This document shows, in pieces, positions 1 to 64,000 of a DNA stretch of 64,000 bases. The stretch comes from Mobula hypostoma. Lineage: Eukaryota. The notes beneath the pieces are model-generated. The model did not search any database, had not been told where the DNA came from, and saw only the letters and a list, made by a program, of their open reading frames with translations. The translations under genes and the position numbers were made by a program. The stretch's first letter is position 1. Each line of letters opens with the position of its first letter. Location: the NCBI RefSeq assembly GCF_963921235.1, contig NC_086107.1:116190001-116254000 (forward strand). Reading direction: 5' to 3'.

Positions 1-835
1 GATCCCACGGGGGTGATCCCTGGGAGAGTGGGATCTCACGGGGGTGATCCTGCAGAGTGTGGGATCCCACGGGGGTGATCCCCGGGAGAGTGGGATCTCA
101 CGGGGGTGATCCTGCGGAGTGTGGGATCCCACGGGGGTGATCCCTGGGAGTGTGAGATCCCACGGGGGTGATATCTGGGAGAGTGGGATCTCACGGGGGT
201 GATCCCCAGGAGTGTAGGACCCCACAGGGGTGATCCTGCAGAGTGTGAGATCCCACGGGGGTGATCCCCGGGAGTGTGGGATCTCACGGGGGTGATCCTG
301 CAGAGTGTGGGATCCCACGGGGGTGATCCTGCGGATTGTGGGATCCCACGGGGGTGATCCCTGGGAGTGTGAGATCCCACGGGGGTGATCCCTGGGAGAG
401 TGGGATCTCACGGGGGTGATCCTGCAGAGTGTGGGATCCCACGGGGGTGATCCCCGGGAGAGTGGGATCTCACGGGGGTGATCCTGCGGAGTGTGGGATC
501 CCACGGGGGTGATCCCTGGGAGTGTGAGATCCCACGGGGGTGATATCTGGGAGAGTGGGATCTCACGGGGGTGATCCTCAGGAGTGTGGGATCTCACGGG
601 GGTGATCCTGCAGAGTATGGGATCCCACGGGGGTGATCCCCGGGAGAGTGGGATCCCACGGGGGTGATCCCCGGGAGTGTGAGATCCCACGGGGGTGATC
701 CTGCAGAGTGTGGGATCTCACGGGGGTGATCCCTGGGAGAGTGGGATCCCACAGGGGTGATCCTGCAGTGTGGGATCCCACGGGGGTGATCCTGCAGAGT
801 GTGGGATCCCCATGGGGGTTGTTCCCTGGGATGGT
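1..835. repeat. Minisatellite, ~30-32 bp unit (GGGATCCCACGGGGGTGATCCTGCAGAGTGT), intronic
   Basis: Direct tandem repetition from the window start. Confidence 0.95.
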
Positions 836-867
836 TTGGAGATCATGGGGATCCACAACACACTTAC

Positions 868-925
868 CTTCCCAAAGCCGAAGCTGTGTGTCCCACCCAA
901 ACTGCCGACGTCAGACCGGGATGTC
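868..925 (-). CDS. TEX14-like coding exon 5
   Basis: cttcag| acceptor, AAG|gtaagt donor; ends in HSFGFGK, like TEX14 YSFGFGK. Confidence 0.85.
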
Positions 926-1040
926 CTGAAGAGGAAGCAGTGGGTAGTGACTGTCTGACAGAGAATTCTCCCGAATGTTATCACCCAGCAGCCCCACTAT
1001 CCAAAACTTCTCATCAATTGCCCCCCACTATAGACAGGCG

Positions 1041-1074
<34 letters not shown>

Positions 1075-4000
1075 GAAACACACACAGACACACACACACT
1101 AAACCTGTGAGCTGTTTGACTGGGGTGGGGCCATCATGGTCTTGCAGAGAGTTGGGTCTGCACAAACCCCTTTCCTGGGGGGAGGTGAAGGGGGATCCCT
1201 CGCTGTCAGGTCAGCTGGGTTGAGAAATGGCAGGTGGAGTTCAAGCCAGAAATGTGTCAAGTGATTCACTTTAGAAGGTCGAACTTCAAGGCAGAATACA
1301 GGGTTAATGGCAGGATACAACAGCGTGGAGGAACAGAGGGACCCTGGGGTTCACAACCACAGACGCCTCATGCAAATTGACAGGATTGTTGAGAAGGTGT
1401 ACAGTGTGTTGGTCTTCTTTAGTCAGGGGATTGAGTTGAAAAGCTGCGAGGTCTATAAAACCCTGGTCAGAACACACTCTGTCGTGTCACCACAGAGGGC
1501 TGATTTGACAGATGATGAGAGGATAGATCGAGTGGACAGCCAGAGGTATTTTCCCAGGGTGGCAAAAGCCAACACCACAGGACAATCCTTTGAAGGTGAC
1601 AGGAGAAAAGTTTGGGGGGGGGTATTCAGAGGTAGATTTTTTTTGAAACAAGGAAGTGCTGGTTGTGTGGAATGTAGTAGTGGCAGATAAATTACAAACA
1701 TTTAAGACCCTGAGATAGGCAGAGGATGGACAGAAAAATGGAGGGCCATGTGGCAGGGAAGAGTCAGATTGCTGGTGGAGTACGTTATTAGTTCACAGTT
1801 CAAAGTACACAGACCATATATAGTACAATTTTCAGATTCATCTTCTCGCAGAAAACCACAGAACAAAGAAACACAATGAATTCACAAAATAAAAGCACAA
1901 ACCACAAAGACAGTCATACATCCACAGCCATGAAGAAAGGTTCAGTACAGAGGTGAGTAAACCCTCCAGAGTAGTGAGCTGAACACTGTTTGCCCTCCAC
2001 CCTCAGTCTTAACGCCTTAATCTCTTTAAATCTGGCTCAGTGTTTAAATTGGTGAAACACCTCTTCGTTATCTGCTCTCAGGCTGGGCTCCACAAGTCAG
2101 TCCAGCCACAAGTCCACTCTAGCAGTGGCTATACCTGTACATTTCAGAGTCCAGCTCGTCCAGTATTTCAGGATACCACAAAATCGCACGGTCATACAGA
2201 AAATTCAAAAGTGGGAAATTACACGCCTTGCATTTCAGTGATCGTTGTTCCAAAAGAGTAGATTTAGCAGAATTGTTAGTAGTTATCTTTGCAACCTGCT
2301 GGTGCGGACAGGGAGACCACACTCTCTGCTGGTGCGGACAGGGAGACCACACTCTCTGCTGGTGCGGACAGGGAGACCAGACTAACTCTGCTGGTGCGGA
2401 CAGGAAGACCACACTAACTCTGCTGGTGCAGACAGGCAGACCACACTAACTCTGCTGGTGTGGTGGACAGGGAGACCAATTTAACTCTGCTGGTGTGGAC
2501 GGGAGACCACACTAACTCTGCTGGTGTGGACGGGAGACCACACTAACTCTGCTGGTGCGGAGGGGGAGGCCTCACTAACTCTGCTGGTGTGGACAGGGAG
2601 ACCACACTAACTTTGCTGGTGCGGACAGGGAGACCACACTAACTCTGCTGGTGCGGACATGAAGACCACACTAACTCTGCTGGTGCAGACAGGGAGACCA
2701 CAGTAACTCTGCTGGTGCGGACAGGGAGACCACACTAACTCTGCTGGTGCGGACGGGAGACCACACTAACTCTGCTGGTGCGGACAGGGAGACCAAACTA
2801 ACTCTGCTGGTGCGGACAGGGAGACCAAACTAACTCTGCTGGTGCGGACAGAGAGACCAAACTAACTCTGCTGGTGTGTTGTATAGGGAGACCACACTAA
2901 CTCTGCTGGTGTGTTGTACAGGGAGACCACACTAACTCTGCTGGTGTGGACGGGAGACCACACTAACTCTGCTGGTGCGGACAGGGAGACCACACTAACT
3001 CTGCTGGTGCGGACAGGGAGACCACACTAACTCTGCTGGTGGGTTGTACAGGGAGACTACACTAACTCTGCTGGTGTACGAGAGGGAGACCACACTAACT
3101 CTGCTGGTGCGGACAGGGAGACCACACTAACTCTGCTGCTGTGGACGGGAGACCACACTAACTCTGCTGGTGTGGACGGGAGACCACACTAACTCTGCTG
3201 GTGTGGACAGGGAGACCACACTAACTCTGCTGGTGTGGACGGGAGACCACACTAACTCTGCTGGTGTGGAGAGGAAGACCACACTAACTCTGCTGGTGTG
3301 GTGGACAAGGAGACCACACTAACTCTGCTGGTGTGGACAGGGAGACCACACTAACTCTGCTGGTGTGGACGGGAGACCACACTAACTCTGCTGGTGTGGT
3401 GGACGGGGAGACCACACTAACTCTGCTGGTGTGTTGTATAGGGAGACCACACTAACTCTGCTGGCGTGGAGAGGGGGACCACACTAACTCTGCTGGTGCA
3501 GACAGGAGACCACACTAACTCTGCCGGTCGGACAGGGAGACCACACTAACTCTGCTGGTGTGGACAGGGAGACCACACTAACTCTGCTGGTGTGGTGGAC
3601 AGGGAGACCACACTAACTCTGCTGGTGTGTTGTACAGGCAGACCACACTAACTCTGCTGGTGTGGACGGGAGACCACAATAACACTGCTGGTGCGGACAG
3701 AGAGACCACACTAACTCTGCTGGTGTGGACAGGGAGACCATACTAACTGCTGGTGTGTTGTACAGGGAGACTACGCTAACTCTGCTGGTGTGGACGGGAG
3801 ACCACACTAACTCTGCTGGTGTAGAGAGGGAGACCACACTAACTCTGCTGGTGCAGACAAGGAGACCACACTAACTCTGCTGGTGTGGACAGGGAGACCA
3901 CACTAACTCTGCTGGTATGGACAGGAGACCACACTAACTCTGCTGGTGCGGACAGGGAGACCATACTAACTGCTGGTGTGTTGTACAGGGAGACTACGCT

Positions 4001-7000
4001 AACTCTGCTGGTGTGGACGGGAGACCACACTAACTCTGCTGGTGTGGTGGACAGGGAGACCACACTAACTCTGCTGGTGCAGACAGGGAGACCACACTAA
4101 CTCTGCTGGTGCGGACAGGGAGACCACACTAACTCTGCTGGTGCGGAGGGGGAGGCCTCACTAACTCTGCTGGTGTGGACAGGGAGACCACACTAACTTT
4201 GCTGGTGCGGACAGGGAGACCACACTAACTCTGCTGGTGCGGACATGAAGACCACACTAACTCTGCTGGTGCAGACAGGGAGACCACAGTAACTCTGCTG
4301 GTGCGGACAGGGAGACCACACTAACTCTGCTGGTGCAGACGGGAGACCACACTAACTCTGCTGGTGCGGACAGGGAGACCAAACTAACTCTGCTGGTGCG
4401 GACAGAGAGACCAAACTAACTCTGCTGGTGTGTTGTATAGGGAGACCACACTAACTCTGCTGGTGTGTTGTACAGGGAGACCACACTAACTCTGCTGGTG
4501 TGGACGGGAGACCACACTAACTCTGCTGGTGCGGACAGGGAGACCACACTAACTCTGCTGGTGCGGACAGGGAGACCACACTAACTCTGCTGGTGTGTTG
4601 TACAGGGAGACTACACTAACTTTGCTGGTGTAGAGAGGGAGACCACACTAACTCTGCTGGTGCGGACAGGGAGACCACACTAACTCTGCTGCTGTGGACG
4701 GGAGACCACACTAACTCTGCTGGTGTGGACGGGAGACCACACTAACTCTGCTGGTGTGGACAGGGAGACCACACTAACTCTGCTGGTGTGGACGGGAGAC
4801 CACACTAACTCTGCTGGTGTGGAGAGGAAGACCACACTAACTCTGCTGGTGTGGTGGACAAGGAGACCACACTAACTCTGCTGGTGTGGACAGGGAGACC
4901 ACACTAACTCTGCTGGTGTGGACGGGAGACCACACTAACTCTGCTGGTGTGGTGGACGGGGAGACCACACTAACTCTGCTGGTGTGTTGTATAGGGAGAC
5001 CACACTAACTCTGCTGGCGTGGAGAGGGGGACCACACTAACTCTGCTGGTGCAGACAGGAGACCACACTAACTCTGCCGGTCGGACAGGGAGACCACACT
5101 AACTCTGCTGGTGTGGACAGGGAGACCACACTAACTCTGCTGGTGTGGTGGACAGGGAGACCACACTAACTCTGCTGGTGTGTTGTACAGGCAGACCACA
5201 CTAACTCTGCTGGTGTGGACGGGAGACCACAATAACACTGCTGGTGCGGACAGAGAGACCACACTAACTCTGCTGGTGTGGACAGGGAGACCATACTAAC
5301 TGCTGGTGTGTTGTACAGGGAGACTACGCTAACTCTGCTGGTGTGGACGGGAGACCACACTAACTCTGCTGGTGTAGAGAGGGAGACCACACTAACTCTG
5401 CTGGTGCAGACAAGGAGACCACACTAACTCTGCTGGTGTGGACAGGGAGACCACACTAACTCTGCTGGTATGGACAGGAGACCACACTAACTCTGCTGGT
5501 GCGGACAGGGAGACCATACTAACTGCTGGTGTGTTGTACAGGGAGACTACGCTAACTCTGCTGGTGTGGACGGGAGACCACACTAACTCTGCTGGTGTGG
5601 TGGACAGGGAGACCACACTAACTCTGCTGGTGCAGACAGGGAGACCACACTAACTCTGCTGGTGCGGACAGGGAGACCACACTAACTCTGCTGGTGCGGA
5701 CGGGAGACCACACTAACTCTGCTGGTGTGGAGTGGAAGACCACACTAACTCTGCTGGTGCGGACGGGAGACCACACTAACTCTGCTGGTGTGGAGTGGAA
5801 GACCACACTAACTCTGCTGGTGTGGAGTGGAAGACCACACTAACTCTGCTGATGCGGACAGGGAGACCACACTAACTCTGCTGCTGTGGTGGACAGGGAG
5901 ACCACACTAACTCTACTGTTGTGGAGAGGAAGACCACACTAACTCTACTGGTGCAGACAGGGAGACCACAGTAACTCTGCTGGTGTGTTGTACAGGGAAA
6001 CTACACTAACTCTGCTGGTGTGGACGGAGACTGCAATAACTCTGCTGGTGTAGTGGCATGGGAGAACACACTAACTCTGCTGGTGCGGACAGGGAGACCA
6101 CACTAACTCTGCTGGTGCAGACAGGGAGACCATACTAACTGCTGGTGTGTTGTACAGGGAGACTACGCTAACTCTGCTGGTGTGGACGGGAGACCACACT
6201 AACTCTGCTGGTGTGGACAGGAAGACCACACTAACTCTGCTGGTGTGGACGGAGACCACACTAACTCTGCTGGTGTGGTGGACAGGGAGAACACACTAAC
6301 TCTGCTGGTGCGGACAGGGAGACCACACTAACTCTGCTGGTGCGGACGGGAGACCACACTAACTCTGCTGGTGTGTTGTACAGGGAGACCACACTAACTC
6401 TGCTGGTGTGGACGGGAGACCACACTAACTCTGCTGGTGTGGAGAGGAAGACCACACTAACTCTGCTGGTGTGGTGGACGAGGAGACCACACTAACTCTG
6501 CTGGTGTGGACAGGGAGACCACACTAACTCTGCTGGTGTGGACGGGAGACCACACTAACTCTGCTGGTGCGGACAGGGAGACCACACTAACTCTGCTGGT
6601 GTGTTGTACAGGGAGACTACACTAACTTTGCTGGTGTAGAGAGGGAGACCACACTAACTCTGCTGGTGCGGACAGGGAGACCACACTAACTCTGCTGCTG
6701 TGGACGGGAGACCACACTAACTCTGCTGGTGTGGACGGGAGACCACACTAACTCTGCTGGTGTGGACAGGGAGACCACACTAACTCTGCTGGTGTGGACG
6801 GGAGACCACACTAACTCTGCTGGTGTGGAGAGGAAGACCACACTAACTCTGCTGGTGTGGTGGACAAGGAGACCACACTAACTCTGCTGGTGTGGACAGG
6901 GAGACCACACTAACTCTGCTGGTGTGGACGGGAGACCACACTAACTCTGCTGGTGTGGTGGACGGGGAGACCACACTAACTCTGCTGGTGTGTTGTATAG

Positions 7001-10000
7001 GGAGACCACACTAACTCTGCTGGTGCGGACAGGGAGACCACACTAACTCTGCTGGTGTGGTGGACAGGGAAACCACACTAACTCTGCTGGTGCGGACGGG
7101 AGACCACACTAACTCAGCTGGTGCGGACAGGGAGACAACACTAACTCTGCTGGTTGGACAGGGAAACCACTCTAACTCTGCTGGTGCGGACAGGGAGACC
7201 ACACTAACTCTGCTGGTGCGGACGGGAGACCACACTAACTCTGCCGGTCGGACAGGGAGACCACACTAACTCTGCTGGTGTGGACGGGGGACCACACTAA
7301 CTCTGCTGGTGTGGACAGGGAGACCACACTAACTCTGCTGGTGTGGACAGGGAGACCACACTAACTCTGCTGGTGTGGACAGGGAGACCACACTAACTCT
7401 GCTGGTGCGGACGGGAGACCACACTAACTCTGCTGTTGTGGAGAGGGAGACCACACTAACTCTGCTGGTGCGGACGGGAGACCACACTAACTCTGCTGGC
7501 GTGGAGAGGGGGACCACACTAACTCTGCTGGTGCAGACAGGAGACCACACTAACTCTGCCGGTCGGACAGGGAGACCACACTAACTCTGCTGGTGTGGAC
7601 AGGGAGACCACACTAACTCTGCTGGTGTGGTGGACAGGGAGACCACACTAACTCTGCTGGTGTGTTGTACAGGCAGACCACACTAACTCTGCTGGTGTGG
7701 ACGGGAGACCACAATAACACTGCTGGTGCGGACAGAGAGACCACACTAACTCTGCTGGTGTGGACAGGGAGACCATACTAACTGCTGGTGTGTTGTACAG
7801 GGAGACTACGCTAACTCTGCTGGTGTGGACGGGAGACCACACTAACTCTGCTGGTGTAGAGAGGGAGACCACACTAACTCTGCTGGTGCAGACAAGGAGA
7901 CCACACTAACTCTGCTGGTGTGGACAGGGAGACCACACTAACTCTGCTGGTATGGACAGGAGACCACACTAACTCTGCTGGTGCGGACAGGGAGACCATA
8001 CTAACTGCTGGTGTGTTGTACAGGGAGACTACGCTAACTCTGCTGGTGTGGACGGGAGACCACACTAACTCTGCTGGTGTGGTGGACAGGGAGACCACAC
8101 TAACTCTGCTGGTGTGGACGGGAGAACACATTAACTCTGCTGGTGCAGACAGGGAGACCACACTAACTCTGCTGGTGCGGACAGGGAGACCACACTAACT
8201 CTGCTGGTGCGGACGGGAGACCACACTAACTCTGCTGGTGTGGAGTGGAAGACCACACTAACTCTGCTGGTGCGGACGGGAGACCACACTAACTCTGCTG
8301 GTGTGGAGTGGAAGACCACACTAACTCTGCTGATGCGGACAGGGAGACCACACTAACTCTGCTGCTGTGGTGGACAGGGAGACCACACTAACTCTACTGT
8401 TGTGGAGAGGAAGACCACACTAACTCTACTGGTGCAGACAGGGAGACCACAGTAACTCTGCTGGTGTGTTGTACAGGGAAACTACACTAACTCTGCTGGT
8501 GTGGACGGGAGACCACACTAACTCTGCTGGTGTGGACGGAGACTGCAATAACTCTGCTGGTGTAGTGGCATGGGAGAACACACTAACTCTGCTGGTGCGG
8601 ACAGGGAGACCACACTAACTCTGCTGGTGCAGACAGGGAGACCATACTAACTGCTGGTGTGTTGTACAGGGAGACTACGCTAACTCTGCTGGTGTGGACG
8701 GGAGACCACACTAACTCTGCTGGTGTGGACAGGAAGACCACACTAACTCTGCTGGTGTGGACGGAGACCACACTAACTCTGCTGGTGTGGTGGACAGGGA
8801 GAACACACTAACTCTGCTGGTGCGGACAGGGAGACCACACTAACTCTGCTGGTGCGGACAGGGAGACCACACTAACTCTGCTGGTGTGTTGTACAGGGAG
8901 ACCACACTAACTCTGCTGGTGTGGACGGGAGACCACACTAACTCTGCTGGTGTGGAGAGGAAGACCACACTAACTCTGCTGGTGTGGTGGACGAGGAGAC
9001 CACACTAACTCTGCTGGTGTGGACAGGGAGACCACACTAACTCTGCTGGTGTGGACGGGAGACCACACTAACACTACTGGTGTGGAGAGGAAGACCACAC
9101 TAACTCTGCTGGTGTGGTGGACGGGGAGACCACACTAACTCTGCTGGTGTGGAGAGGGAGACCACACTAACTCTGCTGGTGCGGATGGGAGACCACACTA
9201 ACTCTGCTGGCGTGGAGAGGGAGACCACACTAACTCTGCTGGTGTGGACGGGAGACCACACTAACTCTGCTGGTCGGACAGGGAGACAACACTAACTCTG
9301 CTGGTGCGGACGGGAGACCACACTAACTCTGCTGGTCGGACAGGGAGACCACACTAACTCTGTCGAGAAGGTTGAGAAGGGTATGGGCCGAACGTGAGTA
9401 ATTGAGACTGGCTCAGATGGGAATCTGGCTGGCATGGACTGGATGAGGCGCAAGGGCTAATTTCTGAGTGTGTGGGGGGGAATGGAATACCACAAGGGGA
9501 GGGGCTGGGAATGGATCTGACCTTGCAGGGAGAATGGTTCTCAAACAATAGATGGTGGTGTGCAGGCTGTGTTCCCAAGTGGGGGCACTAACACCAGAAG
9601 CAAGGATTAGAAGGCACACTTTTACACGAGGGGAGATAGTTAGAGGCTGTTTTCCACCTGGAAAGTGGCCTATGTATGGAATGAATCATGGAGATCGTTG
9701 GGCTTCATTCCCTGCAGCGTAGGAGACTGAGGGGTGACCTTACAGACGTCTATAAACCCACGAGAGGCACAGATAGGGTGAATGTACAGAGTCTTTTTCC
9801 CCAGCGGTGGGGAATCAAGACCCAGAGTGCACAGCGTTAAGTTGAGAGGGGAGAGATTTAAAAGGAACCCAAAAAAAAACATTTTTTTTTCCCAGAAGAT
9901 GGTGCGTATATGAACGAGCTGCCAGAAGAAGCAATTGAAGCAGGTACATTAACAACATTTGAAGGATAGGTACATGGAGAGGAAAGCTATGGGCCAAAGG

Positions 10001-13000
10001 CAAACAGAGGGGCAGGCTCGGCTGGGAATAGAGGCCGGTGTGAACCTACCTGAGATGGGGCAGAGGCAGCCGTGGGCAGCTGGGGTACCGGGGGAGAGAG
10101 GCTGAACTGCGGGAGCGTAGCAGCCTCAGTCCCCTGACCGACTCGCTCTGCCATATCAGCTGACTCATTCGCACCCGATAGTGGCTCAGTAGCTCCAGCA
10201 CCTGGGGGGCGGGGGGGAGAGGACAGTCAGTTCGAGTGGCAGCCTGCGCTGGCTATGGGAGGTAGAGGGAGGAGGAGAGGAAGAGTAAGGGGGGGGGAAG
10301 AGGGAAGGAAGGTAGTACGCAAGGGAGGGATGGGGGTGGAGGACACAAGGAGGAGGATGGTTGATTGGGGGCAGCATCCTTGTCTGAGAGACGGGGACGG
10401 CATGGGGGATGGGTAACGGACACGGTCAGGGAGCACAGGTGGGGGGAGGAGGATGGATGGGGGGATCTGGACGGGGGGGCTTTCTTGACGGGGAGGGTAG
10501 GGTAGGGGTATGAGGGTGGGTGGTAAGGGTAGAGGAATTGGGTTTGGGGTGGAAAACAGGAAGGGGAGGGGGGAAAGTACAGAGAGAGCTAGTGAGTGAC
10601 AGAAATAGTAAAGGATAGAGAAGGTGGATTCAGAGAGATGGGTTGAGAGTTAGACAGATAGAACATTAGACAGAGCAGCAGGAGTCGGCCATCATTAAGG
10701 CCATGGACTCAGCTCCACTGACCTACCTTTTCCCCATAATCCTTAATTTCCCTACTATGCAAAAAGGGTGGGAATCAGTGAGGGGTTGGGGGTCAAGGAG
10801 AGGGGAGAGAGAGTCGAGGAGTGAGGGGCTCAGACTGGTGTGAGCTGGAGAGGGGAGAGAGTGAGTGGCAGGTGAGAGGAAGAGTCCATGGGGGTGGGAA
10901 GCAACGGGGGACACAGATGGGTCCAGTGTTCAGAGAGACGACAGACCGTTCCTTCCTCACTCCCTCACCCTACCTTGCGGTTTTTCGGAGAGCCAGCGGC
11001 ACGAGCCCAGTCCTCGGGTGATCGCCCCAGGCTGTCGTGTAACCGGAGATCTCCCCCGGTGTCCAGGAGAGTGGCCAACGCATCCGGGAGGCAGGAGAGG
11101 GTGGCAGCGTGGACAGGCGTGCTCCCGCGGTGGCAGCGGCTAGAGGAGTGGTAGTGCGGAAGGGGGAGATGGATCAGCAGGACACGGTGGAGAGGACCAC
11201 CCACCCCACCAAACACAAACCCAGCACGCTGTGCTAAGCTGCAGGTTCAAACCTGAGCATCAGTTTATCACAGCCTGCCCTGCTCCAACCACGGACACCA
11301 AAGTCTCTACTTCCTCAAGTGGCTGAAAAAACCTGGCACATCCCCGGCGGCCTTCCTTCCTTTCTATCAATGCACCATAGAACGCATCACGGTTCGGTCC
11401 GGCAGCTGCTCCGTCCATGAACGCAAGAAACCGCAGAGCTGTGGACATGGCTCAGCCCAGCACAGAACCTACCTGACCCTCCATGGACCGTCTGCCTCAG
11501 TAAAGCAGCCTCACCCACCCGACATTCTCTCTTCTCCCCACTGCCATCCGGCAGAGAACACAAAAGCCTGGAAGTACGTACCATCAGCTTTACCCCACTG
11601 TTCCCTACATCTCACAATCTCCCTCGTCATGGCCCTGGTACAGTACTCTCTGCCTGCACAGCCCTTTCTCTGTAAATGTAACACTTCATTCTGAATCCTG
11701 TTACTGTTTTACTCTGTTCTTCCTCACTGCACTGTGTAACCATCTGTCTGAACAGTAAGTACCTTGGTACCTGTGACAATGATGAACCAACTGATATTCC
11801 ACCTGAAGTAGTTCTTTCTGCCTACGCAATACAGTCATAGAGTGCAGCAACAGGCCCTTCAGCCCATCTAGTCCATTCCAACCTGGTCTTCTGCCTACTC
11901 CCACCGACCTCAGCCTCCATACCCCTGCCATCCATGTCCCTATTCAAACTTCTCTTAATCGAGCTCAATCCACTATTTCTGCTGGCAGCTCGTTCCACAC
12001 TCTCAGCACCCTCTGTCTGAAGAAGATTCCCCTCAAACATTATGTTCTAATCTCACCCAACGTCAATGGAAAGAGCCTTTATATATTTACCTACTCTACC
12101 TCTCTCATTATTTTGTTTACCTCTGTCTAATCTCTGTCAGTCTCCTGTGCCTCGGTGAATCAAGCTTTCACCTATTAAACTTTTGCCTAGCTCAGGTTGT
12201 CAAGTTCCAGCACCATCCTTGTACATTTTCTCTGCATTCTTTCAATCTTCCTCTAAGTCAGTAACCAGGACTGCACACAATCCTCCAAATGTGGTCCCAC
12301 TATCTTATACAACTTCAACATAACATCCCATCTCCTGTACTCAATACATTGAGGCCAATGTGCCAAAACCTTTCCTTACAACCCTGTCTAGCTGTGATGC
12401 CACTTTCAATGAATTATGCGCCTGTATTCCCAGATCCCTTGGTTCCACCACACTCCTCAATGCCCCACCGTTCAACCTGTAAGACCTATGCTGCCTGGTC
12501 CTACCAAGGTGCTAAACCTCGCACTTGTCTGCGGTAAATTCCATCTGCTGTTTTTCCAGCTGAAGCAGAGCCCTCTGCAAACCACGACAGTCTTCCTCGC
12601 TGTCCACTACACCCCCAGTCTTGGTGTCATCCGCAAATTTGCTGATCCAGTTCACCACATTATCATCCAGATCGCTGATATAAATAACAAACAACAGACG
12701 CCCCCACCAAGGCTGCGGCACTCCACTAGTCACAGGCCTCCAGTCAGAAGCAAACATCTACTACCACTCTCTGGCTTCTCCCACAGAGCCAATGCCTAAT
12801 CCAATTTACCACCTCCTCCTGAACACCGAGCGACTGAACCTTCTTGACCAACCTCCCTTGTCGAATGCCTTGCTGAAGTCCTGCAGAAGCCACTGCCTTG
12901 CCTTCGTCACCTCTCATGGTAACTCCCTCAAAGAACTCTGTAAGATTGGTTAGACACGATCTATCACACACAAAGCCATGTTGACAATCCCTAACCAGTC

Positions 13001-13893
13001 TGTGCCTATCCAAATATTTATAAGCATATCCGGTCCTTTAGACTATCTCTGCCTTGAAGCTCAGGATGATTTCAATCTCTCTGTTGGCGCTCCTGCGATA
13101 GCACTTGCCTCCCACAGCAACAGGCCCTTCAGCCCATCTAGTCCATTCCAACCTGGTCTTCGCCTACTCCCATCGAACACCTCGTCAGGGGACTTATCCA
13201 CCCTGATTTGCCTCAAGACAACACTCCACCCCAGCAGAGCGAGGCCACTCACAGGTTGGGATCAGCCCCGTTACTCAGCAGCAGATGGACCAGGTCCGAA
13301 TGCCCCTGAGTGGCAGCGACGTAGAGGGGCGATTCGCCGGCGCTGTTCCTCACGTCCGGTGGACAACCTGCAACACCAGAGCAGCCAGTCACCAGGTGAC
13401 GGGAGAGATCAGTGCCCAGGGTCAGGGGTCAGTGACAGGAGAGAGGTCCCTGGGGTCAGGGGTCAGGGGTACGGACCATGTCAATGACTGGGATCAGGGG
13501 GTGGGAAAAGGTCAGTCTTGGGTCAAGGAGAGGGGTCAGGGGTCGGTGGAGGCGAGAGGTCAGTGCCCGTGATCAGGGATAGGTGGGGGTGAAGTCAGTG
13601 TGATAGTTCACATATCGGGGAGGGGAAGGTGGGGGTGAAGTCAGTGTGATAGTTCACGGATCAGGGGAGGGGAACAGTCAGTGCCTGGGCTCGGGGGTGA
13701 GGGAAGAGTTCAGAGGGCAGGGGGCAGGGTTCAGGGTAAGGAGGGATGCTAAAAGCCCATCAGGACCTTGGGCCAGCAGCCTCTCCATCTGCCGCCGCCT
13801 GCCCCGCTGGGCGCAGAGATGCAGGAGGGCTTCATCCACCTCCAGATCCTGGGTCGAACCTAACCGCTCCAGGCAGCCCTGTGACAGCGTCAT
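868..13893 (-). CDS. TEX14-like ankyrin-repeat (pseudo)kinase gene, 5' part (5 coding exons, 206 codons; continues beyond left edge)
   Basis: Exons 13893-13767, 13367-13253, 11139-10974, 10201-10050 and 925-868, all GT-AG with phases 1,2,0,2,0 and no stops. ATG is in a CCACCATG Kozak context. Product: MTLSQGCLERLG...LLHLCAQRGRRRQMERLLAQG-CPPDVRNSAGESPLYVAATQGHSDLVHLLLSNGADPNL-RCHRGSTPVHAATLSCLPDALATLLDTGGDLRLHDSLGRSPEDWA...-VLELLSHYRVRMSQLI...-THSFGFGK. This matches recalled human TEX14 motifs (DPNHRCFDGSTPVHAAAFS, LLDAGGDLRLHDERG, IVEFMQRCASHMQAII, YSFGFGK). Confidence 0.88.
1038..1099. repeat. (CG)n(CA)n microsatellite
   Basis: gcgcgcgcgcgc followed by (ca)n. Confidence 0.95.
1215..1790 (+). 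mobile_element. Degenerate CR1 LINE 3' fragment
   Basis: Remnants of EQRDPGVH, YKTLVR, IDRVDSQ. Confidence 0.75.
2296..9362. repeat. 7-kb VNTR, ~32 bp unit (CACTAACTCTGCTGGTGTGGACAGGGAGACCA), with higher-order duplications
   Basis: About 220 tandem units of 30-35 bp; variant blocks recur at ~1.55 kb and ~2.5 kb offsets. Confidence 0.97.
9365..10020 (+). mobile_element. Degenerate CR1 3' end fragments
   Basis: Typical CR1 3' sequence (aggagactgaggggtgacct..., gagctgccagaag). Confidence 0.65.
10050..10201 (-). CDS. TEX14-like coding exon 4
   Basis: ccccag| acceptor, AG|gtaggt donor; open 152 nt; VLELLSHYRVRMSQLI aligns with the TEX14 post-ankyrin helix. Confidence 0.8.
10974..11139 (-). CDS. 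TEX14-like coding exon 3 (ankyrin repeat 3)
   Basis: ctctag| acceptor, AAG|gtaggg donor; encodes GSTPVHAAT...LLDTGGDLRLHD. Confidence 0.92.
11290..11800 (+). mobile_element. Degenerate Rex1/Babar-like LINE 3' fragment
   Basis: Remnants of the RT C-terminus (ctcttctccccactgccatccggcaga = LFSPLPSGR). Confidence 0.6.
11835..13030 (-). mobile_element. CR1 LINE fragment (RT)
   Basis: QHGFV..SCLTNLTEFFE, VTSGVPQ, ISKFADDTK. Confidence 0.88.
13253..13367 (-). CDS. TEX14-like coding exon 2 (ankyrin repeat 2)
   Basis: ttgcag| acceptor, |gtgagt donor; encodes GESPLYVAATQGHSDLVHLLLSNGADPN, a canonical ankyrin repeat. Confidence 0.9.
13767..13893 (-). CDS. TEX14-like first coding exon (ankyrin repeat 1)
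   Basis: Kozak ATG at 13893; 127 nt; donor CAAG|GTCCTG is weak but phase-compatible with the next exon. Confidence 0.75.
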
Positions 13894-13959
13894 GGTGGAT
13901 CGCACGGTTGCCGGGATGGGATGGGAAGGGAGGAGCACGGGGTGTGGGGGGGGGAGGGC

Positions 13960-14492
13960 TGTCAGCAGAGAGCACAGGAAGATTCCACAGTGGGGTGGGT
14001 AGCAGAGAGCTTGGGAAGATCCCACAGTGAGGAGTGGGTAATGGAGAGCACAGGAAGATCCCACAGTGAGGAATGGGTAGTCAGCAGAGAGCACAGGAAG
14101 ATCCCACAGTGAGGAATGGGTAGTCAGCAGAGAGCACGGGAAGATCCCACAGTGGGGAGTGGGTAACGGAGAGCACAGGAAGATCCCACAGAGAGGAATG
14201 GGTAGTCAGCAGAGAGCACGGGAAGATCCCACACTGGGGAGTGGGTAACGGAGAGCACAGGAAGATCCCACAGTGAGGAATGGGTAGTCAGCAGAGAGCA
14301 CGGGAAGATCCCACAGTGGGGAGTGGGTAACGGAGAGCACAGGAAGATCCCACAGTGAGGAATGGGTAGTCAGCAGAGAGCACGGGAAGATCCCACAGTG
14401 GGGAGTGGGTAACGGAGAGCACAGAAAGATCCCACAGTGAGGAATGGGTAGTCAGCAGAGAGCACGGGAAGATCCCACAGTGGGGAGTGGGT
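13960..14492. repeat. Minisatellite with alternating 39/43-bp units upstream of the TEX14-like ATG
   Basis: GAGAGCAC(A/G)GGAAGATCCCACAGTG... repeated ~13 times. Confidence 0.93.
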
Positions 14493-14519
14493 GAGTAGCC
14501 GGAGGGCAGTGTCCCCCCC

Positions 14520-15210
14520 CACCCCGGGGCGCCGTTTGGCCGAGGTTTTTCCTCAGTGAGACGTCAGTCCCGTCGCGTTTCCACTCCGCTCCCGCCCGGA
14601 TGACGTCGATGCCCCGCCCCCTCCAAACGGCTCCCCTGATGACATCAGATCCAGCAGCTCCCCGTGACGTCACGCCGACCCCTCCCTTCTCCGTGACCTC
14701 AGATATTGCTTCCTAGGTAACGATGATGTCATCGCGTCCAAATTACTCCGTGACACGTGACGTCTTCCCCCTCATCCAACCGATCAACAGCCCTCGCCTA
14801 CTCCAAATATATCCCCGTGACGGCATATCAGTCCCTAAACCGCTTTTGTGCCTTATTTTCGACAGACTCTCGGTTCTCTCGACGTCGTCGCCTTTCGCTG
14901 GCGCTCATTCTGGAGTGAGAGAAACTTTGTGGAGATTGGGGTGGGTGAGCGCGTCACCTCAGGGAGCAGGCGCAGTTGGAGCCAACCGGGGCGGGAAGGG
15001 AAGACGTATGCGCACTTGCTCGACAGCCGGCGTCGGAGCGAAAAGCGCGCGGAGACATCAGTCTGCATCGCTGATTGGTGGATATGGGAGGCGGCCAAGA
15101 ATTATTTGCTGATTAGTGGACAGTGTGGCGCGTCTTCAGTGATTGGACGAGGCCACCCAGCCCTCTTCAGTGATTGGACAAACTCTCTCGTCGTCCGTCA
15201 GCCGCTGATC
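14520..15210 (-). promoter_or_regulatory. CpG-island promoter (probably of the TEX14-like gene) with a CRE cluster, an RFX X-box-like site, GC boxes and CCAAT boxes
   Basis: CpG-rich; perfect TGACGTCA at 14665-14672 plus ~6 CRE variants; GCTTCCTAGGTAAC at 14708-14721; TGATTGG three times between 15072 and 15177. Confidence 0.7.
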
Positions 15211-15654
15211 AGTAGAGACTATTAGTCCCCCGGATAGGTCAACTCGAAACCATTCAGCCCGTCCACTCTGCTAGCCCATTCCCACAAGCTCTTCGGCGCT
15301 CAGTATTCCAGAACCAAAGGATCTACTGTTTCTCTCCTAAAGGACACTGTCGAGACCCCCTGCGCGACACTCCAACCAGGTTGCACAGAAACAAATATTC
15401 GGCCCATCCATTCAATGCCAGCCCAGATTTCCACCTGAGCCAGTCCCATTTGCCCTCATATGTACCTTCATAAGTGTCACTTATATTTTGATGAGGAGGC
15501 ATACAGGATTGAGATAACTCAACAACCTTGCACTTGACGCCTGTGAGACCAAGGAACTGATTGTGGCCTTCAGGAAGGGGAAGTCAGAGGAGAACACACA
15601 CCAGTCGTCATCAAGGGGTCAGCAGTGGGAAGGGTGGGCAGCCTGAAGTTCCTT

Positions 15655-16185
15655 CAGAGAGAGAGCTTCTGACAGGTCGGAAAGAAGAGATTAAAAAAGG
15701 AGCGTTTCACGGGGCTAGGCGCATTCCCAGCGGGCCAGCCGATTGGGAGAGAGAGTGAGCTTCGCACAGGTCGGGAAGAAATGTGCAGACGCAGTATCTT
15801 GTCATCGTGCAAGGACGCTGAGAAAACTCCGAAATAAAAGAGAGGCACTGTCTAGCGGTGCAGTCGTCGAAGGAGCCGTCGTCGGAGTAGTGTAAGTCAG
15901 AGAAGTAAGGCTTTGGCTCATCGGGACTTCGGCATGGATGGGCTGAGACGAGGTAAGTTACTTTGCCCCCGCCCCTACCCCTAACAATAATAGTGGGTAT
16001 GACTGTGAGGCCAGTTTTCTGTTCTGGGTGCCAGATGTGGAATGTCCAGGAGACTTCCAGCCTCCCTGATGGCCACATCTGCACCAGGTGCATCAAGATA
16101 GGGAACTGGAGCTGCAGCTCGATGACCTTTGGGATAGTGAGGATGTGATAGACAGAAACTACAGGCAGGTGGGTAGTCACCCCGT
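15655..16185 (+). mobile_element. CR1 5'UTR and ORF1 N-terminus (Cys-rich finger), 3'-truncated
   Basis: MTVRPVFCSGCQMW...DGHICTRC resembles the CR1 ORF1 start. Confidence 0.7.
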
Positions 16186-16734
16186 GTCTGTGAATATCGT
16201 GTCACTGACCCTCTGTGTCTGTGAATATTGTGTCACTCACACTCTGTACACACAGACTTACACATCTGACAAGAAACTTCACTTTGACTTCGAGTTTTCT
16301 TTTTCCTTCCCTCTCTCCTCACCTTGTCCCCCTTTGCCTTTCCCTCCCACTCCTCCCTCACTCATCATATTTGATGTGTTTCCTGTCAATGTTATCATGT
16401 CGGATGATCTGTACTGGAACCAGCTTGCAAGTTCCATCGTAAAGAAAGCGTCTCTACTTTCTGAGAAGTTTATATAAATTCAGCAAGTCACCACAAGCTT
16501 TGACAAACTTCTGCAGCTGCACAGGGGAGCATATCCTGAGTGGTTGCTGCACAGCAATGGAAAAGCCGACACAAAGTGGTTGTCTGAGCAGATGTACAGT
16601 GGTATGCAAAAGTTTGGGCACCCCTGGTCAAAATTTATGTCACTGTGAATAGTTAAGTGGGTAGAAGATGAACTGATCTCCAAAAGTCATAAACTTAAAG
16701 ATCAAACATTCTTTTCAACATTTTAAACAAGATT

Positions 16735-19700
16735 ACATAGAACATAGAATAGTACAGCACAGTACAGGCCCTTCGGCCCACAATGTTGTGCCGACCCTCA
16801 AACCCTGCCTCCCATATAAGCCCCCACCTTAGATTTCTCCATATACCTGTCTAGTAGTCTCTTAAATTTCACCAGTGTATCTGCCTCCACCACTGACTCA
16901 GGCAGTGTATTCCACGCACCAACCACTCTCCGAGTAAAAGACCTTCCTCTAATATCCCCCTTGAACTTCCCACCCCTTACCTTAAAGCCGTGTCCTCTTG
17001 TATTGAGCAGTGGTGCCCTGGGGAAGAGGTGCTGGCTATCCACTCTATCTATTCCTCTTATTATCTTGTACACCTCTATCATGTCTCTTCTCATCCTCCC
17101 TCTCTCCAGAGAGTAAAGCCCTAGCTCCCTTAATCTCTGATCGTAATCCACACTCTCTAAACCAGGCAGCATCGTGGTAAATCTCCTCTGTACCCTTTCC
17201 AACGCTTCCACATCCTTCCTATAGTGAGGGGACCAGAACTGGACACAGTACTCCAAGTGTGGCCTAACCAGAGTTTTATAGAGCTGAATCATTACATCGC
17301 GACTCTTAAACTCTATCCCTCGACTTCTGAAACCTAACACCCCATAAGCTTTCTTAACTACCCTATCTACCTGTGAGGCAACTTTCAGGGATCTGTGGAC
17401 ATGTACCCCGAGATCCCTCTCCTCCTCCACACTACCAAGTATCCTGCCATTTACTTTGTACTCTGCCTTGCAGTTTGTCCTTCCAAAGTGTACCACCTCA
17501 CACTTCTCCAGGTTAAACTTCATCTGCCACTTCTCAGCCCACTTCTGCATCCTATCATTGTCTCTCTGCAATCTTCAACAATCCTCTACACTATCTACAA
17601 CACCACCAACCTTTGTGTCATCTGCAAACTTGCCAACCCACCCTTCTATCCCCACATCCAGGTTGTTAATAAAAATCACGAAAAGTGGAGGTCCCAGAAC
17701 AGATCCTTGTGGGACACCACTAGTCACAATTCTCCAGTCTGAATGTACTCCCTCCACCACCACCCTCTGCCTTCTGCAGGCAAGCCAATTCTGAATCCAC
17801 CTGGCCAAACTTCCCTGGATCCCATGCCTTCTGATTTTAGTGTGGAACCTTGTCAAATGCCTTACTAAGATCCATATAGATCACATCCACTGCACTACCC
17901 TCATCTATATGCCTGGTCACCTCCTCAAAGAACTCTATCAGGCTTGTCAGACATGATCTGCCCTTCACAAAGCCATGCTGACTGTCCCTAATCAGACCAT
18001 GATTCTCTAAATGCCCATAGATCCTATCTCTAAGAATCTTTTCCAACAGCTTTCCCACCACAGACGTAAGGCTCACTGGTCTATAATTACCCTGACTATC
18101 CCTACTACCTTTTTTGAAAATGGGGACAACATTTGCCTCCCTCCAATCCTCCGGTACCATTCCCATGGACAATGAGGACATAAAGATCCTAGCCAGAGGC
18201 TCAGCAATCTCTTCTCTCGCCTCATGGAGCAGCCTGGGGAATATTCCGTCAGGCCCTGGGGACTTATCTGTCCTAATGTATTTTAACAACCCCAACACCT
18301 CCTCTCCCTTAATATCAGCATGCTCCAGAACATCAACCTCACTCATATTGTCCTCACCATCATCAAGTTCCCTCTCATTGGTGAATACCGAAGAGAAGTA
18401 TTCATTGAGGACCTCGCTCACTTCCACAGCCTCCAGGCACATCTTCCCACCTTTATCTATAATCAGTCCTACCTTCACTCCTGTCATCCTTTTTTTCTTT
18501 ACATAATTGAAGAATGCCTTGGGGTTTTCCTTTACCCTACTCGCCAAGGCCTTCTCGTGCCCCCTTCTTGCTCTCCTCAGTCCCTTCTTAAGCTCCTTTC
18601 TTGTTTCCCTATATTCCTCAATAGACCCATCTGATCCTTGCTTCCTAAACCTCATGTATGCTGCCTTCTTCCACCTGACTAGATTTTCCACCTCACTTGT
18701 CCCCCATGGTTCCTTCACCCTACCATTCTTTATCTTCCTCACCGGGACAAATTTATCCCTAACATCCTGCAAGAGATCTCTAAACATCGACCACATGTCC
18801 ATAATACATTTCCCTGCAGAAACATCATCTCAATTCACACCCGCAAGTTCTAGCCTTATAGCCTCATAATTTGCTCTTCCCCAATTAAAAATTTTCCTGT
18901 CCTCTCTGATTCTATCCTTTTCCATGATAATGCTAAAGGCCAGGGAGCGGTGGTCACTGTCCCCCAGATGCTCACCCACTGAGAGGTCTGTGACCTGACC
19001 CGGTTCATTACCTAGTACTAGATCTAGAATGGCATTCCCCCTGGTCGACCTGTCAACATACTGTGACAGGAATCCGTCCTGGACACACTTAACAAACTCT
19101 GCCCCGTCTAAACCGTTGGATCTAATCAGGTGCCAATCAATATTAGGGAAGTTAAAGTCACCCATGATAACAACCCTATTATTTTTGCACCTTTCCAAAA
19201 TCTGCCTTCCAATCTGCTCCTCTGTATCTCTGCTGCTACCAGGGGGCCTATAGAATACCCCCAGTAGAGTAACTGCTCCCTTCCTGTTCCTGACTTCCAC
19301 CCATATTGACTCAAAAGAGGATCCTGCTACATTACCCACCCTTTCTGTAGCTGTAATAGTATCCCTGACCAGAAATGCCACCCCTCCTCCCCTTTTGCCC
19401 CCTCTCTATCCCTTTTAAAACACTGAAATCCAGGAATATTGAGAATCCATTCCTGCCCTGGTGCCAGCCAAGTCTCTGTAATGGCCACTACATCATAATT
19501 CCATGTATGTATCCAGGCTCTCAGTTCATCACCTTTGTTCCTGATGCTTCTTGCATTGAGGTACACACATTTCAGCCCTTCTACCTTACTGTCTTTACAC
19601 CTTTTATTCTGCTTCTCTTTCCTCGAAGCCTCTCTGTATGTTAGATCTGGCTTTACTCCATGCACTTCTTTCACTGCTCTACAGCTCTGGGTCCCACCGC

Positions 19701-20372
19701 CCTCGCAAATTAGTTTAAACCCTCCCGAACCATGCTAGCAAACCTACCTGCAAGGATATTGCTCCCCCTCGAGTTCAGGTGCAACCCATCCAATCTGTAC
19801 AGGTCCCACCTTCCCCAGAAGAGATCCCAATGATCCAAAAATCTAAAACCCTGCTCCCTGCACCAACTCCTCAGCCACGCATTCAACTGCCATCTCCTCC
19901 AATTCTTACCATCACTGTCACGTAGCACTGTCAGCAATCCTGAGAACGTCACCCTTGAGGTCCTGTTCTTCAGCCTTCTGCCTAGTTCCCGAAACTCACA
20001 TTTCAGGACCTCATCCCTCTTCCTGCCTATGTCGTTGGTACCAACATGTATCACGACTTCTGGCTGCTTTCCCTCTCGTACCAGGATGTCGTGCACCTGG
20101 TCGGAGACATCCCGGATCCTGGCACCCGGGAGGCAACAAACCAGGCGGGTGTCCTTCTCATGTCCACAAAATCTCCTGTCTGCTCCCCTGACTATAGAGT
20201 CTCCAATGACGACAGCTCTCCTCTTCTCCGTCCCACCCTTCTGCACCACAGGGTCAGACTCAGTGCCGGAGGCCCTGCCACCGTGGCTCACACCTGGTCG
20301 GTCGTCCCCGCCAACAGTATCCAGGACGGTAAACTGGATTCAGGGCAATGGCTACGGGGGTGCTCTGCACTG
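16735..20372 (-). mobile_element. CR1 LINE, nearly full length (ORF1 SGNH esterase and ORF2 EN-RT, frameshifted), inserted in Tc1
   Basis: ORF1 19710-20291 (VIGDSIVR, HVGTND, DGLHL); ORF2 pieces YLNARS/ITETW, GDFN, SDH, KFADDTK; (TTCTATG) tail. Confidence 0.95.
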
Positions 20373-21066
20373 AATAATTGTCCCAACAATCAGCAACCAT
20401 GGGCTCCTCTAAGCAGCTGCCTTGCACTCTGAAAATTAAAAGAGATGATGCCCACAAAGCAGGAGAAGGCTATAAGAAGATAGCAAAGCGTTTACAGGTA
20501 GCCGTTTCCTCAGTTCATAACGTAATTAGGAAATGGCAGTTAACAGGAACGGTGGAGGTCAAGTTGAGGTCTGGAAGATCAAGAAAATTTTCTGTGAGAA
20601 CTGCTCGTAGGACTGCTAGAAAGGCAAATCAAAACCTCCGTTTGACTGCAAAAGACCTTCAAGAAGATTTAGCAGACTTTGGAGTGGTGGTGCACTGTTC
20701 TACTGTGCAACGACACTGAACAAATATGATCTTCGTGGAAGAGTCATCAGAAGAAAACCTTTCCTGCGTCCTCACCACAAAATTCAGCGTCAGAAGTTTG
20801 CAAAGGAATATCTAACCAAGCCTGATGCATTTTGGAAACAAGTCCTAGGGACTGATGAAGTTAAAATAGAACTTTTTGGCCACAATGAGTAAGGTATGTT
20901 TGGAGAAAAAAGGGTGCAGAATTTCACGAAAAGAACACTTTTCCAACCATTAAGCACGGGGGTGGATCAAACATGCTTTGGGCTTGTGTTGAAGCCAGTG
21001 GCACGGGGAACGTTTTACTGGTAGAAGGAGAGAATGAATTCAATTAAATACCAGCAAATTCTGGAA

Positions 21067-21403
21067 ACAATCCGGGTCACTTTACGATCGAGGAACGTGT
21101 TTGTAGACCGGATATTGAACTGTTTGCTGTTGGACTCCGGCCATATTGCACTGAAATACAACACTGGGCGGCACGGGAGGTCGTTCCTGCCTGCGGCCAT
21201 CAAATGTGCAGCTCCTCCCATGGAGGGTCAGACACCCTGAGCCAATAGACTGGTCCTGGACTTATTTTCCATCTGGCATAGTTTGCATTTTGTTGTTTGA
21301 TTGTTTGTGGTTTTTGTATTGCTATATTTATACTCTATTCTTGGTTGGTGCGGCTGTAACGAAACCCAATTTCCCTCGGGATCAATAAAGTATATCTATC
21401 TAT
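21067..21403 (+). mobile_element. Short internally deleted Rex1/Babar derivative inserted in the Tc1 transposase
   Basis: Interrupts YQQILE|NFTPSVKKL; endonuclease-like piece (ELFAVGLRPY) joined to a 3' end (RSFLPAAIK); AATAAA and (TATC)n tail. Confidence 0.7.
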
Positions 21404-21577
21404 CAAACTTCACACCGTCTGTAAAAAAGCTGAAGATGAAAAGACGATGGCTTCTACAACAGGATAATGATCCTAAACACACCTCAAAATCCACAATGGA
21501 TTACCTCAAGAGACGTAAGCTGAAGGTTTTGCCATGGCCCTCACAGTCCCCTGACCTAAACATCATTGAATATCTGT

Positions 21578-22482
21578 TGTTACGTACCCCGTAACTGGGT
21601 TGCCAAACCAGCAGAAATGGACCACTCAGTTGGAGTCTGGATTACTGGAACTAAGGAAGTTTTATTAGAGAAATAAGCAACACAGTACTCTAATAGAAAG
21701 GATATAAATGCAACAGGTTAGCAATGAATAAACACACATGTACACAGAACTAGGATAATAGGGTCAATCAAGCTCTATCGCAGTCTAGGGGTAAGATGAT
21801 CAATCACAAGTGACAGAGTTCAGTTTAGTTCAGTTCGCAGTAATCACCGTCGTGCTGTTGGAGAGAGAGAAAGAACGAATGAATACGCAAATGGGATTCC
21901 AAACAGACCTTCGATATTCCTCGCAGTTAGCTTTTGGGTGAGCCCTTTGTAATGTCTTCTGAGGTCACCAACTGTGACCCCTCCATTCCAGACACGATTG
22001 TTCTTCAGCGGTGAACCTGGCACCCAGGCAAGGGTGGACACACACACCAGGTTCCCGCCGACCGTATCTGTCCACCCTGTGCGTCTATGGCTGGTCCCGC
22101 GACCAGACCTCCAAAACACTCACCAACTTGTGGGGGCGCACCGCTTCCAGGGTCTCGTTACCTCGTGGTGTCGTGTGTCGTGGTGTCTGTTGCCTTAGCG
22201 AACCTGTCCCTTTTTATCCCCCTGCTGGGGTATCGCCTGTCCATCACACTTCAAACAGTTCAGGGTTCAAAAGGAGCCGGTCTTGACAACACTCAGACCA
22301 GTGTCTCCTTCCGTTAAACTCTCTCATCTCTTCATTAACATTTCCAAATGCTGCTCCATTGTCTTACTTATCTCTCTTTCTCCTGAAGACAGGTGGCAGA
22401 TCAACTGCTGATCCCACTGGTGCCAGCACAGGACAGCTAACATCTTAGTCTATGTGTACTTTTGTAACCCTCTTTTGTCACA
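21578..22482 (-). repeat. 3' LTR
   Basis: Direct repeat of 25550-26427; adjacent to a polypurine tract. Confidence 0.95.
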
Positions 22483-23492
22483 CCCCTTCCCTTTAAGGAT
22501 TTTTACCGGGGTAAAAACTATAAGCATGAATATATTATTAGATACACACAAATATACATCTTCATCAGCTATTTGGCTAATACAGAGAATTTTAAGTTGT
22601 CAACACCTGACAGACAGTCAGCAATCACACTTTCCGTTCCTTTTATATGTGTTATTTTAATAATCCTCTAAACCAGGCTCCAACTTAGCAAACTTCATAG
22701 TGGCTGAAAACACTGATGAATTGTGATCAATGTAACCTCTCATTGGGTTTCGTCCCGGACCACGATGACAAGGGTCGTCCCATCCCGACTTAGTTTTCTT
22801 TCGCAAGGGCTTTGTAGGAGGGGGAGGGGTAATACCTGCAAAGTTATTGCAAAACTTCCTACAGTACCCCACCATCTCCAAGAGCCTTCTGAGGGCCCTC
22901 TTGTCTGTCGGGGTTGGAATGTCAGAGATAGCCCGCACCTTAGCTTGCATCGCTGCCAGCTGCCCCTGTGTTACCACAATTCCCAGATAAGTGACCTTCG
23001 TGTGGCCAAACTCATTTTTTTCAAGGTTCACTATCAAGCTGGCTTCAGACAGCCGTATTACATCGCCAATATACACTTCTGTGTTCTTTAGTCCTTTTGT
23101 CACTGAATTACTCATTCTATAGGGTTGTTGCTCACTAGGCTGACCTAGCGTGACAAACACCACCCAACGTCCCAGTTCTTTGCATCACCTCGGGACAATC
23201 AAACACACGTGTGCGAGCCGTTTAATTAGCTCTCCTAAAGGGTCGCTTTGTTCAGGGATTAAGGGAGAGGCCTTATCAGCAGAGCTGGCCAAAACAATAG
23301 CCTTCTCCCATCTGGTCGGTACCATACTCATCTTTTCAAAATGGTTTTTCCCCTTATTAGGGGGACCCTAGCTTCATTGATTTCCGCGCTAACACCGACT
23401 AGGTTTGTTAGCATATCAAAAGCTTGTGACCGTCTCAGTTTGCATCTGCAATAATCAATAATATCCCTCCTCCTGTGCAGAGTAAAACTCTT

Positions 23493-25450
23493 TCATGATT
23501 CCGCTGACTGTTTCCCTCCCCCAAGATGTCCACCAAGGGGTATCTTGTGGGCCAGGTTAAAAATCTCATCCCCATAACTCTTTTGCACCACCCCCCATTC
23601 CTCATCGGCGGTACTTGCTCTCCCTTCCTTCCTTAGCACCTCCCCCTTCACACCATAATTCACTGGCTCCCTTCCTAATTCTGATTCACAGAGAGCTGTT
23701 TCCTCGTCTCGCTCCTGTGCCTGTATAAAGTCCTTCTTTTCTAATGATAAATCTACCTTAATTTCCCCACTTCCTCCTGTTTCATTACACTCCTTCTTTT
23801 CACTTTCTACCCCCTCCTCGTACAAAGCTGGCAGAAACGTCTCAGCAGTCTCTCTGGACATACAGCGAGTCACTGTGCAAATAGGACGAACCTGTGAGTC
23901 CATGGGCAGGGCCTCAATGCTGGCAGGCTGACCTGTCAATCTCACTGCCGAGAACACAATTCTCCCGGCGAGGTCATTACCGAGCAAGACTTCCACGCCT
24001 TTCATCGGTAATTCGGGCCTCACCCCGATCGTGACTAGTCCAGAGACCAAGTGGCTCTGTAGGTGTATCTGGTGCAAAGGGACTGACTCAGTCTCTTTTC
24101 CAATGCCTTTTATGACCCTGACTTTCCCAGTCTCGGTCTCTGAACTAAAGTCTAACACACCCTTTAATATCAATGACTGACACGCTCCCGTGTCTCTCCA
24201 GATCCGTACTGGAACTGGGTTTAACCCCTCCTTCACTGACACTAATCCAGCTGAGATAAACCTCTCGCGCCCTTCCTGAACTTTGGCAAACCTTTCCTCT
24301 CCTAGCGGTTTGTTTACCAGCTCAATAAAGCCAGTCAAAATCGCCGTTTTTCCTTTTCCCGTCTCCTTCTTTGGGGCAAAGCACCTGGACGCAAACTGTC
24401 CGGCTTTCCCACAATTATAACATACGACCCCAGGAGACTTCCTACCAAACTGCTCCCGGTCTACCTTATCCTTCTCACTAGTCCCCGGCTTATTTTCTGA
24501 CTTTTCCGGCGGACTCTCCCCGCCGTCCTGACTACCCTTCTGGTAGCCTTTACTCAGGGCAAACTTCATTTTATGCATCAACGCGTACTCATCCGCTAAC
24601 TTAGCAGTTGCGGCTAACGTGGCTGCCTCTTACTCATCTAGGTAGGGTCTCATACCCTCAGGGACACAACCTTTAAACTGCTCAATCAGGATCAGCTGTA
24701 GCAGTCTGTCATAATCCCCATTTACCCCTTTCGAGGCGCACCAACGCTCACATTCTGCATCTCATGGGCAAACTCCAAATACGTGCGGTCCCACTGCTTC
24801 CTCGCATTCCAGAACCTCTGCCGGTATGCCTCCGGGACCAACTCATAAATCCTGAGGATGGCCTCTTTCACCACCTCATACCTCTGGGCATCTTCCGCTG
24901 ACAAAGCCGAGTAAGCTTGTTGGGCTTTCCCTTTCAGTACACTCTGAAGCAAAACAGCCCACTTATCCCTCGGCCAGTCCTGACTTGCAGCAACTTTTTC
25001 GAAATGGAGAAAGTACCGATCCACATCGGTATCGTCAAATGGGAGAACCAGCCTAACCTCCTGGGTCGCCCTGAACCCTCCACCTTGGTTCGGCATGGGC
25101 CCCTGCTCTGCCCTTATCTTTAACTTCTCCAGCTCGAATTCCCTTTCCCTCTGTTTCTCTTCGTGTTCTAGCTGCCGTACCCGGAACTCGTGCTCGAGTC
25201 TCAGTTTTTCAAGCTGCACCTGTACTGCGTCTCCACCAGGTTTTCCAACAGATATCACTTCCATCTCCCCTTGGGGAAACACACCTTTAGATACATAGTG
25301 CTCTACGATAGCTCTGTGTATCTCCTCTCTCCTCATTGTTGACTTCCCCTTAACAAGATTCAACCGTTTGGCCACAGCTGCCAATTCCGCTTTCCTGGCA
25401 TCCTCAAATGCCTCCAAGGTCGGCGCCTTTAGAAATTCCTCAATCTCCAT
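23493..25450 (-). pseudogene. LTR element gag(SCAN)-protease reading frame, broken by a frameshift and a stop near 24600-24760
   Basis: ORFs 24722-25450 and 23493-24581: YFLHFEK, VPEAYRQRF, CYNCGKAGQFASRC, RDTGACQS, LLGNDL, LAHKIPLGGHLG. Confidence 0.88.
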
Positions 25451-25549
25451 TTCTGCTGTTTGCCTTTTCTTTCTTTCGGGAATTTTAACCCAATCAATTT
25501 ACCCCATCCCAAATTTAGTGTTCGAAATCGCGGACGAGAACCCCACTTA

Positions 25550-26427
25550 TGTTACGTACCCCGTAACTGGGTTGCCAAACCAGCAGAAATGGACCACTCA
25601 GTTGGAGTCTGGATTACTGGAACTAAGGAAGTTTTATTAGAGAAATAAGCAACACAGTACTCTAATAGAAAGGATATAAATGCAACAGGTTAGCAATGAA
25701 TAAACACACATGTACACAGAACTAGGATAATAGGGTCAATCAAGCTCTATCACAGTCTAGGGGTAAGATGATCAATCACAAGTAACAGAGTTCAGTTTAG
25801 TTCAGTTCGCGGTAATCACCGTCGTGCCATTGGAGAGAGAGAAACGAATGAATATGCAAATCAGATTCCAAACAGACCTTCGATATTCCTTGCAGTTAGC
25901 TTTTGGGTGAGCCCTTTGTAATGTCTTTTGAGGTCACCAACTGTGACCCCTCCATTCCAGACACGATCGTTCTTCAGCGGTGAACCCGGCACCCAGGCAA
26001 GGGCGGACACACACCAGGTTCCCGCCGACTGTATCTGTCCACCCTGTGCATCTATGGCTGGTCCAGCGACCAGACCTCCAAAACTCCCACCGACTTGTGG
26101 GGGCGCACCACTTCCAGGGTCTCGTTACCTCGTGGTGTCTTAGCGAACCTGCCCCTTTTTATCCCCCTGCTGGGGTATCGCCTGTCCATCACACTTCAAG
26201 CAGTTCAGGGTTCAACAGGAGCCGGTCTTGACAATACTCAGACTGGTGTTTCCTTCCATTAAACTCTCTCGTCTCTTCATTAACATTTCCAAATGCTGCT
26301 CCATTGTCTTACTTATCTCTCTTTCTCCTGAAGACAGGTGGCAGATCAACTGCTGTTCCCACTGGTGCCAGCAGAGGACAGTTAACATCTTAGTCTATGT
26401 GTACTTTTGTAACCCTCTTTTGTCACA
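25550..26427 (-). repeat. 5' LTR
   Basis: Direct repeat of 21578-22482; adjacent to the PBS. Confidence 0.95.
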
Positions 26428-27393
26428 CTGTGGATAGACCTCAAAAGAGCAGTGCATGCAAGACGGGCCAAGAATCTCACAGAACTAGAAGAATGGGCAA
26501 AAATCCCCCAAACAAGAATTAAAAGAGTCTTAGCTGGCTACAGAAAACGTTTACAAGCTGTGATACTTGCCAAAGGGGGTGTTACTAAGTACTGACCATG
26601 CAGGGTGCCCAAACTTTTGTTTTGGGCCCTTTTCCTTTTTTATTATTTTGAAACTGTAAAAGATGGAAATAAAAAAGTAACCTTGCTTAAAATATTAAAG
26701 AAATGTGCCATCTTTAACTTTATGCCTTTTGGAAATCAGGTCATCTTTAACTCGCTTAGCTATTCACAGTAACAGAAATTTTGACTGGGGTGCCCAAACT
26801 TTTGCATGCCACTGTATGTCCAAAACTATAATTCATGATCCATAAGTTCTACATCCACTGCAGTTTGCCTACAGATGATGCACTTAACAATAATCTGGAC
26901 TTCATACCACAACACCTCAGGGTATTTTTTAAGAGCAAAAAGAATTGCAAGGGACAAAATTGGTCCTCTGGAAGGTCGGAGTGGTAATCCATGTGTGGAG
27001 CTGAAAGAGCTGGGAAGATCTTTAATGGACTTTTTGCATCTGTATTTCCTCAGGAGACGGACACAGTGTCTATAGAAGTGAGGCAAAGCAGCACAAGGTC
27101 ATGGGCCCCTGTACAGATCACAGAGGAGGAGGTGTTTGCTGTCCTGAGGCAAATCCCCAGGGCCTGACAAGCTGTTCCCTCGGACCCCACGGGAGACAAG
27201 TGTAATAATTGCCAGGGCTCTAGCAGAGATATTTAAACTTCCTTAGCGACAGGAGATGTACCGGAGGATTGGAGGATAGACAACGTTGTTCCATGGTTTT
27301 AAAAAAAAGGCTGCAGACATAAACCAGGAAACTATAGGCTGGTCAGTGTGACACCAGTTGTGGGAAAGCAGAAAGTGTTGGAAGGGTCTGGAT

Positions 27394-28090
27394 ATAGAAC
27401 ATAGAATAATACAGGACAGTACAGGCCCTTCGGCCCACAATGTTGTGCCGACCCTCAAACCCTGCCTCCCATATAAGCCCCCACCTTAAATTCCTCCATA
27501 TACCTGTCCAGTAGTCTCTTAAACTTCACTAGTGTATCTGCCTCCACCACTGACTCAGACAGTGCATTCCACGCACCAACCACTCTCTGAGTAAAAAACC
27601 TTCCTCTAATATCCCCCTTGAACTTCCCACCCCTTACCTTAAAGCCATGTCCCCTTGTATTGAGCAGTGGTGCCCTGGGGAAGAGGCGCTGGCTATCCAC
27701 TCTATCTATTCCTCTTATTATCTTGTACACCTCTATCATGTCTCCTCTCATCCTCCTTCACTTCAAAGACTAAAGTCCTAGCTCCCTTAATCTCTGATCA
27801 TAATGCATACTCTCTGAACCAGGCAGCATCCTGGTAAATCTCCTCTGTACCCTTTCCAATGCTTCCACATCCTTCCTATAGTGAGGTGACCAGAACTGGA
27901 CACAGTACTCCAAGTGTGGCCTAACCAGAGTTTTATAGAGCTGCATCATTACATCGCGACTCTTAAACTCTATCCCTCGACTTATGAAAGCTAACACCCC
28001 ATAAGCTTTCTTAACTACCCTATCCACCTGTGAAGCAACTTTCAGGGATCTGTGGACATGTACCCCCAGCTCCCTCTGCTCCTCCACACT
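27394..28090 (-). mobile_element. 5'-truncated young CR1 (same subfamily as 16735-20372)
   Basis: Near-identical 3' end including AYMGGRV* and the tail. Confidence 0.92.
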
Positions 28091-28683
28091 ATATAATTAT
28101 TTGGATGGATATGGACTGATTAAGGATAGTCAGCATGCTTTGTGGTGGTAGATCATGTCTCTGGAAGCCTGTGACTAGTGGTGTACCGCAGGGATCAGTG
28201 CTGGGCCCTTTGTTGTTTGTCATCTCTAGCACTGATCTGGATGATAATGTGGATAACTGGATCAGCAAATTTGTGGATGACACCAAGATTGGGGGTGTAG
28301 TGGACAATGAGGAAGATTATCACAGCTTGTAGTGGGATATGGACCAGCTTGAAAAATGGGCTAAAAAATGGCAGATGAAATTTAATGCAGACAAGTGTGA
28401 GGTTTTGCACTTCAGTAGGACCGGCCAGGGTAGGTTTTGAGCAGTGAATGGTAGGGCACTGAGGAGTGTGGTAGAGCAGAGGGATCTGGGAATGGAGGTC
28501 CATAAGTGACATCACAGGTAGGTAGGGTCATAAAGAAAGGTTTGGGCACATTGGCCTTCATAAATCAAAGTATTGAGTACAGGAGATGGGATGTTATGTA
28601 GAGGTTGTATAAGACATTGGTGAGGCCTAATTTGGAGTGTTGTGTGGAGTTTTGGCATTTACCTACAGGAAAGATGTAAACAA

Positions 28684-29735
28684 TCAGAATCAGGTTTATT
28701 ATCACCGGCATGTGACATGAAATTTGTTACTTAGCAGCAGCAGTTCAATGCAATACATAATCTAGCAGAGAAAAAATAATTTAAAAAGTAAATCAATTAC
28801 AGTGTATACGTATAATGAATATATTAAAAAGTGAGGTAGTGTCCAAAGCTTCAGTGTCCATTTAGGAATCGGATGGCAGAGGGGAAGAAGCTGTTCCTGA
28901 ATCGCTGAGTGTGTGCCTTCAGGCTTCTGTATCTCCTACCTGATGGTAACAGTGAGAAAAGGGCATGCCCTGGGTGCTGGAGGTCCTTAATAATGGACGC
29001 TGCCTTTCTGAGACACCGCTCCCTGACGATGTCCAGGGTACTTTGTAGGCTAGTGCCCAAGATGGAGCTGACTAAATTTACAACCTTCTGCTGCTTCTTT
29101 CGGTCCTGTGCAGTACCCTCCCCATACCAGACAGTGATGCAGCCTGTCAGAATGCTCTCCACAGTACAACTATAGACGTTTTTGAGTGTATTTGTTGACA
29201 TGCCAAATCTCTTCAAACTCCTAATAAAGTATAGACACTGTCTTGCCTTCTTTATAACCAACCAGGTTAGGTCCTCAGAGATCATCTCACCCAGGAACTT
29301 GAAACTGCTCACTCTCTCCACTTCGGATCCCTCTGTGAGGATGGGTATGTGTTCCTCCGTCTTACCCTTCCTGAAGTCCACAATCAGCTCTTTCGACTTT
29401 CTGACGTTGAGTGCCAGGTTGTTTCTGTGACACCACTCCACTAGTTGGCATATCTCACTCCTCTACGCCCTCTCGTCACCACCTGAGATTCTACCAACAA
29501 TGGTTGTATCATCAGCAAATGTATAGATGGTATTTAAGCTATGCCTAGCCACACAGTCATGGGTATAGAGAGAGTAGAGCAGTGGGCTAAGCACACATCC
29601 CATGAGGTGCACCAGTGTTGATTGTCAGCAAGGAGGAGATATTATCACCAATCCACACAGATTGTGGTCTTCCGGCTAGGAAGTCGAGGATCCAGTCGCA
29701 GAGGGAGGTACAGAGGCTCAGGTTCTGTAACTTCT
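28684..29735 (-). mobile_element. Rex1/Babar LINE, 5'-truncated
   Basis: ORF 28851-29441 WCHRNNLALNVRKSKELIVDFRK...LLPSGRRYRS...FFPSAIR; (CTGATT) tail; TSD-like TGTAAA(C/T)AA. Confidence 0.9.
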
Positions 29736-29997
29736 GTAAATAACAATGAAAGAGTAAAAAGAAAATTTACAAGGATGTTGCTGAGTCTGGGGGACCTGAG
29801 TTAGAAGGAAAGATTGAATAGGTTAGGACTTTATTCCTTGGAATGCAGAAGATTGGGAGGAGATTTGACAGGGGTATGCAGAATAATAAGATGTATAGAC
29901 AGGGTAAATGCAAGCAGGCTTTTTCCACTGAAGTTGGGTGGGACAACAACCAGAGGTCATGGGTTAAGGGTGAAAGGTGAAAAGTTTAAGGGGAACA

Positions 29998-32002
29998 AAT
30001 TAGCCAGAGAAAGTACAAATTAGCCAGAGAAAGTGGCTCACCTGAGGACTGGGAGAAATTCAGAGTTCAGCAGAGGAGGACAAAGGGCTTAATTAGGAAG
30101 GGGAAAAAAGATTATGAGAGAAAACTGGCAGAGAACATAAAAACGGACTGTAAAAGCTTTTATAGATATGTAAAAAGGAAAAGACTGATAAAGACAAATG
30201 TAGGTCCCCTGCAAACAGAAACAGGTGAATTGATTATGGGGAGCAAGGACATGGCAGACCAATTGAATAATTACTTTGGTTCTGTCTTCACTAAGGAGGA
30301 CATAAATAATCTTCCAGAAATAGTAAGGGACAGAGGGTCCAGTGAGATGGAGGAACTGAGCGAAATACATGTTAGTAGGGAAGTGGTGTTAGGTAAATTG
30401 AAGGGATTGAAGGCAGATAAATCCCCAGGGCCAGATGGTCTGCATCCCAGAGTGCTTAAGGAAGTGGCCCAAGAAATAGTGGATGCATTAGTGATAATTT
30501 TTCAAAACTCGTTAGATTCTGGACTAGTTCCTGAGGATTGGAGGGTGGCTAATGTAACCCCACTTTTTAAAAAAGGAGGGAGAGAGAAACCGGGGAATTA
30601 TAGGCCGGTTAGCCTAACGTCGGTGGTGGGGAAACTGCTGGAGTCAGTTATCAAGGATGTGATAACAGCACATTTGGAAAGCGGTGAAATGATCGGACAA
30701 AGTCAGCATGGATTTGTGAAAGGAAAATCATGTCTGACGAATCTCATAGAATTTTTTGAGGATGTAACTAGTAGAGTGGATAGGGGAGAATCAGTGGATG
30801 TGGTATATTTGGATTTTCAAAAGGCTTTTGACAAGGTCCCACACAGGAGATTAGTGTGCAAACTTAAAGCACATGGTATTGGGGGTAAGGTATTGGTGTG
30901 GGTGGAGAATTGGTTAGCAGACAGGAAGCAAAGAGTGGGAATAAACGGGACCTTTTCAGAATGGCAGGCGGTGACTAGTGGGGTACCGCAAGGCTCAGTG
31001 CTGGGACCCCAGTTGTTTACAATATATATTAATGACTTGGATGAGGGAATTAAATGCAGCATCTCCAAGTTTGCGGATGACACGAAGCTGGGCGGCAGTG
31101 TTAGCAGTGAGGAGGATGCTAAGAGGATGCAGGGTGACTTGGATAGGTTGGGTGAGTGGGCAAACTCATGGCAGATGCAATTTAATGTGGATAAATGTGA
31201 AGTTATCCACTTTGGTGGCAAAAATAGGAAAACAGATTATTATCTGAATGGTGGCCGATTAGGAAAAGGGGAGGTGCAACGAGACCTGGGTGTCATTATA
31301 CACCAGTCATTGAAAGTGGGCATGCAGGTACAGCAGGCGGTGAAAAAGGCGAACGGTATGCTGGCATTTATAGCGAGAGGATTCGAGTACAGGAGCAGGG
31401 AGGTACTACTGCAGTTGTACAAGGCCTTGGTGAGACCACACCTGGAGTATTGTGTGCAGTTTTGGTCCCCTAATCTGAGGAAAGACATCCTTGCCATAGA
31501 GGGAGTACAAAGAAGGTTCACCAGATTGATTCCTGGGATGGCAGGTCTTTCATATGAAGAAAGACTGGATGAACTGGGCTTGTACTCGTTGGAATTTAGA
31601 AGATTGAGGGGGGATCTGATTGAAACGTATAAGATCCTAAAGGGATTGGACAGGCTAGATGCGGGAAGATTGTTCCCGATGTTGGGGAGGTCTAGAACGA
31701 GGGGTCACAGTTTGAGGATAGAGGGGAAGCCTTTTAGGACCGAGATTAGGAAAAACTTCTTCACACAGAGAGTGGTGAATCTGTGGAATTCTCTGCCACA
31801 GCAAACTGTTGAGGCCAGTTCATTAGCTATGTTTAAAAGGAAGTTAGATATGGCCCTTGTGGCTACAGGGGTCACGGGGTATGGAGGGAAGGCTGGGTTC
31901 TGAGTTGGATGATCAGCCATGATCATAATAAATGGCGGTGCAGGCTCGAAGGGCCGAATGGCCTACTCCTGCACCTATTTTCTATGTTTCTATGTTTCTA
32001 TG
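29998..32002 (+). mobile_element. Young 5'-truncated CR1 with an uninterrupted 557-aa RT ORF (30230-31903)
   Basis: [36 protein letters not shown]; (TTTCTATG)3 tail. Confidence 0.96.
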
Positions 32003-32389
32003 AGGGGACACTTATTCAGTCAGGGGGTCGGGGACCGTGAGAGTGTGGAATGAGCTGCCAGCACAAGTGGTGCTTGCAAAGTTCAATTCCAACATTTAAG
32101 AGAAGTTTGGATAGGTAAATGAATGCTAGGGGTTGGGAGCGCAATGGTCAATAGGATTAGCACACAAGAGCTTGACTTCAATGTTTAAGAGAAGTTTGGA
32201 TAGGTAAATGAATGCTAGGGGTATGGAAAGCTGTGGTTCCGTGCAGGTCGATAAGAGTAGGCTGTTTAAGTAGTATGGCATGGATTAGATGGGCCAAACA
32301 GCCTGCTTCTGTGCTGTAGTTTTCTATGATTCTACACCAGTGACTGCATCTCCAGTGATCATTGGTTAAACTGATAATGAGGGCGGACG

Positions 32390-33270
32390 TCACCACTGTC
32401 GTCGGACTAATGGCCAGAGAAGACGAATCCAATATCAGCAGGAAGTGAAGAAATCACAACAGCTCGGAGATGAAGGCCCTGCAAACGGTAGAGACACAAA
32501 CCGACTTCAGGGGGAATGTGTCTCCTCCCCACCCACTCAGCATCTACAGTTTCAATGCTCAGTAACATTGTTCCCACTGGGAGGAAGAACTACATATCCT
32601 CAGTAACAAAAAGGCTCGGCAGAGGATGTACTTCCTACAGCAGTAGGTAAAACTCCATCTTCCCCAGAATGTACCAGTGTAATTCTTCACTGCCATCACA
32701 GAGAGTATCCTCACGTCAGCCATTACCTTCGCCTTTGGTTCAACACCCTCTCACAGCACACAGAAACTACAGAGAGTCAGCAGGTCAGCAGAAAAGATCA
32801 TTGTCCGCAGTCCACCATCATGGCCGGCCCAGTGTGTGTGTGTGTCCAGGACAAAGGGGGCAGGAAAATCCTTGCAGGCACTTCCCACCCACACAGCAAA
32901 CTTCCCTTTCCAAAAGCTCCCTTCTGGAAAGTGCTATAGGGTTAAATAAATATCAAAATCTTTCCACCATTTTAAAAACTCCTTCCTCCAGGCAACTAAT
33001 CTGAACAACCATTCCAGTTAGCCCCACCTCCATTATCTATTACCCGGCACTGCACTGCCTCTCAAAGTGTTAAACCACTTTTTAGAATGCTTGGGTTGTA
33101 CTGTAAACACAGGCTGCTGTTTATGCATATTTTATTCCATACCTGTAACCTCCAACTTTATTTTGATGTAGTTATTTATTCTTTATACCTCTTTTGTTGC
33201 AAGATGCACCAACAAACCACAGCAAATTCCTAAAGCATGCAGTGGTATATAGAAAATGTTTGATTCTTGT
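32390..33270 (+). mobile_element. Degenerate Rex1-like LINE fragment
   Basis: Remnants (aggctcggcagaggatgtacttcct; ctcccttctggaaagtgctat). Confidence 0.55.
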
Positions 33271-33858
33271 TAAAAGCATATTAGCAAGGTAACCCCCCTC
33301 CTTCACTCTCTCCTCTCTTCCCTTCTCATTCTCTCTCTCTCTCTGTCTCTTCCTCACTTCCTCACTCACTCTACATCTCTCTCCTCTCTCTGCCTCCTTC
33401 CTCTCTCTCTACCTGTCTGTCTCTTTCTTTATCCCCTCTCTCCCTCTATTCCCTCTCCCTGTCTGTCTCTCTCTTTAACTCTGCTCTGTCTTTCTCTCCC
33501 CCTCTCTCTCTCTATCCCTTCTCTCCCCCCTCTCTCTTTAACCCCTCTCCCTCTGTCCCCTCAGTCACTACGCAGAGAGCAGGGAGAGAACGGTGCCATG
33601 GGAACCTAGAGTTTGGCTCTGCAGAGACCTGGACAGCCTGTCCTTTCATTTGCTGACAACAGGTACAGAGTCCACACTGACCCACCCAGTCACACCCCAC
33701 CTCCTCCAACCCCCGCCTAAGGGAGCCAAGCTGAGCCAGCAGTAGGCTGGAATGTGCCTGGACAGGCTCGAATGAGACCGGGACAGAACTGATCTGACAA
33801 GGGGGCAGAGGTTGGTGCTGGAGTAGTGAGAGGGAACCCGGGCAGGAAGAGCGGTACG

Positions 33859-33994
33859 ATGTTTCCACTGCTGCTAGCTTTCATCGCTCTGGCTGGATAC
33901 ACACTGGCCTCCGCCTGGTTTCTCCGACACCCATGGGTGCTCCACAGGAGGAAGAGACTGGCGTTCCAAGCCCGGCACATCTCCCACCGCGGAG
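33859..33994 (+). CDS. GDPD3: GDPD3 exon 1
   Basis: MFPLLLAFIALAGY...HISHRG, donor G|gtcagt. Confidence 0.9.
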
Positions 33995-36900
33995 GTCAGT
34001 GAGGGACGGCAGGCAGGGGGAAAGGAAAAGAGAGTGGGGGTAGAGGAGGGAAGGGGATTTGAGAGGGGAGAGGGTAAGGAGGGATAGGATAGAGGAAAGG
34101 GAGGAAGATGGGTGGGGGGAGGAGAGGGAGGACTCCTGCTCCCCGGTTGGATCTGCCTCTCCATGGGGTTGCTCCCATGTTGGAGAGGGAAGGATGTGTG
34201 TGTGGGTGGGGGAGTTCACGGTGACATTTTGTGTCTGATTTACCCTGCTAAACCAACAGGAGCTGGAGAGCGGATCGAGAACACGATGGAAGCCTTCCAA
34301 CAGTGAGTGTCCTTCCCCCCTCATCGTCTCCCTCTCCTTCCATATCCCACTCTGCCTTCTCGCCCTCTCTGAAGCACAGTATGATCCCACAGTGCTGTGC
34401 AATTGGCTCTGCCTGTGTCCGTGCCACCTGCCACCTTGGGCCGTGAGCGCACAGCGCCATCCTACCATGTGTTCTCATTGGCTCCTGGTCTCAGGCAGCC
34501 CGTACAAGATACAATCCCACAGATCGGCTCTCCCTATGGGCTACGGGCTGTGCAGAGAGGCAACCCACTCCCTGCGCTAGCTGGCTTCCCACACCGAGCT
34601 TTATCCCCATGGGCAGCAGATGCACAGTGCAATCCCAGGAACTGCCCTGATTGGCCCTCCCCTGTCTCTGTCTCCCTGAGGTAAGACCGTCAGATACAGG
34701 AGCAGAATTAGGCCATTCAAGCCCATCGAGTTGCTCTTTTTGTCTTTTCCAATCTTTTTATTGATATCAAAATGTTAAACACAACATAATATTAATACAA
34801 AGCTATTGTGATTACATTATTAATAATTAGCATGTAAAAATATAAACTCAGTTAACGCATGGATATTAACCTCCCAAAGTCGTGCAAATTACAAATACAA
34901 ATATAATATAAGTTAAAAAATGTTAAAAATAGCATAGAAAAAGAAAAAAAAAACAAAATACCCCCCCCAAAAAAACTAAACTAAACAATACTAAACAACT
35001 AAACTAATAAAATTAAAAGACCTAGGCTGTTATGTTACGTCAAATAGGACCATTAGTGTCATTAACCCTGCTGCTCTCTCCATATATTAAAAAGAAATAG
35101 AGTGGGTTTGGAAAATGTCAAATTATATCATACAGAAGTGTTGAATAAATGGCCTCCAAGTCTTTTCAAATTTAATAGAAGGGTCATAAATAACACTTCT
35201 ATTTTTTTTCCAAATTTAAACACAACATAGTTTGAGAGAACCAATGAAATGTGGTGGAAGGATTAATCTCTTTCCAATTCAGCAAAATGGATCTTCTGGC
35301 CATTAATGTAAGAAATGCAATCATCCGATGAGCTGAACAGGTCAGATGAATTGGTTCTATCATTGGTAAACCAAAAATAGCAGTGATTGGGTGAGGTTGT
35401 AAATCAATACTCAAAACAGTTGAAATAATATCAAAGATATCTTTCCAATATTTTTTTCAAAAAAGGACATGACCAAAACATATGAGTTAAAGAAGCTATC
35501 TCAGAGTGATATCTGTCACATACAGGATTTATATGAGAATAATAACGAGCTAATTTATCCTTAGACATATGGGCCCTATGTACTACTTTAAACAGTATCA
35601 ACACGTGTTTAGCACATATAGAGGATGAATTAACTAATTGAAGAATTTGATCCCATTTTTCAATAAAGTAAGCTTAAGTTCTGTTTCCCAATCATTCTTA
35701 ATTTTATTAGAGAAATTTGGATGTATTTTCATAATTATATTATAAATAGTTGCTATTACACCTTTCTGAAAAGGATTTAAATCTAAATTTTTTCCAAAAT
35801 ATCCATTGGATATACAAGGTAGATTCAGAAAGGTAGGAACAACAGTATTTTAAAAGTTTCTAATCTCTAAATATTTAAAGAGATGGGATCTAGGCAAATT
35901 ATATTTATTAGATAATTGTTCGAAGGACATGAAACAGTTATCCCTAAAATAGATCACAAAATCGTAATACACCTTTGCTTTTCCAAACCAAATAGGCTCG
36001 ATCCATGATAGAGGGTTGAAAAAAAATTTGATAAAATAGGGCTTGCTAGAATAAATTGATTCAGCCCAAAAGATTTTCGAAATTGAAACCATATCCGTAA
36101 AGTATATTTAACTATTGGATTATCCATTTGTTTATGCAATTTAGAAAGAGCAAAGGGAAGCAAAGTCCCTGAAATAGAACCCAGTGAAAACCCTTGTACA
36201 GACTTACATTCAAGATTGACCCAATGTGGACTTGAAGTTATGTCCAAGTCCCATGTCCAAAAATTTTAAATATCAAATATTAATTGCCCAATAGTAAAAT
36301 CTAAAGTTTGGCAGTGCCAGACCACCCTCCTTTTTAGACTTCTGTAGATATCTTTTACCTAACCTAGGATTTTTATTCTGCCATATATATGAAGAAATTT
36401 TAGAATCAACATTATCAAAAAAGGATTTCACAATAAAAATTGGCACTGCTTGAAATAAATATAAGAATTTAGGTAAAACCACCGAGTTTGTCTACCCTTC
36501 CATTATGGCTGATTTATTAGCCCTCTCGACCAATTTACCATCCCATCCTGAATGCTGAGCAACCAAACCTTCTTGACCAATCTCCCACGCAAGACCTTGT
36601 CAAAGGCCTTGCTGAAGTCCATGTAGAAACATCAGCTGCCTTTCACTTTCCCTTTCATTCACTTTTCCGGATTCCCAAGAACCTCCCCAGGTCTCTGGAC
36701 TCTGACTAGTGCCTTCTAAAGCCTCAGTGTTACATCCTTGATTTTATATTCTAGTCCTCTCAAAATTAATGCTAAACACTACATTTACCTTCCTCACCAC
36801 AGACTCAACCTGCAAATTAACCTTTAGGGAATCCTGCACAAGCACTCCCAAATCGTTTTGCACCTCAGATTTTTGAATTCTCTCCCCATTTAAGAAAAAT

Positions 36901-39900
36901 AGTCTTTGCCTTTATTCCTTCTACCAAAATGCACGACCTTACTCTTCCAAACACTGTATTCCATCTGCCACTTCTTTGCCCATTCGCCTAATCTGTCCAA
37001 GTCCTTCTGTAGTCTCTCAACTTCCTCAAAACTACCTGTCCCTCCACCTATCTTCATATTGTCTGAAAACTTGACCACCAACCTATCAATTCCATCATCC
37101 AAATCATTAACATACAATGTAAAAAGAATCGGTCCCAACACAGACCCTGTGGAACACCACTAGCCACCAGCAGCCAGTCAGAAAGAGCTCACTTTTATCC
37201 CACTCTTTGCCCCCTGCCAATCAGCCACTGCTTTATCCTGCTAGAATCTTTCCTGTAATACCACGGCCTTTTAGCTTGTTAAGCAGCCTCATGTGTGACA
37301 GCTTGTCAGAGGTCTTCTGAAAATCCATTTACACAACATCGACCAATTCTCCTTTGTCTATCCTGCTTATTATTTCTTCAAAGAATTCCAACAGATTTGT
37401 CAGAAAAGATTTTCCCTTGAGGAAACTATGCTGACTATGGCCTACTTTACCATGTGCCTCCAAGGTGGAAGCGCAGTATGATTCCACAATCCTCTCTGAC
37501 TGGCTATCTCCGCACCCCCTCCCAGTGCTGCCGAGTGTGGGACAGACATGCTGGAGTTGGATTGCTGCCTTACTCGGGACGGGGAGGTGGTTGTGTCCCA
37601 TGACACCACCCTCGAGAGGCAGGCCGGCCTCGAGATCAGAATCCGGGATGTCGACTACAAGGTCAGTCTCTCGATGAGGGGTGGGGGAGGGAGACGGAGG
37701 GATAGGGTGGGGGAGAGACCCTCTAGGTATAAGGGGAAACCCTCGGATGGGGGTGAGACCCCTGGGTAGAAGGAGGGACCCTCAGTGAGGTAGGAGACCA
37801 TCGCTGAGGGCAAGTGACTATCAAGGAGGAGTAGAATTCTTGGTGATAGAGGAGGGACCCTTGGTGATAAGACCATAAGGTATAAGTGCAGAATTAGGCC
37901 ATTTGGCCCATCAAGTCTGCTCTGCCATTTCATCATGGCAGATCCAATTTTCCTCTCAGCCCCAATCTCCTGCCTTCTGAGGAGTGAGGGAGGGAGCCAT
38001 TCAGTGAGGGAGGAGGGACCCTCCATGATGGAGGGAGGGCCTCAGGGAGGGGAGGGACCTTGGAGTGTTGGCCCTCACTACTCCTCTCCTCCCCCAGGAT
38101 CTGCCCCCCTACCAGGAGCGGTTGGAAGTTACTTTCTACTCAGGTGAGTCTGTGGGATGGGGGAAACATCTCTGAGGGTCGAGGTTCACAGTGCTGGGGA
38201 GTGGCGGAACCAGGGGTCACAGGGGCGGTAGGTGTCAGATTTGAGCTCGAAGGGCCGTTGGGGTTAGGGAGGTATGTGGAGAGAGGAGGTCAGGTGTAAC
38301 AGGGATCTGGGTCCAGGGTTGTCATGACAGTCAAGGGTCGTGGGGTCACGGTCATCAAGATTCATGGGAGTCAAAGGTCCGGAGGAGTTCCAGGGTCTTA
38401 GGGACTCAGGGGTCACAGTAAGTCAGGCTCAAGGCAGTTCTGGGGATGTAAAAGGTCACAGAGGTAAGGGCTCTTGGGGTCGTCGAGGTCAAAAGGTCAG
38501 ATGTCATGGTGCATCCAGATTGGTTCAGGTGGTGGGTCAGGGGTCACCGGGGTCAGGAGTGTTTATGTCAAGTCACCTGCGCTGTCTCCACCTCAGGACA
38601 ACTCAGCACAGGGACAGATCGACAGATCCCACGGTTGGAGGAGGTTTTCCAGAACTTTCCAACACTCCCGATCAATGTCGAGATAAAAGAGAATGACCCA
38701 CAGCTGATCCGCAAGGTGAGCTGGCCTGACCCCTCACCCTTCACCCTTCACCAGGGTCAGAAAGCACTTTGACCCAACCAGTCTGTGCTGAGCCAGTCCC
38801 ATTTGCCTACGACTCTCCTGTATCCCTCTGCGTGTAGTTTGAGCAAAGTGCAGGCTCTTTGGCCTACACTGTTTGACTGAAATTTTAACCCACATAGCCC
38901 TCCACTTTTCTCTCATCCATCAGCCTTCCTAAAAGTTTCTTAAATGCCTCTACCACCACCCTGGCAAGGTGTTCCACACACCCATCACTCTCTCTGCAAA
39001 AACCTACCTCAGATGTCCCACCCCCCACCCCCCCATACTTTCCTCTGATCGTCTTAGAAACAAAGAAACATAGAAAATAGTTGCAGGGGTAGGCCACTCT
39101 CTGTGTGAAGAAGTTTTTCCTCATCTCGGTCCTAAAAGGCTTCCCCTTTATCCTTAAACTGTGACCCCTCGTTCTGGACTTCCCCAACATCGGGAACAAT
39201 CTTCCTGCATCTAGCCTGTCCAATCCCTTTAGGATTTTATACGTTTCAATCAGATCCCCCCTCAGTCTTCTAAATTCCAACGAGTACAAGCCCAGTTCAT
39301 CCAGTCTTTCTTCATATGAAAGTCCTGCCATCCCAGGAATCAATCTGGTGAACCTTCTTTGTACTCCCTCTATGGCAAAGATGTCTTTCCTCAGATTAGG
39401 GGACCAAAACTGCACACAATTCTCCAGGTGTGGTCTCACCAAGGCCTTGTACAACTGCAGTAGTACCTCCCTGCTCCTGTACTCGAATCCTCTCGCTATA
39501 AATGCCAGCATACCATTCACCTTTTTCACCACCTGCTGTACCTGCATGCCCATTTTCAATGACTGGTGTATAATGATACCCAGGTCTCGTTGCACCTGCC
39601 CTTGAAATGATGCCCCCTTCTATTCACCATTTCCACCCTGGGAAAAAAGTATCTGACTGTCCACTCGATCTCTGCCTCTTAACAAGTCACCTCTCATCCT
39701 CCTTCACTTCAAAAAGAAAAGCTCAAACTTGCTCAAGCTTTCCTCATCAGACATGTTCTCTAATCCAGGCAGCATCCTGGTAAATCTCCTCTGCACCCAC
39801 TCTAAATCTTCCTTGTCCTTCCTATAATGAGGCAACCAGAACTAAACACAATATTTAAAATGTGGTCCAATTTCCCATTCTCATTCCGATATGTCTCTCC

Positions 39901-42900
39901 ATGGTCTCCCCTACTGTTGTGATGAGGCCACACTCATCTGAGAAGCCTCCAACCTGATGGCATGAACATTGATTTCTCAAACTTCTGCGTATGGCCCACC
40001 CCCCTTCACCATTCTCCTCTCTCACCTCATCTCCCGCTGGTGCTCCCCCCACTTCTCTTTCTTCCACGGCCTTCTGGTCTCTCCTATCAGATCCCCCTTC
40101 TCCAGCCCTTTATCTCTTTCACCAATCAACTTCCCAGCTCTTTACTTCACCCCCCCCCAGTTTCACCTGTCACCTTCCACCTTGTACTTCTTCCTCCCTC
40201 CCCACCTCTGTCTCTGACTTCTCCCCTTCCTTTCCAGTCCAAATGAAGGGTCTCGGCTCGAAATGTTAATGGTTTTCTCATTTCCATAGATGCTACCTGA
40301 CCTGCTGAGTTCCTCCAGTATGTTGTGTGTGTTACTCTGGATTTCCAGCAACTCATGTTCAGCTAACTAAGCTCATCTCTTTTCCAAACACAATGTCCAT
40401 ATCCCACCATTTTCCTCACATTCACATGCTGATCTAAACATCTCTTAAAGTCCCTAATGTTTCTGCCTGTACCACCACCCCAGGCACCCACCACTCTCTG
40501 GGTAAAAAAACTTGCCTCTCACATCTCCTTTGAACCTCCACTCCCTCTCACCTTAACTCCACGTCCGCTGGCTTTAGACATTTCAACCCTGGGAAAATGA
40601 CACTGTCTGTCCACTCTATCTGTGCCTCTTAATCTTATAAACCTCTACCAGATCCCCCCTCAGCCTCTGCTACCCCAGAGAAAACAACTCAACTTTGTCC
40701 AATATCTCCTTCCAGCTCAGGCCCTCTAATCCAGGCAGCTTCCTGGTGAGCTTCTTCTGCCCTCTCTCCAAAGCCCCCACGCCCTCTCCGAAGCTCCCCT
40801 ACCCTCTCCAAAGCCCCCACGCCCTCTCCGAAGCTCCCCTACCCTCTCCAAAGCCCCCACGCCCTCTCCGAAGCTCCCCTACCCTCTCCAAAGCCCCCAC
40901 ACCCTCTCCAAAGCCCCCCTAACCTCTCCAAAGCCCCCACATCCTCTCCAAAGCCCCCACACCCTCTCCAAATCCCCCACACCCTCTCCAAAGCCCCCAC
41001 ACCCTCTCCAAATCCCCCATACCCTCTCCAAAGCCCCCACACCCTCTCCAAAGTCCCCCTACCCTCTCCAAAGCCCCCCTACCCTCTCCAAAGCCCCACA
41101 CCCTCACTGTAATCAACCAGTCATTAAGCTATACTACACAATCTACAGCCTGAGGGAACCTCAATTGTCTGACAGTTTTCAACTGTCAGTCTCCCTCTTC
41201 CCTCTCTCCCCTCACTCCCTCCCCTCCCCTCTCTCTCTCTCTCCACCCTCCCCCCTCTCTTGCCCCCTCCCCATCTCTCGCACCCCCCTCCTCTCCCAAG
41301 GACCTACCTTCCTCCACTTGAAATATACCCAGTGACTTGTCCTCCACAGCTGTCTGTGGCAATGAACTTAACAGATTCACTGTCCTCTGGCTAAAGAAAA
41401 TCCTCCTCATCTCTTTTCTAAATGGACATTCTTCCACTCTTCTGTTCTGAGATTGTGCCGTCTGCTCCTCGACTCCCTCACTGTAGGAAACACCCTCTTC
41501 ACATCCACTCTATCAAAGCCTTTCAATATTCGAAAGGTTTCAGTGAGATCCCCCCTCATTCTTTTAAACTCCAGCAGGTACAAGCCCGGAGTCATCAAAC
41601 ACTCCTCATATGTTAACCCTTTAATTCCTGGGACAGCTGCATGACCCTCCTCTGTTCCATCTCCAGTACCAGCACACCCTTTCTTTGGATAAAAGGCCCC
41701 GAGCTGCTCACAATGCCCCGTGTGCTCTGACCAATGCCTTATAAAGCCTCAGTTTTGATCTCACCCTCACCTGCCAGTCTAGTTTTGTTTCTCTGAGAAT
41801 GCCGGTGTCTCGTGCTCTCTCTCTCGGCCTCAGGTGTCGGAGCTGGTGAAGAGGTACAAGCGGGAACAGATCACAGTGTGGGCCACTGAGAGCGATGACA
41901 TCATGCGGCAGTGTCACAGGGAGGTGAGGCATTTAACCTTCTCAGAGAAAGGGCAACACAGGTAGATGAAAGGTTTCTGGACCAGGTAGATTGTCAGGTT
42001 CAGAGTTCATATTTTACAGAGAATAGCAGGTAAGCCTGACTGTTTTGTAAGACCATAAGAGACAGGAGCAGATTTTTGTACCTTCTGTCTGATGGCAAGT
42101 GGAGAACAGAGACAATGAAAAGGTCAAAGTCAGGTTTAATGTCTGACCCCGGGTGTAATGTCTGATCTCCAGATTTAACACCCGACCCTGGGGTTTAACG
42201 CCCGACCCTGGGGTTTAATGCCCGACACCAGGGTTTAACGTCCAACCCGGGTTTAACGTCTGATCCCTGGGGATTAACACCCGATACCCGGGGTTTAACG
42301 TCTGATCCCTGGGGATTAACACCCAATCCTTGTGGTTTAACCTCCGACCCTGGGTTTAACCTCCGACCCTGGGTTTAACATCCGATCCCTGGGTTTAACA
42401 TCCGATCCCCGGGTTTAACATCCGATCCTCGGGTTTAACGTCCGATCCCCGGGTTTAACGTCCGATCCCCGGGTTTAACATCCGATCCTCGGGTTTAACA
42501 TCCGATCCCCGGGTTTAACGTCCGATCCCCGGGTTTAACATCCGATCCTCGGGTTTAACATCCGATCCCCGGGTTTAACGTCCAACCCGGTTTAAAGCCT
42601 GACCCTGGGTTTGATTTTCAATCCCGAGTTTAACATGAGCACAGTGAAGAACTGACCTTCAACAACATCACAGGCACAGAGAATCAGAGACATAACATTC
42701 ACAAGAAAACATCAATTCAACATGAATTATCTGAAACTTTTACATGGAAAAACACAATGAAAACAACAAGTGTGAATGTCGTCAGAGTGGGAACAGGGTT
42801 GCTGTGAGGAGGGAGCAGGGATGTGTTGAGCAAGGAGTTATTTGGGAGGGGGTAGGGACAGAAAGGGGGAGGTGATATTGAGGAGGGAGGGAGGGTTGTT

Positions 42901-45297
42901 GAGTATGGAGGAGTGTTGGGAAGATACTGACCCTCTCTCCCCCAGAACGCGTTGATGCCGTGGTCATTCACCATGCACCGGGTGCTCTGCCTCCTGCTGG
43001 CCTACTGTACCGGGATCCTCCCATTCCTGCCCCTCGGTGAGACCTGTCTCGAGTGCCCCATGTCATCCATCGTTGGCAGGTAACATCCCCCTTCCCTTCT
43101 GTCCTACTCCTCTCTCTCCCCTTCCCTCAAACCCCTCGTCTCCTTCATCTCTCCTCCTCCTCACCCTCTCCTCATCTCCCTCACATCACCCTCCCCTCTT
43201 CTCCCCACCCTGCTGTCTCTCCCTCCCCACCAACTCCTCCCTACCCTGCTCCCTGCCCTCCCCTCCCCACCCTCTCCCTCCCCTCCCCTCCAACTCCTCC
43301 CCACCCTCTCTCTCCCCTCCTCTCTGCACCCTCTCCCTCCCTTCCCCACCCTCTCCCTCCCCTCCCACTCCTCCCCACCCTCTCTCTCCCCTCCCCTCTG
43401 CACCCTCTCCCTCCCCTCCCCTCCCTGCTCCCTGCCCTCCCCTCCCCTCCCTCCCCTACTCCCTCCCCTCCCCACACTCTCCCTCCCCTCCCCTCCAACT
43501 CCTCCCCACCCTCTCTCTCCCCTCCCCTCCGCACCCTCTCCCTCCCCTCCCCTCCCTGCTGTCTCTCCCTCTCCCTCCCTTCCCCTCCCTGCTCCCTCCC
43601 CTCCAACTCCTCCCGAACCTCTTGCTCCCTCCTCTCCCTTATCCCCCCCGATCCTCTCCTCACTCCCCACCATTCCTTTCCATCCCTGCCCTCTCCCTCA
43701 CATTATTCTCCCCCCATCCCCTAGCTGAGGCCCCTCACCTCACTCGTTCTCCCTCCTCCCTCAGGTACTACATGCCCAGGACCGGGCCCCTCAGCTTCCC
43801 TCTGCTCCCTCAGATCCTCGACTGGTGAGTGGGGGGGAGGGCAGCGTGGGAGGGAAAGAATGGACGCAGAGAATGAGGGAGGCGGGAGGGACGGTCGAGG
43901 GGAGTGTAGAAGGAGGGAGGTGTGGGGGAGATGGAAGGGGTGTGTCTGAGGGAGGGACAGAGGGATTGGGCTGTGGGGGAGGGAGGGGGTAGGGACGCAG
44001 GGGGATTGAGAGAGTGAGAGTAGAGGGGGAGGAGGGTGAGGGGGTAGAGGAGGTGGGAGGAGCTGATGAGGGCTACAGGATGGTGGGGAGGGGAAATCTC
44101 TCACGTCCCCATCGTCATCACGACGGCTGCGCTCAGGAATGATGCATCCACCCACCCAACCCCCTAAGGAAAGGGGAGCGGAGCAGGAGAGATCCTCAAA
44201 GAGTTGCAAGGGTGGAGGACAGGAGGGAACGAGGCAGCATCAGGCAGAGTGGAGTGTCCCAGGACAGGAAGCCGGAGGCTGGAGGAGAATCTGCAGGGAA
44301 GGTGGGAGAGGGAAAAGAGAGAGGGGGGTGAGGTGCAGGGTGTCGAGAGTGAGAGGGAGGGAGGGAAGCAAATGAGAGGTGGTGAGATTGAAGACATGAT
44401 TTGAACTACAACCGAGTAACTCTCACCCCACCTGCCCCTGCTTCCCCTCCCCCCCTCTCCCTCTTGCACATTCGCTCCATCCATCTTCCTCCCCACTGCA
44501 CATTACTGCATCTCCCGCTCCGCTTTCCCTCCGCACCCCGCTCTTTCTCCTCTGCCCCCTCTCCCTCTCGGCAGGTTACTGACCCGAAGGAGCCTCATTA
44601 AACACCTGGTGGAAAGAGGGATTCAGGTAATGGGACGTGGGAGATGTTCACATACTGTGGTAGGCAGAAAACGTCCCCACTCTGTACGCGGTGTGGGCAT
44701 CGAGAGCCCCCTGGGGTAGGCACCTCCCCTCAAACACACGCTGTCAGTGGTGGGGAGAGTCGAGGGACGGTGGGACCTCAGTGTACGAGGGTAGGGGACA
44801 CAGTGTGAACGGTGGGGAGTGTCGAGGGACGGTGGGACCTCGGTGTACGAGGGTAGGGGACACAGTGTGAACGGTGGGGAGAGTCGAGGGATGGTGGGAC
44901 CTTGGTGTACGAGGGTAGGGGACACAGTGTGAACGGTGGGGAGTGTCAAGGGACGGTGGGACCTCGGTGTACGAGGGTAGGGGACACAGTGTGAACGGTG
45001 GGGAGAGTCGAGGGACGGTGGGACCTCGGTGTACGAGGGTAGGGGACACACACTCAGAGGTGGGTGTGCTCCAGGGTCCGGAATAATACACATGCAATTT
45101 CCTCTCCTTCCCTCGCTCTCACCCCCCGACCCTCCACCCCGGATCAGGTTTACTTCTGGACACTCAACGAGGAATCAGACTATCGAAGGGCATTCCTTAT
45201 TGGAGCCACTGGAGTGATGACGGATTTTCCCAGCAAACTCCGGACATTTCTGGACCAGAACCCTGACCTCGGTCCCCGTCAGGAAAATTCTGGATGA
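33859..45297 (+). CDS. GDPD3: Lysophospholipase D GDPD3 (glycerophosphodiester phosphodiesterase domain, GDE7), complete, 10 exons, 321 aa
   Basis: Exons 33859-33994, 34260-34302, 37526-37661, 38098-38143, 38597-38715, 41834-41923, 42946-43079, 43765-43824, 44575-44626 and 45148-45297; 966 nt in total, all GT-AG, in frame. N-terminal hydrophobic helix, HISHRGG, ENTMEAF, DMLELDC, VVSHD, GATGVMTD. Several segments resemble GDPD3 rather than GDPD1 (LEVTFYSG, ITVWATE, MPWSFT, RSLIKHLVERG, LNEESD). Confidence 0.9.
34260..34302 (+). CDS. GDPD3: GDPD3 exon 2
   Basis: GAGERIENTMEAFQH; cag| acceptor and |gtgagt donor. Confidence 0.92.
34733..36478 (-). mobile_element. L1-clade LINE 3' fragment, antisense in GDPD3 intron 2
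   Basis: VLPKFLYLFQAVPIFI...KEGGLALPNFRFYYWA; AT-rich; AATAAA and A-rich tail; TSD-like CCA(T/C)CGAGTT. Confidence 0.9.
36700..37465 (-). mobile_element. CR1 fragment in GDPD3 intron 2
   Basis: LGPILFTLYVNDLD, KFSDNMK, LQKDLDRLGEWAKKWQM. Confidence 0.85.
37526..37661 (+). CDS. GDPD3: GDPD3 exon 3
   Basis: GTDMLELDCCLTRDGEVVVSHD...DYK|gtcagt. Confidence 0.93.
38098..38143 (+). CDS. GDPD3: GDPD3 exon 4
   Basis: DLPPYQERLEVTFYS|gtgagt. Confidence 0.92.
38597..38715 (+). CDS. GDPD3: GDPD3 exon 5
   Basis: GTDRQIPRLEEVF...PINVEIK...LIRK|gtgagc. Confidence 0.93.
39064..39603 (-). mobile_element. CR1 3' fragment with an internal deletion, nested in an older CR1
   Basis: Matches the 47061-48543 subfamily; deletion junction at CCA 39094-39096. 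Confidence 0.88.
39860..40350 (+). mobile_element. Penelope-like element 3' fragment (pLTR) with a degenerate hammerhead motif
   Basis: catgaacattgatttctcaaacttc ... tgaagggtctcggctcgaaatgtt ... gatgctacctgacctgctgagttcctccag. Confidence 0.75.
40764..41102. repeat. 20-bp minisatellite (ACCCTCTCCAAAGCCCCCAC) grown from a CR1
   Basis: Directly continues a minus-strand CR1 at its ALERV codons. Confidence 0.88.
41834..41923 (+). CDS. GDPD3: GDPD3 exon 6
   Basis: VSELVKRYKREQITVWATE...CHRE|gtgagg. Confidence 0.93.
42140..42612. repeat. ~20-bp minisatellite (CCGATCCCCGGGTTTAACAT)
   Basis: Tandem units in GDPD3 intron 6. Confidence 0.9.
42946..43079 (+). CDS. GDPD3: GDPD3 exon 7
   Basis: NALMPWSFTMHRVLCLLLAYCTGILPFLPL...|gtaaca. 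Confidence 0.92.
43085..43720. repeat. Polypyrimidine low-complexity tract
   Basis: (CCCTC)-like repeats in intron 7. Confidence 0.85.
43765..43824 (+). CDS. GDPD3: GDPD3 exon 8
   Basis: RYYMPRTGPLSFPLLPQILDW; tcag| acceptor and |gtgagt donor. Confidence 0.88.
44575..44626 (+). CDS. GDPD3: GDPD3 exon 9
   Basis: LLTRRSLIKHLVERGIQ|gtaatg. Confidence 0.92.
44745..45050. repeat. 62-bp minisatellite (~5 copies) in GDPD3 intron 9
   Basis: CAGTGTGAACGGTGGGGAG... at 44801, 44863 and following. Confidence 0.92.
45148..45297 (+). CDS. GDPD3: GDPD3 exon 10 (stop)
   Basis: VYFWTLNEESDYRRAFLIGATGVMTDFPSKLRTFL...TGA. Confidence 0.93.
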   Translation, partial: VYFWTLNEESDYRRAFLIGATGVMTDFPSKLRTFLDQNPDLGPRQENSG

Positions 45298-45377
45298 GTT
45301 CTGTTCCCCCCTCATCCATTCAGAGTCTCAGGCTGGACCCCTCACCTAGTGGTGTGTGGATAGAATAAGGCATGTTT

Positions 45378-45760
45378 TCCCTCCGTTCCCAACCTCCCTC
45401 CCCTCCCCTCCATTCCCAACTTCCCCTCCCCTCCATTCCCAACCTCCCTCCCCTCTGTTCCCAACTTCCCTCCCCTCCCCTCCATTCCCAACCTCCCTCT
45501 CCTCCCCTCCATTCCCAACTTCCCCTCCCCTCCGTTCCCAACCTCCCTCCCCTCTGTTCCCAACTTCCCTCCCCTCCCCTCCATTACCAACCTCCCTCCC
45601 CTCTGTTCCCAACTTCCCTCCTCTCCCCTCCATTCCCAACCTCCCTCCCCTCCCCTCCATTCCCAACCTCCCTCCCCTCCGTTCCCAACTTCCCTCCTCT
45701 CCCCTCCATTCCCAACCTCCCTCCCCTCCCCTCCATTCCCAACTTCCCCTCCCCTACCTC
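45378..45760. repeat. Pyrimidine-rich minisatellite (TTCCCAACCTCCCTCCCCTC) in the probable GDPD3 3'UTR
   Basis: Tandem 22-28 bp units. Confidence 0.88.
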
Positions 45761-45904
45761 TCCCTCCTCCCCTGTCACTGACCCTTTGCCCACCTCTGCC
45801 CCCTTCCACCCTCTCCCCCTCCTCTCCACACTCAGCCCACTTCCCTCCTCCATTCTCCCCACTCCCTCTGCTTCTGTCACCACTTCCCCTTGTCCTACGT
45901 GCTT

Positions 45905-45910
45905 AGTAAA
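45905..45910 (+). terminator. Candidate GDPD3 polyadenylation signal (AGTAAA variant)
   Basis: First plausible hexamer after the stop, followed ~20 nt later by a GT-rich tract (cttgtgttgtgt). Confidence 0.35.
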
Positions 45911-46213
45911 GTTCAGCGGCCTATCCTTGTGTTGTGTACAATCATTTATTTCCCCAAAGCACTGGGGTCATGGAGATGAGAGGGGACGGGGAGGGCTTTG
46001 ATGATTGTCGATCACTCAAACACAGACCTTGAATTGAACAGTACAGGCCCTTCACTGCACAAGGTGCTGCTTATCCTTTAAACTACTCTAAAATCATCCC
46101 TCCATTTTTCCATCATCCATCTTAGAGTCTTTTAATTGTCCCTAAGTATTTGCCTCTATCACCACCCCTGGGAGTGCATTCCACACACTCTGTGTTAAAA
46201 AAACCACCTATAT

Positions 46214-48775
46214 CAGACATCCCACCTCTCCCGGAAGTTCCGGGAGTCTCCCGCATATTAATAGCAGCTCCCTGACGCCTGCAAATTATATACAATATCC
46301 CAGAAATGAGAGGGAGAGCGGGAGCAAGAGTGAGCATCCTGATTGGTCTACTTAGCACAAAGAGAGACCAATCAGTCTTCTCTGTGGGCGGCCTTTACAG
46401 TTGACCTCTCTCTCCATCAGTTCAGTTTCGTGTCCTGCACCGCCATGGCAGAGTGTTTCAAAAAAAGAAAATATAAAGCGTACATCACCCCAGACTACCC
46501 TAAAGTGTACCCCTGCCTAATAGGGGTCAAAAATAATGACAGTGTTGCTCGCTGCACTGTTTGCAACAGTGACTTTTCTATTGCCCTTGGTGGGTTAAGA
46601 CTGTAACAGACATGTTGAGGTGAGTTTAACAGGTGTCATTCGTTCATTAGCATAGCTAACGTTATTTAAACTAGCTGCCTAGCTGCTAAGGAGCTACTCT
46701 ACTGATGTCCTACGTGATGAGGCCAAACTCCCTGGAGACGTGCTTAAAGTTGTAATAGAATTAAAAATGACTCCATGATAATATATAAGTACATACTGTA
46801 TTTTAATGTCACATTTTCTGCAAATACCCAGTTTACAGATTACAGATTGGTTTACAGATTAGACAAAATCACTGAACAAAGTATTACATAAGACAATATA
46901 ATAAGGATACACCTTGTGCTTTTATTTCTTTTAGGGACCACAACATATTAGGGAGGCTAATTGCAGGGAAGACTGCTCAAGTATTTCACAGTCCTTTTCA
47001 GCAGAGCCACATCACAGTACAAGGAAAGTTTGCAAAAGAAATAGAAAAGCTGTTTGCATTAGAAACATAGAAAATAGGTGCAGGAGTAGGCCATTCGGCC
47101 CTTCGAGCCTGCACCGCCATTTATTATGATCATGGCTGATCATCCAACTCAGAACCCCACCCCAGCCTTCCCTCCATACCCCCTGACCCCTGTAGCCACA
47201 AGGGCCATATCTAACTCCCTCTTAAATATAGCCAATGAACTGGCCTCAACTGTTTCCTGTGGCAGAGAATTCCACAGATTCACCACTCTCTGTGTGAAGA
47301 AGTTTTTCCTAATCTCGGTCCTAAAAGGCTTCCCCTTTATTCTCAATCTGTGACCCCTCGTTCTGGACTTCCCCAACATTGGGAACAATCTTCCTGCATC
47401 TAGCCTGTCCAATCCCTTTAGGATTTTATACGTTTCAATCAGATCCCCCCCTCAATCTTCTAAATTCCAACGAGTACAAGCCTAGTCAATCCAGTCTTTC
47501 GTCATATGAAAGTCCTGCCATCCCAGGAATCAATCTGCTGAACCTTCTTTGTACTCCCTCTATGGCAAGAATGTCTTTCCTCAGATTAGGGGACCAAAAC
47601 TGCACACAATACTCCAGGTGTGCTCTCACCAAGGCCTTGTACAACTGCAGTAGTACCTCCCTGCTCCTGTACTCGAATCCTCTCGCTATAAATGCCAGCA
47701 TACCATTCGCCTTTTTCACCGCCTGCTGTACCTGCATGCCCACTTTCAATGACTGGTGTATAATGACACCCAGGTCTCGTTGCACCTCCCCTTTTCCTAA
47801 TCAGCCACCATCTAGTTAATAATCTGTTTTCCTGTTTTTGCCACCAAAGTGGATAATCTCACATTTATCTACATTAAATTGCATCTGCCATGAATTTGCC
47901 CACTCACCCAACCTATTCAAGTCACCCTGTATCCTCTTAGCATCGTCCTCACAGCTAACACTGCCGCCCAGCTTTGTGTCATCCGCAAACTTGGAGATGC
48001 TGCATTTAATTCCCTCATCTAAATCATTAATATATATTGTAAACAACTGGGGTCCCAGCACTGAGCCTTGCGGTACCCCACTAGTCACTGCCTGCCATTC
48101 TGAAAAGGTCCCATTTATTCCCACTCTTGGCTTCCTGTCTGCCAACTAATTCTCTATCCACATCAATACCTTACTCCCAATACCGTGTGCTTTAAGTTTG
48201 CACACTAATCTCCTGTGTGGGACCTTGTCAAAAGCCTTTTGAAAATCCAAATATACCACATCCACTGGTTCTCCCCTATCCACTCTACTAGTTACATCCT
48301 CAAAAAATTCTATGAAATTCGTCAGACATGATTTTCCTTTCACAAATCCATGCTGACTTTGTCTGATGATTTCACCCCTTTCCAAATGTGCTGTTATCAC
48401 ATCTTTGATAATTGACTCCAGCAGTTTCCCCACCACCGATGTTAGGCTAACCGGTCTATAATTCCCCGGTTTCTCTCTCCCTCCTTTTTTAAAAAGTGGG
48501 GTTACATTAGCCACCCTCCAATCCTCAGGAACTAGTCCAGAATTAGTATTGAGATTGTCAACAAAATACTCAACAAGGAATATATATATTGGTGTGTGTG
48601 TGTGTGTGTAAATAGTTTAAATATGTGTCAAATAAATTGTTGTGTTCTTTCATAATCAAATGTCTCGTATACATGCGCCCTTGGAGGTCGACCGGGGGCG
48701 GGTGGGGGAATATGAGGTTGTGGGAGGCAGGGGTGCTACCTCCCCGAAATGAGTTTTTGCAGGGTGGGATGTCTG
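46214..48775 (+). mobile_element. Non-autonomous hAT-like DNA transposon with a BED zinc-finger remnant, interrupted by CR1
   Basis: TIRs CAGACATCCCACC / GGTGGGATGTCTG; flanks CTATAT/CCATAT; ARCTVCNSDFSIA.GGL..C.RHVE|GPQH. Confidence 0.82.
47061..48543 (-). mobile_element. Young 5'-truncated CR1 (subfamily of 29998-32002)
   Basis: RT motifs with a few stops; (TTTCTATG) tail; ATTAG-like TSD. Confidence 0.93.
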
Positions 48776-49224
48776 CCATATCCAATCACTTTAAAAGTAT
48801 GCCCCTTGTGTTAACCTTTTCTAGCCTGGGTAAAAGCCAGTGGTTGTTCTGTCTTTCAATATCTCTATGGACGTGGACCCCGAAATTCCTCTGTTCCTCC
48901 ACACTAACAATCCAACCATTAAACCAATATTCTGTGTTCAGGCTTCCTGGGAATATGGGCCAAAGGCGAGTAAAAGGGGCCGTTCAGATAGGAATATGTG
49001 TCAGTATATACAAATAGGGCCGAAAGGCCTGCTTCTGTCCCGGGCAGCACTGAAGGAAGGAAAGAAATGTAGTTATTCGTGCTCATTTCAGTCTTGTAGG
49101 GGCTGCTGCCCGCAACAAAGATGGTGGGGCCAACATGATTTCCCCATTCTCCCAGGGCAGAGCTGCCCGCGAGAAATATGGAACGTGATCTGCCAACAAC
49201 GAATATGGCGCCGCCAGCTCAGTT

Positions 49225-49640
49225 GAACATCGACTTCTCTAACTTCCGCTAAGGCCCCACCTCCCCCTCGTACCCCATCTGTTATTTATTTTTATGCACA
49301 CATTCTTTCTCTCACTCTCCTTTTTTCTCCCTCTGTCCCTCTGAATATACCCCGTGCCCATCCTCTGGGTTTCCCCCCTCCCCCCCCGTCTTTCTCCCTG
49401 GGCCTCCTGTCCCATGATCCTCTCGTATCCCCTTTGCCAATCACCTGTCCAGCTCTCGGCTCTATCCCTCCCCCTCCTGTCTTCTCCTATCATTTTGCAT
49501 CTCCCCCTCCCCCTCCAGCTTTCAAATCCCTTACTCACTCTTCCTTCAGTTAGTCCTGACGAAGGGTCTCGGCCTGAAACGTCGACTGTACCTCTTCCTA
49601 GAGATGCTGCCTGACCAGCAACTTTGATGTGTGTTGCTTG
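49225..49640 (+). mobile_element. Penelope-like element pLTR
   Basis: tgaacatcgacttctctaacttccg...cctgacgaagggtctcggcctgaaacgtcgactg...gatgctgcctgacc; CAGTTGA on both sides. Confidence 0.82.
49552..49587 (+). ncRNA. Minimal type I hammerhead ribozyme motif (Penelope-associated)
   Basis: AGTC-CTGACGA-AGG(gtctcgg)CCT-GAAA-CG-TC-GACT: intact core, stems I and II pair. Confidence 0.75.
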
Positions 49641-50837
49641 CCCAGTTGACGCCAATTTCTTGACCGCACGGAACATGGCATCCTGTCCGCGGGTGAAGAT
49701 GACGTCTGGCAGCTGCCCACAATAAATATGGCGGCAGCAGTACATTCAAGTTGGCAAGGACTCCGGGGATCTTCCCCGCGCTTACATGGTGGATGCAGGC
49801 TGCGGTAGCGATTTCCCTTTATCGGACAGCTGGACATGGTCGTGTGCCGATATTTGCAGACGTTCGGCCTGTGTTGCGGCTGGGGGTGGATTGTGAGCTG
49901 GCGTTGGGGAGTTACGGGACTGCTTGCCCCTCACCAAGGTGGCGGTAGCTAGAGGCCGCCATCTCGCTACGGGGATGGGCCCGGCCGCCATTTTGTGAGT
50001 CCGGGCAGAGAGGCTGCCGGGAATCGGCGGGACTGTGAAGGGAAAGCGGGCGGGGGTGTCCCCGCCAATGGAGAATCTGCAGGAAAAGGGGAATTCTCCC
50101 CGAAATCTGCAGGGAAAGGGAATTTCTCCCCCAAAATCAGTGAAAATATCGAGGGAAAGGAGAATTTCTCCTCAAAATCAGGGGCAATATGCAGAGAAAT
50201 TTGGAGGGGATACGAGGGCCCGGTATTCACCAGAGGAGGAACTCTGACCCCTCACAAAATGGAAATCGCTGGGAGATTAGAAATTCCAGAATTGGGAATA
50301 TTAAGTTCCGTTTAATTGTCATTCAACCATACATGACTACACCAAAGGAAAGTATTCCTCTGGGGTCCAGGTGCAAAGCACGTTGCCAACAGAATGCTGC
50401 ATGTGGTGCAGATGGTTACCATTTCAGGAAACGTGTGGTTGCAAAGAAAGGAAAAGAGAGGCAAGTCCCAGAGTGGTGTGACTGCAGGTTCCTGGTCCAG
50501 CTTGTTCTTCCACGGAGTGAACACCTGGGAGAGGGGCCAGCGTGCCCAGCAGAGGCCCCTGGGCAGCTGCAACAGGCCACCCCATGCCTGAGACCTCGTC
50601 CTTGCTACAACCAACGCAATGCAACTTCCCTGCCGTCAGTCTCGCTAATGAAAAATCTTGCTGTACTCTACGGTACCAATGTCCAACAGGGTCTTGCAAT
50701 CCCAATATAAACACTACCATCTGTCCTGAGAGGGGACATTTGCCCCACCACCATGTGAGGTTTGCAGGAAGCCAGGAAAAAAATGCTTGGAATTGAAGAA
50801 TCAGTCCCACAAACTTGGAAAGTGGACATTCATTGCA

Positions 50838-50933
50838 GTCAACACACATAAAAGTTGCTGGTGAACTCAGCAGGCCAGGCAGCATCTCTGGGAAGAGGTA
50901 CAGTCGACGTTTCAGGTCGAGACCCTTTCTCAG
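50838..50933 (-). mobile_element. Short Penelope pLTR fragment with a mutated hammerhead core
   Basis: Reverse complement ctgagaaagggtctcgacctgaaacgtcgactg...gatgctgcctggcctgctgagttc. Confidence 0.78.
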
Positions 50934-52289
50934 AAAGAAAGATGGATGGTAAGAAGATTGGGGACAGAGGGACCCTGGGGAGTGTTGTAGGACTGAGGAG
51001 TACAGGTACATGGTTCCCTGGAAGTGGCATTACAAGTAGTCAGTCAGGGCACTGAGTACAGGAGTTGGGATGTCATGTTGCACAAGACGCTGGCAAGACC
51101 ACACTTGGAGTATCTCAGTTCTGGTCACCCTGCTCTAGGAAAGATGTCATTGAGTTGGAAAGAATGCAAAGGAGATGGAAGAGGATGTCTGTTTGTTTAT
51201 CTAGTGATACAGTGTGAAGTTGGTCCTTCAAACCAAACCACACCACCCCAGAAACCCCACGTTAATGGGACAATTTTACAATGATAAATTAACCAGCCGG
51301 GTTGATCTTTGGACTGTGGGAGGGAATTGGAGCGCCCAGGCATTCCATGGTGAGGACGTGTAGAGACACCTTACAGAATGGCACCAGAATTGAACTCTGA
51401 ACTCTGAGCTGCTACGCTACTGTGTTGCCCATAGCATGGGACTCGGGGGACTGAGGTATGGAGAGCGTGGACAGGTTGAGACCTTTTTATTTATTAGAGT
51501 GCAGGAGACTGAGGGGTGACCTTACAGGGGTATGAAACCACGAGGGGCACAGAGAGGGTGAATGTGCACAGTCTTTCCTCCCAGGGTTGGGGATCAAGAG
51601 GTGGGGGGAACAGGTTTAAGGTGAGAGGGAAGAGATTTAATAGGGATCCAAAAGGCAAGTTTTTCATCCAGAGGGTGGTCATATATGGAACGAGCTGCCA
51701 GAGGAAGTGGCTGAGGCAGGGACATTAACAACATTTAAAAGACAATTGGACAGATACACTAAGAAATGTTCAGACCAGGAGTTGCCAAGCTTTTTCATGT
51801 CCTGATATTAAACAAGGAGTCTGTGGATCTCAAGTTGCTTTAGAGGGATGTGGGCCAAATGCAGGGAAATGGGCCTGGATTTGATGCATATCGGGGGGGG
51901 GGGGAGGACTTCCTGCTGAACCTCTTTTGCACCTTTTCCAAAGTCCCCACACCAGCGTAATCAATTACGTCACTCAGCCCGGAATTCTCTCTTCCCTCTT
52001 TCATCAGGCAGAAGATAGAAAAGCCTGAAAGCATATCCCACCAGACTCGAGGACAGCTTCTACCCCACTGAATGGACTTGTACAATAAGGTGGACTCACA
52101 TCTACCTTGTTATGATCTTGCACGTTATCATTGACCTGCACTGCACTCTCTGTAACTGTGGCACCTTATTCTACATTCAGTTGTTCCGCCTCAGTGCACT
52201 GTGTAACTATCTGGTCTGTGTGAACAGCGTGTGAGACAAGTTTTTCACTATCTCCGTACATGTGACAATAATAAACCAATTCCAGTACA

Positions 52290-52975
52290 AAGAGTAAAAG
52301 ATAGAATCAGAATGACGTACATTATCTCTGATATGTGTTGTGAAATTTGTTGTGTTTGTGGTAGCAGTACAATGCAAGACATAAAAATAATTACAATATT
52401 AGAATAAGGAATCGTGTGAAACAGTACGAAAGAGGAATAGTGAGGTATTGGTCTTGGGTTCATGGGCCTTTCAGAAATCTGATGGTGGAGGGGAAGGAGC
52501 TTTTCCAGAATGGGTCTGCAGGCTCCTGTACCTCCTCCCAGATGGTGGTAATGAGAAGAGGGTACGTCCCAGGTGGTGAGGGTCCTTAGTGATTCCTGAG
52601 GCATCACCTCTTCAAGATGTCCTCGATGGTGGGGAGGGTTGTGCCCATGAGGAAGTTGACTGAGTCTACACCCCTCTTGTGATCCTGTGCATTGGAGCCT
52701 CCAGATCAGACAAAATGCTCTCCGCCGTACATCTGTACAAATTTATAGTGGTTGGTGATCCTCAAACTCCTAATGAGGCGTAGCTACTGTGGAACCTTCT
52801 CCATGTCTGCAGCGATGTGTTGGGCCCACGACAAACCCTCTGAGATTTTGGAACCCAGGAACTTGAAACTGCCCACCCCTTCAGCTGCTGAACCCTCTGA
52901 GGACTGGTGTGTGTTTCCCTGACTTCCCCTTCTTGACATCCACAATCAGTTCCTTGGTCGTGCTGACTTTGATTA
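52290..52975 (-). mobile_element. Degenerate Rex1/Babar fragment
   Basis: Similar to 28684-29735, with a gaatcagaat tail. Confidence 0.7.
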
Positions 52976-53384
52976 TGAATCTCTGGAAGGAACTCAGGGG
53001 ACAGAGAGAAGATTCCCAAGGGCTCCCTGTCCCTACATTCCAAATGACTGACTGCTCCCACTCCCATCTATTGCTCTAATTCCCTTATTTTGAGGAGAAT
53101 TCTGCGTGATTTTTTCTGTTTGTCAGGAAGAGTGCAACAGTACAGGAGCAGGCCATTTGGCCCAAATTCAAAAGGATTGGACATAGTTAATGGTAGGACC
53201 ATTGACGGGAGAGGGGAGAAGAGACTATTTCTTCTCTCTTCTACAGATGTACGGTGGAGAACTCCAATGCACAGGATCGCAAGAAGCTACAGAGAATTGT
53301 AGTCTCTGTCAGCTTCATCACAGGTACAATCAATGTTACAGACCAGGGGTTCCCAACCTGGGTCCATAATCTCCTTGCTTACAT

Positions 53385-56300
53385 GGACAGTAGGTGTTGT
53401 CTACAAGGACTTTAGCAAGCCATTTGACAAGGTCCTGCATGGGAGATTAGTCAAGAAAGTTCAGTCGCTTAGCATCTAGGATGGGATAGTAAATTGGATT
53501 AGGCACTGATTTGTAGGAAAAACCAGAGAGTGGTAGTAGGTGACTGGAGGCCTGTGACTAGTGGAGTGCCACAGGGATCAATGCTGGGTCCGTTGTTGTT
53601 TGTCATTTATATCAAAGTTCAAAGTAAAACTCATTATCAGAGTACATACATGTCACCACATATAACCTTCAGATTTTTTTTTCTTGCAGGCATTATCAGC
53701 AAATCTGTACAATATAACTGTAAACAGGAACTGTGCAAATGCAGATATAAATAATAGCAATAAATAACAAGCACAAAATAACAATGCTATCATGGGAAAA
53801 AGGGCTGAAAATGGCAGATGGAATTTAATTCAAACAAGTGCAAGATTTTGCACTTTGGTAGGACAAAGGTTTAAGAAGTGACTGGGCCTGTTGGAACTTG
53901 TCTGCTGAGTGGGAGATTACTTGCTAGTAATTTAGCAAGGGCCCATGGAAAGAACCAATGCGTAAGCGAAGCAGCCATTGTTGGAGTGGGCCAGTGTTAG
54001 AGTGGTCAGACTTTGGCTCAACAGGGCGCAGGCTAAGGGCGCTGAGTCACTTGGAATTATGTAGGTGATTGTGGAACTTAGAAGTCAGAGCCAAAAGTAT
54101 AACAAGTGTAGACAGGATTTTATTTAAAGCAGTAGAATGCTTCTCCTGTAGGATGTGGGATTAAAGGGTACCTAACGGTATCCCTGATGACTACATCCAC
54201 AGGAACTGCACCAGGTTTTCTGGAACTGTTGTGGGGGGGGGGGTTTAAACTAATTTGGCAGGGGGACGAGAACTGGACTGGCAGGGCTGAGGATGGGGCA
54301 GCTGATATACAAGTTAATGCAGTGTGTAGTGAGACTGTCAGAGGGACAGGCAGATGATCGTGCAAAATTTCAGTCAGTTGCACTGTAACAAGGGGACAAA
54401 ATGGAAAAGGGTGATGAATACAGGACTGAATGTGTAATACTTGAATACACACAGTATATGGAATGAGGTGGATGATCAGTTAGACATTGGCAGGTATGAC
54501 ATTGTGGGCGTCACTGAATCATGGTTGCAGCTTAACATCCAAGGATATGCCTTGTATCAAACAGTTAAGCAGAAGGGGTAGGATGTCTCTGTTGGTAAAA
54601 AATGATACCAAATCCTTAGAAAGAGGTGACATAGGTTTGGAATATGTAGAATTATTGTGGGTAGAGTTAAGAAACTGCGAGGGTAAAAATACCCTGATGG
54701 GAGTTATATACAGGCCCCCTGAACAGTAGCAAAGATGTGGGCTACAAGTTACAACAGGAATAGAAAAAACATGTAAAAATGTTATGGTAGTCACGGGGGA
54801 TTTTAAAATGCAGGTAGATTGGGAAAATCGGGTTGTTGCTGGATCCCAAGAGAGGGAATTTGTAGAAGGCACAGGATACACACATCCAATGAGGAAGAAG
54901 TATGCTAAAGGGAGAATGTCTCAACTGCGGCTGACAAGGGAAGTCAATGCCAGTATAAAAACCGAAGGGAGGGTATATAATAGAGCAAAAATTAGTGGGA
55001 AGTTAGAGGTTTGGGAAACTTTTAGAAACCAGCAGAAGGCAACTAAAAAGCCATAAGAAGGGAAAAGATAGAATACAAAGGTAAGCTGGCCAACAACATC
55101 AAAGAGGATACCAAAAGTTTTTTCAGATATATAAAGAGTAAAAGAGAGGCAAAAGTGAATATCGGACTACTGAAAAATGACACTGGAGAGGTAGTAATGG
55201 GGGACAAGGAAATGGCAGATGAACTGAATAAGTATTTTGCATCAGTCTTCACTGTAGAAGACACTAGCAGAATGCCAGAAATTCGAGAATGTCAGGGGGC
55301 AGAAGTGAGTGCAGTTGATATTACTAAGGAGAAGGTGCTGGGGAAGTTGAAAGGTCTGAATGTGGATCAGTCACTTGGACCAGATGGTCTACACCTCAGC
55401 GTTCTGAAAGAAGTAGCTGAAGAGATTGTGGGGGCATTAGTAATGATCTTTCAAGAATCACTAGATTCTGGAATGGTTCCAGAGGACTGGAAATTGAAAA
55501 TGTCTCTCTGTTTTTCAAGAAGGGAGGGAGGGTGAAGAAAGCAAATTATAGGCCAGTTAGCCTGAATTCAGTGTTTTGGGGTAACTTGGAGGCACATGGT
55601 AAAATAGGCCATAGTCATCATGCTTTCCTTAAGGGGAAATCTTGCGTAATAGGCAGGGTAGACAAAGGATAATCAGTGCATATTGTTTACTTGGATTTTC
55701 AGAAAAGTCTTTGACTAGGTGCCACACATGAGGCTGCTTAACAAGGTGAGAGCCTGTGCTATTACAGGAAAGATACTGGCATGGATAGAGGATTGGCTGA
55801 TTGGCAGGAAGCAAAGAGTGGGAATAAAGGACCTTTTCTGGTTGACCGCCGGTGACTAGTGCTGTTCCACAGGGGTCAGTACTGGGCCTGTTTCTTTTCA
55901 TGTCAATGATTTGGATGACAGAATTGATGGCTTTGTGGTCAAGTTGCAGACAATACGAAGATAGGCAGAGAGGCAGGTCGTGTTCAGGAAGCAGGGAGTC
56001 TGCAGAAGAATTTAAACAGATTAGGAGAATGGGCAAAGAAGTGGCAGATGGAATATAATGTCAAGAAGTGTATGGTCATGCACTTTGGTAGCAGGAATAA
56101 AGGCATAGACCATTTTCTAAATGTGGAGAAATTTCAAAAATCTGAGGTGCAAGGGGACTTGGGAGTCTTTGTGCAGGATTCCCTGAAGGTTAACTTGCAG
56201 ACTGAGTCAGTGGGAAGGAGGGTAAATGCAATGTTAGCATTAATTTCGAGAGGACTAGAATATAAGAGTAAGGATGTAATGCTGGGTCTTTATAAGGCAT

Positions 56301-57565
56301 TGGTCAGACTGCACTTGGAGTACAGTGAGCAGTTTTGGTCCCCTTACCTAAGAAAAGTTGTTCTGGCATTGGAGAGGGTCCAGAGGAGGTTCATGAGAAT
56401 GATTCTGGGAAAGAAAGGGTTAACATATGAAGAGTGTTTGATGGCTCTGGGTCTGTATTCACTGGAGTTTAGAAGAATCGAGGGGGATCTCATTGAAACC
56501 TATCAAATATTGAAAGGCCTCGATAGACTGGATGTGTAGAGGAGGACCAGAGGGCAGAGTCTCAGAATAGAGGGACATCCATTCAGAACAGAGATGAGGA
56601 AGAATTTCTTTAGCGAGAGGTTGGTGAAACCATGGAATCCATTGCCCCAGATGCCTGTGGAGGCCAAGTCGTCAAGTCTATTTAAAGTTGAGATTGATAG
56701 GTTCTTGATTATCCAGGGCATCAAAAGTTATGGGGAGAAGGCAGGAGAATGGGTTGAGAAGGAAACGGGTCAGCTATGATAAAATGGTGGAGCAGACTCG
56801 ATGGGCTGAATGGCCTAATTCTGTTCCTATCTCTTATGGCCTTAAACCAGAGTAGGACTTAAACATTGAACAGTAGGAATGTGGTAGAACAGAGGGATCT
56901 GGGAATACAGATTCATAGTTCCTTGGAAGTGGCAGCACAGTTAGACAAGGTCTTAAAGAGAGCTTTTGGCACATTGACCTTCATCGATCAATGTATTGAG
57001 TACAGGGGTTGGGATGTTATTTTGAAATTGTATAAGATGTTGGTGAGGCCTCATTTGGAGTATTGTGTGCAGTTCTGGTCACCAATGTACAGGAAAGATG
57101 TAAACAAGGTTGAAGGAGTACAGAGAAAACTTACAAGGATGTTGCCAGGAATTGAGGACCTGAGTTAAAGACAAAGGTTGAATAGGATAGGACTATATTC
57201 CCTGGAGCGTAGGAGAATGAAGGGAGATTTGATAGAGGTATACAAAATTATGAGGGGTATAGGTAGGATAAATGTAAGCAGACTTCTTCCACTGAGGTTA
57301 GGTGGGAACTAGAACTGAGATCATGGATTACGGGTGAAATGTGAAATGAGGGGAAAGTTTCCACTCAGATGGAGGTGAGAGTGTGGAAGTGGTGGATGAA
57401 AGCTCAATTCCAATGTTTAAGAAAAATTTGGATAGGTATATGGATGGGAGGTGTATGGAAGGTTATGGTCCACGTGCAGTTTGGTGGGACTGAGCAAATT
57501 TATAGTGCAGCACTGATTAGATGGGCCAAAGGGACTGTTTCCGTGCTGAGTACTCTATGACTCTA
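53385..57565 (+). mobile_element. Nested degenerate CR1 copies (an internally deleted 5'-to-3' copy at ~53870-56845 inside an older copy)
   Basis: ORF1 start remnant (VECFSCRMW), endonuclease remnants (GVIYRPP, GDF), RT remnants, two 3' tails. Confidence 0.8.
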
Positions 57566-57819
57566 TAAGCCTCCTCACCATTGAGGACATGCTGTCTTCT
57601 CATCTCTACCATCAGAATATATACTGAACGATTCAGAAACTACTTCCCCACCACCATCAGATTTCTGAACGGTTCATGAATCCTACCTTGGTACTCCTAT
57701 TTATCTTTGTAATTTACGGCGGTTTCATATCTTTGCTTTTCCAAACAGTCTTGCATTCTGGTCACCTTGTTATAGGACAGACGTAGAAGCTTTAGAGATG
57801 GAGGATGCAGAACCTTTAC

Positions 57820-58775
57820 AGAGGGTGTAGAGGAGATTTACCAGGATGCTGTCTGTATTAAAGAGGGTGTAGAGGAGATTCACCAGGATGTTGCCTGGAT
57901 TAGAGAGGGTGCAGAGGAGATTTACCAGGATGCTGTCTGTATTAGAGAGGGTGTAGAGGAGATTCACCAGGATGTTGCCTGGATTAGAGAGGGTGCAGAG
58001 GAGATTCACCAGGATGCTGTCTGTATTAGAGAGGGTGTAGAGGAGATTCACCAGGATGTTGCCTGGATTAGAGAGGGTGCAGAGGAGATTCACCAGGATG
58101 CTGCCTGGATTAGAGAGGGTGCAGAGGAGATTTACCAGGATGCTGTCTGTATTAAAGAGGGTGCAGAGGAGATTCACCAGGATGTTGCCTGGATTAGAGA
58201 GGGTGCAGAGGAGATTTACCAGGATGCTGTCTGTATTAGAGAGGGTGTAGAGGAGATTCACCAGGATGTTGCCTGGATTAGAGAGGGTGCAGAGGAGATT
58301 CACCAGGATGCTGCCTGGATTAGAGAGGGTGCAGAGGAGATTCACCAGGATGCTGCCTGGATTAGAGAGGGTGCAGAGGAGATTTACCAGGATGCTGTCT
58401 GTATTAGAGAGGGTGCGGAGGAGATTCACCAGGATGCTGCCTGGATTAGAGAGGGTGCAGAGGAGATTCACCAGGATGCTGCCTGGATTAGAGAGGGTGC
58501 AGAGGAGATTCACCAGGATGCTGCCTGGATTAGAGAGGGTGCAGAGGAGATTTACCAGGATGCTGTCTGTATTAGAGAGGGTACGGAGGAGATTCACCAG
58601 GATGCTGCCTGGATTAGAGAGGGTGCAGAGGAGATTCACCAGGATGCTGCCTGGATTAGAGAGGGTGCAGAGGAGATTTACCAGGATGCTGTCTGTATTA
58701 GAGAGGGTGCGGAGGAGATTCACCAGGATGCTGTCTGTATTAGAGAGGGTACGGAGGAGATTTACCGGAGTGTTG
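57820..58775 (+). repeat. 42-bp minisatellite amplified from CR1 ORF2 (LERVQRRFTRMLPG)n, ~22 copies
   Basis: Embedded in collinear CR1 sequence on both sides. Confidence 0.95.
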
Positions 58776-59221
58776 CTTGGATTAGTGGACAGTCAGAGAC
58801 TCTTTCCCAGGACAGAAATGACTAATCTGAGGGTGTATGATTTTAAGATGATTGGAGGAAAGTACGGGTGTGGGGGGGGATGTCAGAGATTGTTTTTCTT
58901 ACACAGAGAGTGGTGGGTGTATGGAATATGCGGTCGGTTGGTGAGAGGCAGATACATTGGAGACTTTTTAGATGGGCACAACGACGATAGAAAAATGAAG
59001 GAATATGTAGGAAGGGTTAGTTTGGTCTTGTAAGTTAAAGGTCAGCACACCGTTGTGGGTCAAAGAGCACAGTTCAGGCCCTCTTATCTTTCGCATCATG
59101 TAATAATGCTCCTGATTCATGGATCTCCCAGGAACTGGGGAGGGGTGGGGTAGCAAGCTGGAGAGGGGCCAAATGGCCTGCAAAAGGAGATTCCCCTACC
59201 CCCCACCCTGCCTCCCGATTT

Positions 59222-59424
59222 GGAACGTTCCAGAATGCCAGCCAGCAGCTGGTGCTTGGGAAAAGGTTAGTGGTGCAAGGGGAGAAGGTCAGAAATGGAC
59301 ACCGTCTACCCTCCCCCTGGGCCCCTATAAAAGACAGGACAGACAGTGCCGGATTCACCTTGCACGTCGGTCCCACCCCGCCGCCCTCTCGCAGACGCAA
59401 GCAGACTCGCCGGGCACAGTAAGT
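59222..59424 (+). promoter_or_regulatory. Candidate TATA promoter with a perfect heat-shock element and a short non-coding first exon
   Basis: gGAAcgTTCcaGAAt at 59222-59236; CAGCTG E-box; TATAAAAG at 59326; donor GTAAGT at 59419. Confidence 0.6.
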
Positions 59425-59754
59425 CTACCATCACGTCAGCCTTCCTTTGCCAGACCAGAGTTATCTCCAGTGTCCCTCAGGAGATGTGTTGCTTTGCAAC
59501 AGCAGTACTGTGTGAGAGATTAAAATGTTTATTAATATGAAATTAATGTGAGTTAATTAACAACCCTAACGAGGGTGTTGCTGGAACTCCAGTTATAGGG
59601 AAAGGTTGAATATGTCGGAAAGCTGCGTCATGATTCTTTCCTATACCCTTTATTTCTTTTATATTTTTATTGTAACTGTAGTAAGAATGGTTCAGCAGCA
59701 ACAGGTATCCACAGACAAAGGGAGCACTGTACACGTGTTAAAGGCTACATTGTG

Positions 59755-60845
59755 AAGTGGTTCACTTTGGAAGGCTGAACCTGAAGGCATTCTCAGCAGT
59801 ATGAAGGAACAGAGTGATCCTGGGATTCACGTCCATAGCCTTGTCAAAATGGTCACACAGATTCAGTCCTGATGAAGGGTCTCAGCCCGAAGTGTCGACT
59901 GTTTACTCTTTTGCATAGATGCTGCCTTGCCTGCTGAGTTCTCCAGCATTTTGTATGTGATGCAAGTTGATAGGGTGTTTAAGAAGGCTTATCGTGTGCT
60001 GGCCTTCATTAATCAGGGGATTGAGTTCAAGGTAATGTTGCAGCTCTATAAAACCCTGGTCAGACCACACTTGGAATATTGTGTTCAGTTCTGGTCTCCT
60101 CATTATAGGAAGGATGTGGAAGCTTTAGAGAGAGCACAGAGGAGATTCACCAGGATGCTGCCTGGATTAGAGAGGGTGCAGAGGAGATTCACCAGGATGC
60201 TGTCTGTATTAGAGAGAGCACAGAGGAGATTCACCAGGATGCTGCCTGGACTAGAGAAGGTGCAGAGGAGATTCAGCAGGATGCTGTCTGTATTAGAGAG
60301 GGTGCGGAGGAGATTTACCAGGATGTTGCCTGGATCAGAGAGGGTGCAGAGGAAATTCACCAGGATGCTGCCTGGACTAGAGAAGGTGCAGAGATTTACC
60401 AGGATGCTGCCTGGATTAAAAAAGCATGTCTGATAGGGAGTGGTTAAGCAAACTAGGGCTTTTCTCTTTGGGGTGAAGGTGAATGAGAGAAGATTTGATA
60501 GATGCGTATAAGTTATAAGAGCCATAAATAGAGTGGACACTTATAGAGACTTTCCCTGGGCAAAAAGAGCTAATACAAGGGGGCATAATTTTAAGATGAT
60601 TGGAGGAAAGTATAAGGGGAATGTCAGAGATGGTTGTTTTACACAGTGAATGGTGGTTGTGTGGAATACACTGCCAAGGGTGGTAGTAAAGGCAACTACA
60701 TTCAGGACAGTCAAGAAAATCATCATGGATGAAAGAAAAATATTGGATTATGTGGAAGGGAAGGGTTAGATTGATCTTGGAGTTAAGAGGTCAGCACAAT
60801 ATTGTTTGCAGAGGGACCTGTACTGTGCTATATTGTTCTATGTCC
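59755..60845 (+). mobile_element. CR1 3' fragment containing a second 42-bp array (~60125-60418, ~7 copies)
   Basis: YKTLVRPHLEYCVQFWSPHYRKDVEALER(VQRRFTRMLPGLE)n. Confidence 0.9.
59861..59960 (+). mobile_element. ~100-bp Penelope pLTR fragment inserted in CR1
   Basis: cagtcctgatgaagggtctcagcccgaagtgtcgactg... Confidence 0.78.
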
Positions 60846-61919
60846 TAAGAAATTACTTTATCAGAGAAACATAAAGAATAAGACCAAAAGAAAAATGGTT
60901 AATGAATTAGTAAATGAGGTAAAATAATATTTATCAACCAATCACTGAACCACGTCACACGACACACATCTGTCCAGCAGCCCGTCCAGTTTCTCTCTGC
61001 TCTCTTTTCTGTACTCCTCTCTCTCCTCCTCTCCTCTCCCCCAAGCCCACTCTTCAGCTCCATCAGTCACAACCTAAGCTCAATTTCCCATTTGCACCAA
61101 GATGGTGGTGCTCTTTATACTCTTCAGAGCTCGAACCTTGTCGTTACCGCAGCACTTTTCCATGTTGTAGTGACACCAGCTATATCATGGTATCTATCGT
61201 GACATTCAGACGAGGTACCTCATAGCAGGCTTACCAGGAAGGAAACAGATTCGTCCAGTGTATTTCGAAACCTACTGTGAAACACGTTATTTGCATTCAA
61301 ACCAAAGTGCTGGGGGCAGTCTGCAAGAGTTGCCACACATTCTACCACCGACGTAACTCAGCCACCACGTTCAGCAGAACAACAAAACTCATTTCCCAAT
61401 CTCCCACCCACTCACACAGACGAATCTCCCAACAACCCCTCCCGGCTTCCGACCTCCAGTCCTTGGTTGAGTACATTATCCTTCAGCACTGTACGTGTAA
61501 CACATCGAGGAGGAATTTCCTTAGCCAGACGGTGCTGAAGCTGAGAATTCCTTGTCACAGACAGCAGTGTAGGCCAAGTCGTTGGCTATATTTAAAGCAG
61601 AGATTGATAGGTGCTTGATTAGCTAGGGCATCAAAGGTTACGGGGAGAAGGCAGGATAATAAATCAGCCATGATGGAATGGCGCAGCAGACTCGATGGGC
61701 CAAGTGGCCTAATTCTGCTCCTGTATCATTTGGTCTGGTCTTATTCTAAGATGACACCATTTTGTCTTACAAACTTCAATTTAGGATTATATCGAGGAGA
61801 GATCAAATGTAACACTTTCCTCACAGTAACTTATTGGCTTATAATCCTTTTTAATGTCTTGCACTGTACTGCTCCCACAAAACCACACATTTCACAACAT
61901 TTCTCAGTGATAATAAACT

Positions 61920-62370
61920 TTGAAGGCGTGTAGAGAAAATTTACAAACATGTTGCTAGGTCTCGAGGACCTGAGTTATAAGAAAAGATTGAATAGGTTAG
62001 GACTTTATTCCTTAGAACCATAGAAGAATGAGAGGGGGTTTGATATAGGCATACAAAATTATGAGGGGTAGAGATGGCGTAAATGCAAGCCGGTTTTTTC
62101 CACTGAGGTTGGGTGGGACTACAATTAGAGGCCATAGGTTAAGGGTGAAAGATGAAAAGTTTAAAGGGAACTTGAGGGAGACTTCTTCACTCAGAGGTGG
62201 TGAGTGTGTGGAATAAGCTGCCAGCAGAAATAGTGGATGTGAGCTCAATTTGAACATTTAAGAGAAGTTTGGATAGCAACATGGATGTGAGGGCTATGGT
62301 CAACGTATCGGTCAGCACGGACTAGATGGGCTGAAGGGTCTATTTCTGTGTTGTAGTGTTCCATGACTCT
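61920..62370 (+). mobile_element. CR1 3' fragment
   Basis: Same 3' type as 29745-29997 and 32001-32330. Confidence 0.8.
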
Positions 62371-62984
62371 ATCACACCCTCCCTTCCCTACACCCTGTCT
62401 CTGTCGCCCTCTCCCTCCCCTACACCCTGCTCATCTGTCACCTCTTCCCTTCCAGTGTCCATCAGCCCTCCCTCCCCTACATCCCTCACTGTCTCTCTGT
62501 CACCCCTCTCCTCCCCGCCGCCATCAGCCCTCCGTGTCTCCGTCACCCCCCACCAAACACCTCTGTGTCCGTCCCCCCTCGCTGTGTTCATCTGCTCTCT
62601 CCGTGTCTCTGTCACCCCCTCCCCATCTCCGTCCGTGCCTTCCTCCCCCTTTCGCCTGGCCCTGTGGGTGTCGGGTGTCGGCTGTCGGCTTGACCTTTGC
62701 GCACTTGCCAGGAATGAGACGGTTAACAGCTGCCGGCTGATCCCACATTCCGGCTGTTGGCTCCACCTCGGATCACAGGCGTGTGTCAGCACAATCGCAA
62801 GCTCACCAAGGTCACCTCAGGGGTCGGGGTACGGGGGCAGAGGGAAAGGAGGGTGGACGGGGAGCTCTGTGTTCAGCCTCACCTAATTGTACAGAGAACC
62901 ATCTCTCAGCCACTGAGACCCCCCCCCCGGGAAATCCCGACCGCCCCCTCCCCAGGGAGGTCCCGGCAGAGCGGTTCTGAGCCG

Positions 62985-63400
62985 TCCCTGCCCTGCCCCT
63001 GCCCTGCCCTGCCCCTGCCCCTGCCCCTGCCTTCCCCTGCCCCGCCCCTACCCTGCCCCTACCCCTGACCCTGCCCTTGCCCCTGCCTTCCCCTGCCCCT
63101 ACCCCTGACTTCCCCTGCCCCTACCCCTGCCCTTGCCCCTGCCCCGCCCCTACCCCTGCCCCGTCCCTACCCCTGCCCCGTCCCTACCCCGCCCCTACCC
63201 CTGCCCCGTCCCTACCCCTGCCCCGTCCCTACCCCTGCTCCTGCCCTCCCCTGCCCCGCCCCGCCCCTACCCCTGCCCCGCCCCGCCCCTACCCCTGCCC
63301 TGCCCCTGCCCCTGACCCTGTCCTTGCCCCTGCCTTCCCCTGCCCCTAACCGTGCCCTTGCCCCTGCCTTCCCCTGCCCCTGCCCCTGCCCCGCCCCTGC
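62985..63400. repeat. (CCCCTG/CCCCTA)n hexamer repeat; G-quadruplex-prone on the minus strand
   Basis: About 400 bp of CCCC-NN units. Confidence 0.92.
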
Positions 63401-63429
63401 CTCTCCCATCTCCCCAGCCCCCACCCCGA

Positions 63430-64000
63430 GAGGGTTTTGCCGCAGTGTGGCTGCGCCTTTAAGAGGATCTCCGCAGTGTGCACTTCTGACGTCATGTGTA
63501 TCTGAGCCCGGTCACGTAGAGGGAGGAGGGACGGAGGGAGGAGGGAGGAGGGACGGAGGGAGGAGGGAGGAGGGACGGAGGGAGGGCTCTGCTCTGCTCT
63601 GCTCTGATCCGGCTCTCATTGCACACGGGAACGTCAGCGGGGACGGAAGCAAGAGGCAGGAGCAGCCGACACGGTAGGGAGGGGTGGGAGAGAGGATAGG
63701 TGAGGGTAGGTGGGTGAGTGGGGAGGGAGGGAGGGAGGGACATGCAGAGGGACACACACACACACACACACACACGCGAGGACACATGTAATACAGACTG
63801 GGACAGTCCCCACCCGGCCGCTCGGTGAGCGGGGAGATGCGGATTCGGAAGGGGGTGCCGGGGGCCCTGAGGCCTCTGATCTCTCCGGGCCCCGGTTCCA
63901 TGATACGAAACTTCCCGTCCGCATCTCCCTCTCCGAGCTCACTCTTGCGTGAAGGTGATTAGGCTGATCTTCGGTTTCTCCTCGTCCACGTCCGGCGTGT
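63430..64000 (+). promoter_or_regulatory. CpG-rich promoter or first-exon candidate of a downstream gene outside the window
   Basis: TGACGTCA at 63487-63494; CACGTA (TACGTG HRE on the minus strand) at 63513; possible donor G|GTAGGG at 63674; high CpG content. Confidence 0.55.

What the first reader, a model, noticed from the sequence alone, without database searches (positions are those of the whole stretch)
868..13893. Divergent TEX14-like gene head-to-head with GDPD3: candidate second TEX14 (ohnologue)
Seen: five phase-compatible exons encode three ankyrin repeats with TEX14-specific signatures (DPNxRCxxGSTPVHAA, LLDxGGDLRLHD, SFGFGK at an exon end). The rest is strongly diverged (CLERLG vs CPVQLG; exon 4-5 linker unrelated). 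Known: TEX14 is the germ-cell intercellular-bridge protein that blocks CEP55/ESCRT abscission, and I know of only one copy in mammals. Human TEX14 lies near GDPD1/YPEL2 (17q22), whereas GDPD3/YPEL3/TBX6/MAPK3 mark the paralogous 16p11.2 block. Inference: because the neighbour here is GDPD3-like, this gene may be a whole-genome-duplication paralogue of TEX14 that mammals lost. That would imply a two-paralogue ring-canal/abscission-control system in this lineage.
Basis: partly seen in the sequence, partly recalled or inferred. Interest (0 to 1): 0.85.

Follow-up and report, generated by a model that had tools for sequence, protein, structure and literature searches.

The report
Ancient TEX14-like paralogue beside GDPD3
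The flagged exons start a real, spliced second TEX14-family gene of a devil ray; this gene copy dates from before sharks and bony vertebrates split, survives in many reptiles, amphibians and mammals, and lacks the motif by which TEX14 keeps germ-cell bridges open.

Summary
Five GT-AG, phase-compatible minus-strand exons (13893..868) encode residues 1-206 of an annotated 923-aa 'TEX14-like' protein (three ankyrin repeats, then a pseudokinase left of the window). Spliced contigs in two public runs join exons 1-2-3-4.

The genome has exactly two TEX14-type loci. This one (contig C45) lies 20 kb from a GDPD3-side gene and 50 kb from an aldolase. A canonical TEX14 lies on C71, 200 kb from GDPD1.

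Trees split the family 100/100 into canonical TEX14 and a 'TEX14-like' clade, each with cartilaginous fishes and tetrapods. So the duplication predates crown jawed vertebrates, and the paired GDPD, aldolase, coronin and septin loci fit a block or whole-genome origin.

'Lost in mammals' is wrong: the like-clade includes marsupials, rodents and carnivores. No ray-finned fish, bird or primate was seen among 43 members.

A shared abscission-blocking role is unsupported. GPPx3Y is in 0 of 43 like-proteins against 53 of 81 TEX14. The like-clade has Arg for the beta-3 Lys and its own conserved C-terminal helix.

I found no paper on this paralogue; databases only carry automatic 'TEX14-like' names.

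The parts
13767..13893 (-). Coding exon 1 of the TEX14-like gene (ATG at 13893; residues 1-42 plus one base; first ankyrin repeat begins). The transcript runs on upstream past 14000 as 5'UTR.
   Evidence: Sequence read; tblastn 100% to P0001 residues 1-43. The X2 contig covers 13765-14000 and joins 13765 to 13365.
13253..13367 (-). Coding exon 2 (residues 43-81; second ankyrin repeat, ends ...GADPN)
   Evidence: Pfam Ank_4 E 1.1e-08 and Ank E 9.8e-08 on this exon alone. 100% to P0001. Joined to exon 3 in X1 and X2 contigs (13253/11139).
10974..11139 (-). Coding exon 3 (residues 81-137; third ankyrin repeat with RCHRGSTPVHAA and LLDTGGDLRLHD)
   Evidence: 100% to P0001. It has the same exon borders as exon 3 of the C71 paralogue. 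Joined to exon 4 in X1 and X2.
10050..10201 (-). Coding exon 4 (residues 138-188; helix after the ankyrin stack, then a disordered linker)
   Evidence: AF2 gives a helix at 134-156 and pLDDT under 50 from residue 153.
868..925 (-). Coding exon 5 (residues 188-206, ends SFGFGK). The remaining 14 coding exons lie left of the window, down to C45:116145032.
   Evidence: The next exon (residues 206-250) is at C45:116189207-116189341, about 660 bp left of the window start.
2296..9362 (.). 7.07-kb tandem array (32-bp unit, 219 copies) that fills most of intron 4
   Evidence: Tandem Repeats Finder
1..831 (.). 31-bp tandem array (26.8 copies) in intron 5
13961..14492 (.). 82-bp tandem array (6.4 copies) directly upstream of the ATG, partly inside the 5'UTR
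   Evidence: the X2 contig reaches 14000 and shows repeat-slip joints there.
33859..45297 (+). Neighbouring GDPD3-side gene, divergent orientation. It has 10 coding pieces, from ATG at 33859 to TGA at 45295-45297.
   Evidence: tblastn of P0126 covers residues 1-321 at 65-100% identity per piece. Start and stop were read. Pfam GDPD hits window 37524-37688. The tree places its orthologue with GDPD3 sequences, 92/96.
14500..33800 (.). Spacer between the two genes: decayed LINE and Tc1/mariner remains, with no other host-gene domain found among ORFs of 48 aa or more
   Evidence: Pfam hits are RVT_1 at 17578-17880(-) and 28120-28329(+), Exo_endo_phos at 19330-19734(-), and Sleeping-Beauty-type HTH plus DDE_3 at 20378-21591(+). 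6 of the 150 ORFs have a hit, and 0 of the 20 ORFs from 29271-33880.

Best explanation
The exons are the 5' part of an intact, transcribed 19-exon gene spanning C45:116145032-116203893 (58.9 kb). It encodes a 923-aa ankyrin-repeat pseudokinase that is a deep paralogue of TEX14, here called TEX14-like. Shown: the genome has two TEX14-type genes. They are 41% identical over the ankyrin plus kinase module (residues 24-510) and unrelated beyond it. The two clades separated before cartilaginous and bony vertebrates split. Each copy sits beside one member of the GDPD1/GDPD3 pair, and further paired families lie on the same two contigs. Inferred: the pair arose by duplication of a chromosome block, most likely in the early-vertebrate genome duplications (about 0.65). 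The like-copy was later lost in ray-finned fishes, in birds and probably in some mammal lines. Likely mechanism (inferred): TEX14-like is a non-catalytic scaffold. Like TEX14 it lacks the HRD and DFG aspartates, and in addition it has Arg in place of the beta-3 Lys and LP(L/P)E in place of APE. It keeps the ankyrin-pseudokinase docking module of TEX14 but not the [GA]PPx2-3Y peptide that plugs CEP55. Instead it carries its own conserved long helix (residues 699-751, core SLQESAxLLxxAxxSLExLExRFxSGI) in a disordered tail. I therefore expect it to be recruited by the same kind of partners as the TEX14 N-terminal module, and to act through a different C-terminal partner rather than by blocking ESCRT recruitment at CEP55. 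The confidence given covers the identity and age of the gene; the mechanism alone I rate at about 0.5.
For: Gene model. P0001 maps to 18 exon matches on C45 plus the short exon 5, with no frame break. Transcription and splicing: contigs of 2694 nt (X1) and 2039 nt (X2) join the exons, while repeat-free intron bins have zero depth (10311-10447 and 13462-13598), so the runs behave as RNA. Two loci only: of 34 matches of P0001 in the genome, 18 are on C45, 4 are on C71 (kinase and ankyrin exons) and 12 are ankyrin-only matches elsewhere. The C71 exons read as canonical TEX14, and P0021 is its annotated product. Trees: quick IQ-TREE with 64 rows gives the split at 100; careful IQ-TREE with 36 rows x 601 columns gives 100/100; FastTree of all 124 proteins gives 43 like-clade and 81 canonical, support 100. 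Four species have one protein in each clade: Mobula hypostoma, Rhinatrema bivittatum, Zootoca vivipara and Microtus pennsylvanicus. Synteny: GDPD; aldolase with only two loci, C45:116254418-116257356 and C71:3368464-3382379; coronin at C45:115700043 and C71:21343394; septin at C45:96.79 Mb and C71:39.82 Mb. Motifs: strict GPPx3Y is in 0 of 43 like-clade proteins against 53 of 81 canonical. The relaxed motif sits at one conserved place in 25 of 27 canonical proteins, including 4 of 4 cartilaginous-fish proteins, and at no common place in 35 like-clade proteins. Beta-3 is Arg in 34 of 43 like-clade proteins (9 unread) and Lys in 73 of 81 canonical; other motifs are. The helix motif is clear in 21 of 28 aligned like-clade rows and is modelled as helix 699-751 with pLDDT 67-79. 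The kinase fold matches SYK, LCK and JAK domains at TM 0.73-0.80. The CEP55-plug mechanism of TEX14 is taken from PMC13216642 (passages read).
Against: No outgroup: the root between the clades is inferred from the doubled species pattern, not shown. The GDPD3-side clade has 92/96 support, not starred, and NCBI calls the neighbour's orthologue 'GDPD1-like'. No T-box or Yippee partner was found on C45, so the block is not a full copy of the human 16p11.2 order that I recall. The ray and mammal stems of the like-clade are long (0.79 and 0.87 changes per column, against 0.1-0.3 for canonical TEX14), which could mean relaxed constraint. In eutherians the helix motif and the HR of HRD are degenerate. 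The tissue of runs X1 and X2 is unknown, so germline expression is not shown. The functional model rests on motif presence and absence only. The correspondence of the like-clade helix to the TEX14 region upstream of GPPx3Y is weak (hhalign E 0.019, probability 2.5%).
Confidence: 0.85

Rival explanations
1. It is the single TEX14 orthologue of this species, moved next to GDPD3 and strongly diverged.
For: NCBI names the orthologues in two other rays simply 'TEX14' or 'tex14' (P0002, P0003).
Against: A second locus on C71 reads as canonical TEX14 and has its own annotated 1068-aa protein, P0021. The window gene groups with the like-clade at 100/100, away from P0021.
Confidence: 0.01
2. It is a duplicate that arose within cartilaginous fishes and only looks old because it evolves fast (long-branch effect).
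For: The ray stem is very long (0.79), and letter make-up deviates in several rows.
Against: Lungfish, caecilian, newt, turtle, squamate, marsupial and eutherian proteins share the clade, in species-tree order. They also share derived characters: beta-3 Arg, LP(L/P)E, the C-terminal helix and no GPPx3Y. The PMSF mixture model was used to limit long-branch artefacts.
Confidence: 0.02
3. It is a transcribed pseudogene or decaying relic without protein function.
For: Evolution is fast. The kinase motifs are more degenerate than in TEX14. Large tandem arrays sit in introns and in the 5' region.
Against: All 19 coding exons are open and collinear with the 923-aa model. Splicing is precise in two runs. 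The protein is 91% identical over residues 1-520 to that of another ray family, P0002. 56 columns are invariant and a further 68 nearly invariant across 31 like-clade proteins from sharks to mammals.
Confidence: 0.05
4. The duplication is ancient but was a local or segmental duplication, not part of the vertebrate whole-genome duplications.
For: No outgroup or cyclostome data could be obtained. T-box and Yippee partners are missing on C45. On C71 the paired genes are spread over 36 Mb, whereas on C45 three of them lie within 112 kb.
Against: Five unrelated families (TEX14, GDPD, aldolase, coronin, septin) each have one locus on C45 and one on C71. Aldolase has only these two loci in 3.48 Gb. 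The human 16p11.2 / chromosome 17 paralogy of these same families is established knowledge (recalled, not tested here).
Confidence: 0.25
5. One reading: TEX14-like is a second abscission blocker that works with TEX14 on CEP55/ESCRT at germ-cell bridges.
For: It shares the ankyrin-pseudokinase module with TEX14 (41% identity). Rays have a lineage-specific SPPPGY at residues 667-679. There is a weak positional match of its helix to the TEX14 segment just upstream of GPPx3Y.
Against: GPPx3Y is in 0 of 43 like-clade proteins, and no relaxed motif sits at a conserved position in the 35 examined. SPPPGY is one residue short of the motif and is confined to 3 ray proteins. The tails are otherwise unrelated.
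Confidence: 0.12

Closest known systems
TEX14 (inactive serine/threonine-protein kinase TEX14, the germ-cell intercellular-bridge factor)
   Same: It has three N-terminal ankyrin repeats followed by a pseudokinase without HRD or DFG aspartates. It shares the signature motifs GSTPVHAA, GGDLRLHD and (S/C)FGFGK. Exon 3 has the same borders in both ray genes. Identity is 41% over residues 24-510 within one genome.
   Different: It forms a separate clade (100/100). It has no [GA]PPx2-3Y CEP55-binding peptide and no C-terminal AHSTLDE block. Beta-3 Lys is Arg and APE is LP(L/P)E. The protein is shorter (median 800 aa against 1412 aa). It has its own conserved tail helix. Its chromosome neighbourhood differs: GDPD3 and aldolase instead of GDPD1 and a T-box pair.
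Automatically named 'TEX14-like' proteins of other vertebrates (NCBI predictions for sharks, lungfish, caecilians, newt, turtles, squamates, marsupials, rodents, carnivores)
   Same: These are orthologues of the window gene: one clade of 43 proteins, with the same derived motifs.
   Different: They exist only as pipeline predictions, and naming is inconsistent ('TEX14', 'TEX14-like', 'uncharacterized'). Eutherian members have lost or blurred the tail helix and the HR of HRD. The ray proteins are the fastest-evolving non-mammal members.
ILK (integrin-linked pseudokinase), as a working analogy only
   Same: It has N-terminal ankyrin repeats followed by a catalytically dead kinase fold that serves as a docking scaffold. 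This architecture is recalled from established knowledge and was not tested here.
   Different: No specific relationship was found. The best structural matches of the modelled kinase domain are generic tyrosine-kinase-like domains (SYK, LCK, JAK). ILK has no long disordered tail.

Membership tests
TEX14 family in the broad sense (ankyrin-repeat pseudokinases related to TEX14) | Three N-terminal ankyrin repeats followed by a protein-kinase fold | tested here: met
   Pfam Ank_2 at 24-113 (E 5e-13) and PK_Tyr_Ser-Thr at 281-493 (E 2.9e-20). AF2 helix pairs at 19-41, 56-74 and 89-107, and a kinase fold at 220-510. Foldseek TM 0.73-0.80 to kinase domains.
TEX14 family in the broad sense (ankyrin-repeat pseudokinases related to TEX14) | Family signature motifs (GSTPVHAA, GGDLRLHD, FGFGK) and best sequence matches to TEX14 proteins | tested here: met
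   Column counts over 35 like-clade and 29 canonical rows. All 10 hits of exon 3 and all 120 listed hits of residues 1-520 carry the same kinase-plus-ankyrin Pfam pattern; most are named TEX14 or TEX14-like and a few are unnamed or 'uncharacterized'.
TEX14 family in the broad sense (ankyrin-repeat pseudokinases related to TEX14) | Pseudokinase: catalytic Asp of HRD and Asp of DFG absent | tested here: met
   The window protein has YLHRSLTSHAV and KLGNLEY. No listed pattern in either clade has the aspartates.
Canonical TEX14 (orthologue of the mammalian bridge factor) | Groups with tetrapod TEX14 in a tree | tested here: not met
   It is placed in the other clade; the split is 100/100, 100 and 100. 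The canonical orthologue of the same genome is P0021 on C71.
Canonical TEX14 (orthologue of the mammalian bridge factor) | GPPx3Y-type CEP55-binding peptide in the tail | tested here: not met
   0 of 43 like-clade proteins against 53 of 81 canonical. The relaxed motif sits at a conserved site in 25 of 27 canonical proteins and in no common site in 35 like-clade proteins.
Canonical TEX14 (orthologue of the mammalian bridge factor) | Localisation to germ-cell intercellular bridges, and sterility on loss | not testable with these tools
   Needs tissue expression, imaging and genetics. The tissue of runs X1 and X2 is coded.
Ohnologue pair (product of the early-vertebrate genome duplications) | Duplication older than the cartilaginous/bony vertebrate split | tested here: met
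   Both clades hold cartilaginous fishes and sarcopterygians. The root is inferred from this doubled pattern.
Ohnologue pair (product of the early-vertebrate genome duplications) | The two copies lie in paralogous chromosome blocks | tested here: met
   GDPD1/GDPD3, aldolase, coronin and septin each have one locus on C45 and one on C71. T-box and Yippee partners were not found on C45.
Ohnologue pair (product of the early-vertebrate genome duplications) | Single copy in lineages that branched off before the duplications, and timing at 1R/2R | not testable with these tools
   No eukaryote genome other than the window's own can be searched here, and no cyclostome protein was among the 120 listed hits. 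PMC13216642 states that TEX14 is traceable only to vertebrates (section 12).

The most novel reading that the evidence does not exclude
TEX14-like is a second, CEP55-independent arm of the vertebrate cytokinesis and germ-cell-bridge machinery. On this reading it is a dead-kinase scaffold that shares the TEX14 docking module but signals through its own conserved tail helix. It would have been kept for over 400 million years in sharks, lungfish, amphibians, reptiles and many mammals. It would have gone unnoticed because it is missing or decayed in the standard models (teleosts, birds, and possibly human and mouse).
Probability: 0.25. Interest if true: 0.75.

Novelty: new variant of a known kind. 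Interest (0 to 1): 0.55.

Why it matters
TEX14 is treated as a single vertebrate invention that makes germ-cell bridges by plugging CEP55. A 2026 review traces 'TEX14' to the vertebrate stem and does not use the word paralog (PMC13216642; passages and section 12 read). A sister gene with the same ankyrin-pseudokinase head, a different conserved tail and no CEP55 plug allows two things. First, it separates what the enigmatic N-terminal module does from what the GPPx3Y peptide does. Second, it gives a natural test of whether bridge formation in sharks, reptiles and some mammals uses more than one TEX14-type factor. It also corrects database naming: in three rays the like-gene is labelled TEX14 or TEX14-like without distinction, and both Mobula hypostoma genes are labelled 'TEX14-like'. 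Finally, it adds a marker pair to the 16p11.2-type / chromosome-17-type paralogous blocks.

Tried and rejected
RNA runs: no RNA holder is listed on record. All three runs are 'RNA?' guesses from one study. Run X3 gave no cover on the exons, which says nothing about silence.

Left flank: C45:116095001-116145000 was fetched. Of 81 ORFs of 60 aa or more that passed a complexity filter, I sent the first 55 to Pfam and 0 had a hit. The stretch is mostly repeats, so I could not tell whether a MAPK3-type gene follows.

Window ORFs: 150 ORFs from 14455-29427 and 115 from 29271-33880 and 46125-63999 were scanned. The ORFs of 33.9-46 kb (the GDPD gene itself) and ORFs under 48 aa were not scanned. Only transposon domains appeared, and small exons such as a Yippee gene would be missed.

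Yippee (2 loci, neither on C45 nor C71) and T-box (49 matches, none on C45) gave no partner for the C45 block.

Profile comparison of the tails (21 like-clade against 24 canonical rows): the best match has E 0.019 and probability 2.5%, too weak to call the helices homologous.

PDB sequence search was swamped by ankyrin designs and told nothing about the kinase part.

Literature searches found no paper for SgK424; for TEX14-like, TEX14L and TEX14 paralog/paralogue/ohnolog; for NKF5 together with TEX14; or for five further phrasings. SgK307 gave 4 unrelated papers (listing only). My recollection that the 2002 human kinome list paired SgK307 (TEX14) with an 'SgK424' in one family could not be checked.

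Earlier notes of this scan: nothing on this genome or on TEX14.

I considered a complex prediction with CEP55 and did not run it. A miss would be uninformative and I do not claim binding.

Searches failed on a wrong reading frame and were repeated with corrected coordinates.

Full report
WHAT IS THERE. On the minus strand between 13893 and 868 there are five exons with canonical GT-AG borders: 13893..13767, 13367..13253, 11139..10974, 10201..10050 and 925..868. Their lengths (127, 115, 166, 152 and 58 nt) add up to 206 codons in compatible phases. A search with the exon-3 translation returned 10 proteins among 181 candidates. The best, at 100% identity, is a 923-aa NCBI prediction named 'inactive serine/threonine-protein kinase TEX14-like [Mobula hypostoma]' (P0001). 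tblastn of P0001 on the window reproduces all five exons. Pfam finds ankyrin repeats at residues 24-113 and a kinase domain at 281-493. So the window holds the ankyrin part and a linker, and the kinase lies to the left. In the genome (window = C45:116190001-116254000) P0001 maps to 18 exon matches plus the short exon 5. That makes 19 coding exons from 116145032 to 116203893, all open. Intron 4 is filled by a 7.07-kb array of a 32-bp unit. Intron 5 and the 5' flank hold further arrays.

IS IT USED? One search for public runs listed three runs of one study, none on record as RNA. Laid on 9900-14000, a 2039-nt contig of X2 joins 13765/13365, 13253/11139 and 10972/10199. A 2694-nt contig of X1 joins the last two. 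Both run on beyond exon 4, and the joints have GT..AG ends on the gene's strand. Repeat-free intron bins have zero depth, so these runs behave as RNA. No intronless copy exists in the genome. The gene is therefore transcribed and spliced as predicted. The tissue is unknown.

ONE TEX14 OR TWO? Searching the genome with a bowfin TEX14 (P0006) gave a better match on another contig, C71:8246018-8297932, with further kinase exons there. Its exons 2 and 3 read like canonical TEX14 and have the same borders as the window's exons. Its annotated product is P0021, 1068 aa. Of the 34 genome matches of P0001, 18 are on C45, 4 are on C71 and 12 are ankyrin-only matches elsewhere. The two proteins are 41% identical over residues 24-510 (E 1e-117) and show no significant likeness beyond that.

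HOW OLD IS THE SPLIT? A search with residues 1-520 of P0001 found 214 proteins at E up to 1e-10, of which the best 120 were listed. Besides long canonical TEX14 proteins, the list holds shorter 'TEX14-like' proteins from sharks and rays, a lungfish, caecilians, a newt, turtles, squamates, marsupials and eutherians. Three trees agree. A quick IQ-TREE of 64 rows gave the split at 100. A careful IQ-TREE of 36 rows and 601 columns gave 100/100. A FastTree of all 124 proteins then held gave 43 like-clade and 81 canonical proteins, support 100. Within the like-clade the order follows the species tree: cartilaginous fishes, lungfish, amphibians, then sauropsids plus mammals. Four species have a protein in each clade: Mobula hypostoma, Rhinatrema bivittatum, Zootoca vivipara and Microtus pennsylvanicus. 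The only root that avoids extra duplications lies between the clades, so the duplication predates crown jawed vertebrates. This root is inferred, because I could not search cyclostome or invertebrate genomes. Of the 43 like-clade proteins, 6 are cartilaginous fish or unnamed, 1 is lungfish, 3 amphibian, 10 turtle, 13 squamate, 2 marsupial and 8 eutherian. None is from a ray-finned fish, bird, frog, coelacanth or primate. That is an absence among listed hits, not a proof of loss. The cluster look-up adds voles, hamster, mustelids, bear and sea lion. 'Lost in mammals' is therefore wrong.

THE NEIGHBOURHOOD. The plus-strand neighbour starts at 33859 (ATG) and ends at 45297 (TGA), in 10 coding pieces. 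It is divergent from the TEX14-like gene but 20 kb away. Only LINE and Tc1/mariner remains lie between them. Its Mobula birostris orthologue P0126 is named 'GDPD1-like' by NCBI. However, its best representatives are bichir and reedfish GDPD3 (58%), a pipefish GDPD3a and mole-rat GDPD3. The genome's other linked GDPD lies at C71:8015001-8045090, about 200 kb from the canonical TEX14, and matches horse and toad GDPD1 best. In a careful 20-row tree the C71 copy sits with GDPD1 (96/90) and the window neighbour's orthologue sits in the GDPD3-side clade (92/96). Aldolase has only two loci in the 3.48-Gb genome. One starts 418 bp right of the window and the other is at C71:3.37 Mb. Coronin (C45:115.70 Mb and C71:21.34 Mb; 6 loci in all) and septin (C45:96.79 Mb and C71:39.82 Mb) are also paired. 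A T-box pair lies on C71 at 6.1-6.4 Mb, but there is none on C45, and the two Yippee matches are elsewhere. Five families paired on the same two contigs, three of them within 112 kb on C45, point to duplication of a block. From memory, these are the families that mark human 16p11.2 against chromosome 17. I rate an origin in the early-vertebrate genome duplications at about 0.65.

WHAT DOES IT DO? According to a 2026 review, TEX14 keeps germ-cell bridges open because its GPPX3Y motif occupies CEP55 and keeps ALIX and TSG101 away. The review also says MKLP1 binds TEX14 (PMC13216642, passages read). The strict motif is present in 53 of 81 canonical proteins and in 0 of 43 like-clade proteins. A relaxed form sits at one conserved place in 25 of 27 canonical proteins, including all 4 cartilaginous-fish proteins (AVAPPxCY). 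In 35 like-clade proteins it appears only at scattered places: a ray-only SPPPGY, or the PPxLY of the activation segment. Both clades lack the HRD and DFG aspartates. In addition, the like-clade has Arg for the beta-3 Lys (34 of 43, 9 unread, against Lys in 73 of 81) and LP(L/P)E for APE. The like-clade tail has its own conserved core, SLQESAxLLxxAxxSLExLExRFxSGI. It is clear in 21 of 28 aligned rows: all 20 non-mammals and the bilby. It is partial in panda and degenerate or missing in the other mammals. A looser pattern is in 32 of 43. An AlphaFold2 model built on 31 like-clade sequences has mean pLDDT 56. It shows confident ankyrin (10-150) and kinase (220-510) modules, a long helix at 699-751 (pLDDT 67-79) and a short one at 841-850, and disorder elsewhere. 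The kinase part matches SYK, LCK and JAK domains at TM 0.73-0.80. A profile comparison puts the like-clade helix opposite the TEX14 segment just upstream of GPPx3Y, but only at E 0.019. My reading is that TEX14-like is a dead-kinase scaffold. It keeps the head of TEX14, and so probably some of its docking partners. It has a different effector end and does not block abscission by the CEP55 plug. Only the motif facts are shown; the rest is inference. The long ray and mammal stems (0.79 and 0.87) and the decay of the helix in eutherians warn that constraint may be relaxed in some lines.

NOVELTY. The gene is in the databases as an automatic prediction, so the window gene itself is not new. I found no paper that recognises a TEX14 paralogue. 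There were zero hits for eleven phrasings, for SgK424, and for NKF5 together with TEX14. The review's evolution section speaks of TEX14 as one gene traceable to vertebrates. PMC8249907 was seen only in the search listing. Subscription papers and supplements are outside these searches. I recall, but could not check, that the 2002 kinome list had a second entry beside TEX14.

VERDICT. This is an ancient, expressed TEX14 paralogue in the GDPD3/aldolase block. It is not lost in mammals and shows no sign of the CEP55-blocking motif. It is a new variant of a known kind and of moderate interest.

Noticed in passing
window 57816-58785 and 60125-60418; ORF 59876-60430 (+): A 42-bp minisatellite (23.1 and 7.1 copies) reads in frame as ...RRFTRMLPGLERVQ.... 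At 59876-60430 it is continuous with the tail of a LINE ORF2-like frame (VRPHLEYCVQFWSP...). So the array seems to have grown out of the 3' end of a reverse-transcriptase gene.
   Followed up: partly
window 2296-9362, 1-831, 13961-14492: Three tandem arrays lie inside or next to the TEX14-like gene: a 32-bp unit x219 (7.07 kb, intron 4), a 31-bp unit x26.8 (intron 5), and an 82-bp unit x6.4 directly upstream of the ATG and partly transcribed.
   Followed up: partly
just right of the window: C45:116254418-116257356 (+); window 62000-64000: An aldolase gene (one of only two aldolase loci found in the genome) starts 418 bp beyond the window end. The GC-rich last 2 kb of the window (GC 0.63, CCCTGC microsatellite at 62986-63401) is probably its promoter or 5' region.
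   Followed up: partly
window 20378-21591 (+); 17578-19734 (-); 28120-28329 (+); 47819-48145 (-): There are decayed mobile elements: a Tc1/mariner transposase (Sleeping-Beauty-type HTH, Tc3 HTH, DDE_3) and LINE pieces (RVT_1, endonuclease).
   Followed up: yes
protein P0004 (Heterodontus francisci TEX14-like, 1391 aa): The horn-shark orthologue carries a low-complexity insert of about 400 aa (GKGRG / PRVQG repeats) inside the kinase domain, between the DFG-site and the APE-site regions.
   Followed up: no
protein P0003 (Mobula birostris orthologue): The annotated model departs from P0001 in two short stretches, including the beta-3 strand region, which reads ESDGEGV instead of RVTVREL. This looks like a local frame or splice error in that prediction.
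   Followed up: no
eutherian TEX14-like proteins P0116-P0123: Eutherian members have AHGG where other members have HR(S/A/T). They have lost or blurred the tail helix and sit on a very long stem (0.87). This suggests either a changed role or decay in placental mammals.
   Followed up: partly
GDPD tree: A lamprey and one hagfish GDPD fall on the GDPD3 side, while a second hagfish GDPD falls outside it. This hints that the GDPD1/GDPD3 split predates the cyclostome split, but support is weak.
   Followed up: no
L015-L016 (C45:116095001-116115000): The 20 kb that begin about 30 kb left of the gene's last exon hold almost no complex ORFs: only 1 ORF of 60 aa or more passed a complexity filter. This suggests long satellite-like sequence.
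   Followed up: no
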